Part shown: positions 1 through 64,000 of the stretch, one piece after another | Position numbering within the stretch: the stretch's first letter is position 1 | Layout of the letters: every line of letters begins with the position of its first letter | NCBI GenBank assembly: GCA_044432645.1 | Contig: JAWXUM010000008.1 | Location: 1,056 to 65,055 of the forward strand | Length of the DNA: 64,000 nucleotides | Direction: 5' to 3' | Origin: Clostridia bacterium | Lineage (GTDB): Bacteria; Bacillota; Clostridia; Oscillospirales; Acutalibacteraceae | The notes under the pieces: model-generated | Told to the model about the DNA's origin: nothing | Database searches by the model: none | The model's input: the letters and a program-made list of their open reading frames with translations, nothing else | Program-made: the position numbers and the translations under genes

Positions 1-130
1 GTTAAATAAAAAGGTGGAAGCTTTTTATTATCGAGGAGCGTTGTCAGTGAAGAACCGACAAGTTTCTGCCTAAATAGACTTTATTTTTTATACAATTCAA
101 ACAAATTGTATAAGCTTTATGAACTTTGAG

Positions 131-161
131 ATAAAAATAAAGCTTACATTAAGCAAGCTTT
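131..161 (-). terminator. Rho-independent terminator downstream of the recombinase gene
   Basis: On the minus strand, AAAGCUUGC / GUAAGCUUU stem (one G-U pair), 5-nt loop, then AUUUUUAU. Same structure at 23383-23413. Confidence 0.55.
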
Positions 162-244
162 ACTTTTAAAAAGTTTGGTTGCGGAGATAGGGATTGATGT
201 TGTATGCTCTTAGGGTTGGAACTTGAACCCCTACCACTTTTTAA

Positions 245-1909
245 TTAGACAGCTATTTTTAATTGTTTGTGTTTTTCTTTAGCAATTTGGATTATATTTT
301 TTTGTGGCTGACCGACAAGTCCTATATCTCTGTAGTAAATCCACACGTCTTGAACTGCGTTTCTTTTGGATTTTTCTGGTCTTTCTTCGACTATGATTTT
401 GTCTATGAAAGTTCTTAGAATTTCGCTTGTCAGTTCATTGATATTGGTGTATTTTTTAGCTTTTGAGATAAACTTTTCGGTGTCTTGCATTGTGTTTTCA
501 AGTTTTACGATTTGCTCTTTTAAGTCTGGAAGTGAAGTTTTTATCTCTTTTTGTTCTTGGTTATAGCAAGTCGATAACATTTGGAATTGCTCGTCTGAAA
601 TCTTGCCAAGCACATTATCTTCGTAGGTCTTTTTGAACAATACTAGCAGTTCGTTATCACGCTTTTCTAATTTAGAAACTTGTTTGTGTAGCTTGCTAAG
701 TTCCTTTTTAGTTTCAGCATTGCTTTTATCGATTATGAACTTAACAAACTTTTCTTCGTCTTGCCTTGCAAAATGTGTGACTCTTTTGATTTCATCAAGT
801 AACATTGTTTTCAAATGCTTTTCACTAATTCTGTGAGGTGTGCATTCTTTACTACCATATTTTCTGTTTGTAGCACATACGAAATAGCAGTTGCCAGTTT
901 TGTTTTCCCTTGTAAACGAGAGTGGTTTTTTGCAGTCGTTACAGAATACCATACCAGAAAACATATTAGGAATCAACTCGCCTTTTGCGGGTCTTTTTCT
1001 GTTTTTTCTAACATTTTGGCAGATTTCCCAAGTATCTTTGCTGACTAATGGTTCGTGTGTATTCTCGAATTTAACCCATTCATCTTCTGGTTTTACAATA
1101 TGCTTTTTGTTTTTGTAGGACAAAGTTGTGTATTTTAAGTTGATTGTATTACCAATGTACACTTCATTATCTAAAACTTGAGCAACTGTTTTTGATGACC
1201 AATGATAGGGATGTTCGATGTCGATATTGGTAAGTTTGACATTTGTTATACTATAATAGTAGTTGCTTGGGGTTAGAATTTGCATTTCTTCAAGCTTGTT
1301 TGCTATTATCTTCGGACCACAACCATCCATACATAATTTGAAAATTAGCTTAACATTGTCGGCAGTGTCTGGGTTTGGAACTATCTTTTTAATGTCGGGA
1401 TTATTCATGTAACCATAAGGAGCTCTGCCAGAAACTCTTTCGCCACGTTCGGCTTTTGATTTTATCACAGCTTTGATTTTCTTGCTACAATCTTTGGCAT
1501 ACCATTCGTTGATGATGTTTTTGAATGGTGTGAATTCGTTGTCGCCTTTGGCACTGTCAACTCCGTCATTGATTGCGATAAATCTTACTCCGTAAGTTGG
1601 AAAGTCGATTTCCATAAGCTTTCCAACTTGTAAATACTCACGACCTAGCCTTGACATATCTTTTACGATTAGCGTTGAAACTTGGTTGATTTCAATCAAA
1701 TTCATAATTTCAATCCATGCTGGTCTTATAAAAGTCGTGCCTGAATACCCATCATCACTTTTGATTACGATGTTTTCAAAACCATGCTCTTCTGCATATT
1801 TTTGAAGTAACATTTTCTGATTTTGTATGCTGTTTGACTCACCGAAACTTTCATCTTCTTGACTTAATCTTGCGTATAAAATTGTATATTTTTGTGTTGT
1901 ACCTTTCAT
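245..1909 (-). CDS. Large serine recombinase (TnpX/TndX-like)
   Basis: 554 aa. N-terminal resolvase motif YARLSQEDE with catalytic Ser, recombinase domain, Cys-rich zinc ribbon (CNDC...CATNRKYGSKEC), C-terminal coiled coil. SD AAGAGG upstream. Confidence 0.93.
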   Translation of the reverse strand: MKGTTQKYTILYARLSQEDESFGESNSIQNQKMLLQKYAEEHGFENIVIKSDDGYSGTTFIRPAWIEIMNLIEINQVSTLIVKDMSRLGREYLQVGKLMEIDFPTYGVRFIAINDGVDSAKGDNEFTPFKNIINEWYAKDCSKKIKAVIKSKAERGERVSGRAPYGYMNNPDIKKIVPNPDTADNVKLIFKLCMDGCGPKIIANKLEEMQILTPSNYYYSITNVKLTNIDIEHPYHWSSKTVAQVLDNEVYIGNTINLKYTTLSYKNKKHIVKPEDEWVKFENTHEPLVSKDTWEICQNVRKNRKRPAKGELIPNMFSGMVFCNDCKKPLSFTRENKTGNCYFVCATNRKYGSKECTPHRISEKHLKTMLLDEIKRVTHFARQDEEKFVKFIIDKSNAETKKELSKLHKQVSKLEKRDNELLVLFKKTYEDNVLGKISDEQFQMLSTCYNQEQKEIKTSLPDLKEQIVKLENTMQDTEKFISKAKKYTNINELTSEILRTFIDKIIVEERPEKSKRNAVQDVWIYYRDIGLVGQPQKNIIQIAKEKHKQLKIAV

Positions 1910-1996
1910 TTTTACCTCTTTCTGTATTGCGTGGGAGGTTTTAGGTACTGAATACTGTAATTCAATTATACTCTAAAACCTCCAACAAGTCTATTA

Positions 1997-2248
1997 TTAT
2001 TTGCTGTAATCGTTATCAATTATTTGTAGCATTTTATCATCAATAGCGACTAAATTGTCAGTAGGGAATACCGAGTGAATTCGATATCCTTTTCCATCAA
2101 TATCCATATATCTGTGTGAATAACATTTGCCTTGATATTTTTGAAGTTTGCTATCGGTGAATTTATCATCAACAATTTCCGTTGTTTCATAAGCTCCAAA
2201 AACTTTGTTTTCCATATAATATTTAGCTTCGTTTTGTATCTCTCTCAT
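1997..2248 (-). CDS. Hypothetical 83-aa protein, translationally coupled to the relaxase (TAATG overlap)
   Basis: ORF conserved in both element copies (25248-25499). GGGAGGA SD lies inside the relaxase 3' end. Confidence 0.6.
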   Translation of the reverse strand: MREIQNEAKYYMENKVFGAYETTEIVDDKFTDSKLQKYQGKCYSHRYMDIDGKGYRIHSVFPTDNLVAIDDKMLQIIDNDYSK

Positions 2249-3579
2249 TAATATCCTCCCATTTTTATATCATTTTTCGGTGTGTAATCTATTTCATTTT
2301 CTTGTTCTAATTTTAAATTATCAATGTAATTTTCTACATCTTCATCATTTATGTCGCTTTCGTTTTGTGATTTTAGCCACTCAATTAATAGGTAAACACC
2401 AGCTATTGTTAAGGCTGTTATTTCTACCATAGTTAATATTTCAGCCATTTTATCATCTTCATTTTCTGCTTGTTCTAATCTTTTAATTGACCACATCAGG
2501 TTGTTGGTTAAAGTCCTAGTTGATGCTTTATTAGTAGAAAAGTTATCAGACCTGTCAACATCATGAAGTTCAGCAGAATTATTCCTATTGCTGTTTTCAA
2601 GTTGGAACAGTTCTTCTCGTTCAGCTTCCCATCCAGTTCTTGTTTCTGTTGTAGGATTTGCAGCATCTGCTTGAGTTCCTTGAGCTCCTGATAGTATTGA
2701 TGTCGGTTCTCTAGTTGTTTCACATTGTAATTTATCGACTGTATTTTCTCTTGTGAATTGTTCAGTATATCCACTATCAACTGCTGATTGTCGAATATAT
2801 TGTCTATATTCTGCTCCGTCCAACTGCAACTGCTCGGCTTGTGCAATTCTTTCAATTTGTTCAATTCTTTGTCGTCTAAGTTCAAATTCTTTCTCCATTC
2901 TAATTTTCAAATATCGTTCTTGGTGTAGTTTATTATCTCGGCATTTCATTGAGTTTGGGCAAGTGTAAGTTATGCTTTTTCTGTTTTCTTCCCATTTTAC
3001 TTGATATCCCTCTGATTGCATTAGCTTTTTAAATTGCTCTTTAGATTTAGAAAATCTCATGCAATCATCTATGGTATTTATCAGCTTAAACTTCCAACTT
3101 TCGCCTTTTAAAGCTGAGTGATATTCTTTGCTACTCATTTGATTTTCTCTTTTGTTTTTTGAGTAAGTCGTAAGAGGTGTATCGCCAAATTTCAAACAAA
3201 TCTCATCATTTATCTTTCTGTTATTGACTAAATCATCATGGTTTTGATGTAACTTTTTACCTGTTTCAAAATTTACAGAGTTGATAATTATATGGTTGTG
3301 TAGATTTTCGGTGTTCTGATGGGTTGAAATAATTGCTTCAAAATTTGGAAATTCTTTTGCTACAAATTCTAAACCAATTTGATTTATTTCTTGTGGTGTT
3401 AGGTTTGTATTTGACGGAAATGACTGAACAAATTGATAAAACATTCGTCCGTTGTTTTTTCTAAATTGGTTTTTAGTGGTCATCATTTCGTCAAATGCTG
3501 ATGGCACTAAACAATTAAATCCAGTGTTTAAACCTTTGGTTTTCTCCATGTCAAGAGCATAGGTTATACTCTTAAGCAT
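2248..3579 (-). CDS. Relaxase/mobilization nuclease (MobA/VirD2-type)
   Basis: 443 aa. Histidine triad HQNTENLHNHIIINS. Directly follows mobC. Variable Gln/Glu-rich C-terminal half with a terminal hydrophobic helix. Confidence 0.88.
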   Translation of the reverse strand: MLKSITYALDMEKTKGLNTGFNCLVPSAFDEMMTTKNQFRKNNGRMFYQFVQSFPSNTNLTPQEINQIGLEFVAKEFPNFEAIISTHQNTENLHNHIIINSVNFETGKKLHQNHDDLVNNRKINDEICLKFGDTPLTTYSKNKRENQMSSKEYHSALKGESWKFKLINTIDDCMRFSKSKEQFKKLMQSEGYQVKWEENRKSITYTCPNSMKCRDNKLHQERYLKIRMEKEFELRRQRIEQIERIAQAEQLQLDGAEYRQYIRQSAVDSGYTEQFTRENTVDKLQCETTREPTSILSGAQGTQADAANPTTETRTGWEAEREELFQLENSNRNNSAELHDVDRSDNFSTNKASTRTLTNNLMWSIKRLEQAENEDDKMAEILTMVEITALTIAGVYLLIEWLKSQNESDINDEDVENYIDNLKLEQENEIDYTPKNDIKMGGY

Positions 3580-3623
3580 TGCCGTTTTAGTTTGCGTTTT
3601 GTTTTTGATAGCGTATAAAATTC

Positions 3624-3929
3624 CTATATAATCACCTCCGATATATTGTTGATTTTTGAATGAACTAAGCTTAATTCGAGGATCATGTTTTCTAAATTGA
3701 TTGAACTAATTTTACCCATATTGGCTAAAGTTGTAAGCTGATTTAGGTTTCGTCCAATAGCTTTTAGTTCGGTTGTTAGCTGTGACAATCCGTCTATCAC
3801 AACTATTGGTTTATCAAGTGCTTGTCTTGTGAGATATTCTGTTGTTGTCAAATGAGCTTTTTTAGCTTTCGACTTGATTTTATTAAGGTCGTTTTCGTTA
3901 ATTCTAAATGCAAAGTTTTTGTTTTTCAT
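3624..3929 (-). CDS. mobC: MobC-family relaxosome accessory protein
   Basis: 101 aa with the MobC signature GRNLNQLTTLAN. SD AAAGGA. Identical protein at 26875-27180. Confidence 0.85.
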   Translation of the reverse strand: MKNKNFAFRINENDLNKIKSKAKKAHLTTTEYLTRQALDKPIVVIDGLSQLTTELKAIGRNLNQLTTLANMGKISSINLENMILELSLVHSKINNISEVII

Positions 3930-3963
3930 AAGTTCCTTTCTGCGTAAATATATGGTTTGCGTT

Positions 3964-4044
3964 CTTAAGGGGTTCGGGTTCGCCCGACAAGCTGTGTTCG
4001 CCGTATAGGCGAATGCTATGCTTGCCTCTCTTGTAAGAGAGTTT
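3964..4044. promoter_or_regulatory. Putative oriT (two hairpins just upstream of mobC)
   Basis: TTCGCC-gtata-GGCGAA (3997-4013) and CTCTCTT-gt-AAGAGAG (4026-4041) flank ATGCTATGCTTGCC. Locally GC-rich. Conserved at 27215-27295. Confidence 0.5.
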
Positions 4045-4980
4045 TCGTAGATAAAAGTTAGTGGGTGCTGACACCAATGACGCCACTGACACGAGATTTA
4101 GGTAGGGAACAGTAGTAGAAGTTTAACGTCATTGCTGTGTTTTTCAATTGTGCATAGTCAAATCATCCTTTCTAAATTCAAAAAAGTGGGAGCAATATTC
4201 ATATTACGAAACAGGTGTTTTTTACCCTCTACTATATAAAGACACTTCTAAGCCAAAATGTTCCTAAGTAGATAAAAAATTTTAAAAATAAATTTATCCC
4301 TCTAATAGGTAGAACACGAGAAACTAATTTTGTAACCCCTTTTGCAAAAATATTTTAATTAATTTAAAATGTCCTATACTATATAGCTACAACCTACAAA
4401 GCAAAAAACCACCATTAATTTTTTATAAAAAATATCCCTACACCTATTTACACACTCAGAAGCAAAAACACAGGGTGTTTTTCAAAAAAAGTTTTTAAAA
4501 ATATTTTTGCAAAATAAAAAAGCCCTTTGAAATTAATCAAAGAGCCTTAGTGTAAATATAAAATTGTGTATATATACTTATTATGTATTCAGAAATGAAA
4601 AAGTAATTGTTTTGTAGGACAAATAAAAACCGATGGTTATGACAAATTAATTTTGAGTTTAATTAATCACAGATACGAAAAATATATAAATCTTACTCTG
4701 AAAATTTTTCTTTATATTATAATTATGTATCAAGATTTCAATAATGTATAAAAATCAATAACAAATAAAAACCAATTTGATAACAAATTAATTTGCAAAA
4801 AAAATAACTCTCTACTATATAGGACAGTTGTAGAGAGTTTGTAAACCAAAATTATTTAATTTTATTACAGACACGAAAAATATATAAATTTCACTCTATG
4901 AAATTAACGTCATTGGTGTCATGGTGTCATAGTTTGTTTTTATCAACAGAAAAAATATAATAATTTTAAGTGTGGTAAGT

Positions 4981-5375
4981 GTAACTTGGTAAGATATTTC
5001 TAGTGTTTATCACGTTCTTTGGATTTTTACAAGTGTAACCAAAGCGTAACTTAAGTGTAACTGGTAACACATGAGTAACATTTGGGTAACACTTGCGTGT
5101 GTGCGAAAAAGTCAGTGTTCATCAGATTTTTGGGACTTGGTAACACTTACCACACTTGTTTTAAAGTAAAGCTGTTATATATACAAAAAAATCTGTCACT
5201 ACTGACACTTTACAAAAAAGTCTAGGTTTTAAGCCATTCTTAGGAAATTTACTAGTGACACCTTTTCGTTACTTTACCGACACAAATGACAGAAATATAT
5301 CGGATAAATAACAGGTTTAAATTGCGATAAACTCAGTGTTTGCAAGGGTTTCTAGGAAAAGTGACAGAATGACAG
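4981..5375 (+). repeat. Strand-biased short-motif arrays (GTAAC x8, then TGACA[C/G] x5-6)
   Basis: GTAAC at 4981, 5035, 5046, 5057, 5064, 5075, 5086, 5140. TGACAC/TGACAG at 5203, 5256, 5287, 5362, 5370. No credible ORF. Same arrays at 28878-29270. Confidence 0.7.
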
Positions 5376-5731
5376 AAAATTTAAACAAGAGTAACGTCCT
5401 AATTAAAAATCCTTTCTCTAACGCCAAACAAATTCGCAAACTGTGGCTCATGAGCCTTGTCTGTGATTTTAAGTTAGTTGGGGTGGTATCCTTACCCTAA
5501 GAGCGAATAATAAATCGACAAACTCTGACTTAGGTCTTGTCAACTACTCTAAAAACACGTTGTTAGTCCTTGCGTAATAATAGGCAAAAAGCATTTTAAT
5601 TATGTGTTATATTAGCTTAAAATATCGTATATTATATAATTTTGTTTATTATAGCAATAGAACTAAAAAAATATATATGTTATAATTACACTGTGCAAAA
5701 AGAACATCAATTCAAGTTTAAGGAGATAGTT

Positions 5732-6808
5732 ATGAAGTATAGAATTGGAATAATTGGAAGTGGTTCAATAAGCAAATCTCACACATATGGTTTTGATAAA
5801 TTAAATGAATTATATCAAGATTTAGAGCTTGAAAAGGTCGTTATGTGTTCTAGAAACATTACTGTAGATAGAGCAACTGAACTTGGTTGGAAAGAAATTG
5901 AAACAGATTGGAAAAAAGTTGTTGTTAGAGATGATATTGATGTAATAGATATTGTTGCTTACGATAATTTGCATTTTGAGATTGCTAAATTTGCGTTAGA
6001 AAATGGTAAACGTGTGATTTGTGAAAAACCACTTTCCGATACATCAGAACAAGCTTTAGAATTATCTAAATTAGCAATAGAAAAAAACATACCTGCTACT
6101 GTATGTATTAATTATAGATACATACACTCAGTTCGTTGTATTAAACATCTTATTGATACTGGTGTTTTAGGTGAGATACGACATATATTTGGTTCATTTT
6201 TAATGAATTGGGCAGTAAATGTTAATGGTGGTATGTATTGGAGATTAAACGATTCATATAGTAAGGGTGGAGCTTTAGGTGATTTAGGAACTCATATTAT
6301 TGATATGTGTGAATATTTTGGACTTGATTTTTCATCTGTGTGTGGTATGAATGAAGTGTACGGAAAAGAAAGACTATTGGGTACTGAAATGGTAAGCACT
6401 ACTGCAAATGAATTATCAGTATTTAATGCACGTTTTTCAAATAATGCACTTGGTATTTTTGAGCTTTCAAGGGTGTCTGGTGGCGGAACTGGTATGATGA
6501 TAGAAATACACGGAACAAAAGGCAATGTAAAGTGGGAGAAAAACAACATAAATACATTAAAAATTCATATGGCTGACGACCCAGAAAATAAATGGAGCTA
6601 TAAAGAAATTTTAGCAAGTGATATACTCCCCATGGATTATGACTTTAAACATGAATTTATTCAAATGGATAGCTACACTCTATTATTTAAGGACTTTTTT
6701 ATCTGTAATTCAGATTACCCTACCTTTGAAGATGGATATAAAGTTTGCAAAATAGTTGACGCTGTTATTGAATCTGATAAAAAAAGGAAGTACATAAATC
6801 TAAATTAA
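5732..6808 (+). CDS. Gfo/Idh/MocA-family NAD(P)-dependent oxidoreductase
   Basis: Rossmann motif IGIIGSGSIS and EKP motif (VICEKPLS). Start moved to ATG 5732, which has an AAGGAG SD. Confidence 0.85.
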   Translation: MKYRIGIIGSGSISKSHTYGFDKLNELYQDLELEKVVMCSRNITVDRATELGWKEIETDWKKVVVRDDIDVIDIVAYDNLHFEIAKFALENGKRVICEKPLSDTSEQALELSKLAIEKNIPATVCINYRYIHSVRCIKHLIDTGVLGEIRHIFGSFLMNWAVNVNGGMYWRLNDSYSKGGALGDLGTHIIDMCEYFGLDFSSVCGMNEVYGKERLLGTEMVSTTANELSVFNARFSNNALGIFELSRVSGGGTGMMIEIHGTKGNVKWEKNNINTLKIHMADDPENKWSYKEILASDILPMDYDFKHEFIQMDSYTLLFKDFFICNSDYPTFEDGYKVCKIVDAVIESDKKRKYINLN

Positions 6809-6833
6809 GTTTAATAAGTGAAAGGATGGTTCA

Positions 6834-7640
6834 ATGCTTAGAAAATTATTAGCACTGTGTGTAGTAGCTAAACTACAAATCCAAATGGCGTTTGTATATA
6901 GACTTAACTATTTGTTTGGCATAATATCGCTGTTTTTGCCAGTTGCTGCTTCGTATTTTATATGGACTGGTGTTTATTCTAGTGGAACCGTTGATACTGG
7001 TTATGACTTACAATCCATTTTGCTTTATTCTGTAATTGGAGTAGGTTTACGATTATCAACCAGTACAAATGTAATAACTTTATTTGAAGGACTTGTCAAT
7101 TCTGGTAATATTGCTTTAGAGCTTCTTAAACCTATAAGTTTACAGGCTAAAATACTTTTTACAACAATTGGCGATGTCATACAGGGATTATTAACAAAGT
7201 TTTTTGTAGTGTTTTTATTGGCTGTTTTTATATTTAGGTTAGATATATTGTTTATTCAACCAATAAATATTTTATATTTTGTAGCACTTATGTTACTGGG
7301 ATTTTTTATAGTATTTCTTATAGATTATTTAATTGGATTAATCAGTTTTTGGCTTACACAGTTGTGGGGAATTAATTTTGCCAAAAGGCAGATGATGTCT
7401 GTTCTTTCTGGAAGTCTTATCCCTCTTACAATGTATCCTACTGCATTAGTTACAGTCTTAAATTATACTCCATTCCCTTACATATATGGATATCCACTTG
7501 ATGCATTAATAATGGGAATAACGTCAGAAAGATTTTTAGAAATTGTGATAATCGATTTGATTTGGATAATCGGATTATTTGTTTTAAGTAGAATAGTTTG
7601 GTTCTTTGGTTCTAAAAAAGTATTTGTGCAAGGAGGTTAA
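6834..7640 (+). CDS. ABC-2-type transporter permease (COG4587/COG3694-like)
   Basis: 268 aa, about 6 hydrophobic helices, first of two permease genes ahead of an ATPase gene. Confidence 0.72.
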   Translation: MLRKLLALCVVAKLQIQMAFVYRLNYLFGIISLFLPVAASYFIWTGVYSSGTVDTGYDLQSILLYSVIGVGLRLSTSTNVITLFEGLVNSGNIALELLKPISLQAKILFTTIGDVIQGLLTKFFVVFLLAVFIFRLDILFIQPINILYFVALMLLGFFIVFLIDYLIGLISFWLTQLWGINFAKRQMMSVLSGSLIPLTMYPTALVTVLNYTPFPYIYGYPLDALIMGITSERFLEIVIIDLIWIIGLFVLSRIVWFFGSKKVFVQGG

Positions 7641-7642
7641 GT

Positions 7643-8440
7643 ATGAAAAAATATTTAGTTATATATTTTAAAAGACAAGGTTATAACATAGCAACCGAAC
7701 TGCAATATCGTGCTAACTTCATATCAACACTAATTACTGTATTTGCACAGCCAATAACAATGATTTTATCGTTCTATATAATCACAAGTCAGTTTGAAAC
7801 CTTTGCTGGCTGGACTTTTTTTCAAATGTCTTTTATTTATGGAATTTGGAGATTAGGACATTCAATATCAATATCATTTTTCCAACAAGGCTGGGATATA
7901 GGAAATTTTGTAAGAAATGGTGAATTTGATAAATATTTAGTTAAACCTTTAGACCCACTATTTCAATTGTTTTGTATTAGGTATCAGAAAATAGGATTTC
8001 CACATTTTATTTCTGGAATTGTAATTGTTGCATTTTGTTCGGTAAAGCTTAACTTAACTTTTTCTGTTTTAGATGTTGTTTTTTTAATAATAACTGTTTT
8101 GTCCGCTGCTATTATCGAAATGTCTGCAACTTTATTGTTTTCGTCTTTTTCCTTTTGGATAACAGATGCCAGTAATATCTTAAGAGTAGCATTAAACACA
8201 AATTATGAATTAATGCAATATCCTATAAATATTTATAATGATGTTTTAAAAGGTGTTTTAACATTCATTCTTCCTTATGGATTTATGAGTTTTTACCCTA
8301 GTTATCATTTTATTACTAATGGAGATGAACTTTCTAATATTTTCATATATGGTTCTCCAGTAGTAGCATTGATAATAGCAATAGTTGCAAGAAGCGTGTT
8401 TATGTTGGGAATTAAACATTATAATAGTACAGGTACATAA
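7643..8440 (+). CDS. ABC-2-type transporter permease (second subunit)
   Basis: 265 aa polytopic membrane protein. SD AGGAGG. 2-nt gap from the previous gene. Confidence 0.72.
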   Translation: MKKYLVIYFKRQGYNIATELQYRANFISTLITVFAQPITMILSFYIITSQFETFAGWTFFQMSFIYGIWRLGHSISISFFQQGWDIGNFVRNGEFDKYLVKPLDPLFQLFCIRYQKIGFPHFISGIVIVAFCSVKLNLTFSVLDVVFLIITVLSAAIIEMSATLLFSSFSFWITDASNILRVALNTNYELMQYPINIYNDVLKGVLTFILPYGFMSFYPSYHFITNGDELSNIFIYGSPVVALIIAIVARSVFMLGIKHYNSTGT

Positions 8441-8454
8441 AAGGAGTGTGAGAT

Positions 8455-9435
8455 ATGTCAGTTATAAAAGTTGAAAATTTAAATAAAACTTATAAAACAC
8501 GAATGGTTTCAAAGGGTTTAAGTGGTGGTTTTAAAGGTTTGTTTGAAAATAAGTATGCGTATAAAAAAGCTGTGGACGATATTAGTTTTTCTATTGAAAA
8601 AGGTGAAAAAGTTGGGTATATCGGACCTAACGGTGCTGGTAAATCCACTACAATTAAAATGCTAACTGGTATTTTAACACCTACATCGGGTGATATTATG
8701 GTTTCTGGACTTGTTCCATATAAAAAAAGAAAAGAAAATGCAAAACATATAGGTGTAGTTTTTGGTCAAAGAAGCCAGCTTATGTGGGATTTGCCACTAG
8801 AAGAATCTTTCGATATGCAAAGATATATCTTTGATGTTAGCAAAAATGATTATATAGATAGACTATCTTTTTTCAGAAAAACATTTGAGCTTGATGAATT
8901 CTTACGCAAACCAGTTCGTCAATTGTCTTTAGGTCAGCGTATGAGGGCAGAAGTTTGTCTATCTCTTATACATAATCCTGATATAGTATTCTTAGATGAG
9001 CCTACTATCGGACTTGATGTTGTATCTAAAGAAACTATCCGTGATTTAGTTAATAATATGAATAAGAATAATGGAACTACATTTATACTCACCACCCACG
9101 ACATGCAAGATATAGAGAAAACTTGTGACAGGGTTATGATTATTGACAAAGGCAAGTTAATGTATGATGATAATATCGAAACATTAAAAGAAAAATTTGG
9201 TAACAATAAATCTATAACAATTGTTTTGGAAGATATGGCAGAAAAAGATAAATCTATATATGAGCAAGAAGGTTTAAAAATAGAATATATCGATAAAAAC
9301 AAGATTACATACAGGTTATTAGGCTCAATTCCAGTAGAGCAAATTATAGCTACGCTATTCTCAAAACTAAAAATTAAAGACATTTCTATATCAAACGATA
9401 GTGTAGAAGATATAGTGAAAACTTTGTATGTTTAG
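8455..9435 (+). CDS. ABC transporter ATP-binding protein (COG4586-like)
   Basis: Walker A GPNGAGKST, signature LSLGQRMR, Walker B IVFLDEPT. Confidence 0.9.
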   Translation: MSVIKVENLNKTYKTRMVSKGLSGGFKGLFENKYAYKKAVDDISFSIEKGEKVGYIGPNGAGKSTTIKMLTGILTPTSGDIMVSGLVPYKKRKENAKHIGVVFGQRSQLMWDLPLEESFDMQRYIFDVSKNDYIDRLSFFRKTFELDEFLRKPVRQLSLGQRMRAEVCLSLIHNPDIVFLDEPTIGLDVVSKETIRDLVNNMNKNNGTTFILTTHDMQDIEKTCDRVMIIDKGKLMYDDNIETLKEKFGNNKSITIVLEDMAEKDKSIYEQEGLKIEYIDKNKITYRLLGSIPVEQIIATLFSKLKIKDISISNDSVEDIVKTLYV

Positions 9436-9450
9436 TAAATCAAAATACAT

Positions 9451-9490
9451 AAAGCACCTACTAATAAATTTTATTGGTAGGTGCTTTTTT
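9451..9490 (+). terminator. Rho-independent terminator of the oxidoreductase-ABC operon
   Basis: AAAGCACCTAC / GTAGGTGCTTT stem followed by a T-run. Confidence 0.8.
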
Positions 9491-9593
9491 GAAAATCAAA
9501 ACAAAATAAAATATACTTTTTAATATATAGCAAATCGTATAAAACAAAAGAACAACCATCTCTGATTGTCCTTAAAAGTTGTGTGATTTAATT

Positions 9594-9862
9594 TTTACAG
9601 TATCCAGACCCTCGGTTCACATTCCCACCTTAAGAGCATATACCTGAACCTATGACCTTCGGGTTATGAGCTTTGCTATAAGCGAAAAATTCAGTGTTTA
9701 TGGGAGTTTATAGCACTTTTTAGTCCATAAAATTGCCAAAAACCCGAGTGTCATTTCCACCCAGTCCACTGTTTCCGTCCCAGTTTTTCCTATTATGGGT
9801 CAAAACATGGGTCAAACCTTAAAAGTAATAAAGTCTAGTTTAATTTTTAATAAAAATAAGTT
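9594..9862 (+). repeat. About 270-bp dispersed repeat (U270), copy a
   Basis: Near identical to 34368-34637. Contains segments homologous to parts of the serine-recombinase elements and tandem ATGGGTCAA iterons (9794-9815). Confidence 0.8.
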
Positions 9863-9896
9863 CTCAAAATTTGCTATGCTGTAAACAAAGAAAGAG
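9863..9896 (+). repeat. Cassette-boundary site, copy 1
   Basis: CTCAAAATTTGCTATGCTGTAAACAAAGAAAGAG. Confidence 0.85.
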
Positions 9897-9923
9897 AATT
9901 TATCTTCTTGATAGCATTTTTAA

Positions 9924-10394
9924 TTATTTTAAACCAAATTCAATCTTTAAAGAGTTATATCTATCTTTTTCATGTGGTGATACTTCAAAAAATGGATTAT
10001 ATATGCAGTGTTGCATAACGTCGGCATCAATTAAAACTTCATCAAAAGAGCTATGTTTTATACCTTTACTGCTGTGATTATATATTGCTGAGCATATTTG
10101 CTCTATTTCTTTTTCGGTGAATAAAGATAATTTTTGCAAGATTTCTTTCGCAATAACTGAGCCTTTGTGTGCGTGGTTTGTGCTGTCTAAAGTAGAATAA
10201 ATGTAAATGTCATGGAGCATTCCAGCAATAGTGGCGAGTTCCACATCTTCATTTCGTTTCATTGCAATTAACGTGCAAACTTGGGATACACCATATAAAT
10301 GAATGTAAGCAGCTCTTTTTTCTTCATTGTTTGGAATATTAAATATCACTTGGTCAACGTATTTTCTTACTTCTTCAATTCTATTCATAAGCAC
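9924..10394 (-). CDS. HD-domain phosphohydrolase
   Basis: 156 aa with H...HD motif (GMLHDIYIY). The track start is GTG. ATG at 10388 behind GAGGTG is the more likely start. Confidence 0.8.
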   Translation of the reverse strand: MLMNRIEEVRKYVDQVIFNIPNNEEKRAAYIHLYGVSQVCTLIAMKRNEDVELATIAGMLHDIYIYSTLDSTNHAHKGSVIAKEILQKLSLFTEKEIEQICSAIYNHSSKGIKHSSFDEVLIDADVMQHCIYNPFFEVSPHEKDRYNSLKIEFGLK

Positions 10395-10429
10395 CTCACT
10401 AAATTATATGTTAATTTTATTGCATGGCT

Positions 10430-10463
10430 CTCAAAATTTGCTATGCTGTAAACAAAGAAAGAC
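10430..10463 (+). repeat. Cassette-boundary site, copy 2
   Basis: CTCAAAATTTGCTATGCTGTAAACAAAGAAAGAC. Last base overlaps the stop codon of 10463-11035. Confidence 0.85.
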
Positions 10464-11035
10464 TATTTTCTAAGCTTATCATATTGCACAACAGTTTCAC
10501 CAGTTTTAAGATTAATTTTTTCTTTATATAATAAGGTATATCTTATCTGACCTTTGGTATAATCTCTGTTGGTTTTTGGAAAGAATGAGCGACAGAAATA
10601 TGTATTATCCTCATTTTTAGAAATAAATATGTAAATATCGTTAGATTCCAACGGAGTTGATAGTAAAAAATCGGCTTGAATAAACGAAAAGGCATTAATT
10701 TTTTCATTGTATCTAAAAACTAAATTGTTATTATCTAGGATTTTTTCAATGTTGGCAAGTGGGATAAATCTATCTTCAATTTGAGAAATAAACTCACTTG
10801 TAGATATTTTTGCATAAGTTAATTTGTTATTAATAATGTCTGTGAAAACCTTAAAACGATTTTGATTAGCAACTTCTAAATCTCTAAGTTTAACAAGACC
10901 CATTAAATGATGAAACTGTGAAGAAAGAAACCTAATTCTAAGTTCAATTTTTTCACCTTTTCGCCCTAAAACAATTTTGTATTCAGTATGGGTAAGATTT
11001 TCAAATGCTTTTGCACACGCCAATAGTTTGTCCAT
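10463..11035 (-). CDS. Putative PBECR4-like (barnase/EndoU/RelE-fold) nuclease, paralog A
   Basis: 190 aa with an FHHLMGL motif. Paralog at 34671-35243. The family assignment is from memory and is tentative. Confidence 0.55.
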   Translation of the reverse strand: MDKLLACAKAFENLTHTEYKIVLGRKGEKIELRIRFLSSQFHHLMGLVKLRDLEVANQNRFKVFTDIINNKLTYAKISTSEFISQIEDRFIPLANIEKILDNNNLVFRYNEKINAFSFIQADFLLSTPLESNDIYIFISKNEDNTYFCRSFFPKTNRDYTKGQIRYTLLYKEKINLKTGETVVQYDKLRK

Positions 11036-11228
11036 AAAATTCCTCTCTGTATAAAGAAAGTCGCCTTGCTTTCACAAGACGACTAACAATAGCGTTTTCT
11101 TTCGGTATTACTACCTACATCGGTTCGAGGTTGCCACTCAACCCATCCGTAGAGCTCCATACAACAAGGCGACCGATACCCCCTTGCATATCAACACTCA
11201 AACAGACACACAGTCGTTGCCTGTTGTT
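11036..11228 (-). ncRNA. Structured 5' leader RNA with intrinsic terminator (copy A)
   Basis: Promoter TTGACA-N17-TAATAT. Conserved 5' block, covarying helix (11172-11177 with 11119-11124). Terminator hairpin 11059-11084 plus U-run directly before the SD. Confidence 0.6.
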
Positions 11229-11234
11229 ATTATT

Positions 11235-11263
11235 ATATTACACTATTATAGCAAATATGTCAA
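11235..11263 (-). promoter_or_regulatory. Sigma-70-type promoter of leader A
   Basis: -35 TTGACA (11258-11263), 17-nt spacer, -10 TAATAT (11235-11240). Identical arrangement at 35439-35467. Confidence 0.6.
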
Positions 11264-11272
11264 CGAGTTTAG

Positions 11273-11302
11273 AAAAATTTGCTATGCTGTAAACAAAGAG
11301 AG
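11273..11302 (+). repeat. Cassette-boundary site, copy 3
   Basis: AAAAATTTGCTATGCTGTAAACAAAGAGAG, 5 nt from the stop codon of 11308-11607. Confidence 0.8.
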
Positions 11303-11307
11303 CTATT

Positions 11308-11607
11308 TTATGATATTGCGATGCGTTCGTATTTAAAACTGTTTTTATATAAAGTTTCAGTTGCGATATCAATATCTCCGTCAAGCCAAGTAAGGATTCC
11401 ATCGATAATTTTGCAAGTTTTGAAAACTTCATCTTTTTTCAAAACTTCAAAAACTGGAATATCAGTTAATGTTGTGGCATCAAAAAGACGATCTTCGCTT
11501 GTGTTAAACGTAACAATCATCATCATATCATCTAAAGCTTTAACGTTTACTACTTCTAAATAATCAACGTTTTCACTTGCGTAAGCAATTCCATTTATAA
11601 TTCGCAT
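11308..11607 (-). CDS. DUF2442-family protein
   Basis: 99 aa. Pattern ...IVTFNTSEDRLFD...GILTWLDGDIDIATETLY is typical of DUF2442. Confidence 0.75.
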   Translation of the reverse strand: MRIINGIAYASENVDYLEVVNVKALDDMMMIVTFNTSEDRLFDATTLTDIPVFEVLKKDEVFKTCKIIDGILTWLDGDIDIATETLYKNSFKYERIAIS

Positions 11608-11618
11608 AATATTCCTCC

Positions 11619-11882
11619 TTAAAGTGGTTTGATTTTATCAAAGGCAACGCCTTGTACAGCTTTATTCCACGCTCCATAAACTTCTTCTTCGTATAAAGCA
11701 AGCCAACCGACAACCATTTTTAGTTGCCTAATTGGTAAAGCTCCAGCGAGCAACTCGCCGTCAAGAGCAATAGAAGCTTTATATTCTCCATAAGTTACGT
11801 GAACGTGTGGTTTATTGTGCTGAACAGTGTCTAAAAATAACATTTTAATTATAATTCCTTGAAATCGACATATTTCTGGCAT
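11619..11882 (-). CDS. DUF4160-family protein
   Basis: Start moved to MPEICRF (SD AAAGGAG). HNKPHVHVTYGEYKA motif is typical of DUF4160. Confidence 0.75.
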   Translation of the reverse strand: MPEICRFQGIIIKMLFLDTVQHNKPHVHVTYGEYKASIALDGELLAGALPIRQLKMVVGWLALYEEEVYGAWNKAVQGVAFDKIKPL

Positions 11883-11970
11883 AATAAATCTCCTTTTGTA
11901 TAGTATATCCACTGCTGTTTACAAATAAGTTATTAATGTAATTTTATCATAAAATTGCGATTTTTTCAAC

Positions 11971-12231
11971 TTATACATTCAATTTTTTCCTAAGTGCTTC
12001 TAGGCAATCGTCTGCATCTAGCACTTTGCCTTCCCTAATTTCATCTTCTGCTAACGCAAGTTTGGTGTAAAGTTCAAGCTTTGCAATTTTTTCTTCATAA
12101 GCTTCTAAATCCATTATTACCATTGAACCATAACCATTTTTGGTGATATAAATAGGCTCTTTTGTCTCGCTACACATTGCAGAAATAAGAGAAGTGTTTT
12201 TTAAATCTTTAATTGGAATAATTTGTGGCAT
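11971..12231 (-). CDS. Phd/YefM-like type II antitoxin
   Basis: Start moved to MPQIIPIKDLKNT (SD AAGGAG). EPIYITKNGYGSMVIMDLEAYE motif. Confidence 0.6.
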   Translation of the reverse strand: MPQIIPIKDLKNTSLISAMCSETKEPIYITKNGYGSMVIMDLEAYEEKIAKLELYTKLALAEDEIREGKVLDADDCLEALRKKLNV

Positions 12232-12368
12232 ATCTATCAACTCCTTTATGGGATAATTATACCATTATTATATGTGAATTTCAAGATAAAATTAGCGTTT
12301 TAAGATTTTCCTTGAATACTTATCATATAATTGCTATAATTATTTTATTAAATAAACTCGAGGTGGCT

Positions 12369-13082
12369 ATGAATTTAAGTGTTGGAATTTGCGACGATGA
12401 GATACGTCAAACTGAATATATTAAAAAGCTTGTTAGCGTTTGGGCTAAGGAGCAAAATTTCTCTGCCCAAATTAAAGTGTTTAGCAGTGCCGAGAACTTT
12501 CTTTTTGAATATGAGGACTGTAAAAATTTTGACATTTTGCTACTAGACATAGAAATGGGCAAAATCAACGGCGTTGAGCTTGCCAAAGAAATACGCAAAA
12601 AAGACGAGGCTGTGCAAATTATATTTATCACAGGTTTTTCTGATTTCATGGCAGAGGGTTTTGAAGTTTCGGCACTTCATTACTTGATGAAACCAGTTAA
12701 AATGGAAAAGCTTTTTGAAGTTCTAAACAAAGCAGTGGCTAAAATTAGCTATAAGGAAAAGCCTGTTATAATAGAAAACACAAAAATTCTGCCAAGCGAA
12801 ATTTACTATGCCGAAAGCATAGGTCACAAGAGTAAAATCGTCACTAAAACAGAAACAATTGAAGCAAAAATTCCACTAAATAAGCTAGAAGAAATGCTTG
12901 GAACTGGCTTTGTAAAAGTTCATCGTTCCTATTTAGCCAGTATAAACTTTATTAAAACCATAGGAAAAACTGAAATTATTTTAGATAGTGGCGAAGAAAT
13001 TCCAATGTCACGCAGATTATATCAAGACGTAAACAAGGCTTTTATCAAACATTTTAGAGGTGAGCAAGATGGGACTATTTAA
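12369..13082 (+). CDS. LytTR/AlgR-family response regulator
   Basis: Receiver domain (ICDDE...LLLDIEM) plus LytTR domain (VHRSYLASINFI). Start moved to ATG 12369 behind GAGGTGG. Confidence 0.9.
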   Translation: MNLSVGICDDEIRQTEYIKKLVSVWAKEQNFSAQIKVFSSAENFLFEYEDCKNFDILLLDIEMGKINGVELAKEIRKKDEAVQIIFITGFSDFMAEGFEVSALHYLMKPVKMEKLFEVLNKAVAKISYKEKPVIIENTKILPSEIYYAESIGHKSKIVTKTETIEAKIPLNKLEEMLGTGFVKVHRSYLASINFIKTIGKTEIILDSGEEIPMSRRLYQDVNKAFIKHFRGEQDGTI

Positions 13083-13788
13083 CCTACTTTTCGGCAAAAT
13101 GATAGACAAAAGAATATCAGCATACCAAAGCGACCTCATACAAAAGCACTGTGACGAAGTTGAAAATATGTACAAGCAAATGCGTGGTTGGAGGCATGAT
13201 TACCACAACCATATTCAAAAAATGAAAGCTCACTTAACACTTAATCAAGTGAATAAGCTTGACGAATATCTAAATGAATTAGACAAAGATTTAACACAAG
13301 TTGACACAGTTATCAAAACTGGAAATGTGATGATAGACGCTATTTTAAATAGTAAATTGTCGCTGATAAAATCTAAAAACATAATTGTTAACACAAAGGC
13401 GATAGTCCCTGAAAACTTACAAATTTCAGAACTTGACCTTTGCATTATAATCGGAAACTTGCTTGATAATGCAGTTGAAGCCTGTGAAAATCAAGAAAAC
13501 GCATTTATCCGTGTGTTTATTGGCATACTCAAAAATCAATTATACATTTCTGTAACAAATTCCGTTTCACATAATATAAACAAAAAAGATAAAATCTACC
13601 TATCCACTAAAAAGGAAAACAACCACGGTTTTGGACTTATGAGGATAGACAAAATAACAGCAAAATATAATGGCTTTGTAAACAGACAAAACGAAGACGG
13701 AGTTTTTTCGACAGAAATTCTTTTGCCTATGGCAAAAAGTTCGGAGTTCAGAATTCAGAATTCAGAGGAGAACGAAAATGGAAAGTAG
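13069..13788 (+). CDS. GHKL-type sensor histidine kinase without a membrane sensor domain
   Basis: H-box WRHDYHNH, N-box IIGNLLDNAVEA, G-box HGFGL. No hydrophobic helices. Overlaps the regulator gene end. Confidence 0.8.
   Translation: MGLFNLLFGKMIDKRISAYQSDLIQKHCDEVENMYKQMRGWRHDYHNHIQKMKAHLTLNQVNKLDEYLNELDKDLTQVDTVIKTGNVMIDAILNSKLSLIKSKNIIVNTKAIVPENLQISELDLCIIIGNLLDNAVEACENQENAFIRVFIGILKNQLYISVTNSVSHNINKKDKIYLSTKKENNHGFGLMRIDKITAKYNGFVNRQNEDGVFSTEILLPMAKSSEFRIQNSEENENGK
13744..13768 (+). repeat. Left heptamer inverted repeat flanking the four-helix-bundle gene
   Basis: GAGTTCAGAATTCAGAATTCAGAGG. Inverted partner at 14129-14157. Confidence 0.7.
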
Positions 13789-14128
13789 CATTATATCAGA
13801 AAAAAGTAAAACTTTTGCAATACGCATTATTAACTTGAACAAATATTTAAGAACAGAACATAAAGAATTTGTTTTGTCTAATCAAATATTAAAAAGTGGA
13901 ACTAGTATTGGAGCAAATGTAAGAGAGGCGAGACGAGGTCAAAGTTCTGCTGATTTTATTTCTAAGTTAAGTATATCTTTAAAAGAAGCTGATGAAACCC
14001 AATATTGGTTAGAATTATTGTATGAAACAAACTATATATCAGACAAAGAATTTATTTCGTTGAATAAAGATTGCGAAGAGCTAATTAAAATTTTAGTTTC
14101 AATTATTAAAACAACTGCAAATCAATAA
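13778..14128 (+). CDS. Four-helix-bundle protein (23S rRNA intervening-sequence protein / Avd-like family)
   Basis: 116 aa. GTSIGANVREA...ISLKEADETQYWLELL signature. Confidence 0.85.
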   Translation: MESSIISEKSKTFAIRIINLNKYLRTEHKEFVLSNQILKSGTSIGANVREARRGQSSADFISKLSISLKEADETQYWLELLYETNYISDKEFISLNKDCEELIKILVSIIKTTANQ

Positions 14129-14157
14129 TTCTGAACTATGAACTCATAACTCTGAAC
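14129..14157 (+). repeat. Right heptamer inverted repeat flanking the four-helix-bundle gene
   Basis: TTCTGAACTATGAACTCATAACTCTGAAC, the reverse complement of TTCAGAR-type heptamers. Confidence 0.7.
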
Positions 14158-14170
14158 TATCTAACCATTC

Positions 14171-14204
14171 GTGCGTGAAATCATACCATTCACGCACATT
14201 TTTT
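14171..14204 (+). terminator. Rho-independent terminator
   Basis: GTGCGTGAA / TTCACGCAC stem followed by ATTTTTT. Confidence 0.75.
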
Positions 14205-14251
14205 AATTATAATAGGCTGATATGTTATTATAACAACAAGGAGGTGTTACA

Positions 14252-16075
14252 ATGAAAAATCAAAACAAAAAGTATACAACAATTAGTAATATGTTGTTCT
14301 GCTTAAAAAGCACTAAAGAATATTTACCCAAACTTTTGGTATGGACTTTTTTGTCAATTATTGTTCAGTTAGCTTTGCCCATTATAGAAATATATTTACC
14401 AAAAATTATTATTGATGAATTAACGAATAATGACTCATTACAGCCTTTATTGTTAGTGGTACTAATTTCTACATCATTATTTGCTGTTTTTACAGCTTTT
14501 TCAAAACTTTGTGATAAATATGTATATAACAATAAAGTGCAAATGGGTTCATATTACATACATAAAGTATCTCAAAAAAATTTAAGCACAGATTACACCA
14601 ATTATCAAAATGAAGACTTTTTATCTTTGCAACAAGAATCGTATGATATGTGTGGCAGAAATGAGTCAGTACTTATAAATATCTACTATATATGGATAAC
14701 ATTGCTCTCCAGCACTTTAGGTTTTATTGTTTATACTTCTATTTTAGCGAATTTGAATTTCCTTATTGTAATTTTTTTAATTATAAGTTCATTAGCAATT
14801 TATTTTTTAAATAAGCCAATAACAAACTGGACTGAAAAAAACAATGCTCAAAGAGCAAAATATTCTCATAAATTAGGATATATTGATAGTGTTTCTTCAG
14901 ATATTAAGTCAGCAAAAGATATTCGACTTTACGGCATGGCAGAACATTTAAAGGAAATATACAATCAAAATGTTTTGAAAATAGAAATTTGGTATAAAAA
15001 GTATTCTAAATTAATTTTAAAAGTTGTTTTTGCTAATTCATCAATTTCACTTTTAAGAGAAGGTATAGCTTATGCTTACTTAATTTATATAACCTTAAAC
15101 AGTGAAATATCAGTAGGACAATTTGTATTATACTTTTCAGCTATAACTGGTTTTTCAACTTGGCTACAAAACATAATAACACAGTTCACACAGATGAATA
15201 GGACTTCAATGCATATTAGTAAGTTTAGAAATTATCTTGAATTTGATGAAAATTTTAAACGTGAAAATGGCATAAATATAAACGATAAGTTATCTAGTCC
15301 TTGCACGATAGAAATTAAGAATGTAAAATATAAATATCCTAATTCTGATAACCTTATACTTGATGATATGAGCTTGAATATAAAAAAAGGCGAACATTTA
15401 GGTATAATAGGACTTAATGGTGCAGGAAAGACTACTTTAGTCAATTTAATATGTGGTCTTACTGACCCAACACAAGGAGAAATTTTATACGATAAAATAA
15501 ATATCAAAGACTATAATCGCAGCGATTATTATAAATTGTTTTCTGCTGTATTTCAAAATTATAGTTTATTAGCTTTATCTATCGAAGAAGTAATAGCAGA
15601 AACTACTACAGAAAATATTGATAAAAACAAGCTTGCCGAATGTTTAAAAATAGCAGGAATTTATGAAAGAATTTTAAGTTTACCAAATGGTGTTAAAACA
15701 AAAATTGACAAATCGGTAAATGATAATGCTACAGATTTTTCTGGTGGTGAAATTCAAAAGTTATTGCTTGCTAGAGCGATTTATAAAAATTCACCTATTT
15801 TGATATTAGATGAACCAACCGCGGCGCTTGATCCTATTGCTGAAAATAAATTATATAATAGTTATCATGAAATAACAAAAGGAAAAACTTCTATATTTAT
15901 ATCCCATAGACTAGCAAGCACAAGATTTTGTGACCGAATTATACTTATAAACAACGGAAAAATAGAAGAAATGGGTACACATACCGAATTATTAGCTAAT
16001 AAAGCTATGTATTACGATTTGTTTGAAACACAGGCTACATATTATCGTGAAAGCGTGGTGGACAATAATGAATGA
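14252..16075 (+). CDS. ABC exporter, fused permease/ATPase (subunit 1)
   Basis: 607 aa. N-terminal 6-TM domain. GLNGAGKTT, FSGGEIQK, ILILDEPT. Confidence 0.9.
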   Translation: MKNQNKKYTTISNMLFCLKSTKEYLPKLLVWTFLSIIVQLALPIIEIYLPKIIIDELTNNDSLQPLLLVVLISTSLFAVFTAFSKLCDKYVYNNKVQMGSYYIHKVSQKNLSTDYTNYQNEDFLSLQQESYDMCGRNESVLINIYYIWITLLSSTLGFIVYTSILANLNFLIVIFLIISSLAIYFLNKPITNWTEKNNAQRAKYSHKLGYIDSVSSDIKSAKDIRLYGMAEHLKEIYNQNVLKIEIWYKKYSKLILKVVFANSSISLLREGIAYAYLIYITLNSEISVGQFVLYFSAITGFSTWLQNIITQFTQMNRTSMHISKFRNYLEFDENFKRENGININDKLSSPCTIEIKNVKYKYPNSDNLILDDMSLNIKKGEHLGIIGLNGAGKTTLVNLICGLTDPTQGEILYDKINIKDYNRSDYYKLFSAVFQNYSLLALSIEEVIAETTTENIDKNKLAECLKIAGIYERILSLPNGVKTKIDKSVNDNATDFSGGEIQKLLLARAIYKNSPILILDEPTAALDPIAENKLYNSYHEITKGKTSIFISHRLASTRFCDRIILINNGKIEEMGTHTELLANKAMYYDLFETQATYYRESVVDNNE

Positions 16076-17921
16076 AAAAATTAGTTTTAAAGAAAGAATA
16101 TCAATTACTTTAAGAGCAAAAGACACAATAAAAGAATATTGTCCTAACCTTATGCAAACGATATTTATACAAGCTATTGTAACTGCACTTCAACCTTTTG
16201 CAACTATTTGGTTTTCTGCACAAATAATCAACGAACTAACTAAAGGTGATAATTTAAAACTAGTTGTCTTTTATGCTGTTGTAGTTGTGCTTTTAAACTA
16301 TATAATATCTATAATAAAAGGTAGAGTTGATATTTTGCAAAGTGAACGTGAGTCACAAATGTGGTCATATTTTGATAAAATATTTACAGATAAGTTGCTT
16401 TCATTAGACTTTGCAGACCTTGAGAATTCAGAAATACAAAAGCAAAAAGCCAGAGCTAGAGAGAATTTATTTACATTTGGAAATGGTTTAGCACAATTTA
16501 TTTGGACTATAAATTCTACCATTCAAGCAATTGTAAGCATAACTGTATCAATTTTTATGACTGTTAATTTATTTGCTTCAAAATCAGATAATATGTTTTT
16601 AAATTCTCCTATTTGGATTTTAGTTTTAATTATGCTAATTTTATTTAGTGGATTAATTAATGCTAAATTGTTTCAAAAGAATGATACCTTGTTTAATAAA
16701 TGGTGCGACACTACAGTGGTTTTTAATAGGCTATTTAAATTTTTTGGTTTTACAATTTGTAAAGAAAACGACAGAGCCAAAGATGTACGTATTTATAGAC
16801 AAGATATTCTTGCCGACAAGGAACTATATCGTTTAGAAAAAACAGCAAATAAAGACAAAACTTATCAATTTCAAACATCAATGAATGAATTTTTAGCATC
16901 ATTGTCTATTGGTGTAAGTAATATTTGTTGTTATATGTTTGTAGTGCTAAAATCATTTTATGGTGCTTTTGAAGTGGGAAGTGTAATCGGATATGTTGCC
17001 GTCCTTGCTAGATTTACAAATGGATTACAACAACTTATTTTTGGTCTTACAGATAATGCTATTTATACAGTTCATTTAAAAAAGTTATTTGATTTCCTCG
17101 ACATTCCAAACAAAAAATATCAAGGAACTTTGCCAGTGGAAAAAAGATATATGTGTAATGACGGTGACAATGATTATGAGATTGAGTTTAAAAATGTTAG
17201 TTTTAAATACCCAAACACCACAGTTTACGTACTTAAAAACCTTAATTTCAAGCTTAAAATTGGTAAAAAACTTGCTGTGGTTGGAATGAACGGCTCTGGC
17301 AAAACTACTATGATTAAACTTTTAACAAGGCTATACGACCCAACAGAGGGTGAAATTTTGCTTAACGGAATAGACATTAAAAAGTATGACTACAAAGAGT
17401 ACATGAGCATTTTTGGTGTGGTTTTTCAAGATTTTAAGTTGTTTGCATTTACTTTAGGGCAAAATGTTGCTTGCTCTACCGAATATGACAGCAAAAAAGT
17501 TAAAGACTGTCTAATAAAATCAGGACTTAGCCAGCGACTTGCAAAAATGCCAAAAGGGATAGACACTTGCATTTATAAGAATTTTGAAGAAGATGGAGTG
17601 GAAATCTCAGGTGGCGAGGCACAAAAAATCGCCCTTGCAAGAGCCTTGTATAAAGACGCACCATTTATTATCTTAGACGAACCAACAGCAGCCCTCGACC
17701 CACTTGCAGAGTTTGAAATTTATTCAAAGTTTAACGAAATAGTAGGCGAAAAAACAACAGTCTATATTAGCCACCGATTATCAAGCTGTAAATTCTGTGA
17801 CAATATCGCCGTATTTGATAAAGGTGAATTAATCGACCAAGGCACTCACGAAGAACTTTTATCCAATGAAAACGGAAAATACACCGAACTATGGCACGCC
17901 CAAGCGCAGTATTATAATTAA
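16068..17921 (+). CDS. ABC exporter, fused permease/ATPase (subunit 2)
   Basis: Start moved to ATG 16068 (8-nt overlap with the previous gene). GMNGSGKTT, ISGGEAQK, FIILDEPT. Confidence 0.9.
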   Translation: MNEKISFKERISITLRAKDTIKEYCPNLMQTIFIQAIVTALQPFATIWFSAQIINELTKGDNLKLVVFYAVVVVLLNYIISIIKGRVDILQSERESQMWSYFDKIFTDKLLSLDFADLENSEIQKQKARARENLFTFGNGLAQFIWTINSTIQAIVSITVSIFMTVNLFASKSDNMFLNSPIWILVLIMLILFSGLINAKLFQKNDTLFNKWCDTTVVFNRLFKFFGFTICKENDRAKDVRIYRQDILADKELYRLEKTANKDKTYQFQTSMNEFLASLSIGVSNICCYMFVVLKSFYGAFEVGSVIGYVAVLARFTNGLQQLIFGLTDNAIYTVHLKKLFDFLDIPNKKYQGTLPVEKRYMCNDGDNDYEIEFKNVSFKYPNTTVYVLKNLNFKLKIGKKLAVVGMNGSGKTTMIKLLTRLYDPTEGEILLNGIDIKKYDYKEYMSIFGVVFQDFKLFAFTLGQNVACSTEYDSKKVKDCLIKSGLSQRLAKMPKGIDTCIYKNFEEDGVEISGGEAQKIALARALYKDAPFIILDEPTAALDPLAEFEIYSKFNEIVGEKTTVYISHRLSSCKFCDNIAVFDKGELIDQGTHEELLSNENGKYTELWHAQAQYYN

Positions 17922-17974
17922 AAATTAACGAAATATTTTTTGCTTTGTAACTAGCTATTCCATACTTAATGTGA

Positions 17975-18007
17975 TATACTCCTTGTTAACAAAAACAAAG
18001 GAGTATA
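17975..18007 (+). promoter_or_regulatory. SD-sequestering hairpin upstream of the 79-aa ORF
   Basis: Perfect 10-bp stem TATACTCCTT / AAGGAGTATA. The right arm contains the AAGGAG SD 5 nt before ATG 18012. Repeated at 63830-63862. Confidence 0.5.
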
Positions 18008-18011
18008 GAAA

Positions 18012-18251
18012 ATGGCGAAGTTTACACTGCAAGAATTTTACTTAGGCGATGAGTATAACGTTATGGGTGAGGCTGTAAAGGATTTACTTACAAATGGCTC
18101 ACCTGATTATGAAGAACGAACTGGAATTGAGCTACTCATAGCAAAGCATTCTATCAAAGCAGCAATTAAAATGATTGAAAAAGGCGATTTTATTTTAGAC
18201 CTAGAGTCTGAAATGAAATCGCTTTCGCTATATCTGGGGGTGATTGAATGA
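18012..18251 (+). CDS. Hypothetical 79-aa protein
   Basis: Good SD. ATGA overlap with the next ORF. A 33-aa in-frame deletion variant lies at 63867-63968. Confidence 0.55.
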   Translation: MAKFTLQEFYLGDEYNVMGEAVKDLLTNGSPDYEERTGIELLIAKHSIKAAIKMIEKGDFILDLESEMKSLSLYLGVIE

Positions 18252-18696
18252 AAATACTAGAAGAACTATATCACGGCAACATAAATCCTAATGTGAAATT
18301 TTACAAGCAAAATACTAACTACGCAAAAGCAATGGACATTATTGCAACAAATGAAGACAGATAGTCGAATAAGCCCCAAATCATCATATCTTGGTGGCTA
18401 AAATTTCGCCTATCTTCGTTGTCGTCAATCGTATACGCCAGTATTACTCATTCCTCCGCCTAAATAGACAAAATTTTATCTCACCAATATTCAGACGCTT
18501 TGGAGCTTAATCGACTATACTCCCAGCAATACTTAAAGGAACAGAGAAAAAAGTTTTTATGGAATACCTAGATGCACAAGCGATAGTTATGAGGGAAAGC
18601 AGCGTGGAAGAGTTTATCATAGGATTTAAACTAGGAGCTAAAATCACACTAGCAATGGTTTCAGAAGATGACAGAATTTTTAAAGATATAGTGTAA
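18248..18696 (+). pseudogene. Small LEELYHGNI-motif gene (DUF6809-like, tentative) interrupted by a MITE-like insertion
   Basis: 38 codons run into TAG at 18362, the first bases of the insert. The C-terminal part (ILPAILKGTEKK...FIIGFKLGAKI...) continues after 18517 in another frame. Confidence 0.55.
18362..18517. mobile_element. MITE-like 156-bp insertion
   Basis: Terminal inverted repeats TAGTCGAATAAGCCCCAAA / TTTGGAGCTTAATCGACTA (17 of 19 match), internal inverted repeats, no ORF. Confidence 0.6.
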
Positions 18697-18747
18697 AAAT
18701 AGTGAGCAAATTAAGGGTATGCGTTTAATCGACACCCTTTAGCTATA

Positions 18748-18780
18748 TCAAATTTTGGGGCGCTGTAATCAAAGAAAGAG
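18748..18780 (+). repeat. Cassette-boundary site, copy 4 (variant type)
   Basis: TCAAATTTTGGGGCGCTGTAATCAAAGAAAGAG. Followed by about 110 bp homologous to the sequence downstream of the integrase gene. Confidence 0.75.
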
Positions 18781-18830
18781 ATTTAGCAATATAGCTATTG
18801 AAACAACTAAAATATTAGAGGCTTTGCCAA

Positions 18831-18858
18831 TTGAATTTTTAGTTTGGTATGATATAAT
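18831..18858 (+). promoter_or_regulatory. Promoter of the HAD unit
   Basis: TTGAAT-N16-TGaTATAAT (extended -10). Homologous promoter at 22338-22365. Confidence 0.6.
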
Positions 18859-18897
18859 TGTGTATACAGATTATAATATAATAGGGGGACATTCAAT

Positions 18898-19503
18898 ATG
18901 ATAAAAGCTATTTTATTTGATTTTGACGGAGTACTAACTGTTGACAAGACAGGCTCTACCTCGATAACTAACTATATATCGAAAAAATGTAATATCCCTT
19001 TAAGTGATGTAAAAAAGAGCTATTACAAACACAATCATGCCTTATTAAAAGGAGAAATTGTTCATGAAGATATGTGGGATGAATTTTGTGGTGATTTAAA
19101 GAAAGAAATTTCATATGATATTCTCATAGAATCTTTTATCGAAACAAGACTTGATGAAGAAATGATTAATATTGTAAAAAATTTAAAACATCAATATTTA
19201 ATTGGCTTGATAACAGATAACAAGTTAGATAGGATAGATACTATTTTCAAAAAAGCAAATTTGTATCAATATTTTGATTGCATTGCAGTTTCTGCGGAAT
19301 TGAAAATAAATAAAGAATCAAGTGAAATGTTTGAATATGTTAGCAAACAGTTACAGGTGAAACCTAATGAATGTTTATTTATTGATAACTCAGAAAAGAA
19401 TTTAGTAATGCCAAATTCAATTGGTATGAAAACTATTCTTTTTGACGACGAGAAAAGAGACATAAAAAACTTTAATATTATATTGAATAACTTACTATTG
19501 TGA
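18898..19503 (+). CDS. HAD-superfamily hydrolase
   Basis: Motif I LFDFDGVLT. 201 aa. Confidence 0.85.
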   Translation: MIKAILFDFDGVLTVDKTGSTSITNYISKKCNIPLSDVKKSYYKHNHALLKGEIVHEDMWDEFCGDLKKEISYDILIESFIETRLDEEMINIVKNLKHQYLIGLITDNKLDRIDTIFKKANLYQYFDCIAVSAELKINKESSEMFEYVSKQLQVKPNECLFIDNSEKNLVMPNSIGMKTILFDDEKRDIKNFNIILNNLLL

Positions 19504-19555
19504 GCTATTTATTCAATAAAAAATCAATTTTAACCCACAAAATCCCAAAGGATTT

Positions 19556-19616
19556 AAAGCGTTTGAACATAAAAGTTAGCTAGGTAAGGGTAAGACACCA
19601 CCTAGTAAAGTTAAGG
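19556..19616 (+). repeat. About 60-bp dispersed repeat (R60), copy i
   Basis: AAAGCGTTTGAACATAAAAGTTAG...TAAGGGTAAGACACCACCTAGTAAAGTTAAGG. Related copies at 19958-20017 and 63733-63794. Confidence 0.6.
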
Positions 19617-19886
19617 CGAAAAATCGAAAGAATTCAAAGGCTTTTGAGCGTTAATTCAAACAAGTTTGCAAAGGATAAATAACCACAAGCGTAACAGCGA
19701 TTTTAAGTAGAGTTGCCCCAATCTAAGTCAAGGCAAAACGATTTATTATTTGCCCATAGAGTAGTTACACCACTAAAAGTTTTTAGGACAGACAACCACA
19801 ACTTTGGATAAGGAAATTTAATATTGAAAATAGGACTTTTACAAATAGTAGGAGTTCTATTTTTTATTGTTCTGTAAAATCAATTA

Positions 19887-19918
19887 TCAAATTTTGAGCC
19901 ATTGTAAACAAAGAAAAG
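19887..19918 (+). repeat. Cassette-boundary site, copy 5 (variant)
   Basis: TCAAATTTTGAGCCATTGTAAACAAAGAAAAG. Confidence 0.7.
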
Positions 19919-19957
19919 CGTTGCTACTTTTTATAGCAGATGATAAGCACATCAACC

Positions 19958-20017
19958 ACGTTTGAACATAGAAGTTGATATCCTAAGGGTAATACACCAC
20001 CTGGAAAAGTTAAGTCC
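19958..20017 (+). repeat. R60 repeat, copy ii
   Basis: ACGTTTGAACATAGAAGTTGATATCCTAAGGGTAATACACCACCTGGAAAAGTTAAGTCC. Confidence 0.6.
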
Positions 20018-20240
20018 AAAACATCAAGTGCATCACCATTGTTTTAAAAATGCTTAAAAATCCGTTTACTGTCCAGACATTGGGACAGTAAGGTCTGTAT
20101 AATATATTATATAATCCACTAAATTGTCAAAGTGAAATGCCTATCTTAAGAAAATTTTTATTTTTCTTAGGAACATTTTGCGTTGCAAGTGTCTTTATAT
20201 AGTGGAGAGTATTTTAATTAAAAAAAGAAAGGATGATTAA

Positions 20241-20480
20241 ATGAAAGAATCAATGTACAAAAGTTATGATGAACTGCCGTTGTTTTTAAATGCAAAAACT
20301 ATTTCACAGGTGTTAGGGATTGCACCATCTAGTGCTTATGAGTTAATGCATGAAGAAAGTTTTCCTGTTTTAAAAATTGGAAACCGAATGGTTGCTCCAA
20401 AAGAGAAGTTCATTATGTGGGTAGAAAAAAATAGCAAGCAGATAATTGAATTTTTAGTTTTTACAAGGTATGAGGTTTAA
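20241..20480 (+). CDS. Excisionase/MerR-type helix-turn-helix DNA-binding protein
   Basis: LNAKTISQVLGIAPSSAYELM...PVLKIGNRMVAPKEKFIMWVEKN. SD GAAAGGA. Confidence 0.7.
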   Translation: MKESMYKSYDELPLFLNAKTISQVLGIAPSSAYELMHEESFPVLKIGNRMVAPKEKFIMWVEKNSKQIIEFLVFTRYEV

Positions 20481-20512
20481 AGGCTGGTGAAATCGCTATC
20501 TATGCTTATTTA

Positions 20513-20827
20513 ATGTCGATTGAAAATCGAAAAACTTTTCAGTGCTACCCAAGTTATAAAACTATTGGTAGTGCAGTCGGAATGAGTGTAAATACTGTTC
20601 AAAAATATGTAAAAAGTTTAGAAGATAAAAATTTTATCTCAACAGAGTCAACTTCTATTTTTAGAAAAACTGGTGAAAAGGTAAACGGAAATTTGCTCTA
20701 TACAATTAAGCCAATAGCCGAAACTATCCAAACTTTCCACGAAAAGCAAATGGCAGAGTTTGACAGGCAAAACGCTATTTACCGATTTGAGAAGAAAAAC
20801 GACAGAGAATATATTATAGCAGGATAA
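20513..20827 (+). CDS. Winged-helix/HTH protein, probably N-terminally truncated
   Basis: CYPSYKTIGSAVGMSVNTVQKYVKSLEDKNFI. The family-typical ...IAIYAYL... segment lies in frame upstream of the first ATG, just after a stop codon. Confidence 0.5.
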   Translation: MSIENRKTFQCYPSYKTIGSAVGMSVNTVQKYVKSLEDKNFISTESTSIFRKTGEKVNGNLLYTIKPIAETIQTFHEKQMAEFDRQNAIYRFEKKNDREYIIAG

Positions 20828-20912
20828 AGTGACGTGGTCGTCGCAGTCACTTCGGACGGCAGTGCCGACCGTTTTTACTAGTAAACAAGCCATTCTTTAC
20901 GATTTAACTCAA

Positions 20913-21010
20913 GGTGGTCGGATTTTACAAACTGTGTCGGCTAGGTGGACGGATTTACAAGAAATCAAGGAAATAAGCCATTTTAAAGGTGGTCGACTAG
21001 GTGGACAAAC
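20913..21010 (+). repeat. Four direct GGTGG(T/A)C repeats upstream of the integrase gene (arm-type or iteron-like sites)
   Basis: GGTGGTCGGATTTTACAA 20913, GGTGGACGGATTTACAA 20944, GGTGGTCGAC 20988, GGTGGACAAAC 21000. Confidence 0.55.
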
Positions 21011-21105
21011 TAAATTTATCAAAATGTACACAGTTTATCATAAGTTTATATAAGATTAAACATTGAAATTATAGTATTGTTAAACTTAAAAAAAGGAGGG
21101 ATTTT

Positions 21106-22275
21106 ATGGCTAAACGTAGGGCTAATGGTGAGGGGAATATTCGCAAGAGGAGTGACGGACGTTGGGAAGGTCGGTATACTGCTGGGACTAATGCTGAAAC
21201 AGGCAAACAGATTTTTAAGAATGTTCTTGCCAAGACACAGGCTGAATGTAAGGAAAAATTAAAGCTTGCTATCGAGAATGTCAAGGGGATTGATGTTACT
21301 AAAACTGACAAATATAATGTTGGTGAATGGCTTGAAATATGGTTCGAGAATTATGCAAAAATCAAGGTTAGGGCAAGTTCTCACCAAACTTATATCGGTT
21401 ATATTAACAACCATATCAAGCCTAGAATTGGGGAAATTAAACTTAATAAGTTGACTAATTTGGACTTGCAAAAGATGTACAAGGACTTGCTTGAAAATGG
21501 CAGAGTGGTTAGGACAGAGAGCAAAAACCAATCAAGTGGACTTAGTGCCAAGACAGTTAGGAACATTCATCAAGTGGTTTCGTCAGCTTTAGAAACAGCT
21601 GTTTCACAAAAGTTAATCAGCTCAAACCCAGCTGAACATTGCCAACTTCCTAAAGCTGAAAAGAAAGAAATGCAGACACTCACAGCAAGTCAGCTAGAGA
21701 AATTTTTTATAGAGGCGAAAAACAGTGGAGTTTTTGAGCTGTATTATGTAGAAATTGCCACAGGTTTAAGACGTGGAGAAATTTTGGGTTTGAAGTGGAA
21801 AGATATAGATTTTGACAGCCAAACAATCACAGTTCACAGACAAATTATGAGAGTAAATGGCGAAATTATCGAAAGTCCACTTAAAACAAAAAATTCCTAT
21901 CGGAAAGTTCCAATAGGAGTTGATGTGGTTGAAATACTTAAATATTTAAAAGCAAATTCAACAAGTGAATATGTGTTCTGTAATAAAGAGGGCAATGCAA
22001 TCTCACCAGATAGTGTTCTAAATATGCTACACCGAGTTCTAAAAAGAGCGAACTTGCCAAAAGTAAGATTTCACGATTTAAGGCACACATTCGCAACACT
22101 TGCCTTGCAAAATGGAGTAGACATTAAAACAGTTTCATCAATCTTAGGTCACTTCTCAGCAGGCTTCACACTTGATACTTACACCCACGTAACCACAACA
22201 GCACAACTAAACGCAGCCAACACAATGAGTGGAATTTTACAAAATGCTACCATGTCAAAAATTGATACGCTGTAA
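21106..22275 (+). CDS. Tyrosine site-specific integrase
   Basis: 389 aa. N-terminal SAM-like domain. Catalytic residues in RRGEILGLKW, HDLRHTFAT, LGH and LDTYTHV. SD AAGGAGGG. Confidence 0.92.
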   Translation: MAKRRANGEGNIRKRSDGRWEGRYTAGTNAETGKQIFKNVLAKTQAECKEKLKLAIENVKGIDVTKTDKYNVGEWLEIWFENYAKIKVRASSHQTYIGYINNHIKPRIGEIKLNKLTNLDLQKMYKDLLENGRVVRTESKNQSSGLSAKTVRNIHQVVSSALETAVSQKLISSNPAEHCQLPKAEKKEMQTLTASQLEKFFIEAKNSGVFELYYVEIATGLRRGEILGLKWKDIDFDSQTITVHRQIMRVNGEIIESPLKTKNSYRKVPIGVDVVEILKYLKANSTSEYVFCNKEGNAISPDSVLNMLHRVLKRANLPKVRFHDLRHTFATLALQNGVDIKTVSSILGHFSAGFTLDTYTHVTTTAQLNAANTMSGILQNATMSKIDTL

Positions 22276-22287
22276 TCAAAGAAAGGG
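22255..22287 (+). repeat. Cassette-boundary site, copy 6 (overlaps the last 6 codons and stop codon of the integrase gene)
   Basis: TCAAAAATTGATACGCTGTAATCAAAGAAAGGG. The TAA at 22273-22275 is the integrase stop codon. Confidence 0.8.
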
Positions 22288-22337
22288 ATTTGGCAATATA
22301 GCCCACGACATCTATAAAATGTTAGGGGTTTTGTCAA

Positions 22338-22365
22338 TTGAATTATTGGTTTGATGTGGTATAAT
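22338..22365 (+). promoter_or_regulatory. Outward promoter downstream of the integrase gene, driving the S51 peptidase gene
   Basis: TTGAAT-N16-TGgTATAAT. Confidence 0.6.
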
Positions 22366-22408
22366 GTTATATAAAGATTATTTAAATTAGTTTTAGGAGG
22401 ATGGTACA

Positions 22409-23050
22409 ATGTCCGCAAGAATATTAACAAGCAATTTTGATAAAAATTTTCCAATTGATTTCGTAAATCGAATAAATGAAATAGTTATTAAACGAAATAA
22501 TTTTGCTTTTGTAGCATCTGATTTTTATAATCATCACGAAAAGACAGATAAATATTTCAATTTCTATTTAAATATGTTCATTTCAAATAAAATTAATTTT
22601 AATAATGCATATGTTGTCGATGGAAGAATGACAAAACAAGAAGCACAACAAGCCATTAGTAAAGCTGATGTAGTTTGGCTTGCTGGAGGAAATACACCTC
22701 TACAATATAAATGTTTGGAAGAATATGATTTGATTTACCCAATTCAAAGCAATAATGGTGTAATTATTGGAATGAGTGCAGGTGCTATAAATATGGGGAA
22801 AGTTGCAATTTGTTCTGTTACAGCCGAAGGTGGGGAAAAGCAAATTTATAAAGGGCTTGGAGTGGTAAGTATATCTGTTGAACCACATTACAATAAAAGA
22901 GGTATTTCAGATGAATTATCGAAAATTTCTCATGAATATTGTATATATGGTTTATGTGATGAAGGAGCTATTATATTTGTTGATGACAATATTGAAATTA
23001 TAGGTAATGTGTTTTTGATAAATAAAGGAGAAGCTAAACAAATATCCTAA
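22409..23050 (+). CDS. Peptidase S51 (dipeptidase E / cyanophycinase-like)
   Basis: VWLAGGNT...IIGMSAGAINMG nucleophile-elbow motif. 213 aa. Confidence 0.72.
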   Translation: MSARILTSNFDKNFPIDFVNRINEIVIKRNNFAFVASDFYNHHEKTDKYFNFYLNMFISNKINFNNAYVVDGRMTKQEAQQAISKADVVWLAGGNTPLQYKCLEEYDLIYPIQSNNGVIIGMSAGAINMGKVAICSVTAEGGEKQIYKGLGVVSISVEPHYNKRGISDELSKISHEYCIYGLCDEGAIIFVDDNIEIIGNVFLINKGEAKQIS

Positions 23051-23093
23051 AGACCTATTATGCACATTCTACGAATAATTTTAATAAACAAAT

Positions 23094-23130
23094 GGAGAAG
23101 TGACAAAAAAAGTCATTGCTCCGATTTTTT
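23094..23130 (+). terminator. Probable terminator after the S51 gene
   Basis: Imperfect stem GGAGAAGTGAC / GTCATTGCTCC followed by GATTTTTT. Confidence 0.4.
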
Positions 23131-23496
23131 AATTATATATGGGTCAAATGAAAATGTCTGCTTTTTTGGGTACGGTTTATTTCCCGTATGGGTCAAGTTA
23201 TGGGTCAGGGGTTGATTTATTTGAAAAAGGGTAAAAAAATAAAGGCTATTTAGTTAAATAAAAAGGTGGAAGCTTTTTATTATCGAGGAGCGTTGTCAGT
23301 GAAGAACCGACAAGTTTCTGCCTAAATAGACTTTATTTTTTATACAATTTAAACAAATTGTATAAGCTTTATGAACTTTGAGATAAAAATAAAGCTTACA
23401 TTATGCAAGCTTTACTTTTAAAAAGTTTGGTTGCGGAGATAGGGATTGATGTTGTATGCTCTTAGGGTTGGAACTTGACCCCCTACCACTTTTTAA

Positions 23497-25161
23497 TTAG
23501 ACAGCTATTTTTAATTGTTTGTGTTTTTCTTTAGCGATTTGGATTATATTCTTTTGTGGTTGACCGACAAGTCCTATATCTCTATAGTAAATCCACACGT
23601 CTTGAACTGTGTTTCTTTTGGATTTTTCTGGTCTTTCTTCGACTATGATTTTATCTACGAAAGTTCTTAGTATTTCGCTTGTCAGCTCATTGATATTGGT
23701 GTATTTTTTAGCTTTTTCAATGAACTTTTCGGTGTCTTGCATTGCGCCTTCAAGTTTTTCAATTTGCTCTTTTAAGTCTGGAAGTGAAGTTTTAATCTCT
23801 TTTTGTTCTTGGTTATAGCAAGTCGATAGCATTTGGAATTGTTCGTCTGAAATCTTGCCTAGCACATTATCTTCATATGTCTTTTTGAACAATACTAGCA
23901 GTTCGTTATCTCGCTTTTCTAATTTAGAAACTTGTTTGTGTAGCTTGCTAAGTTCCTTTTTAGTTTCAGCATTGCTTTTATCGATTATGAACTTAACAAA
24001 CTTTTCTTCGTCTTGCCTTGCAAAATGTGTGACTCTTTTGATTTCATCAAGCAACATTGTTTTCAAATGTTGCTCGCTAATTCTGTGAGGTGTGCATTCT
24101 TTACTGCCATATTTTCTGTTTGTAGGACACACGAAATAGCATTTGCCAGTCTTGTTTTCCCGTGTAAATGATAGTGGTTTTTCGCAGTTGTTACAGAACA
24201 CCATACCAGAAAACATATTTGGAATTGACTCGCCTTTTGCGGGTCTTTTTCTGTTTTTTCTAACATTTTGGCAGATTTCCCAAGTATCTTTGCTGACTAA
24301 TGGCTCGTGTGTGTTCTCAAATTTAACCCATTCATCTTCTGGTTTTACAATATGCTTTTTGTTTTTGTAGGACAAAGTTGAATACTTCAAACTTACCGTA
24401 TTTCCAATGTACACTTCGTTATCCAAAATTTGAGCAACTGTTTTTGATGACCAATGATAGGGGTGTTCGATGTCGATATTGGTGAGTTTTACATCGGTTA
24501 TACTATAATAGTAGTTGCTTGGAGTGAGAATTTGCATTTCTTCAAGCTTATTTGCTATTATCTTAGGACCACAACCATCCATACATAATTTGAAAATTAG
24601 CTTAACATTGTCGTCAGTGTCTGGGTTTGGAACTATCATTTTGATGTCATGATTATTCATATAACCATAAGGAGCTCTGCCAGAAACCCTTTCGCCACGT
24701 TCAGCTTTTGCCTTTATTACAGCTTTGATTTTCTTGCTACAATCTTTTGCATACCATTCGTTGATGATGTTTTTGAATGGTGTGAACTCATTGTCACCTT
24801 TGGTACTGTCAACTCCGTCATTAATTGCGATAAATCTTACTCCATAACTTGGGAAGTCAATTTCAGTTAGCTTGCCAACTTGTAAATACTCACGACCTAG
24901 CCTTGACATATCTTTTACGATCAGCGTTGAAACTTGGTTGGTTTCAATCAAGTTCATAATTTCCATCCATGCTGGTCTTATAAAGTTTGTTCCTGAATAT
25001 CCATCATCACTTTTGATTACGATATTTTCAAAACCATGCTCTTCTGCATATTTTTGAAGTAACATTTTCTGATTTTGTATGCTGTTTGACTCACCGAAAC
25101 TTTCATCTTCTTGACTTAATCTTGCGTATAAAATTGTATATTTTTGTGTTGTACCTTTCAT
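23497..25161 (-). CDS. Large serine recombinase (copy 2)
   Basis: 554 aa, same architecture as 245-1909 with scattered substitutions. Confidence 0.93.
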   Translation of the reverse strand: MKGTTQKYTILYARLSQEDESFGESNSIQNQKMLLQKYAEEHGFENIVIKSDDGYSGTNFIRPAWMEIMNLIETNQVSTLIVKDMSRLGREYLQVGKLTEIDFPSYGVRFIAINDGVDSTKGDNEFTPFKNIINEWYAKDCSKKIKAVIKAKAERGERVSGRAPYGYMNNHDIKMIVPNPDTDDNVKLIFKLCMDGCGPKIIANKLEEMQILTPSNYYYSITDVKLTNIDIEHPYHWSSKTVAQILDNEVYIGNTVSLKYSTLSYKNKKHIVKPEDEWVKFENTHEPLVSKDTWEICQNVRKNRKRPAKGESIPNMFSGMVFCNNCEKPLSFTRENKTGKCYFVCPTNRKYGSKECTPHRISEQHLKTMLLDEIKRVTHFARQDEEKFVKFIIDKSNAETKKELSKLHKQVSKLEKRDNELLVLFKKTYEDNVLGKISDEQFQMLSTCYNQEQKEIKTSLPDLKEQIEKLEGAMQDTEKFIEKAKKYTNINELTSEILRTFVDKIIVEERPEKSKRNTVQDVWIYYRDIGLVGQPQKNIIQIAKEKHKQLKIAV

Positions 25162-25247
25162 TTTTACCTCTTTCTTTTGGTGTGGGAGGTTTCAGGTACT
25201 GAATACTGTAATTCAATTATACTCTAAAACCTCGCACAAGTCTATTA

Positions 25248-25499
25248 CTATTTACTAAAGTCACTGTCAATTATTTGAATAATTTTCTCATCAATAGCGA
25301 TTAAATTTTCAGTAGGGAAAACCGAGTGAATTCGGTATCCTTTCCCATCAATATCCATATATCTGTGCGAATAACATTTGTCTTTATATTTTTGAAGTTT
25401 GCTGTCGGTGAATTTATCATCAACAATTTCCGTTGTTTCATAAGCTCCAAAAACCTTGTTTTCTAAATAATATTTTGCTTCGTTTTGTATCTCTCTCAT
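25248..25499 (-). CDS. Hypothetical 83-aa protein (copy 2)
   Basis: Homolog of 1997-2248 with the same TAATG coupling. Confidence 0.6.
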   Translation of the reverse strand: MREIQNEAKYYLENKVFGAYETTEIVDDKFTDSKLQKYKDKCYSHRYMDIDGKGYRIHSVFPTENLIAIDEKIIQIIDSDFSK

Positions 25500-26830
25500 T
25501 AAAATCCTCCCATTTTCATATCGTTTATTGGTGTGTAATCTATTTCGTTTTCTTGTTCTTGTTTTATAGTTTCAATGTAATTTTCTACATCTTCATCGTT
25601 TATGTCGTTTTCATTTTTCAATTTTAACCACTCAATTAATAGGTAAACACCTGCTATTGTCAAGGCTGTTATTTCGACCATTCCTAAAATTTCAGCCATT
25701 TCATCATCTTCATTTTCAGCTTGTTCAAGTCTTGTAATTGACCACATCAAGTTTTTGGTTAAAGTCCTAGTTGGTGTTTGATTAGTAAAAAAGTTATTAG
25801 ACCTGTCAACATTATGAAGTTTAGCAGAATTATTCCTATCGCTATTTTCAAGTTGGAACAGTTCTTCTCGTTCAGCTTCCCATCCTGTTGTTGATTCTTC
25901 TGTAATATTTCTATCATCTGTTTGAGTTCCTTGAGCTCCTGATAGTATTGATGTCGGTTCTCTAGTTGTTCCACCTTGTAATTTATCGAGTGTATTTTCT
26001 CTTGTGATTTGTTCAGCATATCCACTATCAACTGCTGATTGTCGAATATATAATCTATATTCTGCTCCGTCCATTTGCAACTGCTCGGCTTGTTTAAATC
26101 TTTCAATTTGTTCAATTCTTTGTTGTCTAAGTTCAAATTCTCTCTCCATTCTAATTTTCAAATATCGTTCTTGGTGTAGTTTATTATCTCGGCATTTCAT
26201 TCCGTTTGGACAAGTATAGGTTATGCTTTTTCTGTTTTCTTCCCATTTGACTTGATAGCCATTGGACTGCATTAATTTTTTGAAATGCTCTTTAGATTTT
26301 GAAAACCTCATGCAATCATCTATTGTGTTTATCAGTTTAAATTTCCAACTTTCGCCTTTTAAAGCTGAACGATATTCTTTGCTAGACATTTGATTTTCTC
26401 TTTTATTTTTTGAGTAAATCGTGAGAGGTATATCGCCAAATTTCAAACAAATCTCATCGTTTATTTTTCTGTTATTAACTAAATCGTCATGATTTTGATG
26501 TAGTTTTTTACCTGTTTCAAAGTTTACTGAGTTGATAATTATATGGTTGTGTAGATTTTCAGTGTTTTGATGGGTTGAAATAATTGCTTCAAAATTAGGG
26601 AATTGTTTTGCTACAAACTCTAATCCGATTTGATTTATTTGTTGTGGTGTAAGGTTTGTATCTGACGGAAACGACTGAACAAATTGATAAAACATTCGTC
26701 CGTTGTTTTTTCTAAACTGGTTTTTGGTTGTTATCATTTCATCAAATGCTGATGGCACTAAACAGTTAAATCCAGTGTTTAGACCTTTGGTTTTCTCCAT
26801 GTCAAGAGCATAGGTTATACTCTTAAGCAT
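25499..26830 (-). CDS. Relaxase/mobilization nuclease (copy 2)
   Basis: HQNTENLHNHIIINS motif. Homolog of 2248-3579. Confidence 0.88.
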   Translation of the reverse strand: MLKSITYALDMEKTKGLNTGFNCLVPSAFDEMITTKNQFRKNNGRMFYQFVQSFPSDTNLTPQQINQIGLEFVAKQFPNFEAIISTHQNTENLHNHIIINSVNFETGKKLHQNHDDLVNNRKINDEICLKFGDIPLTIYSKNKRENQMSSKEYRSALKGESWKFKLINTIDDCMRFSKSKEHFKKLMQSNGYQVKWEENRKSITYTCPNGMKCRDNKLHQERYLKIRMEREFELRQQRIEQIERFKQAEQLQMDGAEYRLYIRQSAVDSGYAEQITRENTLDKLQGGTTREPTSILSGAQGTQTDDRNITEESTTGWEAEREELFQLENSDRNNSAKLHNVDRSNNFFTNQTPTRTLTKNLMWSITRLEQAENEDDEMAEILGMVEITALTIAGVYLLIEWLKLKNENDINDEDVENYIETIKQEQENEIDYTPINDMKMGGF

Positions 26831-26874
26831 TGCCGTTTTAGTTTGCGTTTTATTTTTGATAGCGTATAAAATTC

Positions 26875-27180
26875 CTATATAATCACCTCCGATATATTGT
26901 TGATTTTTGAATGAACTAAGCTTAATTCGAGGATCATGTTTTCTAAATTGATTGAACTAATTTTACCCATATTGGCTAAAGTTGTAAGCTGATTTAGGTT
27001 TCGTCCAATAGCTTTTAGTTCGGTTGTTAGCTGTGACAATCCGTCTATCACAACTATTGGTTTATCAAGTGCTTGTCTTGTGAGATATTCTGTTGTTGTC
27101 AAATGAGCTTTTTTAGCTTTCGACTTGATTTTATTAAGGTCGTTTTCGTTAATTCTAAATGCAAAGTTTTTGTTTTTCAT
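26875..27180 (-). CDS. mobC: MobC-family protein (copy 2)
   Basis: Identical in sequence to the 3624-3929 product. Confidence 0.85.
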   Translation of the reverse strand: MKNKNFAFRINENDLNKIKSKAKKAHLTTTEYLTRQALDKPIVVIDGLSQLTTELKAIGRNLNQLTTLANMGKISSINLENMILELSLVHSKINNISEVII

Positions 27181-27214
27181 AAGTTCCTTTCTGTGTAAAT
27201 ATATGGTTTGCGTT

Positions 27215-27295
27215 CTTAAGGGGTTCGGGTTCTCCCGACAAGCTGTGTTCGCCGTATAGGCGAATGCTATGCTTGCCTCTCTTGTAAGAGAGTTT
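27215..27295. promoter_or_regulatory. Putative oriT (copy 2)
   Basis: Same two hairpins as 3964-4044. Confidence 0.5.
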
Positions 27296-27481
27296 TCGCT
27301 AGTTTTGTTCGGTACATCTAAAGCAGTTCCTAACCGAGAGTTTCACTCCGTTGTATTCTCGCTCGCTCTTGCTGGAGGTCATGGCAACATATCACCTTTA
27401 GCCGACTCATTCAATTTTCAATCTGATATAGATAATGTAAAACATATACTATATTTTCTATTATTATTTTAACAAATTTAC

Positions 27482-27510
27482 TTGACTTCGTAAATAGAAA
27501 ATGAGATAAT
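27482..27510 (+). promoter_or_regulatory. Promoter of the copy-2-specific cargo gene
   Basis: TTGACT-N17-TGaGATAAT. Confidence 0.6.
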
Positions 27511-27563
27511 AAACACGCATACTCTATTAGCCAAAATACATTATCTATTGGGAGGTAAATATA

Positions 27564-28535
27564 GTGGCACAGTTTTTTAAAGATTTATTTCATTCAAATA
27601 ACGGATTTTTTGAGTTTGATGTTCTTTTTGGAAATTCTGATATTAAAATAAAAGAAAACAGTTATAGTTACGGACAACTTGTGGTAGAACTTTTGAATTT
27701 TGATTTTACAGAATTCAAACAAATTATGAGTGAAAATTCTACTTTTGAGCAAAAAAAGAAGGTAGCTTTAACGCTACCTGTGTACAGAGATTTTTATTAT
27801 GAAGATGTTTCTTCTTTTGTTGAAAAGTTTAAGGATGAAGAATTTATAGAAATGTTTTCAGGCAATAAAATTATCGAAGATGATTTTGATAAAATATTAG
27901 AAAGTATTACTTTTATTGAAAAATATCGCTGGTTTTTAGATGAGGTGAATTACAGAAAAGAAAAGAATTTTATTCATCAAATTAATATGAATGGTTTTGC
28001 TGCTTTTGTATCGGATAAAACTTTACGATCTACAAACGAGTGGGAAGCCACTATGTCAAAAATTCAATATACATTAGTGGAAGATGAAAATGGAAACTCA
28101 CAAATTTTTGAACAGATTACGTTTAATAATTTGATTGACTTTTTCTACACGGATTTTTACAAAGGGATTATGAGAGAGTCTGTTCCTAAAAAATGCAGAC
28201 TATGTGGCAAGTATTTCTTGCAAGAAAAAGGCTTTACATATGAATACTGTAATAATATTTATGAGGATAACAAGACTTGCCGAGATGTTGGTTCGACTAA
28301 AAGTTTTAAAGAAAAAACAGCTAATAACGAAATTTGGAAAATTCATCAAAGGGCATACAAAAAATATTATGCAAGAATAGCTAAAAAGAATATGACACAA
28401 AAAGATTTTCTTGATTGGGCATCTAAAGCAGAGGAAATTCGAGATAATAATTTACCAATTTACGAAAAAGCAATGGTTCATGGTGAAGATTTTGATTTAG
28501 CAGAATATACTAAACAAATTAATTATATTAAATAA
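27564..28535 (+). CDS. Hypothetical 323-aa protein with a Cys-cluster (zinc-ribbon-like) region
   Basis: GTG start 8 nt after GGGAGG. CRLCGKYF...YCNN...CRD cluster and a basic helical C-terminus. Present only in copy 2. Confidence 0.6.
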   Translation: MAQFFKDLFHSNNGFFEFDVLFGNSDIKIKENSYSYGQLVVELLNFDFTEFKQIMSENSTFEQKKKVALTLPVYRDFYYEDVSSFVEKFKDEEFIEMFSGNKIIEDDFDKILESITFIEKYRWFLDEVNYRKEKNFIHQINMNGFAAFVSDKTLRSTNEWEATMSKIQYTLVEDENGNSQIFEQITFNNLIDFFYTDFYKGIMRESVPKKCRLCGKYFLQEKGFTYEYCNNIYEDNKTCRDVGSTKSFKEKTANNEIWKIHQRAYKKYYARIAKKNMTQKDFLDWASKAEEIRDNNLPIYEKAMVHGEDFDLAEYTKQINYIK

Positions 28536-28877
28536 AAAGTCAATCACTGACACCAATGACGCCACTGACACGAGATTTTGGGAGTGACAGTCGCTGAAGT
28601 TTAACGTCATTGCTGTGTTTTTTAATTATGCATATCCAAATCATCCTTTCTAAATTTTAAAAAAGTGGGAGCAATATTCATATTACGAAACAAGTAGTTT
28701 TTTACCCTCTACTATATAGGACAGTTGTAGAGAGTTTGTAAACCAAAATTATTAAATTTTATTGCAGACACGAAAAATATGATGTTCGCTCTAAAAAATT
28801 AACGTCATTGGTGTCATGGTGTCATAGCTTGTTTTTATCAACAGAAAAATATTATACTAATTTTAAGTGTGGTAAGT

Positions 28878-29270
28878 GTAACTGTATGTGATAACTCCAG
28901 TGTTTATCACGTTTTTTGGAATTTGCATGTGTAACTAAAGCGTAACCGAAGTGTAACTGGTAACACATGAGTAACAGTTTGGTAACACTTGTGTATGTGA
29001 TAAAAAGTCAGCTTTCATCAGCTTTTTTAGACTTGGTAACACTTACCACACTTGTTTTAAAGAAAAGCTGTTATATATACAAAAATCTGTCACTACTGAC
29101 ACTTTACAAAAAAGGTCTAGGTTTTAAGCCATTCTTAGGAGATTTATTAGTGACACTTTTTTGTTACTTTACCGACACAAATGACAGAAATATATCGGAT
29201 AAATAACAGTTTTAATTTGCGAAAAACTCAGTGTTTGCAAGGGTTTCTAGGAAAAGTGACAGAATGACAG
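28878..29270 (+). repeat. GTAAC / TGACA[C/G] motif arrays (copy 2)
   Basis: Homologous to 4981-5375. The 79-aa track ORF 28967-29206 is generated by these repeats. Confidence 0.7.
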
Positions 29271-29471
29271 AAAATTTAAACAAGGGTAACATTCTGTATA
29301 AAAATTTTCTCCTGACCTTTTTCTAACGCTCAAATAAAGTCACAAACTATGGCTCACGAGCCTTGTCTGTGGTTTTAAGTTAATAGTAGCACCTAATACC
29401 TCCAACTCGAAAAAGAAAGATCCAACACAAAAATACACAATTTTACAAATAATTTATATAAGATTTGACTG

Positions 29472-29511
29472 CAAAAAACACCGATACATACAACATTCTA
29501 TATGTATCGGT
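29472..29511 (-). terminator. Terminator of the SHOCT operon
   Basis: ACCGATACATA / TATGTATCGGT stem. U-run on the minus strand (plus-strand A-run 29473-29478). Confidence 0.7.
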
Positions 29512-29525
29512 ATTAAAAATGATTA

Positions 29526-30149
29526 TCAACTTTCTTGCATATCTTCTATTGAAAATAATTTACTTTGTTTGTAAACAATACCTGTTTTGTCTTTAATATT
29601 ACTTAAATACAGGCTTTCTAAAATAAATAATGCACCTAAAGCGTATGTAAGATTTTTTTGATTAGCGCGAATATAGTTTGGTTTTCCATCTTTGTAATGA
29701 GAAGTCCGTTCGTGTTTTACCTTATTATATGCTGTCCACCAAAATGGTGTTTCTTTTCCTTGAATCAAACGATATCTTAACGCATTATTTTTATCATAAT
29801 ACTTTTCATACTTCCAATTTGACCAAGGACAAAATTGATAATCTGCATTAAAAACAACTGAAATTGTTTCAATATTCGGGAATTCTAAATGCAGATGATA
29901 TCCCCATTTTTGTATAGTCTTATTTTTAATCTTTTTAAATTCTATATCGAATTCCTCATCTAATATTTTAGCAACGACATCTATTTCACTGCAGATTGCT
30001 TGAAGTAATTTCAGATATTCAACAGAATATGTTTCAAAGTTAGAACAATCAAACTCTACAAACCGTTTAGTGCCTATAAACTGTTCCTCCAGCTCTAAAA
30101 AGTAATTCCAATAACTTTTTATAAAAATATTTGTATTAGTTTTCGACAT
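29526..30149 (-). CDS. Hypothetical 207-aa soluble protein (WWTAYNKVKHER motif, possibly HEPN/Abi-like)
   Basis: Last gene of the operon. The motif resembles the RNxxxH-type HEPN motif but has Y in place of R, so the assignment is weak. Confidence 0.4.
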   Translation of the reverse strand: MSKTNTNIFIKSYWNYFLELEEQFIGTKRFVEFDCSNFETYSVEYLKLLQAICSEIDVVAKILDEEFDIEFKKIKNKTIQKWGYHLHLEFPNIETISVVFNADYQFCPWSNWKYEKYYDKNNALRYRLIQGKETPFWWTAYNKVKHERTSHYKDGKPNYIRANQKNLTYALGALFILESLYLSNIKDKTGIVYKQSKLFSIEDMQES

Positions 30150-30161
30150 AAATAGTGCCCT

Positions 30162-30836
30162 TTACAAACCTAAAATTTGCTTTTTCTTTGTATTAAATTC
30201 TTCTTGTGTTAAAACACCGGAATCTAGCAGTTCCTTGAGTCTTTTTAATTGTTCAGCATCCCCAACTGCTGCTAACGAGGCAGTAGCAGTTTTAGGTTGT
30301 ACTACATTTTGCTGAGGATTGGCAAGCAAATAGGAAATGGCTTTTTTTACTTCATCACAATTTTCAATACAATGGAAGTTGCTAACATTACCAATAGAAG
30401 AAATCGATATTCCGTTAAACAAACTTGAGTTTAATGCTGTCACTTGGTTTAGAGGAATATTCACGTCTTTTCCACCAGGTAATTTTCCGAAAATGTTCGT
30501 ATTTGTTACTGAAATTTCACTTCCTTCAGTTGTTTTCTTCATAATAATACTAACAACAAACGCAATTATGGAAGCAATAAAAATGTATCCATACATTAGT
30601 CTAAAAGAGAAGAACTCTCCAGTGAAATAAGCCCAGAAATCATAACGATACCCAATAAAATATGGCCACCATCCACCGTTGCCAAATGCTAGATAAAAGT
30701 ATTTTTCAAGACTCTGATATGCATAATATGAATATAACAATGCGCCAAAAAAAGCGACAATTGATATGATAAACATAATAGATGCAACTTTGTTTTTTTT
30801 AGGTGTTCCTTTAATTACAATATTTCCATTTTCCAT
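30162..30836 (-). CDS. Membrane protein with C-terminal SHOCT domain
   Basis: 224 aa. N-terminal TM helices. C-terminal LKRLKELLDSGVLTQEEFNTKKKQILGL. Confidence 0.75.
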   Translation of the reverse strand: MENGNIVIKGTPKKNKVASIMFIISIVAFFGALLYSYYAYQSLEKYFYLAFGNGGWWPYFIGYRYDFWAYFTGEFFSFRLMYGYIFIASIIAFVVSIIMKKTTEGSEISVTNTNIFGKLPGGKDVNIPLNQVTALNSSLFNGISISSIGNVSNFHCIENCDEVKKAISYLLANPQQNVVQPKTATASLAAVGDAEQLKRLKELLDSGVLTQEEFNTKKKQILGL

Positions 30837-30851
30837 ATTATTTTACCCTCC

Positions 30852-31550
30852 TTATAAATCAAGAATTTGTTTTTTCTTTGCATCAAATTCTTCTTGAGTA
30901 ATCGTACCACTATCAAGAAGCTCTTTGTACATTTTCAATTTGTCAGCACCACCAATAGTGTTATTAGATGCCGATGATACTGGAACTACGTTTGGATTGA
31001 ATACAGCATATTCGTTTGTGGGCTCTTCTACAGAAGGAAACCCATTTCCTCTCAGCCATAGTCCAACAAAAATGAGTGCGACTACTTCAACAACACCAAT
31101 CAACATTGATTTCCATACATAAGATATATAATCAAAGTATTCATAACTAATCCAACCAATGATATTACCAACCATCATTACCAAACTAGGGATAAACCAC
31201 ATTTTTTTGACTATATCATTTCCATTCAAAGCAAAAATGATGATAAGAACAAGAGCGCCTATGGCAATAAAAATAAATAGATCCCAAAGGCTAAAATTAC
31301 TGATTAAATAGTAGATATTAAGCAGCGTATATGCACTAGTAACAAAAATAATCGCCTTAGCGTTTTTTATATAAAGTGTTGTTGCAAAACCAATCAAAAT
31401 ACTCCAAGATAAAATATTCAATACTGTAATTGATGCATACTCATAGTTGCTTACATAGAGGATATTATTGATTATGTTGTAAACAGCTGTGATTGTGTAG
31501 CATATAGCTGCTATCAAAGCATATTTTTTTTCGTTATCTGTGTTAGTCAT
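30852..31550 (-). CDS. Polytopic membrane protein with C-terminal SHOCT domain
   Basis: 232 aa, about 6 TM helices. C-terminal LKMYKELLDSGTITQEEFDAKKKQILDL. Confidence 0.75.
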   Translation of the reverse strand: MTNTDNEKKYALIAAICYTITAVYNIINNILYVSNYEYASITVLNILSWSILIGFATTLYIKNAKAIIFVTSAYTLLNIYYLISNFSLWDLFIFIAIGALVLIIIFALNGNDIVKKMWFIPSLVMMVGNIIGWISYEYFDYISYVWKSMLIGVVEVVALIFVGLWLRGNGFPSVEEPTNEYAVFNPNVVPVSSASNNTIGGADKLKMYKELLDSGTITQEEFDAKKKQILDL

Positions 31551-31563
31551 TTATGTACCTCAT

Positions 31564-31911
31564 TTACATCAGCTTAAAAAGCTGGTCTTTTTTTGCCTGA
31601 AATTCTTCTTCGGTGATTACACCAATGTCCTTCAATTCTTTGTATTTTTTCAATTCGTCTGCAGCACTTTGTCTTGTGTTAGAAGGAGGCCAATAAGGTA
31701 TGTAAGAAGCTGCATTAATTGGAGTCTGCTGTGCATTTTTATCTGGAATAAAGCTAACATGGATAATGGCAACTATAAATAACATCCAACCATAAAACCA
31801 CCACAAACCAAAACTGTAACCTTTACTTTTTGCGATATTAGCAGGGATAAAGGCAAGACCTGCAGCAATTGCTAAGCTGACAAAAGATGTCATTAACAAA
31901 TAATCTTCCAT
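31564..31911 (-). CDS. Small 2-TM protein with C-terminal SHOCT domain
   Basis: 115 aa. C-terminal LKKYKELKDIGVITEEEFQAKKDQLFKL. Confidence 0.75.
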   Translation of the reverse strand: MEDYLLMTSFVSLAIAAGLAFIPANIAKSKGYSFGLWWFYGWMLFIVAIIHVSFIPDKNAQQTPINAASYIPYWPPSNTRQSAADELKKYKELKDIGVITEEEFQAKKDQLFKLM

Positions 31912-31938
31912 AATTTTTTCTCCTTAATTTCATGAATT

Positions 31939-32421
31939 TTAGAACGAGCTGAAAAGAATTCCATAAAAAATGCCGAGAATAACTGAGATTCCTACTGCAA
32001 CCCAAATGACGACTTTCACACCGTTATTATAATTCTCAACGGCTTGTTTCTTCCGCGTTTCCTCCGCGAAGAAATCACGCTGTATAGAATAATCTCTATC
32101 ACGGATTGTTTGCTGTTCTTTTTCTTCTGTATATTCAAAAATAACCATAGTCCCAGATTGGTTAATCATCATCGGTGCAGAGTATTTTACCATTAATTCT
32201 TCATTTTCAGTGACATGAATAGTAGACTCAGCAAATCCGATAAAAGTATCAAAAGTATGAGATTTGTACATTTTAACAATATGTTCACCTGCTGGAATAT
32301 TAACGACGTTATTAGTCAATGTAAGCTTCCCTATGTTTTTTCCGTCAATATCGAAATATACATCGCCACCGAATATTTCAATCTCCTTTTGAGTTCTTTT
32401 AAGAAATACAAGTTTTGCCAT
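31939..32421 (-). CDS. Hypothetical 160-aa protein, beta-rich domain with a C-terminal TM anchor
   Basis: ORF with tight operon spacing. Degenerate paralog at 32522-32860. Confidence 0.6.
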   Translation of the reverse strand: MAKLVFLKRTQKEIEIFGGDVYFDIDGKNIGKLTLTNNVVNIPAGEHIVKMYKSHTFDTFIGFAESTIHVTENEELMVKYSAPMMINQSGTMVIFEYTEEKEQQTIRDRDYSIQRDFFAEETRKKQAVENYNNGVKVVIWVAVGISVILGIFYGILFSSF

Positions 32422-32521
32422 AATATTCTCCTTAACGCATTACCACTAGATTGAAGCTTCCAAAATGGCAAAAGAAATAGCTTCTATGATATCTCATACA
32501 ATCCAGATGATTATGCCTGTA

Positions 32522-32860
32522 TTATTTTTTCATTTTGTTCCTTCTTTCGATTACCGTATGTGCATAATCGTGAGTGGAAATAATCATATTACCAGGTTGA
32601 TTGACCGCCATCGTAGCAATTTATCGAAACATAAGGTTTTCGTTTTTGTCAATATCAATTGTCGATTCATAAAAACCGATAAAAGTATTACAGTTATGAT
32701 GCTTTTATATCTTAACAGTATGCTTACCCAGTACCACTTCAAATTCTTGATTAACAAGAGAAAGCTTACCGATATTTTCGTTATCAGTATCGAAGAAGAT
32801 ATCTTTGTCAAATGCTTCCATTTTTTGCTCGTTCCGACATGAAAACACTAACTTTGCCAT
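32522..32860 (-). pseudogene. Paralog of 31939-32421 with two in-frame TAA stop codons
   Basis: Reads MAKLVFSCRNEQ...HTVKI*KHHNCNTFIGFYESTIDIDKNENLMFR*IATMAVNQPG. Stops at 32705-32707 and 32621-32623 both align with Tyr in the intact paralog. Confidence 0.7.
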
Positions 32861-32878
32861 TTGCGTAAACATGGTCGC

Positions 32879-33283
32879 TCAAAGATTTTCAGCTAACGAT
32901 TTGAGTTCTTCAATTGGCATTTCCTTTCCTTGATATACCTTTGTTGTCTGAGCACTTCCAACTTCTTCAACCTTCATATAGACGGCACCTACATTTTTGC
33001 CACTAGCTTTTTTACCGATTGCATTAAACAGACCTGCCGTAGTTAGTACACTTGCTTTGTTGGAAGAAAATCCAGAAAGATCAGCTGTAGTGGCTGAGAG
33101 GATAGCTCCACACTTGTCACATAGGAAAAGTGTACGATTGCCCATCATTTCCATCTTATCTTTTAGTTTCCAATAAGGCTCATGTGTGCCACACATAGGA
33201 CATTTAGGAAATTTTGTGTCAATGAATTTCTGCGGGATACTACCAGAAAATCCATCGCATCGTCTAAAATCAAACATTCCCAT
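32879..33283 (-). CDS. Zinc-ribbon protein (CPMC...CDKC), first gene of the operon
   Basis: 134 aa. SD AAGAGG. Start lies 50 nt from the left inverted repeat of the invertible promoter. Confidence 0.65.
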   Translation of the reverse strand: MGMFDFRRCDGFSGSIPQKFIDTKFPKCPMCGTHEPYWKLKDKMEMMGNRTLFLCDKCGAILSATTADLSGFSSNKASVLTTAGLFNAIGKKASGKNVGAVYMKVEEVGSAQTTKVYQGKEMPIEELKSLAENL

Positions 33284-33333
33284 AATAATACCTCTTTCTT
33301 ACTTGATTTTTTGTATTATTAAATCAGCTATTT

Positions 33334-33518
33334 TCAAAATGTGTACTTTTTGATTATTGTTGGGAAGTAGTATTGGAATTTGATTTGTTTTTTTATGAAG
33401 ATAAAATCGAATAATTATACATAAAAAATTAACAGAATATTAAAAAAGTATTGACTTCAATTATTTATAGTGCTAAAATATTAATAATAAAACAGCTGTC
33501 AAAAAGTACACATTTTGA
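33334..33518. promoter_or_regulatory. Invertible promoter element (inverton) with Hin/Gin-type crossover sites
   Basis: Perfect 20-bp inverted repeats TCAAAATGTGTACTTTTTGA (33334-33353) and its complement (33499-33518) enclose 145 bp carrying a strong promoter. The half-sites resemble hix (ATCAAAAA). Confidence 0.75.
33451..33479 (+). promoter_or_regulatory. Promoter inside the invertible segment (currently facing right)
   Basis: TTGACT-N17-TGcTAAAAT (extended -10). Confidence 0.65.
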
Positions 33519-33524
33519 TAGCTG

Positions 33525-34148
<624 letters not shown>

Positions 34149-34367
34149 TCAATATATATTTATTATAAATTAAAAGAACAAGTACGAATAACGAACTTGT
34201 TCTTTTAATTTTATTATATTCAATTTTACTGCACAATTGTAATTATTTTCAATTATCATTATATGTAAATCCTTTCGCTGTTATTAACAAACAAGAGTAT
34301 ATCATATTAATGTTATAATAGCTAGATTAATAATAAGACAATATTTATGAGTTTATTAGCTATAATA

Positions 34368-34637
34368 TTTTACAGTATCCAGTACCCTCGGTTCACATTC
34401 CCACCTTAAAAGCATATACCTGAACCTATGACCTTCGGGTTATGAGCTTTGCTATAAGCGCAAAATTCAGTGTTTATGGGAGTTTATAGCACTTTTTAGT
34501 CCATAAAATTGCCAAAAACCCGAGTGTCATTTCCACCCAGTCCACTGTTTCCGTCCCAGTTTTTCCTATTATGGGTCAAAACATGGGTCAAGCTTTAAAA
34601 GTAATAAAGTCTAGTTTGATTTTTAATAAAATAAGCT
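34368..34637 (+). repeat. U270 repeat, copy b
   Basis: Near identical to 9594-9862. Confidence 0.8.
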
Positions 34638-34671
34638 CTCAAAATTTGCTATGCTGTAAACAAAGAAAGAC
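34638..34671 (+). repeat. Cassette-boundary site, copy 7
   Basis: CTCAAAATTTGCTATGCTGTAAACAAAGAAAGAC, identical to copy 2. Confidence 0.85.
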
Positions 34672-35243
34672 TATTTTCTAAGCTTATCATATTGCACAAC
34701 AGTTTCACCCGATTTAAGATTAATTTTTTCTTTATATAATAAGGTGTATTTTGTCTGACCTTTGGTATAATCTCTGTTGGTTTTTGGAAAGAACGAGCGA
34801 CAGAAATATGTATTATCCTCTTTTTGTGAGATGAATATATAAATATCATCCTCGTTTAGCGGAGTAGATAAAAGAAAATCTGCTTGTATTAAAGAAAACA
34901 TATTAACTTTTTCGTTGTATCTAAAAATAATGTTGTTATCGTCAAAGAGTTTTTCAATATTTGATAATGGGAAAAATCTATCCTCAATTTGAGAGATATA
35001 TCGACTTGTACAAATTTTATCATAAGTAGTTTTGTTCGAAATTATAGAATTAAATACTTCTTCACGATTTTGTCTTGCAACTCTTAAATCTTTTAGTTTA
35101 CCCAAACCTATTAGATGGTGAAAATCCCATTTTGTAAACACAATATTTAAGTCAATTAAATTTTCTTTTCTGCCTAAAATTATATGATATTTAATATTTA
35201 ACAATTTTTCAAACGATTTTGCACACGCAAATAATTCATCCAT
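34671..35243 (-). CDS. Putative PBECR4-like nuclease, paralog B
   Basis: Start moved to MDELFACAKSF (SD GAGGGA). C-terminal 70 aa almost identical to paralog A, N-terminal half diverged. Confidence 0.55.
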   Translation of the reverse strand: MDELFACAKSFEKLLNIKYHIILGRKENLIDLNIVFTKWDFHHLIGLGKLKDLRVARQNREEVFNSIISNKTTYDKICTSRYISQIEDRFFPLSNIEKLFDDNNIIFRYNEKVNMFSLIQADFLLSTPLNEDDIYIFISQKEDNTYFCRSFFPKTNRDYTKGQTKYTLLYKEKINLKSGETVVQYDKLRK

Positions 35244-35432
35244 AAACTTCCCTCTCATATTAAAACAGTCGCCTTGCTTTCGCAAGACGACTAAGGTGCA
35301 TTTTCTTTCGGTAAAACCTACTCCGACTTGAGGTTATTGCACAACCCCTACTGAAAGCTAGGCATAACAAGGCTTGTCGGTACGCTATTATGCTTCATCG
35401 CTTAGACAGACACACAGTCGTTGCCTGTTGTT
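35244..35432 (-). ncRNA. Structured 5' leader RNA with intrinsic terminator (copy B)
   Basis: Same promoter, 5' block and terminator (35267-35292) as copy A. The central helix is 35376-35380 with 35323-35327. Confidence 0.6.
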
Positions 35433-35438
35433 ATTATT

Positions 35439-35467
35439 ATATTACACTATTGTAGCAAATATGTCAA
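35439..35467 (-). promoter_or_regulatory. Promoter of leader B
   Basis: TTGACA-N17-TAATAT. Confidence 0.6.
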
Positions 35468-35659
35468 CGAGTTTAGAAAAATTTTGAGTTAAAAAATACT
35501 GGTTATTCTTTGTTAGATTTGCGAATAGAAATAATATTAATTTAGTGGTATAATTAATATATTATAATTTAAATTTATCCTTTGTGAAAAACTATTTTTC
35601 TAGTGTGACTGTGGATTCGAATTTTTTAATTATAAATTTTTATTATAAGGGAGATTAAT

Positions 35660-36490
35660 ATGAAAGATATTAATATATATGCGTTCGCTGATGAAGCAGC
35701 AAAAAGCTTTGACGAACAAATTATTGCACTAAAACGAAACAACTTAAAAGGACTTGAAGCAAGAAAAATTGATGGCGAGAAAATAACAACTATCACACTT
35801 GAAAAAGCAAAAATTATGAAGCAAAAGCTTGATGATGCTGGACTTGTTACTTTTAGTATTGCTTCACCTATTGCTAAAATAGATATTAGAAATGATTTTA
35901 AAGAGCATTTAGAAACATTCAAGCATACTTTAGAAGTGGGCAGTATTTTAGACTGTCATCAAATGCGAATATTCTCTTTTAGAATTAAAAATGATAACGA
36001 TTATGTCGATTATAGAAACGAAATTATTGAAAGACTTTCTATTTTATGCGAAACGGCTAAACCATATGGCATGGAATTATGCCACGAAAACGAAAAAGGT
36101 ATTTATGGTGATATCGCAGTGAGATACTTAGATATTTTAAAGGAAGTTCCTTATTTGAAAGGAATTTTCGACCCAGCTAATTTTGTTCAATGTGGACAGG
36201 ACACTTTGGAAGCTTGGGATATGCTTTCGAGTTACATAAAATATATGCATATTAAAGATGCCTTTGAAAATGGAGTTATTGTTCCTGCTGGAAAAGGTAT
36301 TGGTAACGTTAAAGCAATCTGTGAAAAATACATCGCACTCGGTGGCAAAGATTTTTCAATTGAACCACATCTTGCAATTTTTGACGGACTAAAAGACCTT
36401 GAAGGCGACGAGTTCACAAGTAAAGTTAAATATGCAAATGCTACAGAAGCATTTGATGTTGCTTGTAGTTCTTTTAAAGCTTTATTTTAA
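35660..36490 (+). CDS. Sugar phosphate isomerase/epimerase (xylose-isomerase-like TIM barrel)
   Basis: 276 aa. CHENEKGIYG motif. SD AGGGAG. Confidence 0.65.
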   Translation: MKDINIYAFADEAAKSFDEQIIALKRNNLKGLEARKIDGEKITTITLEKAKIMKQKLDDAGLVTFSIASPIAKIDIRNDFKEHLETFKHTLEVGSILDCHQMRIFSFRIKNDNDYVDYRNEIIERLSILCETAKPYGMELCHENEKGIYGDIAVRYLDILKEVPYLKGIFDPANFVQCGQDTLEAWDMLSSYIKYMHIKDAFENGVIVPAGKGIGNVKAICEKYIALGGKDFSIEPHLAIFDGLKDLEGDEFTSKVKYANATEAFDVACSSFKALF

Positions 36491-36502
36491 ATTAAACTGT
36501 AT

Positions 36503-36541
36503 AAAAAACCTCGTAGAAAATTTTATTTCTACGAGGTTTTT
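36503..36541. terminator. Bidirectional terminator between convergent genes
   Basis: AAAACCTCGTAGAAA / TTTCTACGAGGTTTT stem flanked by A- and T-runs. Confidence 0.8.
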
Positions 36542-36550
36542 AATTTATTA

Positions 36551-38116
36551 TTAACCTTCAAGTATACACGCAAGTTCTTCTTCATAAAGTTCGTGGGTTT
36601 TCCAGATATCCACATCAACATCATTGCTCAAGACTGTTCCAGTTGTGTTTCTGCCGTTTTCTACTGCAATTTGGAGTTTTGAAATTAAAGATTTTACTAT
36701 ATCTATATTTTCAAGAGCAATATTATTTTTCTCGCTTGGGTCAATTTCCATATCATAAAGTTGAATTGGAGGAAGATTTAGTTCTTTTGCCATTTCTGGA
36801 GTGGAAATATCGTATTGATATGATTTGCTAGAAAAATAAGTGCCAGCACCACTGTATGGCGACAAAATAAGTTTCCATTTTGAAGTGCGAACAGCAAATT
36901 TGCCTGTTGATGATTGATGAATACAAAAATCACGCTCGGCAGTTTTATTTTCGAAAACTGAAGAAATATCAAAACTATCCTCTGCTGAATTACTTGAATA
37001 AGTTGAATTTGTTAAACTTGCAACCGTTGCAAAAACGTCAGTTAAGCAAACAAGGTTGTCGAATTCTTTTTCACATTCAAGATGGTTTTTCCACTGCATA
37101 ATGAATGGAATTCTGTGTCCACCGTCCCAAGCATCTGCCTTGTAACCACGATAAATTCCTGATGGGTGATGACCTTGTTCTAAAAGATTATCCACGCCAA
37201 TATACGAAGCACAGCCGTTGTCACTTGCGAAAATTATGATTGTATCTTCTTCAATTCCACAATCTTTAACTTTTTGAATAATTCTGCCAAGCGAGTTGTC
37301 AGTTTCTAAAACCATGTCGGCATATGGTGAATTTAGTCCACTTATGCCACTAAATTCCTTGCTTGGTACAAGTGGTGTGTGTGGAGTTGTGGCAGCGAAG
37401 TATAAAAAAAATGGTTTTTCGTCTTGAGAATTTTCTTCAATATATTTTTCGGCACGGTTTGTTAAGTTTCCAATAATTTCGTCAAATTTAAAGTTTGGTG
37501 CAACAGGTCCACACATTGAAGCAATATTATCACCAATAAATTCATCTGACAACCATTGGTCGGGAATTTCTGTTGGATAGTTATTTTCGATATATGTATA
37601 AGGTGGCCAGTTTGGTAAATCGACACCATATGAATAATCGAAACCATGGTGAGTTGGACTATCAAGAGTTGGTTTAGAAAAAGCTTCTTTCCAAACTTCT
37701 TGCAATTCTTCGATAGTTTTTGATGTTTTCTTTTTTGTTCTATAGAAAAAGTCGCCATTTTTTGCGTCAAAATCCCAGCCAAAACCCAAGTGCCATTTGC
37801 CAATATGGGCGGTGTTATAGCCATTTTCTTGCATCATTGTTCCAATTGTTGCTTGCTCTTTTTTAATCCAAGAGTTGCCGTAAACACTGCAAATTCCACC
37901 TTGATGTTCGCTTCGCCAGTTGTGTCTGCCAGTAAGCAGTGAGTATCTTGAAGGAGTGCATATTGCAGAGCTTGCGTGAACATCGGTGAATTTAACTCCG
38001 TTTTTCGCCATTTCATCCATGCATTTAGTGTTAATTTTGCTGTCTGAGTTAAAACAAGATACATCGCCATATCCTAAATCATCGGCAAAATAGATTATAA
38101 CATTTGGTTTTTTCAT
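36551..38116 (-). CDS. Sulfatase (Cys-type, S1 family), no signal peptide
   Basis: IIYFADDLGYGD and SSAICTPSRYSLLTGR (CxPxR). Start moved to MKKPN behind GGGGGA. Confidence 0.9.
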   Translation of the reverse strand: MKKPNVIIYFADDLGYGDVSCFNSDSKINTKCMDEMAKNGVKFTDVHASSAICTPSRYSLLTGRHNWRSEHQGGICSVYGNSWIKKEQATIGTMMQENGYNTAHIGKWHLGFGWDFDAKNGDFFYRTKKKTSKTIEELQEVWKEAFSKPTLDSPTHHGFDYSYGVDLPNWPPYTYIENNYPTEIPDQWLSDEFIGDNIASMCGPVAPNFKFDEIIGNLTNRAEKYIEENSQDEKPFFLYFAATTPHTPLVPSKEFSGISGLNSPYADMVLETDNSLGRIIQKVKDCGIEEDTIIIFASDNGCASYIGVDNLLEQGHHPSGIYRGYKADAWDGGHRIPFIMQWKNHLECEKEFDNLVCLTDVFATVASLTNSTYSSNSAEDSFDISSVFENKTAERDFCIHQSSTGKFAVRTSKWKLILSPYSGAGTYFSSKSYQYDISTPEMAKELNLPPIQLYDMEIDPSEKNNIALENIDIVKSLISKLQIAVENGRNTTGTVLSNDVDVDIWKTHELYEEELACILEG

Positions 38117-38132
38117 TTTAAATTCCCCCAAA

Positions 38133-39365
38133 TTAATAGTTATGAATAATGTCCATTACAGTTTTTTCCCATTCAAATAAATTGCTAGGTCTACCACCAA
38201 CTGTGCTTATGTCTTTTAATGTAAGTTCAAAATTGCAAGAGTTTTTATAGCAAGCGTCCATAATTGTGCAAATTTCTTTTTTCAAAACTTCTTTGTCAAG
38301 AGTTCCAACAGCAACTGAAGATGGATTTGGTTTTGAAGCAATTACATACTTTTTGCCAATTGTTTCGGCTGCAACATTAACATCAGCCCAAGGTGTTATA
38401 GATATTTTGCGAAGATTAGGAATTTTTTCTACTATGTCGATTTTTTTATCAAGTCCTTCACAACAGCCATAATAAACAAGTCCGCATTTACCAACGGTTT
38501 TTTTCATGTACTCAATGTCAAATTCCTCTTGCATATCTTTTGAAACACTTGCAAAAATTTGTGCAGCACCTCTTCCCCAAAGGTTTTTATAATCGCAGTT
38601 GTCAACTTCTGGGTGAAGTGTGCTGTTCAGTGCTGATGTAGAGTGAACTGCATCAGGTGAGGTATCAAAAAGACCAAGTTTAAGGTATTGGTCGTGTCTG
38701 TTCATGTAAATATCAGTTAATTTTGCCACTAATTCGTGCGAAAATTCTGGTTCGTCCATTAAATCAATAAGCAGTGGGGTAACACCACGAAAGTTTGCAA
38801 TTCTGTCCCAAGTTGTCATTCCAACTTTGCTCACACCGATTTTTCTAACAGGAATAATATCGCCAACTGCATTTGCTATTTTGAAAAATTTTGCGTTAGT
38901 GCCTTCTTCATCATAAGTTATTGTGTCATAATGAAGCTTTTCAAGTCCTGATGTATCTGCAAATTGGTCAACATATTCATGCGATGATATGTTGGATTTT
39001 GTATTGTCTTTTAGTGTGTGGTCAATAGTTCCAACACCAATGCCAGTTGAATGAACTATTTTTCTAATTGGCAAATATGGTTGAACTATCATATCGGCAC
39101 GGAAGTTTTCAAATTGATAGATAGATTTACGCATAACCATTTCAATTCTTTTAAAATCCGGGTCTGAACAAAGTGGAGTTAAAACATTGTCTACATTCAG
39201 TTCGTTCCAAGGGATTTCGTCAATTAAAACAATAGGTCTAACCATTTTTAAATCGTTTACTGCACGGTGAAGTGTACGGCGTTCATCGTTGTGTGATTCT
39301 TGTGAGTTTGCTAAATATTTTCTTGCTAATCCTCGTAATACTGCAACTTCTTCATTATAATTCAT
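38133..39365 (-). CDS. URO-D-like (uroporphyrinogen decarboxylase/MtaA-fold) family protein, tentative
   Basis: About 410 aa. LIDLMDEPEFSHELVAKLTD motif is shared with the 54084-55220 product. Start moved to ATG 39365. Confidence 0.4.
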   Translation of the reverse strand: MNYNEEVAVLRGLARKYLANSQESHNDERRTLHRAVNDLKMVRPIVLIDEIPWNELNVDNVLTPLCSDPDFKRIEMVMRKSIYQFENFRADMIVQPYLPIRKIVHSTGIGVGTIDHTLKDNTKSNISSHEYVDQFADTSGLEKLHYDTITYDEEGTNAKFFKIANAVGDIIPVRKIGVSKVGMTTWDRIANFRGVTPLLIDLMDEPEFSHELVAKLTDIYMNRHDQYLKLGLFDTSPDAVHSTSALNSTLHPEVDNCDYKNLWGRGAAQIFASVSKDMQEEFDIEYMKKTVGKCGLVYYGCCEGLDKKIDIVEKIPNLRKISITPWADVNVAAETIGKKYVIASKPNPSSVAVGTLDKEVLKKEICTIMDACYKNSCNFELTLKDISTVGGRPSNLFEWEKTVMDIIHNY

Positions 39366-39380
39366 AATCAAAAACTCCTT

Positions 39381-41408
39381 TTAAAGTGTGATACAATCTA
39401 ATAGTTCTTCGTGCCCTTTTTTAATGAAAATAGGGATAATTTCAATTGGTGCGTCACAAACAATGTCAATTCCACCTTCAAATTCTTCTTTTGTGAAAGC
39501 GTTTATCCAAGTTGTGCCAGCTGGTAAATAAACATTGCGTTTTCTTTGTTTGTATTCTGTGATAGGAGCAACAAGAATTGCTTCACCGAATAAGTATTCG
39601 TCTTTAATATCCCAAGCTTTTTCGTCGTTTTGGAAATCGTAGAATAAACCACGGATAACTGGTTCGCCAGTTGCAGTTGAATTATCCAATGTTTTTCTAA
39701 TATAAGGCTTAAGATTTTTTCTGATATTTAAATAACTTTTCATTATTTCGCAATTTGCTTCGCCATAAGACCAAATTTCGTTGTCAGCACCACTTTTGCA
39801 TTTACCACCACGAGTTGTTGAAAGTGGCTCTTTGTTTGGGGCACGGTTTCCGTGAAGTCTTGCAACAGGACAGAAGATGCCATATTGAAACCAACGGATT
39901 ATTAATTCTTGGAATTTTTCATCGTGAATATTTCCGTTATAGAAACCGCCAATATCAGTGTTCCACCAAGGAATACCAGCCATGCCCATGTGTATACCAC
40001 AAACAATTTGATTTTTAAATGCAGGGAATGTTGAAGGCACGTCGCCAGACCAAACAAGTGCGCCATATTTTTGGCTACCAGCCCAAGCACAGCGAACTAA
40101 ACTTATAATATTGTCTTTTTCGCCAACGCTTACAAGACCATCGTGGAAAGTTTTAGTGTAGTGAAGTGGGAATACATTTCCAACTTCGGCCGCAGAACCA
40201 AGGTAATGTCTGTAATTATTAAAATCATATTTTGAATAAGCTGGCTCGGCAACATCAAGCCAAAAAGATTTTATGCCGTATTTATAGTAGTTTTCTTTCA
40301 CAGTGTTCCAAACATATTTTTGGGCATCAGGGTTTGTAAAATCCAAAATATTTGTTGTGTCTACTGTGAATTTGCTTATGTTAATGCCTGTTTCAGTGCG
40401 AATAAGGTAACCTAATTCTTCAATTTTTTTGTATGTTGGTGATTCAAGTGCAACTGATGGCCAAATTGAAACACAAACTTCTGTTCCCATTGCTTTAAGT
40501 TCATCAACCATAGCTTTAGGGTCTGGCCAATAATCTTTGTCAAAACCCCAAGTGCCTTGGTGTGTCCAGTGAAAATAATCGATAACAATAACGTCCAAAG
40601 GCATATTCATGTCGTTATATTTTCTTGCGATTTCTAAAACTTCATCTTGAGTTTGATATCTTAATTTACTTTGCCAAAAACCAAGTGCATAGTCAGGCAT
40701 AACAGGTGGTTTACCAGTTACATCTGTGTAGTTGCGAACAACTTCTGCTGGAGTGTCGCCAGTTGTTATCCAGTAATCAATTTCTTTAGTACATTCAGAA
40801 GTCCATTCTGTCATGTTACTTCCAAAAGTTGCACGGCCAATAGATGGGTTATTCCACAAAAAGCCGTAACCTAAATTTGAATACATGAATGGAATAGAAA
40901 CTTGAGAGTTTTTCTGTGCTAATTCTAGGAAAGAACCTTTTAAATCTAAAAGTCCATTTTGATATTGACCCATACCGTATATTTTTTCGTTCTCGTTTGC
41001 GTGGAATTTAAGCGAAGTTTCGAAATAATCACCAGCAACCGATTTCATTTCTTTCGATAAAATTCTAAGGCTTGTCATTGTGTCGTATTCGTATTCTTTA
41101 AGAAGAACTTCGCCTTTTTGGTTTTGGAAAAGCAATTTTCCTTTTGGGTTCATTGTAACTTTAATGTTGCCATTAGTCATTATAACTTTTGTTTTTGGTG
41201 CAACGATAATTTCATCACATTCGGTTTCTTCGGCTACATATTCTAAAACAGGCTCTGCTGTAAAAGTGTCCTCTAACGCCCAGTTTTGGTCTTGAAATTT
41301 GTTCAGTTTAGTAACACGAACACGAATAGCGTTTTTAGAAAAAGCTTCGATTTGAGTTATTTGACCTGCAGCTTGTCTGATAATCTTATTTTCTTTAATT
41401 ACAATCAT
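39381..41408 (-). CDS. GH31 alpha-glycosidase (alpha-glucosidase/xylosidase type)
   Basis: 675 aa. FWLDVAEP nucleophile region, VWSGD and WNTDIGGF motifs. Confidence 0.85.
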   Translation of the reverse strand: MIVIKENKIIRQAAGQITQIEAFSKNAIRVRVTKLNKFQDQNWALEDTFTAEPVLEYVAEETECDEIIVAPKTKVIMTNGNIKVTMNPKGKLLFQNQKGEVLLKEYEYDTMTSLRILSKEMKSVAGDYFETSLKFHANENEKIYGMGQYQNGLLDLKGSFLELAQKNSQVSIPFMYSNLGYGFLWNNPSIGRATFGSNMTEWTSECTKEIDYWITTGDTPAEVVRNYTDVTGKPPVMPDYALGFWQSKLRYQTQDEVLEIARKYNDMNMPLDVIVIDYFHWTHQGTWGFDKDYWPDPKAMVDELKAMGTEVCVSIWPSVALESPTYKKIEELGYLIRTETGINISKFTVDTTNILDFTNPDAQKYVWNTVKENYYKYGIKSFWLDVAEPAYSKYDFNNYRHYLGSAAEVGNVFPLHYTKTFHDGLVSVGEKDNIISLVRCAWAGSQKYGALVWSGDVPSTFPAFKNQIVCGIHMGMAGIPWWNTDIGGFYNGNIHDEKFQELIIRWFQYGIFCPVARLHGNRAPNKEPLSTTRGGKCKSGADNEIWSYGEANCEIMKSYLNIRKNLKPYIRKTLDNSTATGEPVIRGLFYDFQNDEKAWDIKDEYLFGEAILVAPITEYKQRKRNVYLPAGTTWINAFTKEEFEGGIDIVCDAPIEIIPIFIKKGHEELLDCITL

Positions 41409-41528
41409 AAATCCTCCAAAAAATTTATTTTACTCTTGTATTATATAACAAATGCGTTATAATAGATTGTATGATAAAGGTTTAAAAACTGGTATGTTCC
41501 TATACCTTTTAGTAAGGAGTTGTTTATT

Positions 41529-42377
41529 ATGTTTAAAAATGTTTCAAGAAAAAGAATGAAATTTGCGTATACTCCCAGTAAATTGACCGAGGAGTTGATT
41601 ACAGTATCATCACAAATGGGTGTTAACAATTCAAACAAAATGTATTTAAATAGAAAGACGTTTAACGACTATCAAGTTATGTATGTTGCTAAAGGCGAAA
41701 TACATTTAAATCAGTATGGAAATAAATATGTTTACAAACAGGGCGAAACGGTTTTGATGAGCCTTTATGATGAACATGAGTACTATGCCAATCCAGAAAA
41801 AGCTACACAGGTTTTGTGGTTTCATTTCAGGGGTGCAACAACAGAATCCATTGTGAAAACCTTGAACATTAATAAATTATTTCCAATTAAATATGTAAAC
41901 CCTAATATAGAAGGAAAAATATTAGATTTATTTACGGTTATTAATAGAGAAAATATAGATTTTGAATATGAATTAGCACCGATGCTTTATGAAATGGTTG
42001 CCCAAATTTCCAGAGAAACTTTAGTCGAACTCGAAAATACGATAAATTCTTCACAAAAATGGTTTCACAGTGCAGTTATACTTTACATAGAAAATCATAT
42101 TACTGAAAAACTTACGATTGAAGATATCAGTAGGGGGATAGGGCTTAAAAAAAGCTATTTTGTTAAAAAATTCTCTAATTTTTTCGACATACCTCCATAT
42201 CAATTAATAATAAAGATGAAACTGGAGTATTCAACGGATTTATTAATATCGGATGATATTAGTGTTTGTGAAATTGCAAACAAGTTGTGTTTTACAGACC
42301 AAAGCCATTATGGCAAACATTTTAAAAAAAATTACGGTACATCGCCAGCAAACTATAGGAAAATGTTCACAAAATAA
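41529..42377 (+). CDS. AraC-family transcriptional regulator
   Basis: Cupin-like N-terminal domain and C-terminal double HTH (FTDQSHYGKHFKKNYGTSPANYRK). Divergent from the GH31 operon. Confidence 0.85.
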   Translation: MFKNVSRKRMKFAYTPSKLTEELITVSSQMGVNNSNKMYLNRKTFNDYQVMYVAKGEIHLNQYGNKYVYKQGETVLMSLYDEHEYYANPEKATQVLWFHFRGATTESIVKTLNINKLFPIKYVNPNIEGKILDLFTVINRENIDFEYELAPMLYEMVAQISRETLVELENTINSSQKWFHSAVILYIENHITEKLTIEDISRGIGLKKSYFVKKFSNFFDIPPYQLIIKMKLEYSTDLLISDDISVCEIANKLCFTDQSHYGKHFKKNYGTSPANYRKMFTK

Positions 42378-42784
42378 CTAAAAAAATTTTATCGCTACAC
42401 ATAAATACTAAAAAAATAATCGATATATGAAAATTTTAGTTTCTTATGTATAGCGTTTTTTTGTCTTTTTTTATAGAAATATAATTATAAAAATCTTGCC
42501 AAAAGGTTATAAATTTAACCAAATGTTAAAATACTATATTAAAAAGTGGAAAAACAATAGCTTATTTTCACAATATTTTCACAGTGATTTAACATTAATT
42601 TCATCTTTTATTTGGAATAAATGTGCAAAGATATGCCTTTTGTTAGTTTATTATGTACATAATGTGTAGAAAAAGCATTTAAAGTTGGTTTTGCGTTATT
42701 GAAATGTGAAATTTTATTTGATATTATAGTGACACAGAGATGAACAGAATGTTAATCGTTATATTTTATAAAGGGGAGTTAACA

Positions 42785-43726
42785 ATGGCAAAAAGTAAGA
42801 CAGTAAAAGAATCAAAATTATTTACTAAGGATTTTAAAAATAGGTTTGTGAAGTATAGACAGTTATATTTACTTATAATTCCAGCATTGGTTTCGGTTTT
42901 TATTTTCCATTACATACCTATATATGGTGTGCAAATAGCATTTAAGGATTTCAGTTCAAGCCGTGGAATTTGGGGCAGTGAATGGGTAGGTTTCGAACAT
43001 TTTATTCGTTTTTTCGAGTATAAAGGTTTTTGGGACATTATTTGGAATACACTATCAATTAGTTTGTATGGGCTTGCACTTTTCCCACTTGGTGTAATTT
43101 TCGCCTTAATGCTTAATGAAGTAAGATACTTAAAATTAAAAAAAGCAGTTCAAATGATTACATATGCACCACACTTCGTTTCAACAGTTATTGTATGTTC
43201 ATTGGTTAAAATCTTATTAGCAAGAAGCAACGGTGTTTATAACAATATGCTTGAAATGATAGGACTAGATAGAATAGATTTCTTAGCAAGCTCTAAATTA
43301 TTCTCTTCAATATTTGTGTGGAGCAGTGAGTGGACTAACTTAGGTTGGAGTACAATTATATTTATATCAGCACTAGCAGCAGTTTCACCAGACCTTCAAG
43401 AATCTGCCCAAATAGATGGAGCAAGCAGATGGGATATTATTTGGCATATTAACGTGCCAACAATTTTACCTACAATTATGATTATGTTAATTTTAAAATC
43501 TGGTAATTTAATGAGCGTTGGTTTCGAGAAAATCTTCCTACTACAAAATCCTCTTAACTTAGAAGCTTCTACGGTTTTATCCACTTATGTTTACGACATT
43601 GGTATCGTTGGTGGTCAGTTCAGTTATTCAACGGCAATTGGTTTATTTAATAATGTTGTCGAACTGATTTTAGTTTTAATTGTTAATCAAATAAGTAAAA
43701 AATTAACAAATACAAGTATGTGGTAA
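42785..43726 (+). CDS. Sugar ABC transporter permease (LplB/YteP-like)
   Basis: EAA-type loop ESAQIDGASRWDIIWHINVP. Start moved to MAKSKTV. Confidence 0.85.
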   Translation: MAKSKTVKESKLFTKDFKNRFVKYRQLYLLIIPALVSVFIFHYIPIYGVQIAFKDFSSSRGIWGSEWVGFEHFIRFFEYKGFWDIIWNTLSISLYGLALFPLGVIFALMLNEVRYLKLKKAVQMITYAPHFVSTVIVCSLVKILLARSNGVYNNMLEMIGLDRIDFLASSKLFSSIFVWSSEWTNLGWSTIIFISALAAVSPDLQESAQIDGASRWDIIWHINVPTILPTIMIMLILKSGNLMSVGFEKIFLLQNPLNLEASTVLSTYVYDIGIVGGQFSYSTAIGLFNNVVELILVLIVNQISKKLTNTSMW

Positions 43727-43741
43727 GGGAGGAGAAAAATA

Positions 43742-44662
43742 ATGACAGCAAAAAATGCAATTAAAAAAAGCAACGGAGATAAAATTTTCGATATAGTAAA
43801 TATAACTTTACTTATTATTATAACAATAGTAGTGGCGTATCCTTTATATTTTACAATTATAGCATCTCTTTCAAACCCAGCAGAAGTATCGGCGGGAACT
43901 GTAATGTTTACTCCAGTAGATTTTTGTCTGGATGCATACAAATACGTTTTTCAAGATGATCGAATTTGGTCTGGTTATGCGAATAGCATATTCTATACTT
44001 CACTATCAACGCTATACTGTTTGTGCTTAACAATTCCAGCAGCATATGTTTTATCAAAGAAAGATATTCCATTTCGTTGGCCTATGATGGTATTCTTCCT
44101 AATTACAATGTACTTCAGTGGTGGTATGATTCCAAGTTATATCAACATTTCAAATTTAGGTCTTATAGATACACCATGGGTAATGATTCTTGGAATTGGT
44201 GTAACTTGCAGAAACTTAATTATTTCACGTCAATATTTTTCAAGCAGTGTTCCAAATGAAGTTTACGAGGCAGCAGCAATTGATGGCGCTTCACAAATTA
44301 AATCATTCATTAAAATAGCATTACCACTAGCAAAACCAATTATCGCTGTTATGGCTTTATATTATGCAGTAAACGACTGGAATACATATATGCGTGGTAT
44401 GCTTTATTTAAAAGATAGCGATTTATACCCACTACAAGTTGTAATCAGAAATATCTTAATCGAAAATCAAGTTTCAGATGTAGATTTATCCAGTGGGTCA
44501 TTTACACAAGCAGATGTAGATCTTTTGATTTACAAAGACCAACTTGTTGAGGCTATGAGGTATTCAACAATCTTTATTTCTAGTGCACCACTACTAATTG
44601 CATATCCTTTTGTACAAAAATTCTTTGTAAAAGGTGTAATGGTTGGTTCAGTAAAAGGTTAA
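43742..44662 (+). CDS. Sugar ABC transporter permease (LplC/YtcP-like)
   Basis: EAAAIDGASQIKSFIKIALP loop, 6 TM helices. Confidence 0.85.
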   Translation: MTAKNAIKKSNGDKIFDIVNITLLIIITIVVAYPLYFTIIASLSNPAEVSAGTVMFTPVDFCLDAYKYVFQDDRIWSGYANSIFYTSLSTLYCLCLTIPAAYVLSKKDIPFRWPMMVFFLITMYFSGGMIPSYINISNLGLIDTPWVMILGIGVTCRNLIISRQYFSSSVPNEVYEAAAIDGASQIKSFIKIALPLAKPIIAVMALYYAVNDWNTYMRGMLYLKDSDLYPLQVVIRNILIENQVSDVDLSSGSFTQADVDLLIYKDQLVEAMRYSTIFISSAPLLIAYPFVQKFFVKGVMVGSVKG

Positions 44663-44702
44663 AGGTTGAAAAATAATATTAACAAACAGAAAGGGAGAAA
44701 TT

Positions 44703-46448
44703 ATGAAAACAAGAATTTTGGCAGCGGTACTTGCAGGAGCTATGTTATTTGGATTAGTAGCTTGTAGTAGTAGTGCAACAGAAGAATCAACGGCAAGTTC
44801 AACAAGCAGTTCAGCAGACAGCTCAGAAGAAGAAGTGGAGGAATCAATTTACCCTGATTACTTGAATATGGAATCAGACACTCCTATGGTAGTAGACGGA
44901 GAACAAATTACACTTAAAATCATGCTTAATGTTGGTACTTATACAACTAAATCAGATATTTGGTTTTGGGAGTATTTAGAGCAAGAGCATAATATCATTA
45001 TTGAATTAGAAGAAGTTTTAGATGTAAACGCAGCAGAACAAAAAAACTTAGCATTCAGTGCTGGTACAGATGTTGATATCTTTATGAAAATGTCATTCTC
45101 AACAACTGAACTTGTAAACTACGGTGTTGGTGAAGGTCAAATATTGGATATGAATGAATATATTAGTGAAGAGCTTACTCCTAATTTATTAGCACTTATG
45201 GATACAACTGATGGTTTAGAAGCAGCACTTACAGCAACAGATGGTGGTATTTATTCAACAGGTGCTGTATCTGGTAAAACATATAGCGATGGTGCTCAAA
45301 CTGGTTCAATTTCTGACTTCAGATATAACGATGCTTGGTTACAAGAGTTAGGCATGGACATTCCAGAAACAGTAGACGAATTTTTAGATGTATTACGTGG
45401 CTATGCAACACTTGGCGATGACATCATTCCTTTTGGTGGAAGCTGGGAATGGGATAACGGTATGCAAGTATTCGCTACAGCAGTTGGCGTAGTAACAAGA
45501 CAAGGTGTAAATTCCTTTATAAACCCAACTTATTATAACGATGAAGCTTCATTCATTTATGGTAACCAAGATGTATACCAACAAATTCTTGAATGGTATA
45601 ACACTATGTATGAAGAAGGCTTAATATCACAAGATTTCTTTACACTAGACACATCTGCAACACAAGCTCTTGGCAAAACTGGCGTATTCGGTGTTCTATC
45701 AAACACAACATCTGAATATCTTGGCGAAAACTTTACAGATTACTTAACACTTGAGCCACTTGTAAGCGATTTAAATGACACACAAATTTGGGGCGACTCA
45801 ACAGGATATATTACAATAGGTTCATTTGTAATAAATGCCGAAACTGAATACCCTGAACTTTGTGTTCGTTTTATGGATTTCTTCTATGATGCAGAAAATG
45901 CAGTTCTTGCTCAATTCGGACCAAACGCAATATCACAATCAGATATCCTTTACGACATGACACAAGGTTGGACAATAGACGAAGACCATGTTTATGGTTA
46001 TTTAGATGTTGCTGATGGAACTTTTACTGGCACTAATAATGATTATAAATTAGGTTATATTTCAGCTGCAGCACAATTTGTTGGATATTTCCCAAGTAGT
46101 TTAGAAATTCAATCAAATGTTCAAGGCACATTTGAATACGAAGAAATAGCGCTTGATTTAACAACAACAAATGGTGTCAGAAGACAAGGTAACTGGGATA
46201 ATCTTGTACCATATGTAGTCGATCCTTACCCAACAATTACATATTTCTCTGAAGAGGAAAGTGAAATTATTGCCGATAATGGTACTGTTATAAATACTTT
46301 CGCAACAGTTGAATTTGCAAAATTTGTAACTGGTGAACGTGAAATTACAGACGAAGAAATGGCTTTATATTTCGAAGAACTTGACGCTTTAGGATACCAA
46401 GAATACTTAGCAGTATATGTAGCTTATGATGAAGAATATTTTCAATAA
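44703..46448 (+). CDS. Extracellular solute-binding lipoprotein (LplA-like, large type)
   Basis: Signal peptide with lipobox LVAC, Ser/Glu-rich linker, 581 aa. Confidence 0.85.
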   Translation: MKTRILAAVLAGAMLFGLVACSSSATEESTASSTSSSADSSEEEVEESIYPDYLNMESDTPMVVDGEQITLKIMLNVGTYTTKSDIWFWEYLEQEHNIIIELEEVLDVNAAEQKNLAFSAGTDVDIFMKMSFSTTELVNYGVGEGQILDMNEYISEELTPNLLALMDTTDGLEAALTATDGGIYSTGAVSGKTYSDGAQTGSISDFRYNDAWLQELGMDIPETVDEFLDVLRGYATLGDDIIPFGGSWEWDNGMQVFATAVGVVTRQGVNSFINPTYYNDEASFIYGNQDVYQQILEWYNTMYEEGLISQDFFTLDTSATQALGKTGVFGVLSNTTSEYLGENFTDYLTLEPLVSDLNDTQIWGDSTGYITIGSFVINAETEYPELCVRFMDFFYDAENAVLAQFGPNAISQSDILYDMTQGWTIDEDHVYGYLDVADGTFTGTNNDYKLGYISAAAQFVGYFPSSLEIQSNVQGTFEYEEIALDLTTTNGVRRQGNWDNLVPYVVDPYPTITYFSEEESEIIADNGTVINTFATVEFAKFVTGEREITDEEMALYFEELDALGYQEYLAVYVAYDEEYFQ

Positions 46449-46466
46449 AAAATAGTTAATTAACAC

Positions 46467-46496
46467 TCAGCCGTCGCCATTATGGTTGACGGCTGA
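46467..46496 (+). terminator. Hairpin after the binding-protein gene (weak T-run)
   Basis: TCAGCCGTC / GACGGCTGA stem. Confidence 0.4.
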
Positions 46497-46634
46497 ACGT
46501 TATAAATTTAATAATGTAGCAAAAAATATTTTAAAATGAATAAAATGAGAATGTTTTGTTAAAAAAACTTGACACATATGCCTAAAAAGAATTAAAATGA
46601 ATTAATAACAGTTACAAGAAAAGGGGCATATATA

Positions 46635-48686
46635 ATGAAAAGAAAAGTAAAAAAAGGTTTGTTAAGAAACTATATCATTACTTATGTATCAATTACAATT
46701 TTAACTTTTGTTTCGGCAAGTATATTACTATTGTTTTTTGCAAGTAATAATTTAACAAAAGTGATGAATGGTGTTACAGAAAACAGTTTGGATACTTTTG
46801 TAGATGATTTAGTTGAAAAAATTGAAATATTTGGAAATATTTCTGCTGAAATTTCTTTTGAAAAAGATTTTGGTGTAGATGTTATTTTAGAAAATAATTC
46901 AGTTAAACTGCTAGAAGTTCTGGAAATTTTTTCAAGCTATTCACGAAATTTACCTTTTGATAGTGAGTTTTTTTTGAAATATTCCGAGAGCGATAAAATA
47001 TTATTATCAAGTGGTTATCTCAGCTATTTTTCAGTATATAAACAAAGCGAATGGTCGCAAGAGGATAAAATTCTTATTGAAAACACAGTTGAAAATTCAA
47101 CCGATTCAAATGTAATAAAATTATCTAACAATGACTATTTGTTTGTTTTCAATTGCCAAATTTCAAAATATTCAATAAACCCTACAGATGCAAACCTTTG
47201 TTTTATTATTCCAGAATCAAAATTACAACAATACGCACAGGATAATTACGGCATTGAAAGCCAAGAACTTAGCATTATTTTTGGGGAAAATGTGTTTTAT
47301 TCAGGTGATATTGTTTTGCCAAGCGAAACACTTTATGCAGTTGACGATAACGACAGCGTTCTATTATATTTGCCAATCAGTTCAACTGAAAATTATTTTC
47401 AAGAATTTTTAGGAGAAGTAATACTATACTTTATGGTGCCATTGCTTGTGTTAATGTTGTTAATTAGCTATTTGCTTGCATATAAAAATTATAAGCCAAT
47501 TAAAAAAATTGTTTCTCAATATAGTTCAAGTTTGTTGGAAAACAACGGCGAAATTGCCTTAATCGATAATATATTAACACAAAACAGCAGGTTAATTAAA
47601 GAACAAGAGATTTTGATTGTAAGAAAATTATTGTCATTGATAATAAGTGGTGACAGTTCAGCTGATGTATGTAATTTATTAAAAGAATATAACTTGGAAA
47701 TAGATGAGATGCATTATTATTTTATATCAGCAGTTACTATCGATGAAATTCCGATAAATAATAATTTTGATAATATCATTGAAGAAATAGATTATATATC
47801 TTCAGGAAATTCAAGTTTGTATTTTATCAGAAAAAGCAAAAACGGAAAGCTGATTTTCTTTGTGACGTTTGATGACATAGACCAAAAAGTCTTTTTGTTA
47901 AAAAAAGTAAACGATATATTTTCTTCAAATGGATTATCATGTACGCTTAATAACGGCAACACTTATTCAGAACTTTCATTCATGCAAACTTCTTTTTATG
48001 AAGCTACATATGGTGGGGCAGAAGTTGAAAATAGTTCCTTGAGTAATGAACAAATTGACATTGTTTCGATAGCAAAAAATTACATTAAAAATGGTGATTA
48101 TGAAAATGCAATTTCAATATTTCTTAAAGGCGAGAAAATTGAACAATTCGAAACTCTTCCAAGTTTAGTTCAACGTTATATCGTTGCAGATATTTCGGTT
48201 AATTTAACAAGGCTTTACAATGCATTTGGAATAAGCCTTAAAAACAGAACAGTTGCAGTTTTGTTGTGTGCAACCGATTATAAAACTATTGTAGAACAAG
48301 TAACACTAATAGTTGACAATTGCAAAATAATTGAACCAACTTCGGAAAATAAAGAAATTAGCGAAAAAATGAAAAGCATATTAAAGTATATTGATGAAAA
48401 TGTGTTGAATAACGATATGTCACTTTCATCTATGTCTGAATATTTTAATTCGCACCCAAATACAATATCATTATTATTTAAAAAAGAACTTAAAATGTCC
48501 TATAAAGATTATGTAATGCATTTAAGAATAGAAAGAGCAAAAACATTGCTTGTCGAAAACGAATACAGTGTATCACAAATATGCGAAATGGTTGGATATG
48601 CTAACCCTTCTCACTTTGTAAAAGTGTTCAAAGAAAACACAGGGGTAACGCCAAATATTTATCGAAAAAGCATTGTTAACGACTAA
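46635..48686 (+). CDS. Membrane-anchored AraC-type regulator with a large extracytoplasmic/sensor region
   Basis: 683 aa. Two TM helices bracket about 230 aa. C-terminal AraC HTH (GYANPSHFVKVFKENTGVTPNIYRK). Confidence 0.75.
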   Translation: MKRKVKKGLLRNYIITYVSITILTFVSASILLLFFASNNLTKVMNGVTENSLDTFVDDLVEKIEIFGNISAEISFEKDFGVDVILENNSVKLLEVLEIFSSYSRNLPFDSEFFLKYSESDKILLSSGYLSYFSVYKQSEWSQEDKILIENTVENSTDSNVIKLSNNDYLFVFNCQISKYSINPTDANLCFIIPESKLQQYAQDNYGIESQELSIIFGENVFYSGDIVLPSETLYAVDDNDSVLLYLPISSTENYFQEFLGEVILYFMVPLLVLMLLISYLLAYKNYKPIKKIVSQYSSSLLENNGEIALIDNILTQNSRLIKEQEILIVRKLLSLIISGDSSADVCNLLKEYNLEIDEMHYYFISAVTIDEIPINNNFDNIIEEIDYISSGNSSLYFIRKSKNGKLIFFVTFDDIDQKVFLLKKVNDIFSSNGLSCTLNNGNTYSELSFMQTSFYEATYGGAEVENSSLSNEQIDIVSIAKNYIKNGDYENAISIFLKGEKIEQFETLPSLVQRYIVADISVNLTRLYNAFGISLKNRTVAVLLCATDYKTIVEQVTLIVDNCKIIEPTSENKEISEKMKSILKYIDENVLNNDMSLSSMSEYFNSHPNTISLLFKKELKMSYKDYVMHLRIERAKTLLVENEYSVSQICEMVGYANPSHFVKVFKENTGVTPNIYRKSIVND

Positions 48687-48698
48687 AAGGGGGATATT

Positions 48699-50162
48699 AT
48701 GAAAAATATCATAATGTTTATGGTAGACCAACTTTCTGCAAAATGGTTAGAAATTGCCATTAAAGATGAAGTTTGCCCATTGCCAAATATAAAAAATTTA
48801 ATGGAAAACGGAACTTATTTTTCTAAAGCAATAAGCAACAACCCAGTTTGTTGCCCAGCAAGAGCTACAATTGCGACTGGTTTGACAGATAGAAAACACG
48901 CTGTAATAGAAAATTTTATTGAGTTAGATACATCGTTAGATACATTTATGAAACAGCTTCAAAAAAATAATTATACAACAGGTGCATTTGGTAAATTACA
49001 TTTTATCTCGCATTCAGTAACATTACACCCTCAAAACGAGGTTTACGGATTTGACGTAACTCATATTACAGAAGATGACCGTGGTGGTGAATGGCTCGAT
49101 TGGATAATTGAAGAACACCCTGAGTATTTAGATGATGTTTTAGCGACTATTTGGAACAGCAGTAACGAAGAATTTAAGTGTTACGGTAAAGATAAATTAA
49201 ACTTGACAGATAGAATTGCAAAAATTCGCAAGAGTTACGACTGGAAAACTGAAAACTGCCCATTAAACACTCAAGCTTCATACACTCATAAATTTCCTAA
49301 AGAATTAAGCCAAACAGAATGGATAACTTCAAAGGCTTTAGACTTTTTGAGCGACGAGTCTATTAAAAGCCCAATTTTCACCCAAATAAGCTATGTTCAA
49401 CCACATGGACCAAGAAATTTACCAGAGGAGTATTTGCAATATGTTGATGAAAGCAAGTTGCCAATACCCGCAGAAACTGAATGGTTAACAGACGAAAACA
49501 CACCAAATTATTATAAAGAAATTAAAGAAAATACTAAAAATAACAAGATGTACGACCGTAAATGTTATTTTGCAGATTTGGTGCATTTAGATGAGCAATT
49601 AGGAAAAGTTGTTCAAAAGTTAAAAGATACAAATAGATTTAAGGAAAGTGTCATTGTCTTTTTGGCAGACCATGGCGATTTATTAGGCGACCATGGAGCT
49701 TATGGCAAAGGTAATAAACATTATGACGCTTGTATAAGAATACCATTAATTATATCAGGTGCTGGATTGGGCAAAAGAAAAATTCACGACGGTTTTGTTC
49801 AGCACGAGGATATTTGCCCAACAATGCTAGAGCTTGGTGAATGTGAAAGTGATAGAGAATTTTATGGTAAATCTTTAGTTGGAATTTGTAAAGGCACAGA
49901 CACAACAAGCAGAAATTATGCGTACACAGAAAGTTACAGTGGTGCAAGAGCATCAGGTTATGCAAACTGGTGTAAAACTATTCTTGACCATCAATTTAGG
50001 TATACTTATTATGCTGATTTTTCAGGCGAACAATTGTTTGATTTAAAAAATGATGTGAACGAGCAAACTAATTTAGCTAAAGATGAAAAATATGCTGAAA
50101 TTAAACAAAATTTAAAAAATGTTTTATTGGAATATATTGTAAAACAAGATAATTCAAAATAA
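48699..50162 (+). CDS. Sulfatase (Cys-type), no signal peptide
   Basis: NNPVCCPARATIATG (CxPxR). 487 aa. Confidence 0.9.
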   Translation: MKNIIMFMVDQLSAKWLEIAIKDEVCPLPNIKNLMENGTYFSKAISNNPVCCPARATIATGLTDRKHAVIENFIELDTSLDTFMKQLQKNNYTTGAFGKLHFISHSVTLHPQNEVYGFDVTHITEDDRGGEWLDWIIEEHPEYLDDVLATIWNSSNEEFKCYGKDKLNLTDRIAKIRKSYDWKTENCPLNTQASYTHKFPKELSQTEWITSKALDFLSDESIKSPIFTQISYVQPHGPRNLPEEYLQYVDESKLPIPAETEWLTDENTPNYYKEIKENTKNNKMYDRKCYFADLVHLDEQLGKVVQKLKDTNRFKESVIVFLADHGDLLGDHGAYGKGNKHYDACIRIPLIISGAGLGKRKIHDGFVQHEDICPTMLELGECESDREFYGKSLVGICKGTDTTSRNYAYTESYSGARASGYANWCKTILDHQFRYTYYADFSGEQLFDLKNDVNEQTNLAKDEKYAEIKQNLKNVLLEYIVKQDNSK

Positions 50163-50182
50163 TAAAATTAAAAGGTGAAATT

Positions 50183-51055
50183 ATGAAATTAGAATACTCA
50201 AACCTCATAGGTTTAGAAATAGATATGAACATGACAAGACGTGATCCAAGTCCAGTTGTGAAAATTGATGGAACATATTATGTGTACTATTCAAAATGTG
50301 AAGCAATAAATGGTTATGCAGCAACAATTTGGGCAGCATCTTCTAAAGACGGAGAAACTTGGCAAGAAGAAAACATGGTTATTGGAAAAGGTGAAGCTGG
50401 TGATTTCGATGCCGGCGGCGTATTTACACCAACAACATTAATTACAGACGGATATATTTACTTAACTTACACCTCGGTTAGAGATGATTTTGTCAACACA
50501 AGCACTGAAGCTGAGGGATTGACAAGGGTTGGCTTAGTGAAATCAAAAAATCCACTTGGCCCATTCGAAAGAATTCACAAAGAACCAATTTTAGTGACTG
50601 GCGAAGCACCAGCTTTTGACAGCCACAGGGTGGACGATACTTGCATTATCAAACACGACAATAAATATTTCATGTACTATAAAGGTAGACAAATCGGTTT
50701 AGGGCAAAAAGAAACAAAAATGGGTTTAGCTATTGCAGAAAAACCAGAAGGCCCCTATGTCAAATACGAGAACAACCCTGTTCAAATGGGTGGTCATGAA
50801 GTTTGTGTTTACCCTTCAAGAGGTGGATTTATCTCTCTTGTTACAGGTTGGAGCGATATTGCGAATACATACAGATACAGCAAAGACGGCATTCATTTCG
50901 AAAAATTAGGAGATATTCAAATTGACCAATCCATGGGACCATATAGGGAAGATGGATATGAAAACAATAAAGATTTCGATTTAAAATGGGGTGTTTTTCA
51001 CGATTATGTTGAAAAAAGACCATATTTGAGAAGATTTGACGTAGTGGAAATGTAG
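50183..51055 (+). CDS. Five-bladed beta-propeller glycoside hydrolase (GH43/GH117-like)
   Basis: RDPSPVVKIDGTYYVYYS, FMYYKG and GGHE motifs. The family call is tentative. Confidence 0.5.
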   Translation: MKLEYSNLIGLEIDMNMTRRDPSPVVKIDGTYYVYYSKCEAINGYAATIWAASSKDGETWQEENMVIGKGEAGDFDAGGVFTPTTLITDGYIYLTYTSVRDDFVNTSTEAEGLTRVGLVKSKNPLGPFERIHKEPILVTGEAPAFDSHRVDDTCIIKHDNKYFMYYKGRQIGLGQKETKMGLAIAEKPEGPYVKYENNPVQMGGHEVCVYPSRGGFISLVTGWSDIANTYRYSKDGIHFEKLGDIQIDQSMGPYREDGYENNKDFDLKWGVFHDYVEKRPYLRRFDVVEM

Positions 51056-51064
51056 TATATATTG

Positions 51065-51095
51065 AAAATCCACTGATTTTATTGGTGGATTTTTT
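51065..51095 (+). terminator. Intra-locus terminator or attenuator
   Basis: AAAATCCAC / GTGGATTTT stem plus T-run. Confidence 0.6.
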
Positions 51096-51111
51096 CAATT
51101 ATGGGGGATAA

Positions 51112-52644
51112 ATGGGAAAAAAGAAAAATTTGTTGGTGATTTGTAGTGATGAACATAATGGTAAAATATTAGGCTGTTTAAATCATCCCTTTGTTAAAAC
51201 ACCAAATTTGGATAAACTAGCAAGTCAAGGAACTTGTTTCACAAATGCGTATTGCAATTCGCCCGTTTGCACACCGAGCCGAATGAGCTTTATAACAGGA
51301 AAATACACACATCAAATATCAAGTTGGCACATGGGAATGGCACTTGACGAGAAAGAGATGACATGGGCAAAAAAACTTTCTGATAACGGAATAAAATCCA
51401 CAATGCTAGGCAAAATGGATTTTTGTGGACCTTATCAAAGTGGTGGGTTTTCAGACTATAAAATAATTCAAAGAAGACAACAATGGAAAGAAGTTCCATG
51501 CAAAATACCTTTTAATGCAAGGCTAAAAGGCTACACAAGAAAAGACAAAAGAGCACATATATTAAACGCTGGAATACGAGAAGATGTTGTTACAGATGGC
51601 AAAAATGGTTCAAAAGATACCCTCGGTTATTATGACCACGACAGAATTGTGACACAATGGGCAATAGATTATTTAAAAGAAAAAATAAGCAGTAACCAAC
51701 CTTGGGCGTTATATGTTGGATTGCTCTATCCACACTGGCCATTTTGCGTGCCAAAAAAATATTTTGATATGTATTACAAAAATGTAGACTTACCGATTGA
51801 TATGAACTTAGATAATCCAAATTTACACCCATTGTTAAAAGAATTGCAAGTTTCAATGCAGTTAGATGGCATTACGAACGAGCAAGTTCGCACAGCAGTG
51901 GCTACATACTACGGCATGATTACTTGTATGGACGACATGGTTGGCGAAATTTTAAATCAACTTGAAATTCAAGGTTTAACAGAAAATACAAATATAATTT
52001 ACACAAGCGACCACGGTGAATTAATCGGTGAACACGGTTTATTCTATAAGCAATGCCCTTACGATGGTTCTTCGAAAATTCCACTGATTATTAAAGGCGA
52101 GGAATTTTTGGCAAATAAAAAAAACGACACAATTGTAAGTCTTGTGGATATGTACCCAACCATAATGGAAATGTTTGGTTTGGAGTGTGAAAGCGACAGA
52201 GTAGGGCAAAGTTGGTTGCCTTTATTAAATGGCGAAAAAAGAGAAAATCAATATGCTTTTTCAGAATACCACGGAAATTTTTTCACACAGGATTGGTATA
52301 TGTTAAGAGATGAAAAATATAAATACATACATTATCAAAACAGAAGAGCATCACTTTTTGACATGAAAAACGACCCTGACGAAATGAACGATTTAGTCGT
52401 TAATTCAACAGTAGAAAGCGATATAATTATAGAAAAAATGGAAAAAGCTTTGCAAAAAATAGCAAACACTGAAGAAGTTTCACTAAAAGCAAAAACAGAT
52501 TTAGGTTTAATAGGTGAAAACGGTGAAGATTACACAGAAACACTTTCTTATGAAGAATTTTCAACTTGGGAAATTTCTAAGAAAGAATATACAATTAAAA
52601 ACCAATTAAGGGCAGTTAACGGAATTTTCGAAAATGAACATTAA
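51112..52644 (+). CDS. Sulfatase (Cys-type), no signal peptide
   Basis: CNSPVCTPSRMSFITGK. 510 aa. Confidence 0.9.
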   Translation: MGKKKNLLVICSDEHNGKILGCLNHPFVKTPNLDKLASQGTCFTNAYCNSPVCTPSRMSFITGKYTHQISSWHMGMALDEKEMTWAKKLSDNGIKSTMLGKMDFCGPYQSGGFSDYKIIQRRQQWKEVPCKIPFNARLKGYTRKDKRAHILNAGIREDVVTDGKNGSKDTLGYYDHDRIVTQWAIDYLKEKISSNQPWALYVGLLYPHWPFCVPKKYFDMYYKNVDLPIDMNLDNPNLHPLLKELQVSMQLDGITNEQVRTAVATYYGMITCMDDMVGEILNQLEIQGLTENTNIIYTSDHGELIGEHGLFYKQCPYDGSSKIPLIIKGEEFLANKKNDTIVSLVDMYPTIMEMFGLECESDRVGQSWLPLLNGEKRENQYAFSEYHGNFFTQDWYMLRDEKYKYIHYQNRRASLFDMKNDPDEMNDLVVNSTVESDIIIEKMEKALQKIANTEEVSLKAKTDLGLIGENGEDYTETLSYEEFSTWEISKKEYTIKNQLRAVNGIFENEH

Positions 52645-52655
52645 AGGAGAAAAAT

Positions 52656-54068
52656 ATGAATAAGAAACCGAATATAATTTTGATAAATGTAGATGATATG
52701 GGTTATTCTGACGTAGGTTGTTATGGTTCAAAACTAAACAAAACACCTTGTATAGATAAAATGGCGAAAGACGGAATGATGTTTACGGACTTTTACGCTG
52801 GTGCTTCTGTGTGCAGTCCTTCACGAGCAGGTATGCTTACAGGTTGTTATCCAAAAAGAATTGGTTGCCAACAATTTAAATTTTACAACAGAAAAGTTGA
52901 TGAAGAAAACCCGATAGACACTTGTGTGGTGCTTCTTCCTGGGCAACCAGAAGGGCTAAACCCAAGCGAAACCACACTTGCTGACATCGCCAAAAAAGGT
53001 GGTTATTCCACAAAATTAGTCGGTAAATGGCATTTGGGCGACCAAGAAGAATTTTCACCACTTAACTATGGCTTTGACGAATTTTTAGGTTTGCCATACA
53101 GCAACGACTTAGGAATTATGACACCAGACAAACCAAAACATATTGAAAATAAAATTGATTATTACCCATTACCACTGATGAACGGCAAGGAAGTAATTGC
53201 TGAACAACCAGATATCGCATCAATAACAGAGCTATACACAAACACAGCAACACAATATATTCGTGATAATAAGGATAACCCTTTCTTTTTATACTTTTCA
53301 CATACATATGTTCATGTTCCACTTTTTGTAAACCAACATTTTATGAAATATTCAGAAAACGGAGCATTAGGTGCAGCAATGGCGGCGATAGACTGGAGCT
53401 TAGCAGAAATTTTGTATGAACTTAAACGTTGCAATATTGAAGAAAACACAATTGTAATGTTTGTGTCCGACAATGGTGGTGGCAAAAAAGGCAACAACTG
53501 TAATTACCCACTAAAAGGTTTTAAAGGTAACATTTACGAGGGTGGTCACAGGGTTAATTGCATTATGAAATGGCCTGAAAAAATTAAGGCTAATACAGTG
53601 TGCAAAGAAGTGACTTCAATGTACGACTTCTTCCCAACTTTTGAAGAATTAGTCGGTGTTAAAATGGAGGATAACCTTAAACGTGACGGTTATTCAATGT
53701 TGCCATTTTTTGAAAATCCTGAAACTGCAAAAACAAAATACGAAGCTTTCTATTATTATCGTGAAAATAGACTTGAGGCTGTTCGTGTTGGAGATTATAA
53801 ATATTTAATACGATTAAACGAACTTTACAACCTTGCAAACGATATTGGCGAGGAAAATAATATAATCGAAAATCACCCAGAAGTTGTAACTTTACTAAAA
53901 GAATACGCACAAAAAGCACGAGAGGATATGGGCGATGAACTGACAAACATAGTTGGCAAAAATTGCCGTGAAATTGGTTTTGTTAAAGATTATAAACCAC
54001 TTACAACATTCGATGCAAACAAGCCATACTTAATCCCAATGTACGATTTAGACGGAGCAATAAACTGA
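52656..54068 (+). CDS. Sulfatase (Cys-type), no signal peptide
   Basis: NVDDMGYSD and GASVCSPSRAGMLTG. Confidence 0.9.
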   Translation: MNKKPNIILINVDDMGYSDVGCYGSKLNKTPCIDKMAKDGMMFTDFYAGASVCSPSRAGMLTGCYPKRIGCQQFKFYNRKVDEENPIDTCVVLLPGQPEGLNPSETTLADIAKKGGYSTKLVGKWHLGDQEEFSPLNYGFDEFLGLPYSNDLGIMTPDKPKHIENKIDYYPLPLMNGKEVIAEQPDIASITELYTNTATQYIRDNKDNPFFLYFSHTYVHVPLFVNQHFMKYSENGALGAAMAAIDWSLAEILYELKRCNIEENTIVMFVSDNGGGKKGNNCNYPLKGFKGNIYEGGHRVNCIMKWPEKIKANTVCKEVTSMYDFFPTFEELVGVKMEDNLKRDGYSMLPFFENPETAKTKYEAFYYYRENRLEAVRVGDYKYLIRLNELYNLANDIGEENNIIENHPEVVTLLKEYAQKAREDMGDELTNIVGKNCREIGFVKDYKPLTTFDANKPYLIPMYDLDGAIN

Positions 54069-54083
54069 TAAAGAGGTAATTAA

Positions 54084-55220
54084 ATGAATGTAAATACACA
54101 TTTAGAAAAAAATATAGAAAAACACGAAGCTTTCCACGCAAGCAAAAAACCAGGAATGTTATTTTTTTCTGATTTAGGATTTAGAAATTTTAAAGATATA
54201 GGTTCTTTAGGTTTCGATTTTCCAAAAAACTCCCGTACATACGGTTTATCAATGGAAAAAATTGCAAATAATGCCTATGAATTAGGTAAATTAGATATGC
54301 AAGTAAGCCGAAATGTAATGAAATTCCATTCAATTATAGAGGACGATTTCCACCCAATGTTAGTTTTAAACTGGGGTACAGGTGTTACAGCTGGCTACAT
54401 AAGTGGTTCAATGGACGTTAAATTCCACCAAAACACAAGCTTTGCAAAGGGGCAATTTATTGAGGATTTAGACGATGTAGAAAACCTAATATTCCCTGAA
54501 AAAAATATGTGGATGGAATACGTTGGCAACTATTGGCGTGGGGTTGAAAGTGAATGGGAAGGCGAAAAAATATCAGTTTCTAACCATTTCAGGTCACCTC
54601 TTGATGTTGCAAATGAACTTCGTGGTAACGACTTTTTTTACGATTTATACGACGACCCTGATATGCTAAAACTTTTAATTTCTAAAATCACAGACAAAAC
54701 AATAATGCTGGATAAATATTGGAGAAACGAAAGTAAATTTTTAAGGGAAGCTCCGGGTGGCACATGGGGTGCAGTTTCGAAAAACAATGTAACCTTTGTA
54801 AATGGCGACCCAATCGATTTAATTATGCCGGATTTTATAGAGGAATTTAACAATCAATATATCGAAAGATTAGTTAATGAGCTTGATAAGGTTTTCTTTC
54901 ATCATCATTCAATTGGCTATGAAAAAGCTCCTGAAGTTGCAAAAATTAAAGGTCTTTGGGTTCAACAAATCAGCCAAGACCCTAATGGTGCAGTGTTAAG
55001 GGATTTACCACAGGAACAAATTGATATTCTAGCAAAAACATCAATGGATTGTTGTCCACTTATGATGCAACAATTCAATATGAAAAAAGAGGGAGAACCT
55101 TTGGAAAAAACTCTTGATAAATATAAAAACGGACGCTTTATGATGACATTAAAAGGCGAAACTATTGAAGAAACAAAAAGACTTTTAGACAGAGCTAGAA
55201 ATTATTGTGATAAATTTTAA
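54084..55220 (+). CDS. URO-D-like family protein (paralog of the 38133-39365 product), tentative
   Basis: FYDLYDDPDMLKLLISKITD aligns with LIDLMDEPEFSHELVAKLTD. Confidence 0.35.
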   Translation: MNVNTHLEKNIEKHEAFHASKKPGMLFFSDLGFRNFKDIGSLGFDFPKNSRTYGLSMEKIANNAYELGKLDMQVSRNVMKFHSIIEDDFHPMLVLNWGTGVTAGYISGSMDVKFHQNTSFAKGQFIEDLDDVENLIFPEKNMWMEYVGNYWRGVESEWEGEKISVSNHFRSPLDVANELRGNDFFYDLYDDPDMLKLLISKITDKTIMLDKYWRNESKFLREAPGGTWGAVSKNNVTFVNGDPIDLIMPDFIEEFNNQYIERLVNELDKVFFHHHSIGYEKAPEVAKIKGLWVQQISQDPNGAVLRDLPQEQIDILAKTSMDCCPLMMQQFNMKKEGEPLEKTLDKYKNGRFMMTLKGETIEETKRLLDRARNYCDKF

Positions 55221-55234
55221 TTAAGGAGTACAAA

Positions 55235-56710
55235 ATGACAGAAACACCAAATATATTATTGATAATGGCAGACCAATTCACGCCGTACATGATGAATACA
55301 TACGGCTGCAAAGTAGCAAAAACTCCTAATTTAGATAAACTAGGGTGTGAAAGTGCAGTTTTTGAAAACGCTTATTCAAACTGTCCTGTTTGTGCCCCAG
55401 CAAGGGCTTCAATGATGGCTGGTTTGTATTGTTCCAAAACCGAAGTGTACGACAACGGAACAATAATGCCGTCCGACATTCCAACATTTGCAGACTATTT
55501 AAACCATATGGGTTATGATACTGTTTTAAGTGGGAAAATGCACTTCATAGGGCCTGACCAGCTTCACGGTTTTTCAAAAAGATTAACAAGTGACGTTTAC
55601 CCAGCTTCCAACGCTTGGCTTTACGACGCAAGAATGAACAAACGTGAAAAAGTTATGGGCGATGTTGGAATAAAAATAAACTCATATATTAAAGCAGAGG
55701 GACTTCAAAAAAAATACGGCATAATGCCAAACCCTAAGTTTTTTAACTATGATGACGAAACTGCAATGCAAGCAAAATCATACATTCGTGATGCTAATAA
55801 AAAGAAAAAACCTTTCTGCTTGTGTGCATCTTTCCACCACCCACATATGCCACTAAAAGTCACTAAAAGACTGTGGGATTTATATGAAAATGTTGAAATT
55901 CCAATGCCAACTTACCCTGAAAATATGGAAGAAAAATATTCAGACATGGACAAATGGGTAAACCACTTCACTGGTGCAGACGAATACAAAATCACAAATA
56001 TGGATGAGCTAAAAGAGGCTAGAAGATGTTACCTAGCTCTCACAAGTTACATAGATGAAAAAGTTGGCGAACTTTTGGAAGAACTTGAAGAAAACGGACT
56101 AGCAGAGAACACAATAGTAATGTTCACAAGCGACCACGGCGATATGCTTGGTGAAAAAGGAATGGTTGAAAAACGTGTTTTCTACGAATGGTCAGCGAAA
56201 GTTCCAATGCTAATCAAATTCCCAAATAAAGAATTTGCAGGGCAAAGAATAACTGCTCCAGTTTCTTTAATCGATATTTTGCCTACAATTTTAGACATTG
56301 TAAATTTCCCAAAAGAAAGCACTTTGCCATACGACGGTAAAAGTATGCTTGCAGTTGCAAAAGGCGAAATCAACGAACCGGTTTACTCTGAATTTCATGT
56401 TGAAGGTGTAAAGTCAACTTGCTTTATGCTTCGTAACGATAGATATAAATACATCTACATTACAGGATTTAAACATCAATTATTCAACTTGGAAAATGAC
56501 AAAGACGAGTGGAATAATTTGATTGATGATGAAAATTATAGCAAAATTAAAAACGCTATGAAACAACAAATTTTAGATAAATTTAACCCTGAAAAAATCG
56601 AAAATGACATACAACATAAGTTAACAACAAACGCATTTATCAGAAAATCCACAATGCAAAGCAAGGTAAACTGGGCGTATGTTCCAAAATACGAAAATAT
56701 TTCAAACTAA
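55235..56710 (+). CDS. Sulfatase (Cys-type, choline-sulfatase-like), no signal peptide
   Basis: SNCPVCAPARASMMAG. 491 aa. Confidence 0.9.
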   Translation: MTETPNILLIMADQFTPYMMNTYGCKVAKTPNLDKLGCESAVFENAYSNCPVCAPARASMMAGLYCSKTEVYDNGTIMPSDIPTFADYLNHMGYDTVLSGKMHFIGPDQLHGFSKRLTSDVYPASNAWLYDARMNKREKVMGDVGIKINSYIKAEGLQKKYGIMPNPKFFNYDDETAMQAKSYIRDANKKKKPFCLCASFHHPHMPLKVTKRLWDLYENVEIPMPTYPENMEEKYSDMDKWVNHFTGADEYKITNMDELKEARRCYLALTSYIDEKVGELLEELEENGLAENTIVMFTSDHGDMLGEKGMVEKRVFYEWSAKVPMLIKFPNKEFAGQRITAPVSLIDILPTILDIVNFPKESTLPYDGKSMLAVAKGEINEPVYSEFHVEGVKSTCFMLRNDRYKYIYITGFKHQLFNLENDKDEWNNLIDDENYSKIKNAMKQQILDKFNPEKIENDIQHKLTTNAFIRKSTMQSKVNWAYVPKYENISN

Positions 56711-56724
56711 AACAGGAGAATAAA

Positions 56725-58125
56725 ATGAAAAAGCCTAATATAATATCAATTTTAATAGACGATTTAGGTGCAAGGGATTTAGGTTGTTATGGTAGCACTT
56801 TTTACGAAACACCTAACATTGATAAGCTTGCAAGTGAGGGACTAGTTTTTACAGATGCTTATGCATCTTGCCCCGTTTGCTCGCCTTCAAGAGCAAGTAT
56901 GATGACAGGCAAATACCCAGCAAGAGTTGGAGTAACCGAGTGGATTGGTGGCGATACAAAAGGTAAACTTTTGGGAGCTCCGTATCTTCATTATCTACCA
57001 CTTGAAGAAGTTTGTATAGCAAAAGCTATGAAAAAAGGTGGTTATCGAACATGGCACGTTGGTAAATGGCATTTGGGAACTGAAGAATATTACCCAGAAA
57101 AACATGGTTTTGACGTAAATATCGGTGGTTGTCACCGTGGAGCACCAAACAACGGCTACTTTGCACCTCACGGCTTACATAACTTAGAGGGTGGAAATTC
57201 TGACGAGTATTTAACAGACAGAATTACAGACGAGGCAATTAAATTAATCGAGCAAGAAAGTGACGAACCGTTTTTCCTAAACCTTTGTCACTATGCTGTT
57301 CATGTTCCACTTGTTGCAAAACAAAATGACATTGACTACTTTACAGAAAAAGCAAAAAAACTCAAATTAGATAGATTTAATGCAATAACTTTAGGCGAAA
57401 AATACCCTATTGAAGATAAAAAATCAAGCTGTGTTGAAAGACGTCATATTCAGTCACACCCAGTTTATGCAGCAATGATTTACAATTTAGACCAAAACAT
57501 AGGCAAACTTATGGACGCACTTAAAGCGACAGGAAAAGACAAAGATACAATAGTTTTCTTCACTTCTGATAACGGAGGACTTTCCACAGAATTTTTATGC
57601 CCAACTTGTAACGCACCTTTTAGCGAGGGAAAAGGTTGGATGTACGAGGGTGGAGTTCGTGAACCACTTATAATTTGGGGAAAAGGGATTGAAAAAAGAA
57701 GATTTTGCACAGTTCCGGTAACAACTCCAGATTTTTACCCAACATTTTTAGAGTTAGCAGGCTTGCCTTTAATGCCAGAGCAACACGTTGACGGTGTGAG
57801 CTTAGTTCCACTTATAAACGGCGAAAACAAGCTAGAGCGTGAAGCAATTTACTGGCACTACCCACATTACGGAAACCAAGGTGGAACACCAGGTTGTTCA
57901 GTTAGAATGGGCGATTACAAGTTAATTGAGTTTTTTGAGGACAGCAGACTAGAACTATATAACCTTAAAACTGACGTTAGTGAGCTTAATAATTTAGCAG
58001 ATGAAATGCCTGAACTTCGCGAAAAAATTCTTGGAAAACTTAACGCATGGCTTGATGATGTTTGTGCGAAAATCCCACAGCCAAACCCAAACTGGAAAGC
58101 TAAACCTGAAATGAAAAGGAGCTAA
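56725..58125 (+). CDS. Sulfatase (Cys-type), no signal peptide
   Basis: ASCPVCSPSRASMMTGKYP. 466 aa. Confidence 0.9.
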   Translation: MKKPNIISILIDDLGARDLGCYGSTFYETPNIDKLASEGLVFTDAYASCPVCSPSRASMMTGKYPARVGVTEWIGGDTKGKLLGAPYLHYLPLEEVCIAKAMKKGGYRTWHVGKWHLGTEEYYPEKHGFDVNIGGCHRGAPNNGYFAPHGLHNLEGGNSDEYLTDRITDEAIKLIEQESDEPFFLNLCHYAVHVPLVAKQNDIDYFTEKAKKLKLDRFNAITLGEKYPIEDKKSSCVERRHIQSHPVYAAMIYNLDQNIGKLMDALKATGKDKDTIVFFTSDNGGLSTEFLCPTCNAPFSEGKGWMYEGGVREPLIIWGKGIEKRRFCTVPVTTPDFYPTFLELAGLPLMPEQHVDGVSLVPLINGENKLEREAIYWHYPHYGNQGGTPGCSVRMGDYKLIEFFEDSRLELYNLKTDVSELNNLADEMPELREKILGKLNAWLDDVCAKIPQPNPNWKAKPEMKRS

Positions 58126-58128
58126 ACT

Positions 58129-60453
58129 ATGTCAACAAAAATACTATTTAATGATAATTTTTATGTGTGCGAGGGCAATTTGGTTGGCAAAGATAGCCTT
58201 GCTTACAAATCGGTAAAAATTCCACACGATTTTGCAATAACTCAAGCAATTGGCGAGAATTTTCCTGACGGTAGACGTCAAGGTTTTGTCGATTGCTACC
58301 ATAAAATCACATATAAAAAGATTTTTAATTACATAAAAAAAGACGGTGAAAAAGCCTACATAAGTTTTGACGGAGTTTTTAGAAATAGCGAAGTTTACGT
58401 TAATGGAAATCTAGCCGGTATTCGTCCTTATGGATATGTTCAGTTTAGTTACGACATTACAAAATATTTGGTTGACGGCGATAATTTGCTTGAAGTTTTT
58501 GTCGATAATTCAGTTCCACCAGCAGACCGTTGGTACTCAGGAATGGGAATTTACCGAGATGTTCAGTTTATCACAACAAGTGAAATTCACGTTGCAGAAT
58601 ACGGCACATACATCACAACTCCAAACATAACTGCCGAAAAAGCAGACGTTCATATTCAGTTTGAACTTGAAAAAGACTATGAATGTGAAGCTACTTTAGA
58701 TGTTGACATAACATTTAATGGTGAAGTTGTTGCAAACGGAAAATTCACTTCAAGCGATAAATTTATAGAAACAGATTTTGTTGTTGTAAACCCAAAACTT
58801 TGGGACTTAACACACGCAAATATGTATAAAGCAGTTGCTAAAGTGTATGTAGACGAGAAATTAATGGACACTCACGAGAGCAGTTTTGGTATTCGTGAAA
58901 TAATTTTTGACGGTCAAAAAGGTATGTTCCTAAATGGCGAAAGCGTTAAACTGAAAGGTGTAAATTTGCATCACGATACAGGTTGCATAGGTTCAGCCTT
59001 CCTTAAAGATGCATGGATTAGAAAAATTCAAAGTCTTAAAGATATAGGTGTAAACGCAATTCGTTGTAGCCACAATCCACAAGCAAAAACATTCTATGAA
59101 CTTTGTGACGAAATGGGAATTTTTGTGTATGATGAAGCCTTTGACAAATGGTATTGGAAACTTGGCTACACTAAAGAATACTTTGACGATTGGTGGAAAG
59201 AGGACATCATGTCTATGATTAGACGTGACAGAAACCACCCTTGCGTATTCCTTTGGAGCGTTGGAAACGAAGTTGAGCTTCAAGGCACTGACGAAATGAT
59301 TGCACTTGTTGAAAGACACGTTGCCTTTGCAAAAGAATTTGAGCCAACTCGTCCAATTTCATTTGCAATGATGCCACACTGTAATCCAGCAGAGGACGGA
59401 AACGACTTCGGCGTTCGTGCTTACACAAAAGGTGTGCCACATATCGTTGGTTTAACTGAACAAATGAATAAAACAACAGACATTATGTCTTGCAATTATC
59501 AAGAACAATGGTACGAAGAATACAGAAAAGTAATGCCGGAAAAACTTATCATAGGTACAGAAACATACCAATATTACACAGCGACAAAAGGTAAAAAATA
59601 TTTTAACGATTTAGTTGAAATTCACCCATATTCATATGTAAAAGAAAACGACTTCGTAATAGGAATGTTCTACTGGCCAGGTGTTGATTACTTAGGCGAA
59701 TGTCACGAATATCCAGCTCGTGTCAGAGGTGGAAACCTAATTGACATAGCAGGTTTTGAAAGACCATTTGCAGGACATAGTAAAGCACTTTTCACCGATA
59801 AAAATGATTATTTAGATTATGCAGTGTTTGATGAAAAACAAGATTTTGAATATCTTTCATCAGCATGGAGTTATCCACTTTGCACACATCATATGATGAT
59901 AGACAGACACATGGGTCAAATTGTAAGGCTTGCAACATACACAACTTGCGAGTCCGTAGAAATCACAATTGGTGCAAGGTGTTACGGCGAAAGATTTTTG
60001 AAAGATTACAGAGATAATATGATAACATGGTCAGTCGGTTGGGACACTGAACCAGTTGTAATCGTTGGTAAAAATAACGGTGTGGAAGTTGCAAGAAAAG
60101 TAATTATGCCTTTTGGTGAAGTTGCAGATTTTGATATTAAAGTAGATAAAACAACTCTAACACAAGACACACACAACCTAAGTTTTGTGGAAATTCGTTC
60201 TATAGACAAAGACGGAATGTGGAATGAAAACGCAAAAACAGAAATCACAATCGCACACAATGACACACTAGAGCTTATGGGAATTGACAACGGAAACGCA
60301 ACAAGCCACCACGACTATAAAGGCAAAAAAATCAACCTATACCACGGAAAAGCAGTAGTAATTATGCGAGCAAACGCGGTTGGAACAGGCAAACTAAGAA
60401 TTAGAAACGAAGAATTAAACATAGAAAAAATAGTGGAAATCGAGTGTGTTTGA
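58129..60453 (+). CDS. GH2 glycoside hydrolase (beta-galactosidase/beta-glucuronidase type)
   Basis: NAIRCSHNP and RNHPCVFLWSVGNEV motifs. 774 aa. Confidence 0.85.
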   Translation: MSTKILFNDNFYVCEGNLVGKDSLAYKSVKIPHDFAITQAIGENFPDGRRQGFVDCYHKITYKKIFNYIKKDGEKAYISFDGVFRNSEVYVNGNLAGIRPYGYVQFSYDITKYLVDGDNLLEVFVDNSVPPADRWYSGMGIYRDVQFITTSEIHVAEYGTYITTPNITAEKADVHIQFELEKDYECEATLDVDITFNGEVVANGKFTSSDKFIETDFVVVNPKLWDLTHANMYKAVAKVYVDEKLMDTHESSFGIREIIFDGQKGMFLNGESVKLKGVNLHHDTGCIGSAFLKDAWIRKIQSLKDIGVNAIRCSHNPQAKTFYELCDEMGIFVYDEAFDKWYWKLGYTKEYFDDWWKEDIMSMIRRDRNHPCVFLWSVGNEVELQGTDEMIALVERHVAFAKEFEPTRPISFAMMPHCNPAEDGNDFGVRAYTKGVPHIVGLTEQMNKTTDIMSCNYQEQWYEEYRKVMPEKLIIGTETYQYYTATKGKKYFNDLVEIHPYSYVKENDFVIGMFYWPGVDYLGECHEYPARVRGGNLIDIAGFERPFAGHSKALFTDKNDYLDYAVFDEKQDFEYLSSAWSYPLCTHHMMIDRHMGQIVRLATYTTCESVEITIGARCYGERFLKDYRDNMITWSVGWDTEPVVIVGKNNGVEVARKVIMPFGEVADFDIKVDKTTLTQDTHNLSFVEIRSIDKDGMWNENAKTEITIAHNDTLELMGIDNGNATSHHDYKGKKINLYHGKAVVIMRANAVGTGKLRIRNEELNIEKIVEIECV

Positions 60454-60454
60454 C

Positions 60455-61939
60455 ATGGCTAAAAACAACGTTATAATTATTAATGCAGACGATTTAGGAT
60501 TTGGTATGCTTTCCTGTTATGGCCAAAAAGAATTTCAAACACCTAATATAGACAAAATTGCAGAGAGTGGAATGAAGTTTGAAAATTTTTATGGTGCAGC
60601 TTTTTGTGCCCCTTCTAGAGCGTGTATGATAACAGGACTTCACGACTGTCATGCTGGTGGTTGGACATATAACAAAGGGGGAATTTACAAAAAATTGCAC
60701 GAGGAAAAATTGAGTCTTGACGAAGTAAGCGAAACTTTGAATAATTCAGGTTATAACTACTTAAAAGGCGAAGTGTATCTTCCTCACGTTTTTAAAAATG
60801 CTGGTTATGCAACTGGTGAAATTGGCAAACTTGAATGGGGATTTGCTGTAACTCCACAGGAAATGGAAAAGCACGGCTGGGACTATCACTACGGTTATTA
60901 CGACCACCAAATGTGCCATGGATTTTATCCTCCATATCTTTTTGAAAACGGAAATAGTGTGAAAATTGAGGGAAATACACATTCTGATTGTGCAAAAGTT
61001 ATGGGAAAACCACCAAAACTTTGCGACATGAATAAAGAGGGCATGGAAGTTTATAGCCAGGATTTATTCGACGAAAAAATTGTTAATTTTATTAAGAAAA
61101 ATAAAGATAATCCATTTTTTCTATACCACCCATCACAACTCCCACACGGGCCAGTTAGTATTAAAAAAATTCACAAAAGCGTAGAAAATAACAATAATTT
61201 AACAGAAACTGAAAAGCTGTATGCCTCTATGATTATCAGGCTTGACGATACTGTTGGTTTGATTGAAAAAACTTTAAAAAAATACAATTTAACCGATAAA
61301 ACAATGGTGATTTTCACAGGCGATAACGGACACACTTTTTATTATTGTGAGGACGGAAGAAGTTCTGGCAGAGTTAGCGTAATTGACGGCACAGAATTAG
61401 ACGAGTACGATAATGTTGCAAACACTGAAAAATGTGGAGATATTTTTAACGGTAACGGTGGTTTAAGTGGCTATAAAAGGGCAAGTTTGCAAGGTGGCTT
61501 GCGTGTGCCAATGTTAGCTTCAATGCCAAGCAAAATAAAGGCAAATTCCACAACTGGCGAGCTTGTAACGCAGTTGGATTTTATGGCGACTTTTTCCGAA
61601 ATGCTAAACCAAAAACCTTTTGAAAACAAAGACAGTCAATCATTTTTACCTACACTTTTCAAAGGCGAAAAAAGCAACCGAAAACCAGCAGTTTTTGCTT
61701 CAAGAATTGGCCCTACAATAATAACAAACGACGGCTGGAAAGTGCGATACATAGAGCCACTTAATGAACTTATGTTATATTATTTGCCAACTGACCCAAG
61801 GGAAGAAAATAACTTAGCACAAAAGAATCCTGAAAAATTAAAAGAGTTGTCCGAAAAATTGTTGCATGAATGTGACGGGAATTTTTACAACGGCACACCA
61901 GACGCACATTTAAGCAAATACATCAGCCAATTTATTTAA
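60455..61939 (+). CDS. Sulfatase (Cys-type), no signal peptide
   Basis: Start moved to MAKNNVIIINADDLG. AAFCAPSRACMITG. Confidence 0.85.
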   Translation: MAKNNVIIINADDLGFGMLSCYGQKEFQTPNIDKIAESGMKFENFYGAAFCAPSRACMITGLHDCHAGGWTYNKGGIYKKLHEEKLSLDEVSETLNNSGYNYLKGEVYLPHVFKNAGYATGEIGKLEWGFAVTPQEMEKHGWDYHYGYYDHQMCHGFYPPYLFENGNSVKIEGNTHSDCAKVMGKPPKLCDMNKEGMEVYSQDLFDEKIVNFIKKNKDNPFFLYHPSQLPHGPVSIKKIHKSVENNNNLTETEKLYASMIIRLDDTVGLIEKTLKKYNLTDKTMVIFTGDNGHTFYYCEDGRSSGRVSVIDGTELDEYDNVANTEKCGDIFNGNGGLSGYKRASLQGGLRVPMLASMPSKIKANSTTGELVTQLDFMATFSEMLNQKPFENKDSQSFLPTLFKGEKSNRKPAVFASRIGPTIITNDGWKVRYIEPLNELMLYYLPTDPREENNLAQKNPEKLKELSEKLLHECDGNFYNGTPDAHLSKYISQFI

Positions 61940-61949
61940 AGGTGATATT

Positions 61950-63593
61950 ATGAATATAAATAAAAAAATAATCGAAAAATGCAACATTAACGATGCTGTT
62001 TATTGCATTAATAATGTGCTGTTGAGTGATTGTGACAACATTGAAATTAACTTCGAAAAAGATGTTTATGACATTCATTCAATGTATGCATATCAAGAAT
62101 TTTGCTATATTTCCAATAATGATTTTGGTGTAAAAAACCTTATTTTTCCTATCATAGGCAAAAAAAATATCACCATAAATGGCAACAGCTCAAGACTTAA
62201 TGGAATTGGTGGAATTTTGCCTTTTTACATTAAAAACAGCGAAAATATAATAATAAAAAATTTTACAATAGATTATGCAAGACCATTTTTTAGCCAAGGC
62301 GAAGTTATGGAAAGTGCTGAAAATTATGTTGTAATTAACATGGATAAAAATTTATATCCATACGAAATTGTAAACGGATTAGTGCATTTTATCGGCGAGG
62401 AATACGAGAGTTATTTTGTGCATGGACTTTTGGAATACGAAAGAGAAGAAAGACGACCAATCCCAACTTCTGTAGATAATTTTTTGAAAACAAGTATGAA
62501 GGCAGAGGAAACTCAAGAGGGATATTTAAAGTTGTTTTTTAAGTGGGTTTTACAGCCAACTGTCGGAAATATAATCACAATTAAGCACGAAAAAAGGTTT
62601 TACCCAGCAATCGCAATAGATAAAAGTGAGAATATAAAGCTTGAAAATATAACAATTCATCACGCTGGAACAATGGGTGTAGTAGCTCAATTTTCTAAAA
62701 ATATTTACATTGATAAAATGGATATTTCCCCAGAAAAATCTACAGAAAGGTTAATGTCAATCAACGCAGATGCAACTCATTTTGTAAACTGTACTGGTGA
62801 AATTATCATAGAAAATTCTAAATTTGAAAGTATGTTAGACGATATTATTAACGTACACGGAAATTATTTTAAAGTGTCAAAAGTAATTGATAATACGCAT
62901 ATAATTGTTGAAATTCCTCATTTTCAACAAGTCGGAGCTTACGGAATTCACGACGGTGCAAAGCTTTTAATTTGCAATAAAGAAACAATGCTTGGTGTTG
63001 GTTATTCTTATTTAAAAAACACCAAAGTTATAAATAACAAATTTTTTGAGCTAGAGCTTACACAAGAGTTCAACTTTGACGAAAACATAGAATACTGTAT
63101 TGATGACACAGACACTTACCCAGAAGTGATTTTCAGAAATAATATTTGTGGTAAAAATAGAGCCAGAGGACTTCTTTTAACAGGTAAAAACCCGATTTTA
63201 ATTGAAAATAATATAATCGATACCGAGGGTTCAGCGATTAAAGTAAATGGAGATATGCACAACTGGTACGAATCAACAAACATTACGTCAATTATAATTC
63301 GTGGTAATAAAATCAGAAGAAGAAATAAAGGGAATTGGGGAATAGCCTTAATTGACATTGACCCAGTAATGAGAACCCAAGTAAATGGTGAATTCTTCCA
63401 CGGTGATATGCTTATCGAAAATAATGAGATTATTTTGGACGGAACTGACCTTTTTTATGGTTACAGTTTCAACAGTCTAACAGTAAAAAACAACAAGATC
63501 ATCTCCCTAGACAAACCAATTAATTCCGACAAAGATTTAACAATAAAAGCCTCAAACTGTGGAAAAGTCTGTGTAGAAAACAACATCTATTAG
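61950..63593 (+). CDS. Right-handed parallel beta-helix protein (candidate glycosidase or lyase)
   Basis: Repeated NIxIxN coils (IIIKNFTIDY, LENITIHHAG, IENNIID, IENNEII). 547 aa, no signal peptide. Confidence 0.55.
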   Translation: MNINKKIIEKCNINDAVYCINNVLLSDCDNIEINFEKDVYDIHSMYAYQEFCYISNNDFGVKNLIFPIIGKKNITINGNSSRLNGIGGILPFYIKNSENIIIKNFTIDYARPFFSQGEVMESAENYVVINMDKNLYPYEIVNGLVHFIGEEYESYFVHGLLEYEREERRPIPTSVDNFLKTSMKAEETQEGYLKLFFKWVLQPTVGNIITIKHEKRFYPAIAIDKSENIKLENITIHHAGTMGVVAQFSKNIYIDKMDISPEKSTERLMSINADATHFVNCTGEIIIENSKFESMLDDIINVHGNYFKVSKVIDNTHIIVEIPHFQQVGAYGIHDGAKLLICNKETMLGVGYSYLKNTKVINNKFFELELTQEFNFDENIEYCIDDTDTYPEVIFRNNICGKNRARGLLLTGKNPILIENNIIDTEGSAIKVNGDMHNWYESTNITSIIIRGNKIRRRNKGNWGIALIDIDPVMRTQVNGEFFHGDMLIENNEIILDGTDLFYGYSFNSLTVKNNKIISLDKPINSDKDLTIKASNCGKVCVENNIY

Positions 63594-63732
63594 TCGATTT
63601 TCTAAAATATAAATAACAAATTATCGAATAGTTTTAGGAAAACTAATAAAATACCCCCTCAAGTACATGTTCGGTAGCCGAGCTATTCATTTGGAATAAA
63701 ATTAATTTTATTCCTCAATTTTGAAAGGAATC

Positions 63733-63794
63733 AAAGCGTTTTTAACTATAGAAGTTAGTATGGTAAGGTTAGTAAACCGCTTAGTAAAGTTAAT
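63733..63794 (+). repeat. R60 repeat, copy iii
   Basis: AAAGCGTTTTTAACTATAGAAGTTAGTATGGTAAGGTTAGTAAACCGCTTAGTAAAGTTAAT. Confidence 0.55.
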
Positions 63795-63866
63795 TTCAAA
63801 ATTAACTAGCTATTCCCTACTTTATGTGATATACTCCTTGTTAACAAAAACAAAGGAGTATAGAAA

Positions 63867-63968
63867 ATGGCGAAGTTTACACTGCAAGAATTTTATTTAG
63901 GCGATTTTATTTTAGACTTAGAGTCTGAGATGAAATCGCTTTCGTTATGTCTGGGGGTGATTGAATGA
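63867..63968 (+). CDS. 33-aa in-frame deletion variant of the 79-aa ORF
   Basis: MAKFTLQEFYLGD|FILDLESEMKSLSLCLGVIE. Lacks 138 bp that lie between two GGCGAT repeats in the 18012-18251 copy. Confidence 0.45.
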   Translation: MAKFTLQEFYLGDFILDLESEMKSLSLCLGVIE

Positions 63969-64000
63969 AAATACTAGAAGAATTATATCACGGCAACATT
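63965..64000 (+). CDS. Second copy of the LEELYHGNI-motif gene (5' end only, cut by the window end)
   Basis: ATGAAAATACTAGAAGAATTATATCACGGCAACATT matches 18248 onward. Confidence 0.45.
   Translation, partial: MKILEELYHGNI

What the first reader, a model, noticed from the sequence alone, without database searches (positions are those of the whole stretch)
33334..33518. Hin-type invertible promoter adjacent to a small serine invertase, giving a predicted phase-variable switch
Perfect 20-bp inverted repeats lie at 33334-33353 (TCAAAATGTGTACTTTTTGA) and 33499-33518. Each is an imperfect palindrome whose half-sites (TATCAAAATG, AATCAAAAAGT) resemble the hix/gix half-site TTATCAAAAA. They enclose 145 bp containing TTGACT-N17-TGcTAAAAT. 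The invertase gene ends 7 nt outside the right repeat. In the sequenced orientation the promoter points right, antisense into the invertase gene. After inversion it would sit about 70 nt upstream of the ATG at 33283 and drive the 7-gene minus-strand operon, so the operon looks OFF here. Serine-invertase promoter invertons are well known in enterobacteria and Bacteroides. Here the switch controls an operon of unknown function in a Firmicute.
Basis: partly seen in the sequence, partly recalled or inferred. Interest (0 to 1): 0.85.

Follow-up and report, generated by a model that had tools for sequence, protein, structure and literature searches.

The report
Invertible promoter switch beside serine recombinase
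A 145-bp piece of DNA carrying a strong promoter sits between two mirror-image recombination sites next to a small serine recombinase gene; related gut Clostridia carry the same cassette, and in some the piece is found flipped, so this is very probably a real ON/OFF gene switch, sequenced here in the OFF position.

Summary

- **The sites.** The two 20-bp repeats are perfect and unique in the window. Each is a 9-bp palindromic half-site pair around a central GT/AC.
- **Conservation.** The same layout recurs in at least 52 of 80 related genome loci from other Clostridia: recombinase stop, site, 85-235 bp carrying a sigma-A promoter, inverted site, then a co-directional cargo gene.
- **Central dinucleotide.** It differs between loci (9 types), but in every pair the two sites are reverse complements.
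- **Direct evidence of flipping.** One chromosomal switch of this family has 100% identical flanks in 14 metagenome assemblies and a reverse-complemented interior in 5 of them. L056 and L057 show the same thing.
- **Geometry.** Site spacing is quantised in about 10.5-bp steps, and the interiors carry phased A-tracts.
- **OFF state.** The promoter runs straight into a conserved strong terminator, so it probably does not read antisense into the recombinase gene.

- The recombinase is nearest Sin and Firmicute plasmid resolvases, not the Hin/Gin group.
- The operon has 6 intact genes plus a decayed duplicate.
- The ON-state leader is about 82 nt.

Flipping at this locus itself has not been seen: all three independent assemblies are OFF. 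I found no paper describing this family.

The parts
33499..33518 (.). Recombinase-proximal recombination site (TCAAAAAGT-AC-ACATTTTGA on the + strand). It has 9-bp half-sites around a 2-bp core.
   Evidence: A homologous site lies 2-90 nt after the recombinase stop codon in most related loci.
33334..33353 (.). Distal recombination site, a perfect inverted copy with core GT on the + strand.
   Evidence: The centres of the two sites are 165 bp apart, inside the 165-169 class of the quantised spacing.
33354..33498 (.). The 145-bp invertible segment, AT-rich with phased A/T tracts.
   Evidence: Related switches have this segment reverse-complemented between identical flanks. AAA/TTT occurrence is periodic at 10-11, 21 and 31 nt.
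33451..33479 (+). Sigma-A-type promoter TTGACT-N17-(TG)c-TAAAAT. As sequenced it points toward the 3' end of the recombinase gene (OFF).
   Evidence: Across the family an equivalent promoter sits at a fixed distance of about 21 nt from one end of the segment.
33491..33536 (+). OFF-state exit terminator. A 14-bp-stem hairpin is built from the promoter-side inner flank, the proximal site and the outer flank, followed by TTATTTTTTCTT.
   Evidence: -18.3 kcal/mol. Across the family the OFF exit averages -19.2 kcal/mol with a U-rich tail; the ON exit averages -11.1 with no tail.
33525..34139 (-). Small serine recombinase, 204 aa. R8, S10, D67, R68 and R71 are present, followed by a GRP arm and a C-terminal helix-turn-helix.
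   Evidence: PHROG 'DNA invertase' E=1e-52.
32879..33283 (-). First controlled gene: a 134-aa protein with a zinc-ribbon-like motif. A GAAAGAGG ribosome-binding site precedes it.
   Evidence: Pfam zinc-ribbon matches are weak and below cut-off.
32422..32878 (-). Decayed tandem duplicate of the next gene. Its 55-aa ORF (32705-32872) is the remnant.
   Evidence: read from the translated sequence.
29526..32421 (-). Five further co-directional genes of 160, 115, 232, 224 and 207 aa. Three are membrane proteins with C-terminal SHOCT domains. The last has a confident fold with no known match.
   Evidence: No convincing internal promoter or terminator on the - strand.
29382..34363 (-). The cargo module (recombinase, switch and operon). 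It is unique to the second of two paralogous mobilisable elements in the window.
   Evidence: backbone homology with the first element stops at 29382 and resumes at 34363.

Best explanation
This is a functional promoter inverton, a phase-variation switch.

Mechanism (inferred):
- Dimers of the adjacent 204-aa serine recombinase bind the two 20-bp sites.
- They synapse across a short loop of curved DNA (165 bp between site centres), cut at the central GT/AC dinucleotides, rotate and religate.
- This reverses the 145-bp segment that carries a near-consensus sigma-A promoter.

OFF state (as sequenced): the promoter fires toward the recombinase gene, but the transcript is stopped within about 45 nt. 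The terminator is a long hairpin made of the recombination site plus its flanks, followed by a U-run.

ON state (after inversion): the promoter lies about 82 nt upstream of the ATG at 33283. The exit hairpin is weakened and has no U-run. The six-gene operon of zinc-ribbon and SHOCT membrane proteins is then transcribed.

What is shown: the anatomy, its conservation, the consistently inverted orientation of the sites despite varying cores, the quantised spacing, and natural flipped alleles in relatives.

What is inferred: catalysis by this particular recombinase, the need for DNA curvature or an HU-like bending protein, promoter activity, terminator activity, and flipping at this locus.
For: - The repeats are perfect and unique in the window, and the promoter is present.
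- The recombinase is intact, with its catalytic residues.
- Of 80 genome loci encoding 64-79% identical recombinases, at least 52 have the same two-site layout directly after the stop codon.
- In all 52 pairs the central dinucleotides are reverse complements. The dinucleotide itself varies (GT, AC, AA, TT, CT, TC, AG, GG, GC) while the half-sites stay constant.
- A promoter sits about 21 nt from one end of every interior. It points to the recombinase in 73 loci and to the cargo in 14.
- A co-directional ORF starts 15-210 nt after the distal site in nearly all loci, and its identity varies widely.
- L056 and L057 share both flanks and the cargo but have the interior reverse-complemented.
- In a 14-member metagenome cluster the flanks are 100% identical and the interior 99-100% identical, yet it is flipped in 5 members. 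The promoter then faces or turns away from a 1123-aa SLH surface protein gene.
- Thirteen contigs end within 200 bp after the recombinase gene, against 0-1 in each neighbouring bin. This is as expected for mixed orientations in the sampled populations.
- Site spacing is periodic at 10.25-10.5 bp (R=0.77; 0 of 20,000 simulations reached this), and the interiors carry phased A/T tracts.
- The exit terminator depends on the switch state.
- The recombinase, switch and operon form one cargo block within the mobile element.
Against: - No flipped copy of this particular switch was found. The window, Logan contig L084 (reported in 8 samples) and L211 are all OFF, and the ON junction has 0 hits in the metagenome collection.
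- Most multi-member clusters of related switches show only one orientation in consensus assemblies.
- The 165-bp spacing is about 2 bp short of the family optimum.
- Promoter and terminator activity are predictions only.
- The function of the controlled operon is unknown.
- No accessory or enhancer element was identified.
Confidence: 0.85

Rival explanations
1. The architecture is a genuine inverton, but this copy is effectively locked OFF or flips too rarely to matter. This could be due to slightly off-phase spacing, poor recombinase expression, or a missing host factor.
For: Three independent assemblies are all OFF and the ON junction was not found. The spacing of 165 bp sits at the low edge of its class. 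A 20-bp hairpin at 34167-34211 lies in the recombinase leader and could limit its expression.
Against: Both sites are perfect, and the recombinase ORF and its catalytic residues are intact. The whole family is biased toward OFF in consensus assemblies (73 against 14), so OFF-only consensus sequences are expected even for active switches.
Confidence: 0.1
2. The two sites are not an inversion pair. Instead they are recombinase binding sites serving another role: a res-like resolution site for the mobile element, an autoregulatory operator, or simply a bidirectional terminator.
For: By sequence the protein is nearest to Sin and Firmicute plasmid resolvases. The proximal site does form part of a terminator-like hairpin.
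Against: - Res sites lie upstream of the resolvase gene and have unequal subsites. Here two equal crossover-type sites lie downstream of the gene.
- The cores are always mutually inverted, although they vary between loci.
- Interiors are found physically flipped between identical flanks.
- A promoter and a co-directional cargo gene are always present.
- The same switches occur in chromosomes among housekeeping genes.
Confidence: 0.03
3. The repeat pair is a chance feature, or the terminal repeats of a miniature transposable element inserted after the recombinase gene.
For: The sequence is AT-rich, 20-bp terminal repeats flank a 185-bp unit, and copies without a nearby recombinase exist elsewhere.
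Against: - Chance is excluded.
- The position after the recombinase stop codon is conserved across recombinases that differ by up to 36%.
- The two central positions are hypervariable while the half-sites are constant.
- The spacing follows the helical repeat.
- Orientation changes occur with no change in the flanks.
None of these fits a transposon insertion.
Confidence: 0.01

Closest known systems
Hin/hix (Salmonella flagellar switch) and Gin/gix (phage Mu), Cin, Pin
   Same: - A small serine recombinase with a C-terminal helix-turn-helix.
- Two sites in inverted orientation, each made of two half-sites around a 2-bp asymmetric core.
- The half-site CTATCAAAATGT matches the Mu gix half-site TTATCCAAAACC at 7 of 12 positions, in the same register relative to the core. 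It matches hix TTATCAAAAACC at 8 of 12; that hix sequence is from my memory, not checked.
- In Hin the invertible segment carries a promoter (PMC2427008).
   Different: - The protein is only 32% identical to Gin and scores higher to Sin and to gamma-delta and Tn3 resolvases.
- The segment is 145 bp here, against about 1 kb for Hin (PMC2427008) and about 3 kb for the Mu G segment.
- No roughly 70-bp enhancer was found, and Firmicutes lack Fis (general knowledge).
- The spacing follows the helical repeat and the interior is curved DNA.
- The recombinase gene lies outside the segment and converges on it.
Bacteroides fragilis Mpi master invertase and its promoter invertons
   Same: - A serine recombinase.
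- Short invertible promoter segments of a few hundred bp or less, flanked by roughly 20-bp repeats.
- They control surface structures.
- Switches exist that are not linked to a recombinase gene (orphan switches here).
   Different: - The protein is not a member of the Mpi family (NF009949: 43.8 bits against a cut-off of 272).
- The repeat motif is different.
- Here most copies are self-contained cassettes with their own recombinase.
- Action in trans within one genome has not been shown.
Sin (Tn552/pI9789) and beta recombinase (pSM19035); Firmicute plasmid resolvases
   Same: - These are the closest relatives by sequence: Sin 109 bits, plasmid 'recombinase family protein' about 50% identity.
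- Beta recombinase catalyses inversion between inversely oriented sites and needs the bending protein Hbsu (paper titles cited in the reference list of PMC8493755).
- That is a precedent for enhancer-free inversion helped by DNA bending in Firmicutes.
   Different: - Those enzymes act on res/six sites upstream of their own gene, which have accessory subsites, and serve plasmid resolution.
- Here two identical simple sites lie downstream of the gene and flank a promoter.
Clostridioides difficile RecV switches (flgB, cwpV, cmrRST)
   Same: Promoter or regulatory inversions that cause phase variation in a Clostridia-class organism (PMC5386303 and PMC7446863, listed).
   Different: RecV is a tyrosine recombinase. 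It is encoded away from its switches and uses unrelated repeats.

Membership tests
Hin/Gin-type DNA invertase system | Small serine recombinase: N-terminal catalytic domain with the active-site serine, plus a C-terminal helix-turn-helix | tested here: met
   PF00239 covers residues 4-147, E=3e-26. R8, S10, D67, R68 and R71 align with gamma-delta resolvase and Sin. A GRP arm and a helix-turn-helix-like tail follow.
Hin/Gin-type DNA invertase system | The recombinase belongs to the Hin/Gin/Cin/Pin sequence group | tested here: not met
   Gin scores 57-58 bits in the structure database search and is 32% identical pairwise. Sin scores 109 bits, gamma-delta resolvase 84, Tn3 resolvase 73. Firmicute plasmid resolvases are about 50% identical.
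Hin/Gin-type DNA invertase system | Two sites in inverted orientation, each with two half-sites around a 2-bp non-palindromic core | tested here: met
   The half-site agrees in register with Mu gix. The sites here are 20-24 bp rather than 26 bp.
Hin/Gin-type DNA invertase system | A Fis-bound recombinational enhancer in cis | not testable with these tools
   No conserved third element was found in the interiors beyond the promoter and A-tracts. The absence of Fis from Firmicutes is general knowledge, not tested here.
Promoter inverton (generic phase-variation switch) | A promoter lies inside the invertible segment, with a co-directional gene beyond one repeat | tested here: met
Promoter inverton (generic phase-variation switch) | Both orientations are observed in nature | tested here: inconclusive
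   Met for the family: L056 against L057, and a 14-member cluster split 9 to 5. Not observed for this locus: 3 assemblies are OFF and the ON junction has 0 hits.
Bacteroides Mpi-type inverton regulon | The recombinase is a member of the Mpi family (NCBIfam NF009949) | tested here: not met
   43.8 bits against a cut-off of 272.
Bacteroides Mpi-type inverton regulon | One recombinase acts on several unlinked invertons | tested here: inconclusive
   Thirty-two switches have at least 800 bp of flank on both sides and no recombinase gene. It was not shown that the same genome encodes the recombinase elsewhere. The window itself holds only one switch.
Sin/beta-type resolvase with a res site | A multi-subsite res/six site upstream of the recombinase gene, used for resolution between direct repeats | tested here: not met
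   The sites lie downstream of the gene. They are two identical crossover-type sites, always mutually inverted, and inversion is observed.

The most novel reading that the evidence does not exclude
The window's switch may belong to a very large, apparently undescribed family of self-contained phase-variation cassettes in Clostridia.

Features of the family under this reading:
- A Sin-like small serine recombinase is paired with a 105-190-bp invertible promoter.
- Inversion needs no enhancer. The two sites lie an integral number of helical turns apart on intrinsically curved DNA.
- The recombination site doubles as a state-dependent transcription terminator.
- The cassette precedes very different cargo, including surface proteins, defence genes, sigma factors and membrane proteins.
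- Recombinase-less copies are flipped in trans.

This would be a Firmicute counterpart of the Bacteroides Mpi regulon, with a distinct synapsis geometry.
Probability: 0.45. Interest if true: 0.72.

Novelty: new variant of a known kind. Interest (0 to 1): 0.62.

Why it matters
Invertible promoters driven by serine recombinases are textbook in enterobacteria and Bacteroides. For gut Clostridia, the only switches my literature searches returned were the tyrosine-recombinase (RecV) switches of C. difficile. The evidence here adds four things.

- **Scale.** The recombinase family had at least 8,000 database proteins, the search's scoring cap. It carries its own tiny promoter switch across Lachnospiraceae, Oscillospiraceae/Acutalibacteraceae, Erysipelotrichaceae and others.
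- **Cargo.** The switches sit in front of surface proteins, defence genes and unknown membrane operons.
- **Annotation rule.** A simple sequence pattern identifies phase-variable genes in these genomes: TCAAAAnGT-NN-ACnTTTTGA, twice, with inverted cores, n x 10.5 bp apart.
- **Mechanism and engineering.** It poses a testable question of how a serine recombinase synapses sites only about 137-165 bp apart without an enhancer. It also offers a compact one-gene switch of about 800 bp for engineering anaerobic Firmicutes.

For this genome, it predicts that the SHOCT-protein operon on a mobilisable element is expressed in only a subpopulation.

Tried and rejected
- **Near-identical DNA in plasmid and phage collections:** no match.
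- **ON-state junction of this locus in metagenome contigs:** 0 hits.
- **Other assemblies of this locus:** L084 and L211 both carry the same OFF orientation.
- **Contigs encoding one identical recombinase (P0030):** only three were returned, all in the same orientation, so this was uninformative.
- **Scan of viral contigs with the consensus site:** 5 hits, not followed up.
- **C-terminal domain alone against solved structures:** no meaningful match, so the DNA-binding domain could not be tied to Hin by sequence.
- **The hix sequence in the literature:** not found in the papers held. I read gix from the Mu record instead.
- **Literature searches for this family or its site motif:** nothing specific. 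PMC11892184 reports unnamed inverton groups in Clostridia-like Firmicutes, one tied to a tyrosine recombinase. Its supplements as held do not contain this motif.
- **Function of the operon:** PADLOC gave nothing. PHROGs matched only families of unknown function. Pfam found only SHOCT domains and weak zinc-ribbon matches. The 207-aa protein folds confidently (pLDDT 90.7) but has no match among solved structures.
- **A third recombinase site in the interior:** half-site hexamers are only about 2-fold enriched and not positionally fixed.
- **Loci with three or more sites:** none.
- **Rejected readings:** res site, operator only, miniature transposable element, chance (see the rival explanations).

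Full report
**1.

- The arms 33334-33353 and 33499-33518 are perfectly complementary 20-mers separated by 145 nt (pair I3; sequence).
- Allowing up to 3 mismatches, they are the only two occurrences in the 64-kb window. None of 100 dinucleotide-preserving shuffles gave two matches.
- Each arm is a near-palindrome: nine-base half-sites TCAAAA(T/A)GT flank a central GT (AC in the other arm).
- The promoter scan finds TTGACT-17-TAAAAT with a TG extension at 33451-33479 on the + strand.
- The ORF 33525-34139 (- strand, 204 aa) is a serine recombinase (Pfam PF00239, E=3e-26; PHROG 'DNA invertase', E=1e-52). R8, S10, D67, R68 and R71 align with Sin and gamma-delta resolvase.
- Beyond the other arm, six intact co-directional genes run on the minus strand from 33283 to 29526. 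They encode a protein with a zinc-ribbon-like motif, three SHOCT-domain membrane proteins and two proteins with no family match.

**2. Genomic setting**

- The exact recombinase protein is on record from a 'Clostridia bacterium' MAG.
- The window holds two paralogous mobilisable elements, 1-11280 and 23253-35484. They share a backbone: large serine recombinase, MobA/VirD2-type relaxase, MobC-like protein, PBECR4 nuclease and a drum RNA.
- Backbone homology stops at 29382 and resumes at 34363. The recombinase, switch and operon therefore form one cargo block found only in the second element.

**3. The architecture is a conserved family**

- A scan of one genome per species returned 80 loci encoding recombinases 64-79% identical to this one. 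Nearly all are Clostridia MAGs from guts and rumens.
- At least 52 of them contain two sites. One TCAAAAnGT-NN-ACnTTTTGA site lies 2-90 nt after the recombinase stop, and a second lies 104-253 bp further on (centre to centre).
- Every interior carries a TTGnnn-N17-(TG)nTAnAAT promoter ending about 21 nt from one end. Extra length is always upstream of the -35 element.
- A co-directional ORF starts 15-210 nt beyond the distal site in nearly all loci.
- That ORF's identity varies widely. It includes collagen-repeat, Cna_B, LRR and dockerin surface proteins, SPFH plus zinc-ribbon proteins, HerA, bacterial SEFIR, PbeA, type IV restriction enzymes, a sigma-70 factor and acetyltransferases.
- The genes upstream of the recombinase are mostly housekeeping genes. 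The cassette is therefore not confined to mobile elements.

**4. Evidence that the sites are crossover sites used for inversion**

- *Core dinucleotide.* The half-sites and the flanking GT/AC are nearly constant. The central dinucleotide differs between loci (GT, AC, AA, TT, CT, TC, AG, GG, GC). Within every one of the 52 pairs the two cores are reverse complements. This fits a serine recombinase that does not read the 2-bp overlap but needs it to match after a 180-degree rotation. Because the half-sites are palindromic, the core is what sets site polarity, and that polarity is always inverted.
- *Flipped pair in genomes.* L056 and L057 share the recombinase 3' end, both outer flanks (90% and 97.5% identity) and the cargo gene. 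Their 119-bp interiors match only as reverse complements (84-87% identity).
- *Flipped cluster in metagenomes.* A gapped two-site pattern returned 120 metagenome loci, which fall into 77 clusters. In a 14-member cluster, both 120-bp flanks are 100% identical between members and the interior is 99-100% identical. The orientation splits 9 to 5, for example L116 against L118 and L093 against L177. This switch precedes a 1123-aa protein with a signal peptide and SLH repeats. In the 13 members where the SLH gene could be located, the promoter faces that gene in 5 assemblies and away from it in 8.
- *Contig breaks.* Thirteen of the 80 genome contigs end within 200 bp after the recombinase gene, against 0-1 in each following bin and 3 in the equivalent upstream bin. 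This is what mixed orientations in a sampled population would cause.

**5. How it probably works**

- *Spacing.* Centre-to-centre distances fall into classes: 104, 115, 124-127, 134-137 (21 loci), 145-147, 156-157, 165-169, 176-177 and 187-191 bp. Periodicity peaks at 10.25-10.5 bp (R=0.77; 0 of 20,000 uniform simulations reached this) with a phase near zero. The sites are thus separated by whole numbers of helical turns. Many loci are related, so the count is not of independent events, but the ladder of nine classes stands on its own.
- *Curvature.* AAA/TTT occurrence within the 151 distinct interiors peaks at lags of 10-11, 21 and 31 nt and dips at 5, 15 and 26. This is the signature of intrinsically curved DNA.
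- *Inference.* The two sites are brought together on a very small, pre-bent loop, possibly aided by an HU-type protein. Beta recombinase, a relative, needs Hbsu for inversion (titles cited in the reference list of PMC8493755). That would replace the long DNA segment and Fis-bound enhancer of Hin (PMC2427008).
- *This locus.* The window's spacing is 165 bp, at the low edge of its class.

**6. A correction on the OFF state**

- The + strand transcript would start near 33486 and immediately meet a 14-bp-stem hairpin (33491-33526, -18.3 kcal/mol) followed by TTATTTTTT.
- The stem is built from the inner flank that travels with the promoter, the palindromic site, and the outer flank. The T-run is the complement of the recombinase's C-terminal lysine codons.
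- After inversion, the exit hairpin toward the operon is weaker (about -10 kcal/mol for the hairpin construct) and has no U-run.
- Across 81 distinct switches the OFF exit averages -19.2 kcal/mol with a U-rich tail, and 52% meet a terminator-like criterion. The ON exit averages -11.1 kcal/mol, and 4% meet the criterion (Wilcoxon p of about 1e-11 to 1e-12).
- The switch therefore probably does not drive antisense transcription through the recombinase gene when OFF.

**7. Comparison with known systems**

- *Function.* It works like the Hin promoter switch and the Bacteroides Mpi invertons.
- *Site similarity.* Read directly from the Mu record, the gix sites are TTATCCAAAACC-TC-GGTTTACAGGAA and TTCCTGTAAACC-GA-GGTTTTGGATAA. 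The window's half-site CTATCAAAATGT-GT matches at 7 of 12 positions in the same register.
- *Membership.* The protein scores 109 bits to Sin, 84 to gamma-delta resolvase, 73 to Tn3 resolvase and 57-58 to Gin. It is 32% identical to Gin and about 50% identical to Staphylococcus, Enterococcus and Bacillus plasmid resolvases. It is far below the Mpi family cut-off. It is thus a distinct Clostridial branch of the resolvase-like small serine recombinases that has taken on an invertase role.
- *Literature.* My searches found no description of this family or its motif. Subscription-only papers and supplementary tables were not searchable.

**8. What remains open for this locus**

- All three assemblies of this switch are OFF: the window, L084 (a contig reported in 8 samples) and L211. 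The ON junction is absent from the metagenome collection.
- This is weak negative evidence, because the organism appears in very few of the searched records and the family is biased 73 to 14 toward OFF in consensus sequences.
- The function of the operon is unknown. There are no defence-system matches, only phage families of unknown function, and a confident fold for the 207-aa protein with no match among solved structures.

**9. Verdict**

- 'Hin-type' should read 'Hin-like in function and site layout, Sin-like in ancestry'.
- I put the probability that this is a functional promoter inverton at 0.85.
- It is a new variant of a known kind: the same principle as other invertons, but with a distinct recombinase lineage, a very small helically phased curved segment, a built-in state-dependent terminator and a cassette-like spread.

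Noticed in passing
window 1-11280 and 23253-35484: Two paralogous mobilisable elements share a backbone (large serine recombinase, relaxase, identical MobC-like protein, PBECR4 nuclease) at 78-96% DNA identity. Their cargo differs: an oxidoreductase plus ABC transporter in the first, the recombinase-switch-SHOCT operon in the second.
   Followed up: partly
window 35293-35403 (-) and 11087-11199 (-): Two full-length matches to the drum RNA family RF02958 (87 and 82.5 bits). Each lies directly upstream of a PBECR4 nuclease gene, at the end of each mobilisable element.
   Followed up: no
window 32422-32878 (-): A decayed tandem duplicate of the 160-aa gene 31939-32421. The 55-aa ORF 32705-32872 is its N-terminal remnant.
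   Followed up: yes
window 34167-34211: A 20-bp inverted repeat (95% complementary) with a 5-nt loop lies 28 nt upstream of the recombinase start codon, inside its likely leader. It could act as a terminator or attenuator that limits recombinase expression (pair I4).
   Followed up: no
window 29526-30149 (-): The last operon gene (207 aa) has more than 250 homologues, all unnamed or annotated only as hypothetical. Its predicted fold is confident (pLDDT 90.7) but matches no solved structure, and only one uncharacterised phage protein.
   Followed up: partly
L143 7666-7823 (and L091, L093, L094, L110, L116, L118, L134, L151, L162, L166, L177, L188, L207): A switch of the same family with no recombinase gene within the fetched flanks. 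It sits in a high-GC chromosome between sporulation or housekeeping genes and a 1123-aa SLH surface protein gene. It is ON in 5 metagenome assemblies and OFF in 8.
   Followed up: partly
L090-L209: Thirty-two of the 120 metagenome switches have at least 800 bp of flank on both sides and no recombinase gene. This suggests recombinases of this family also act in trans.
   Followed up: partly
L018 and L051 (contig JBGUUB010000053.1): Two separate recombinase-plus-switch units lie several kb apart on one contig, both with an AA/TT core.
   Followed up: no
L014 1933-2086: Both sites of this switch have the palindromic core GC. The core then cannot set site polarity, so both inversion and deletion would be allowed.
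   Followed up: no
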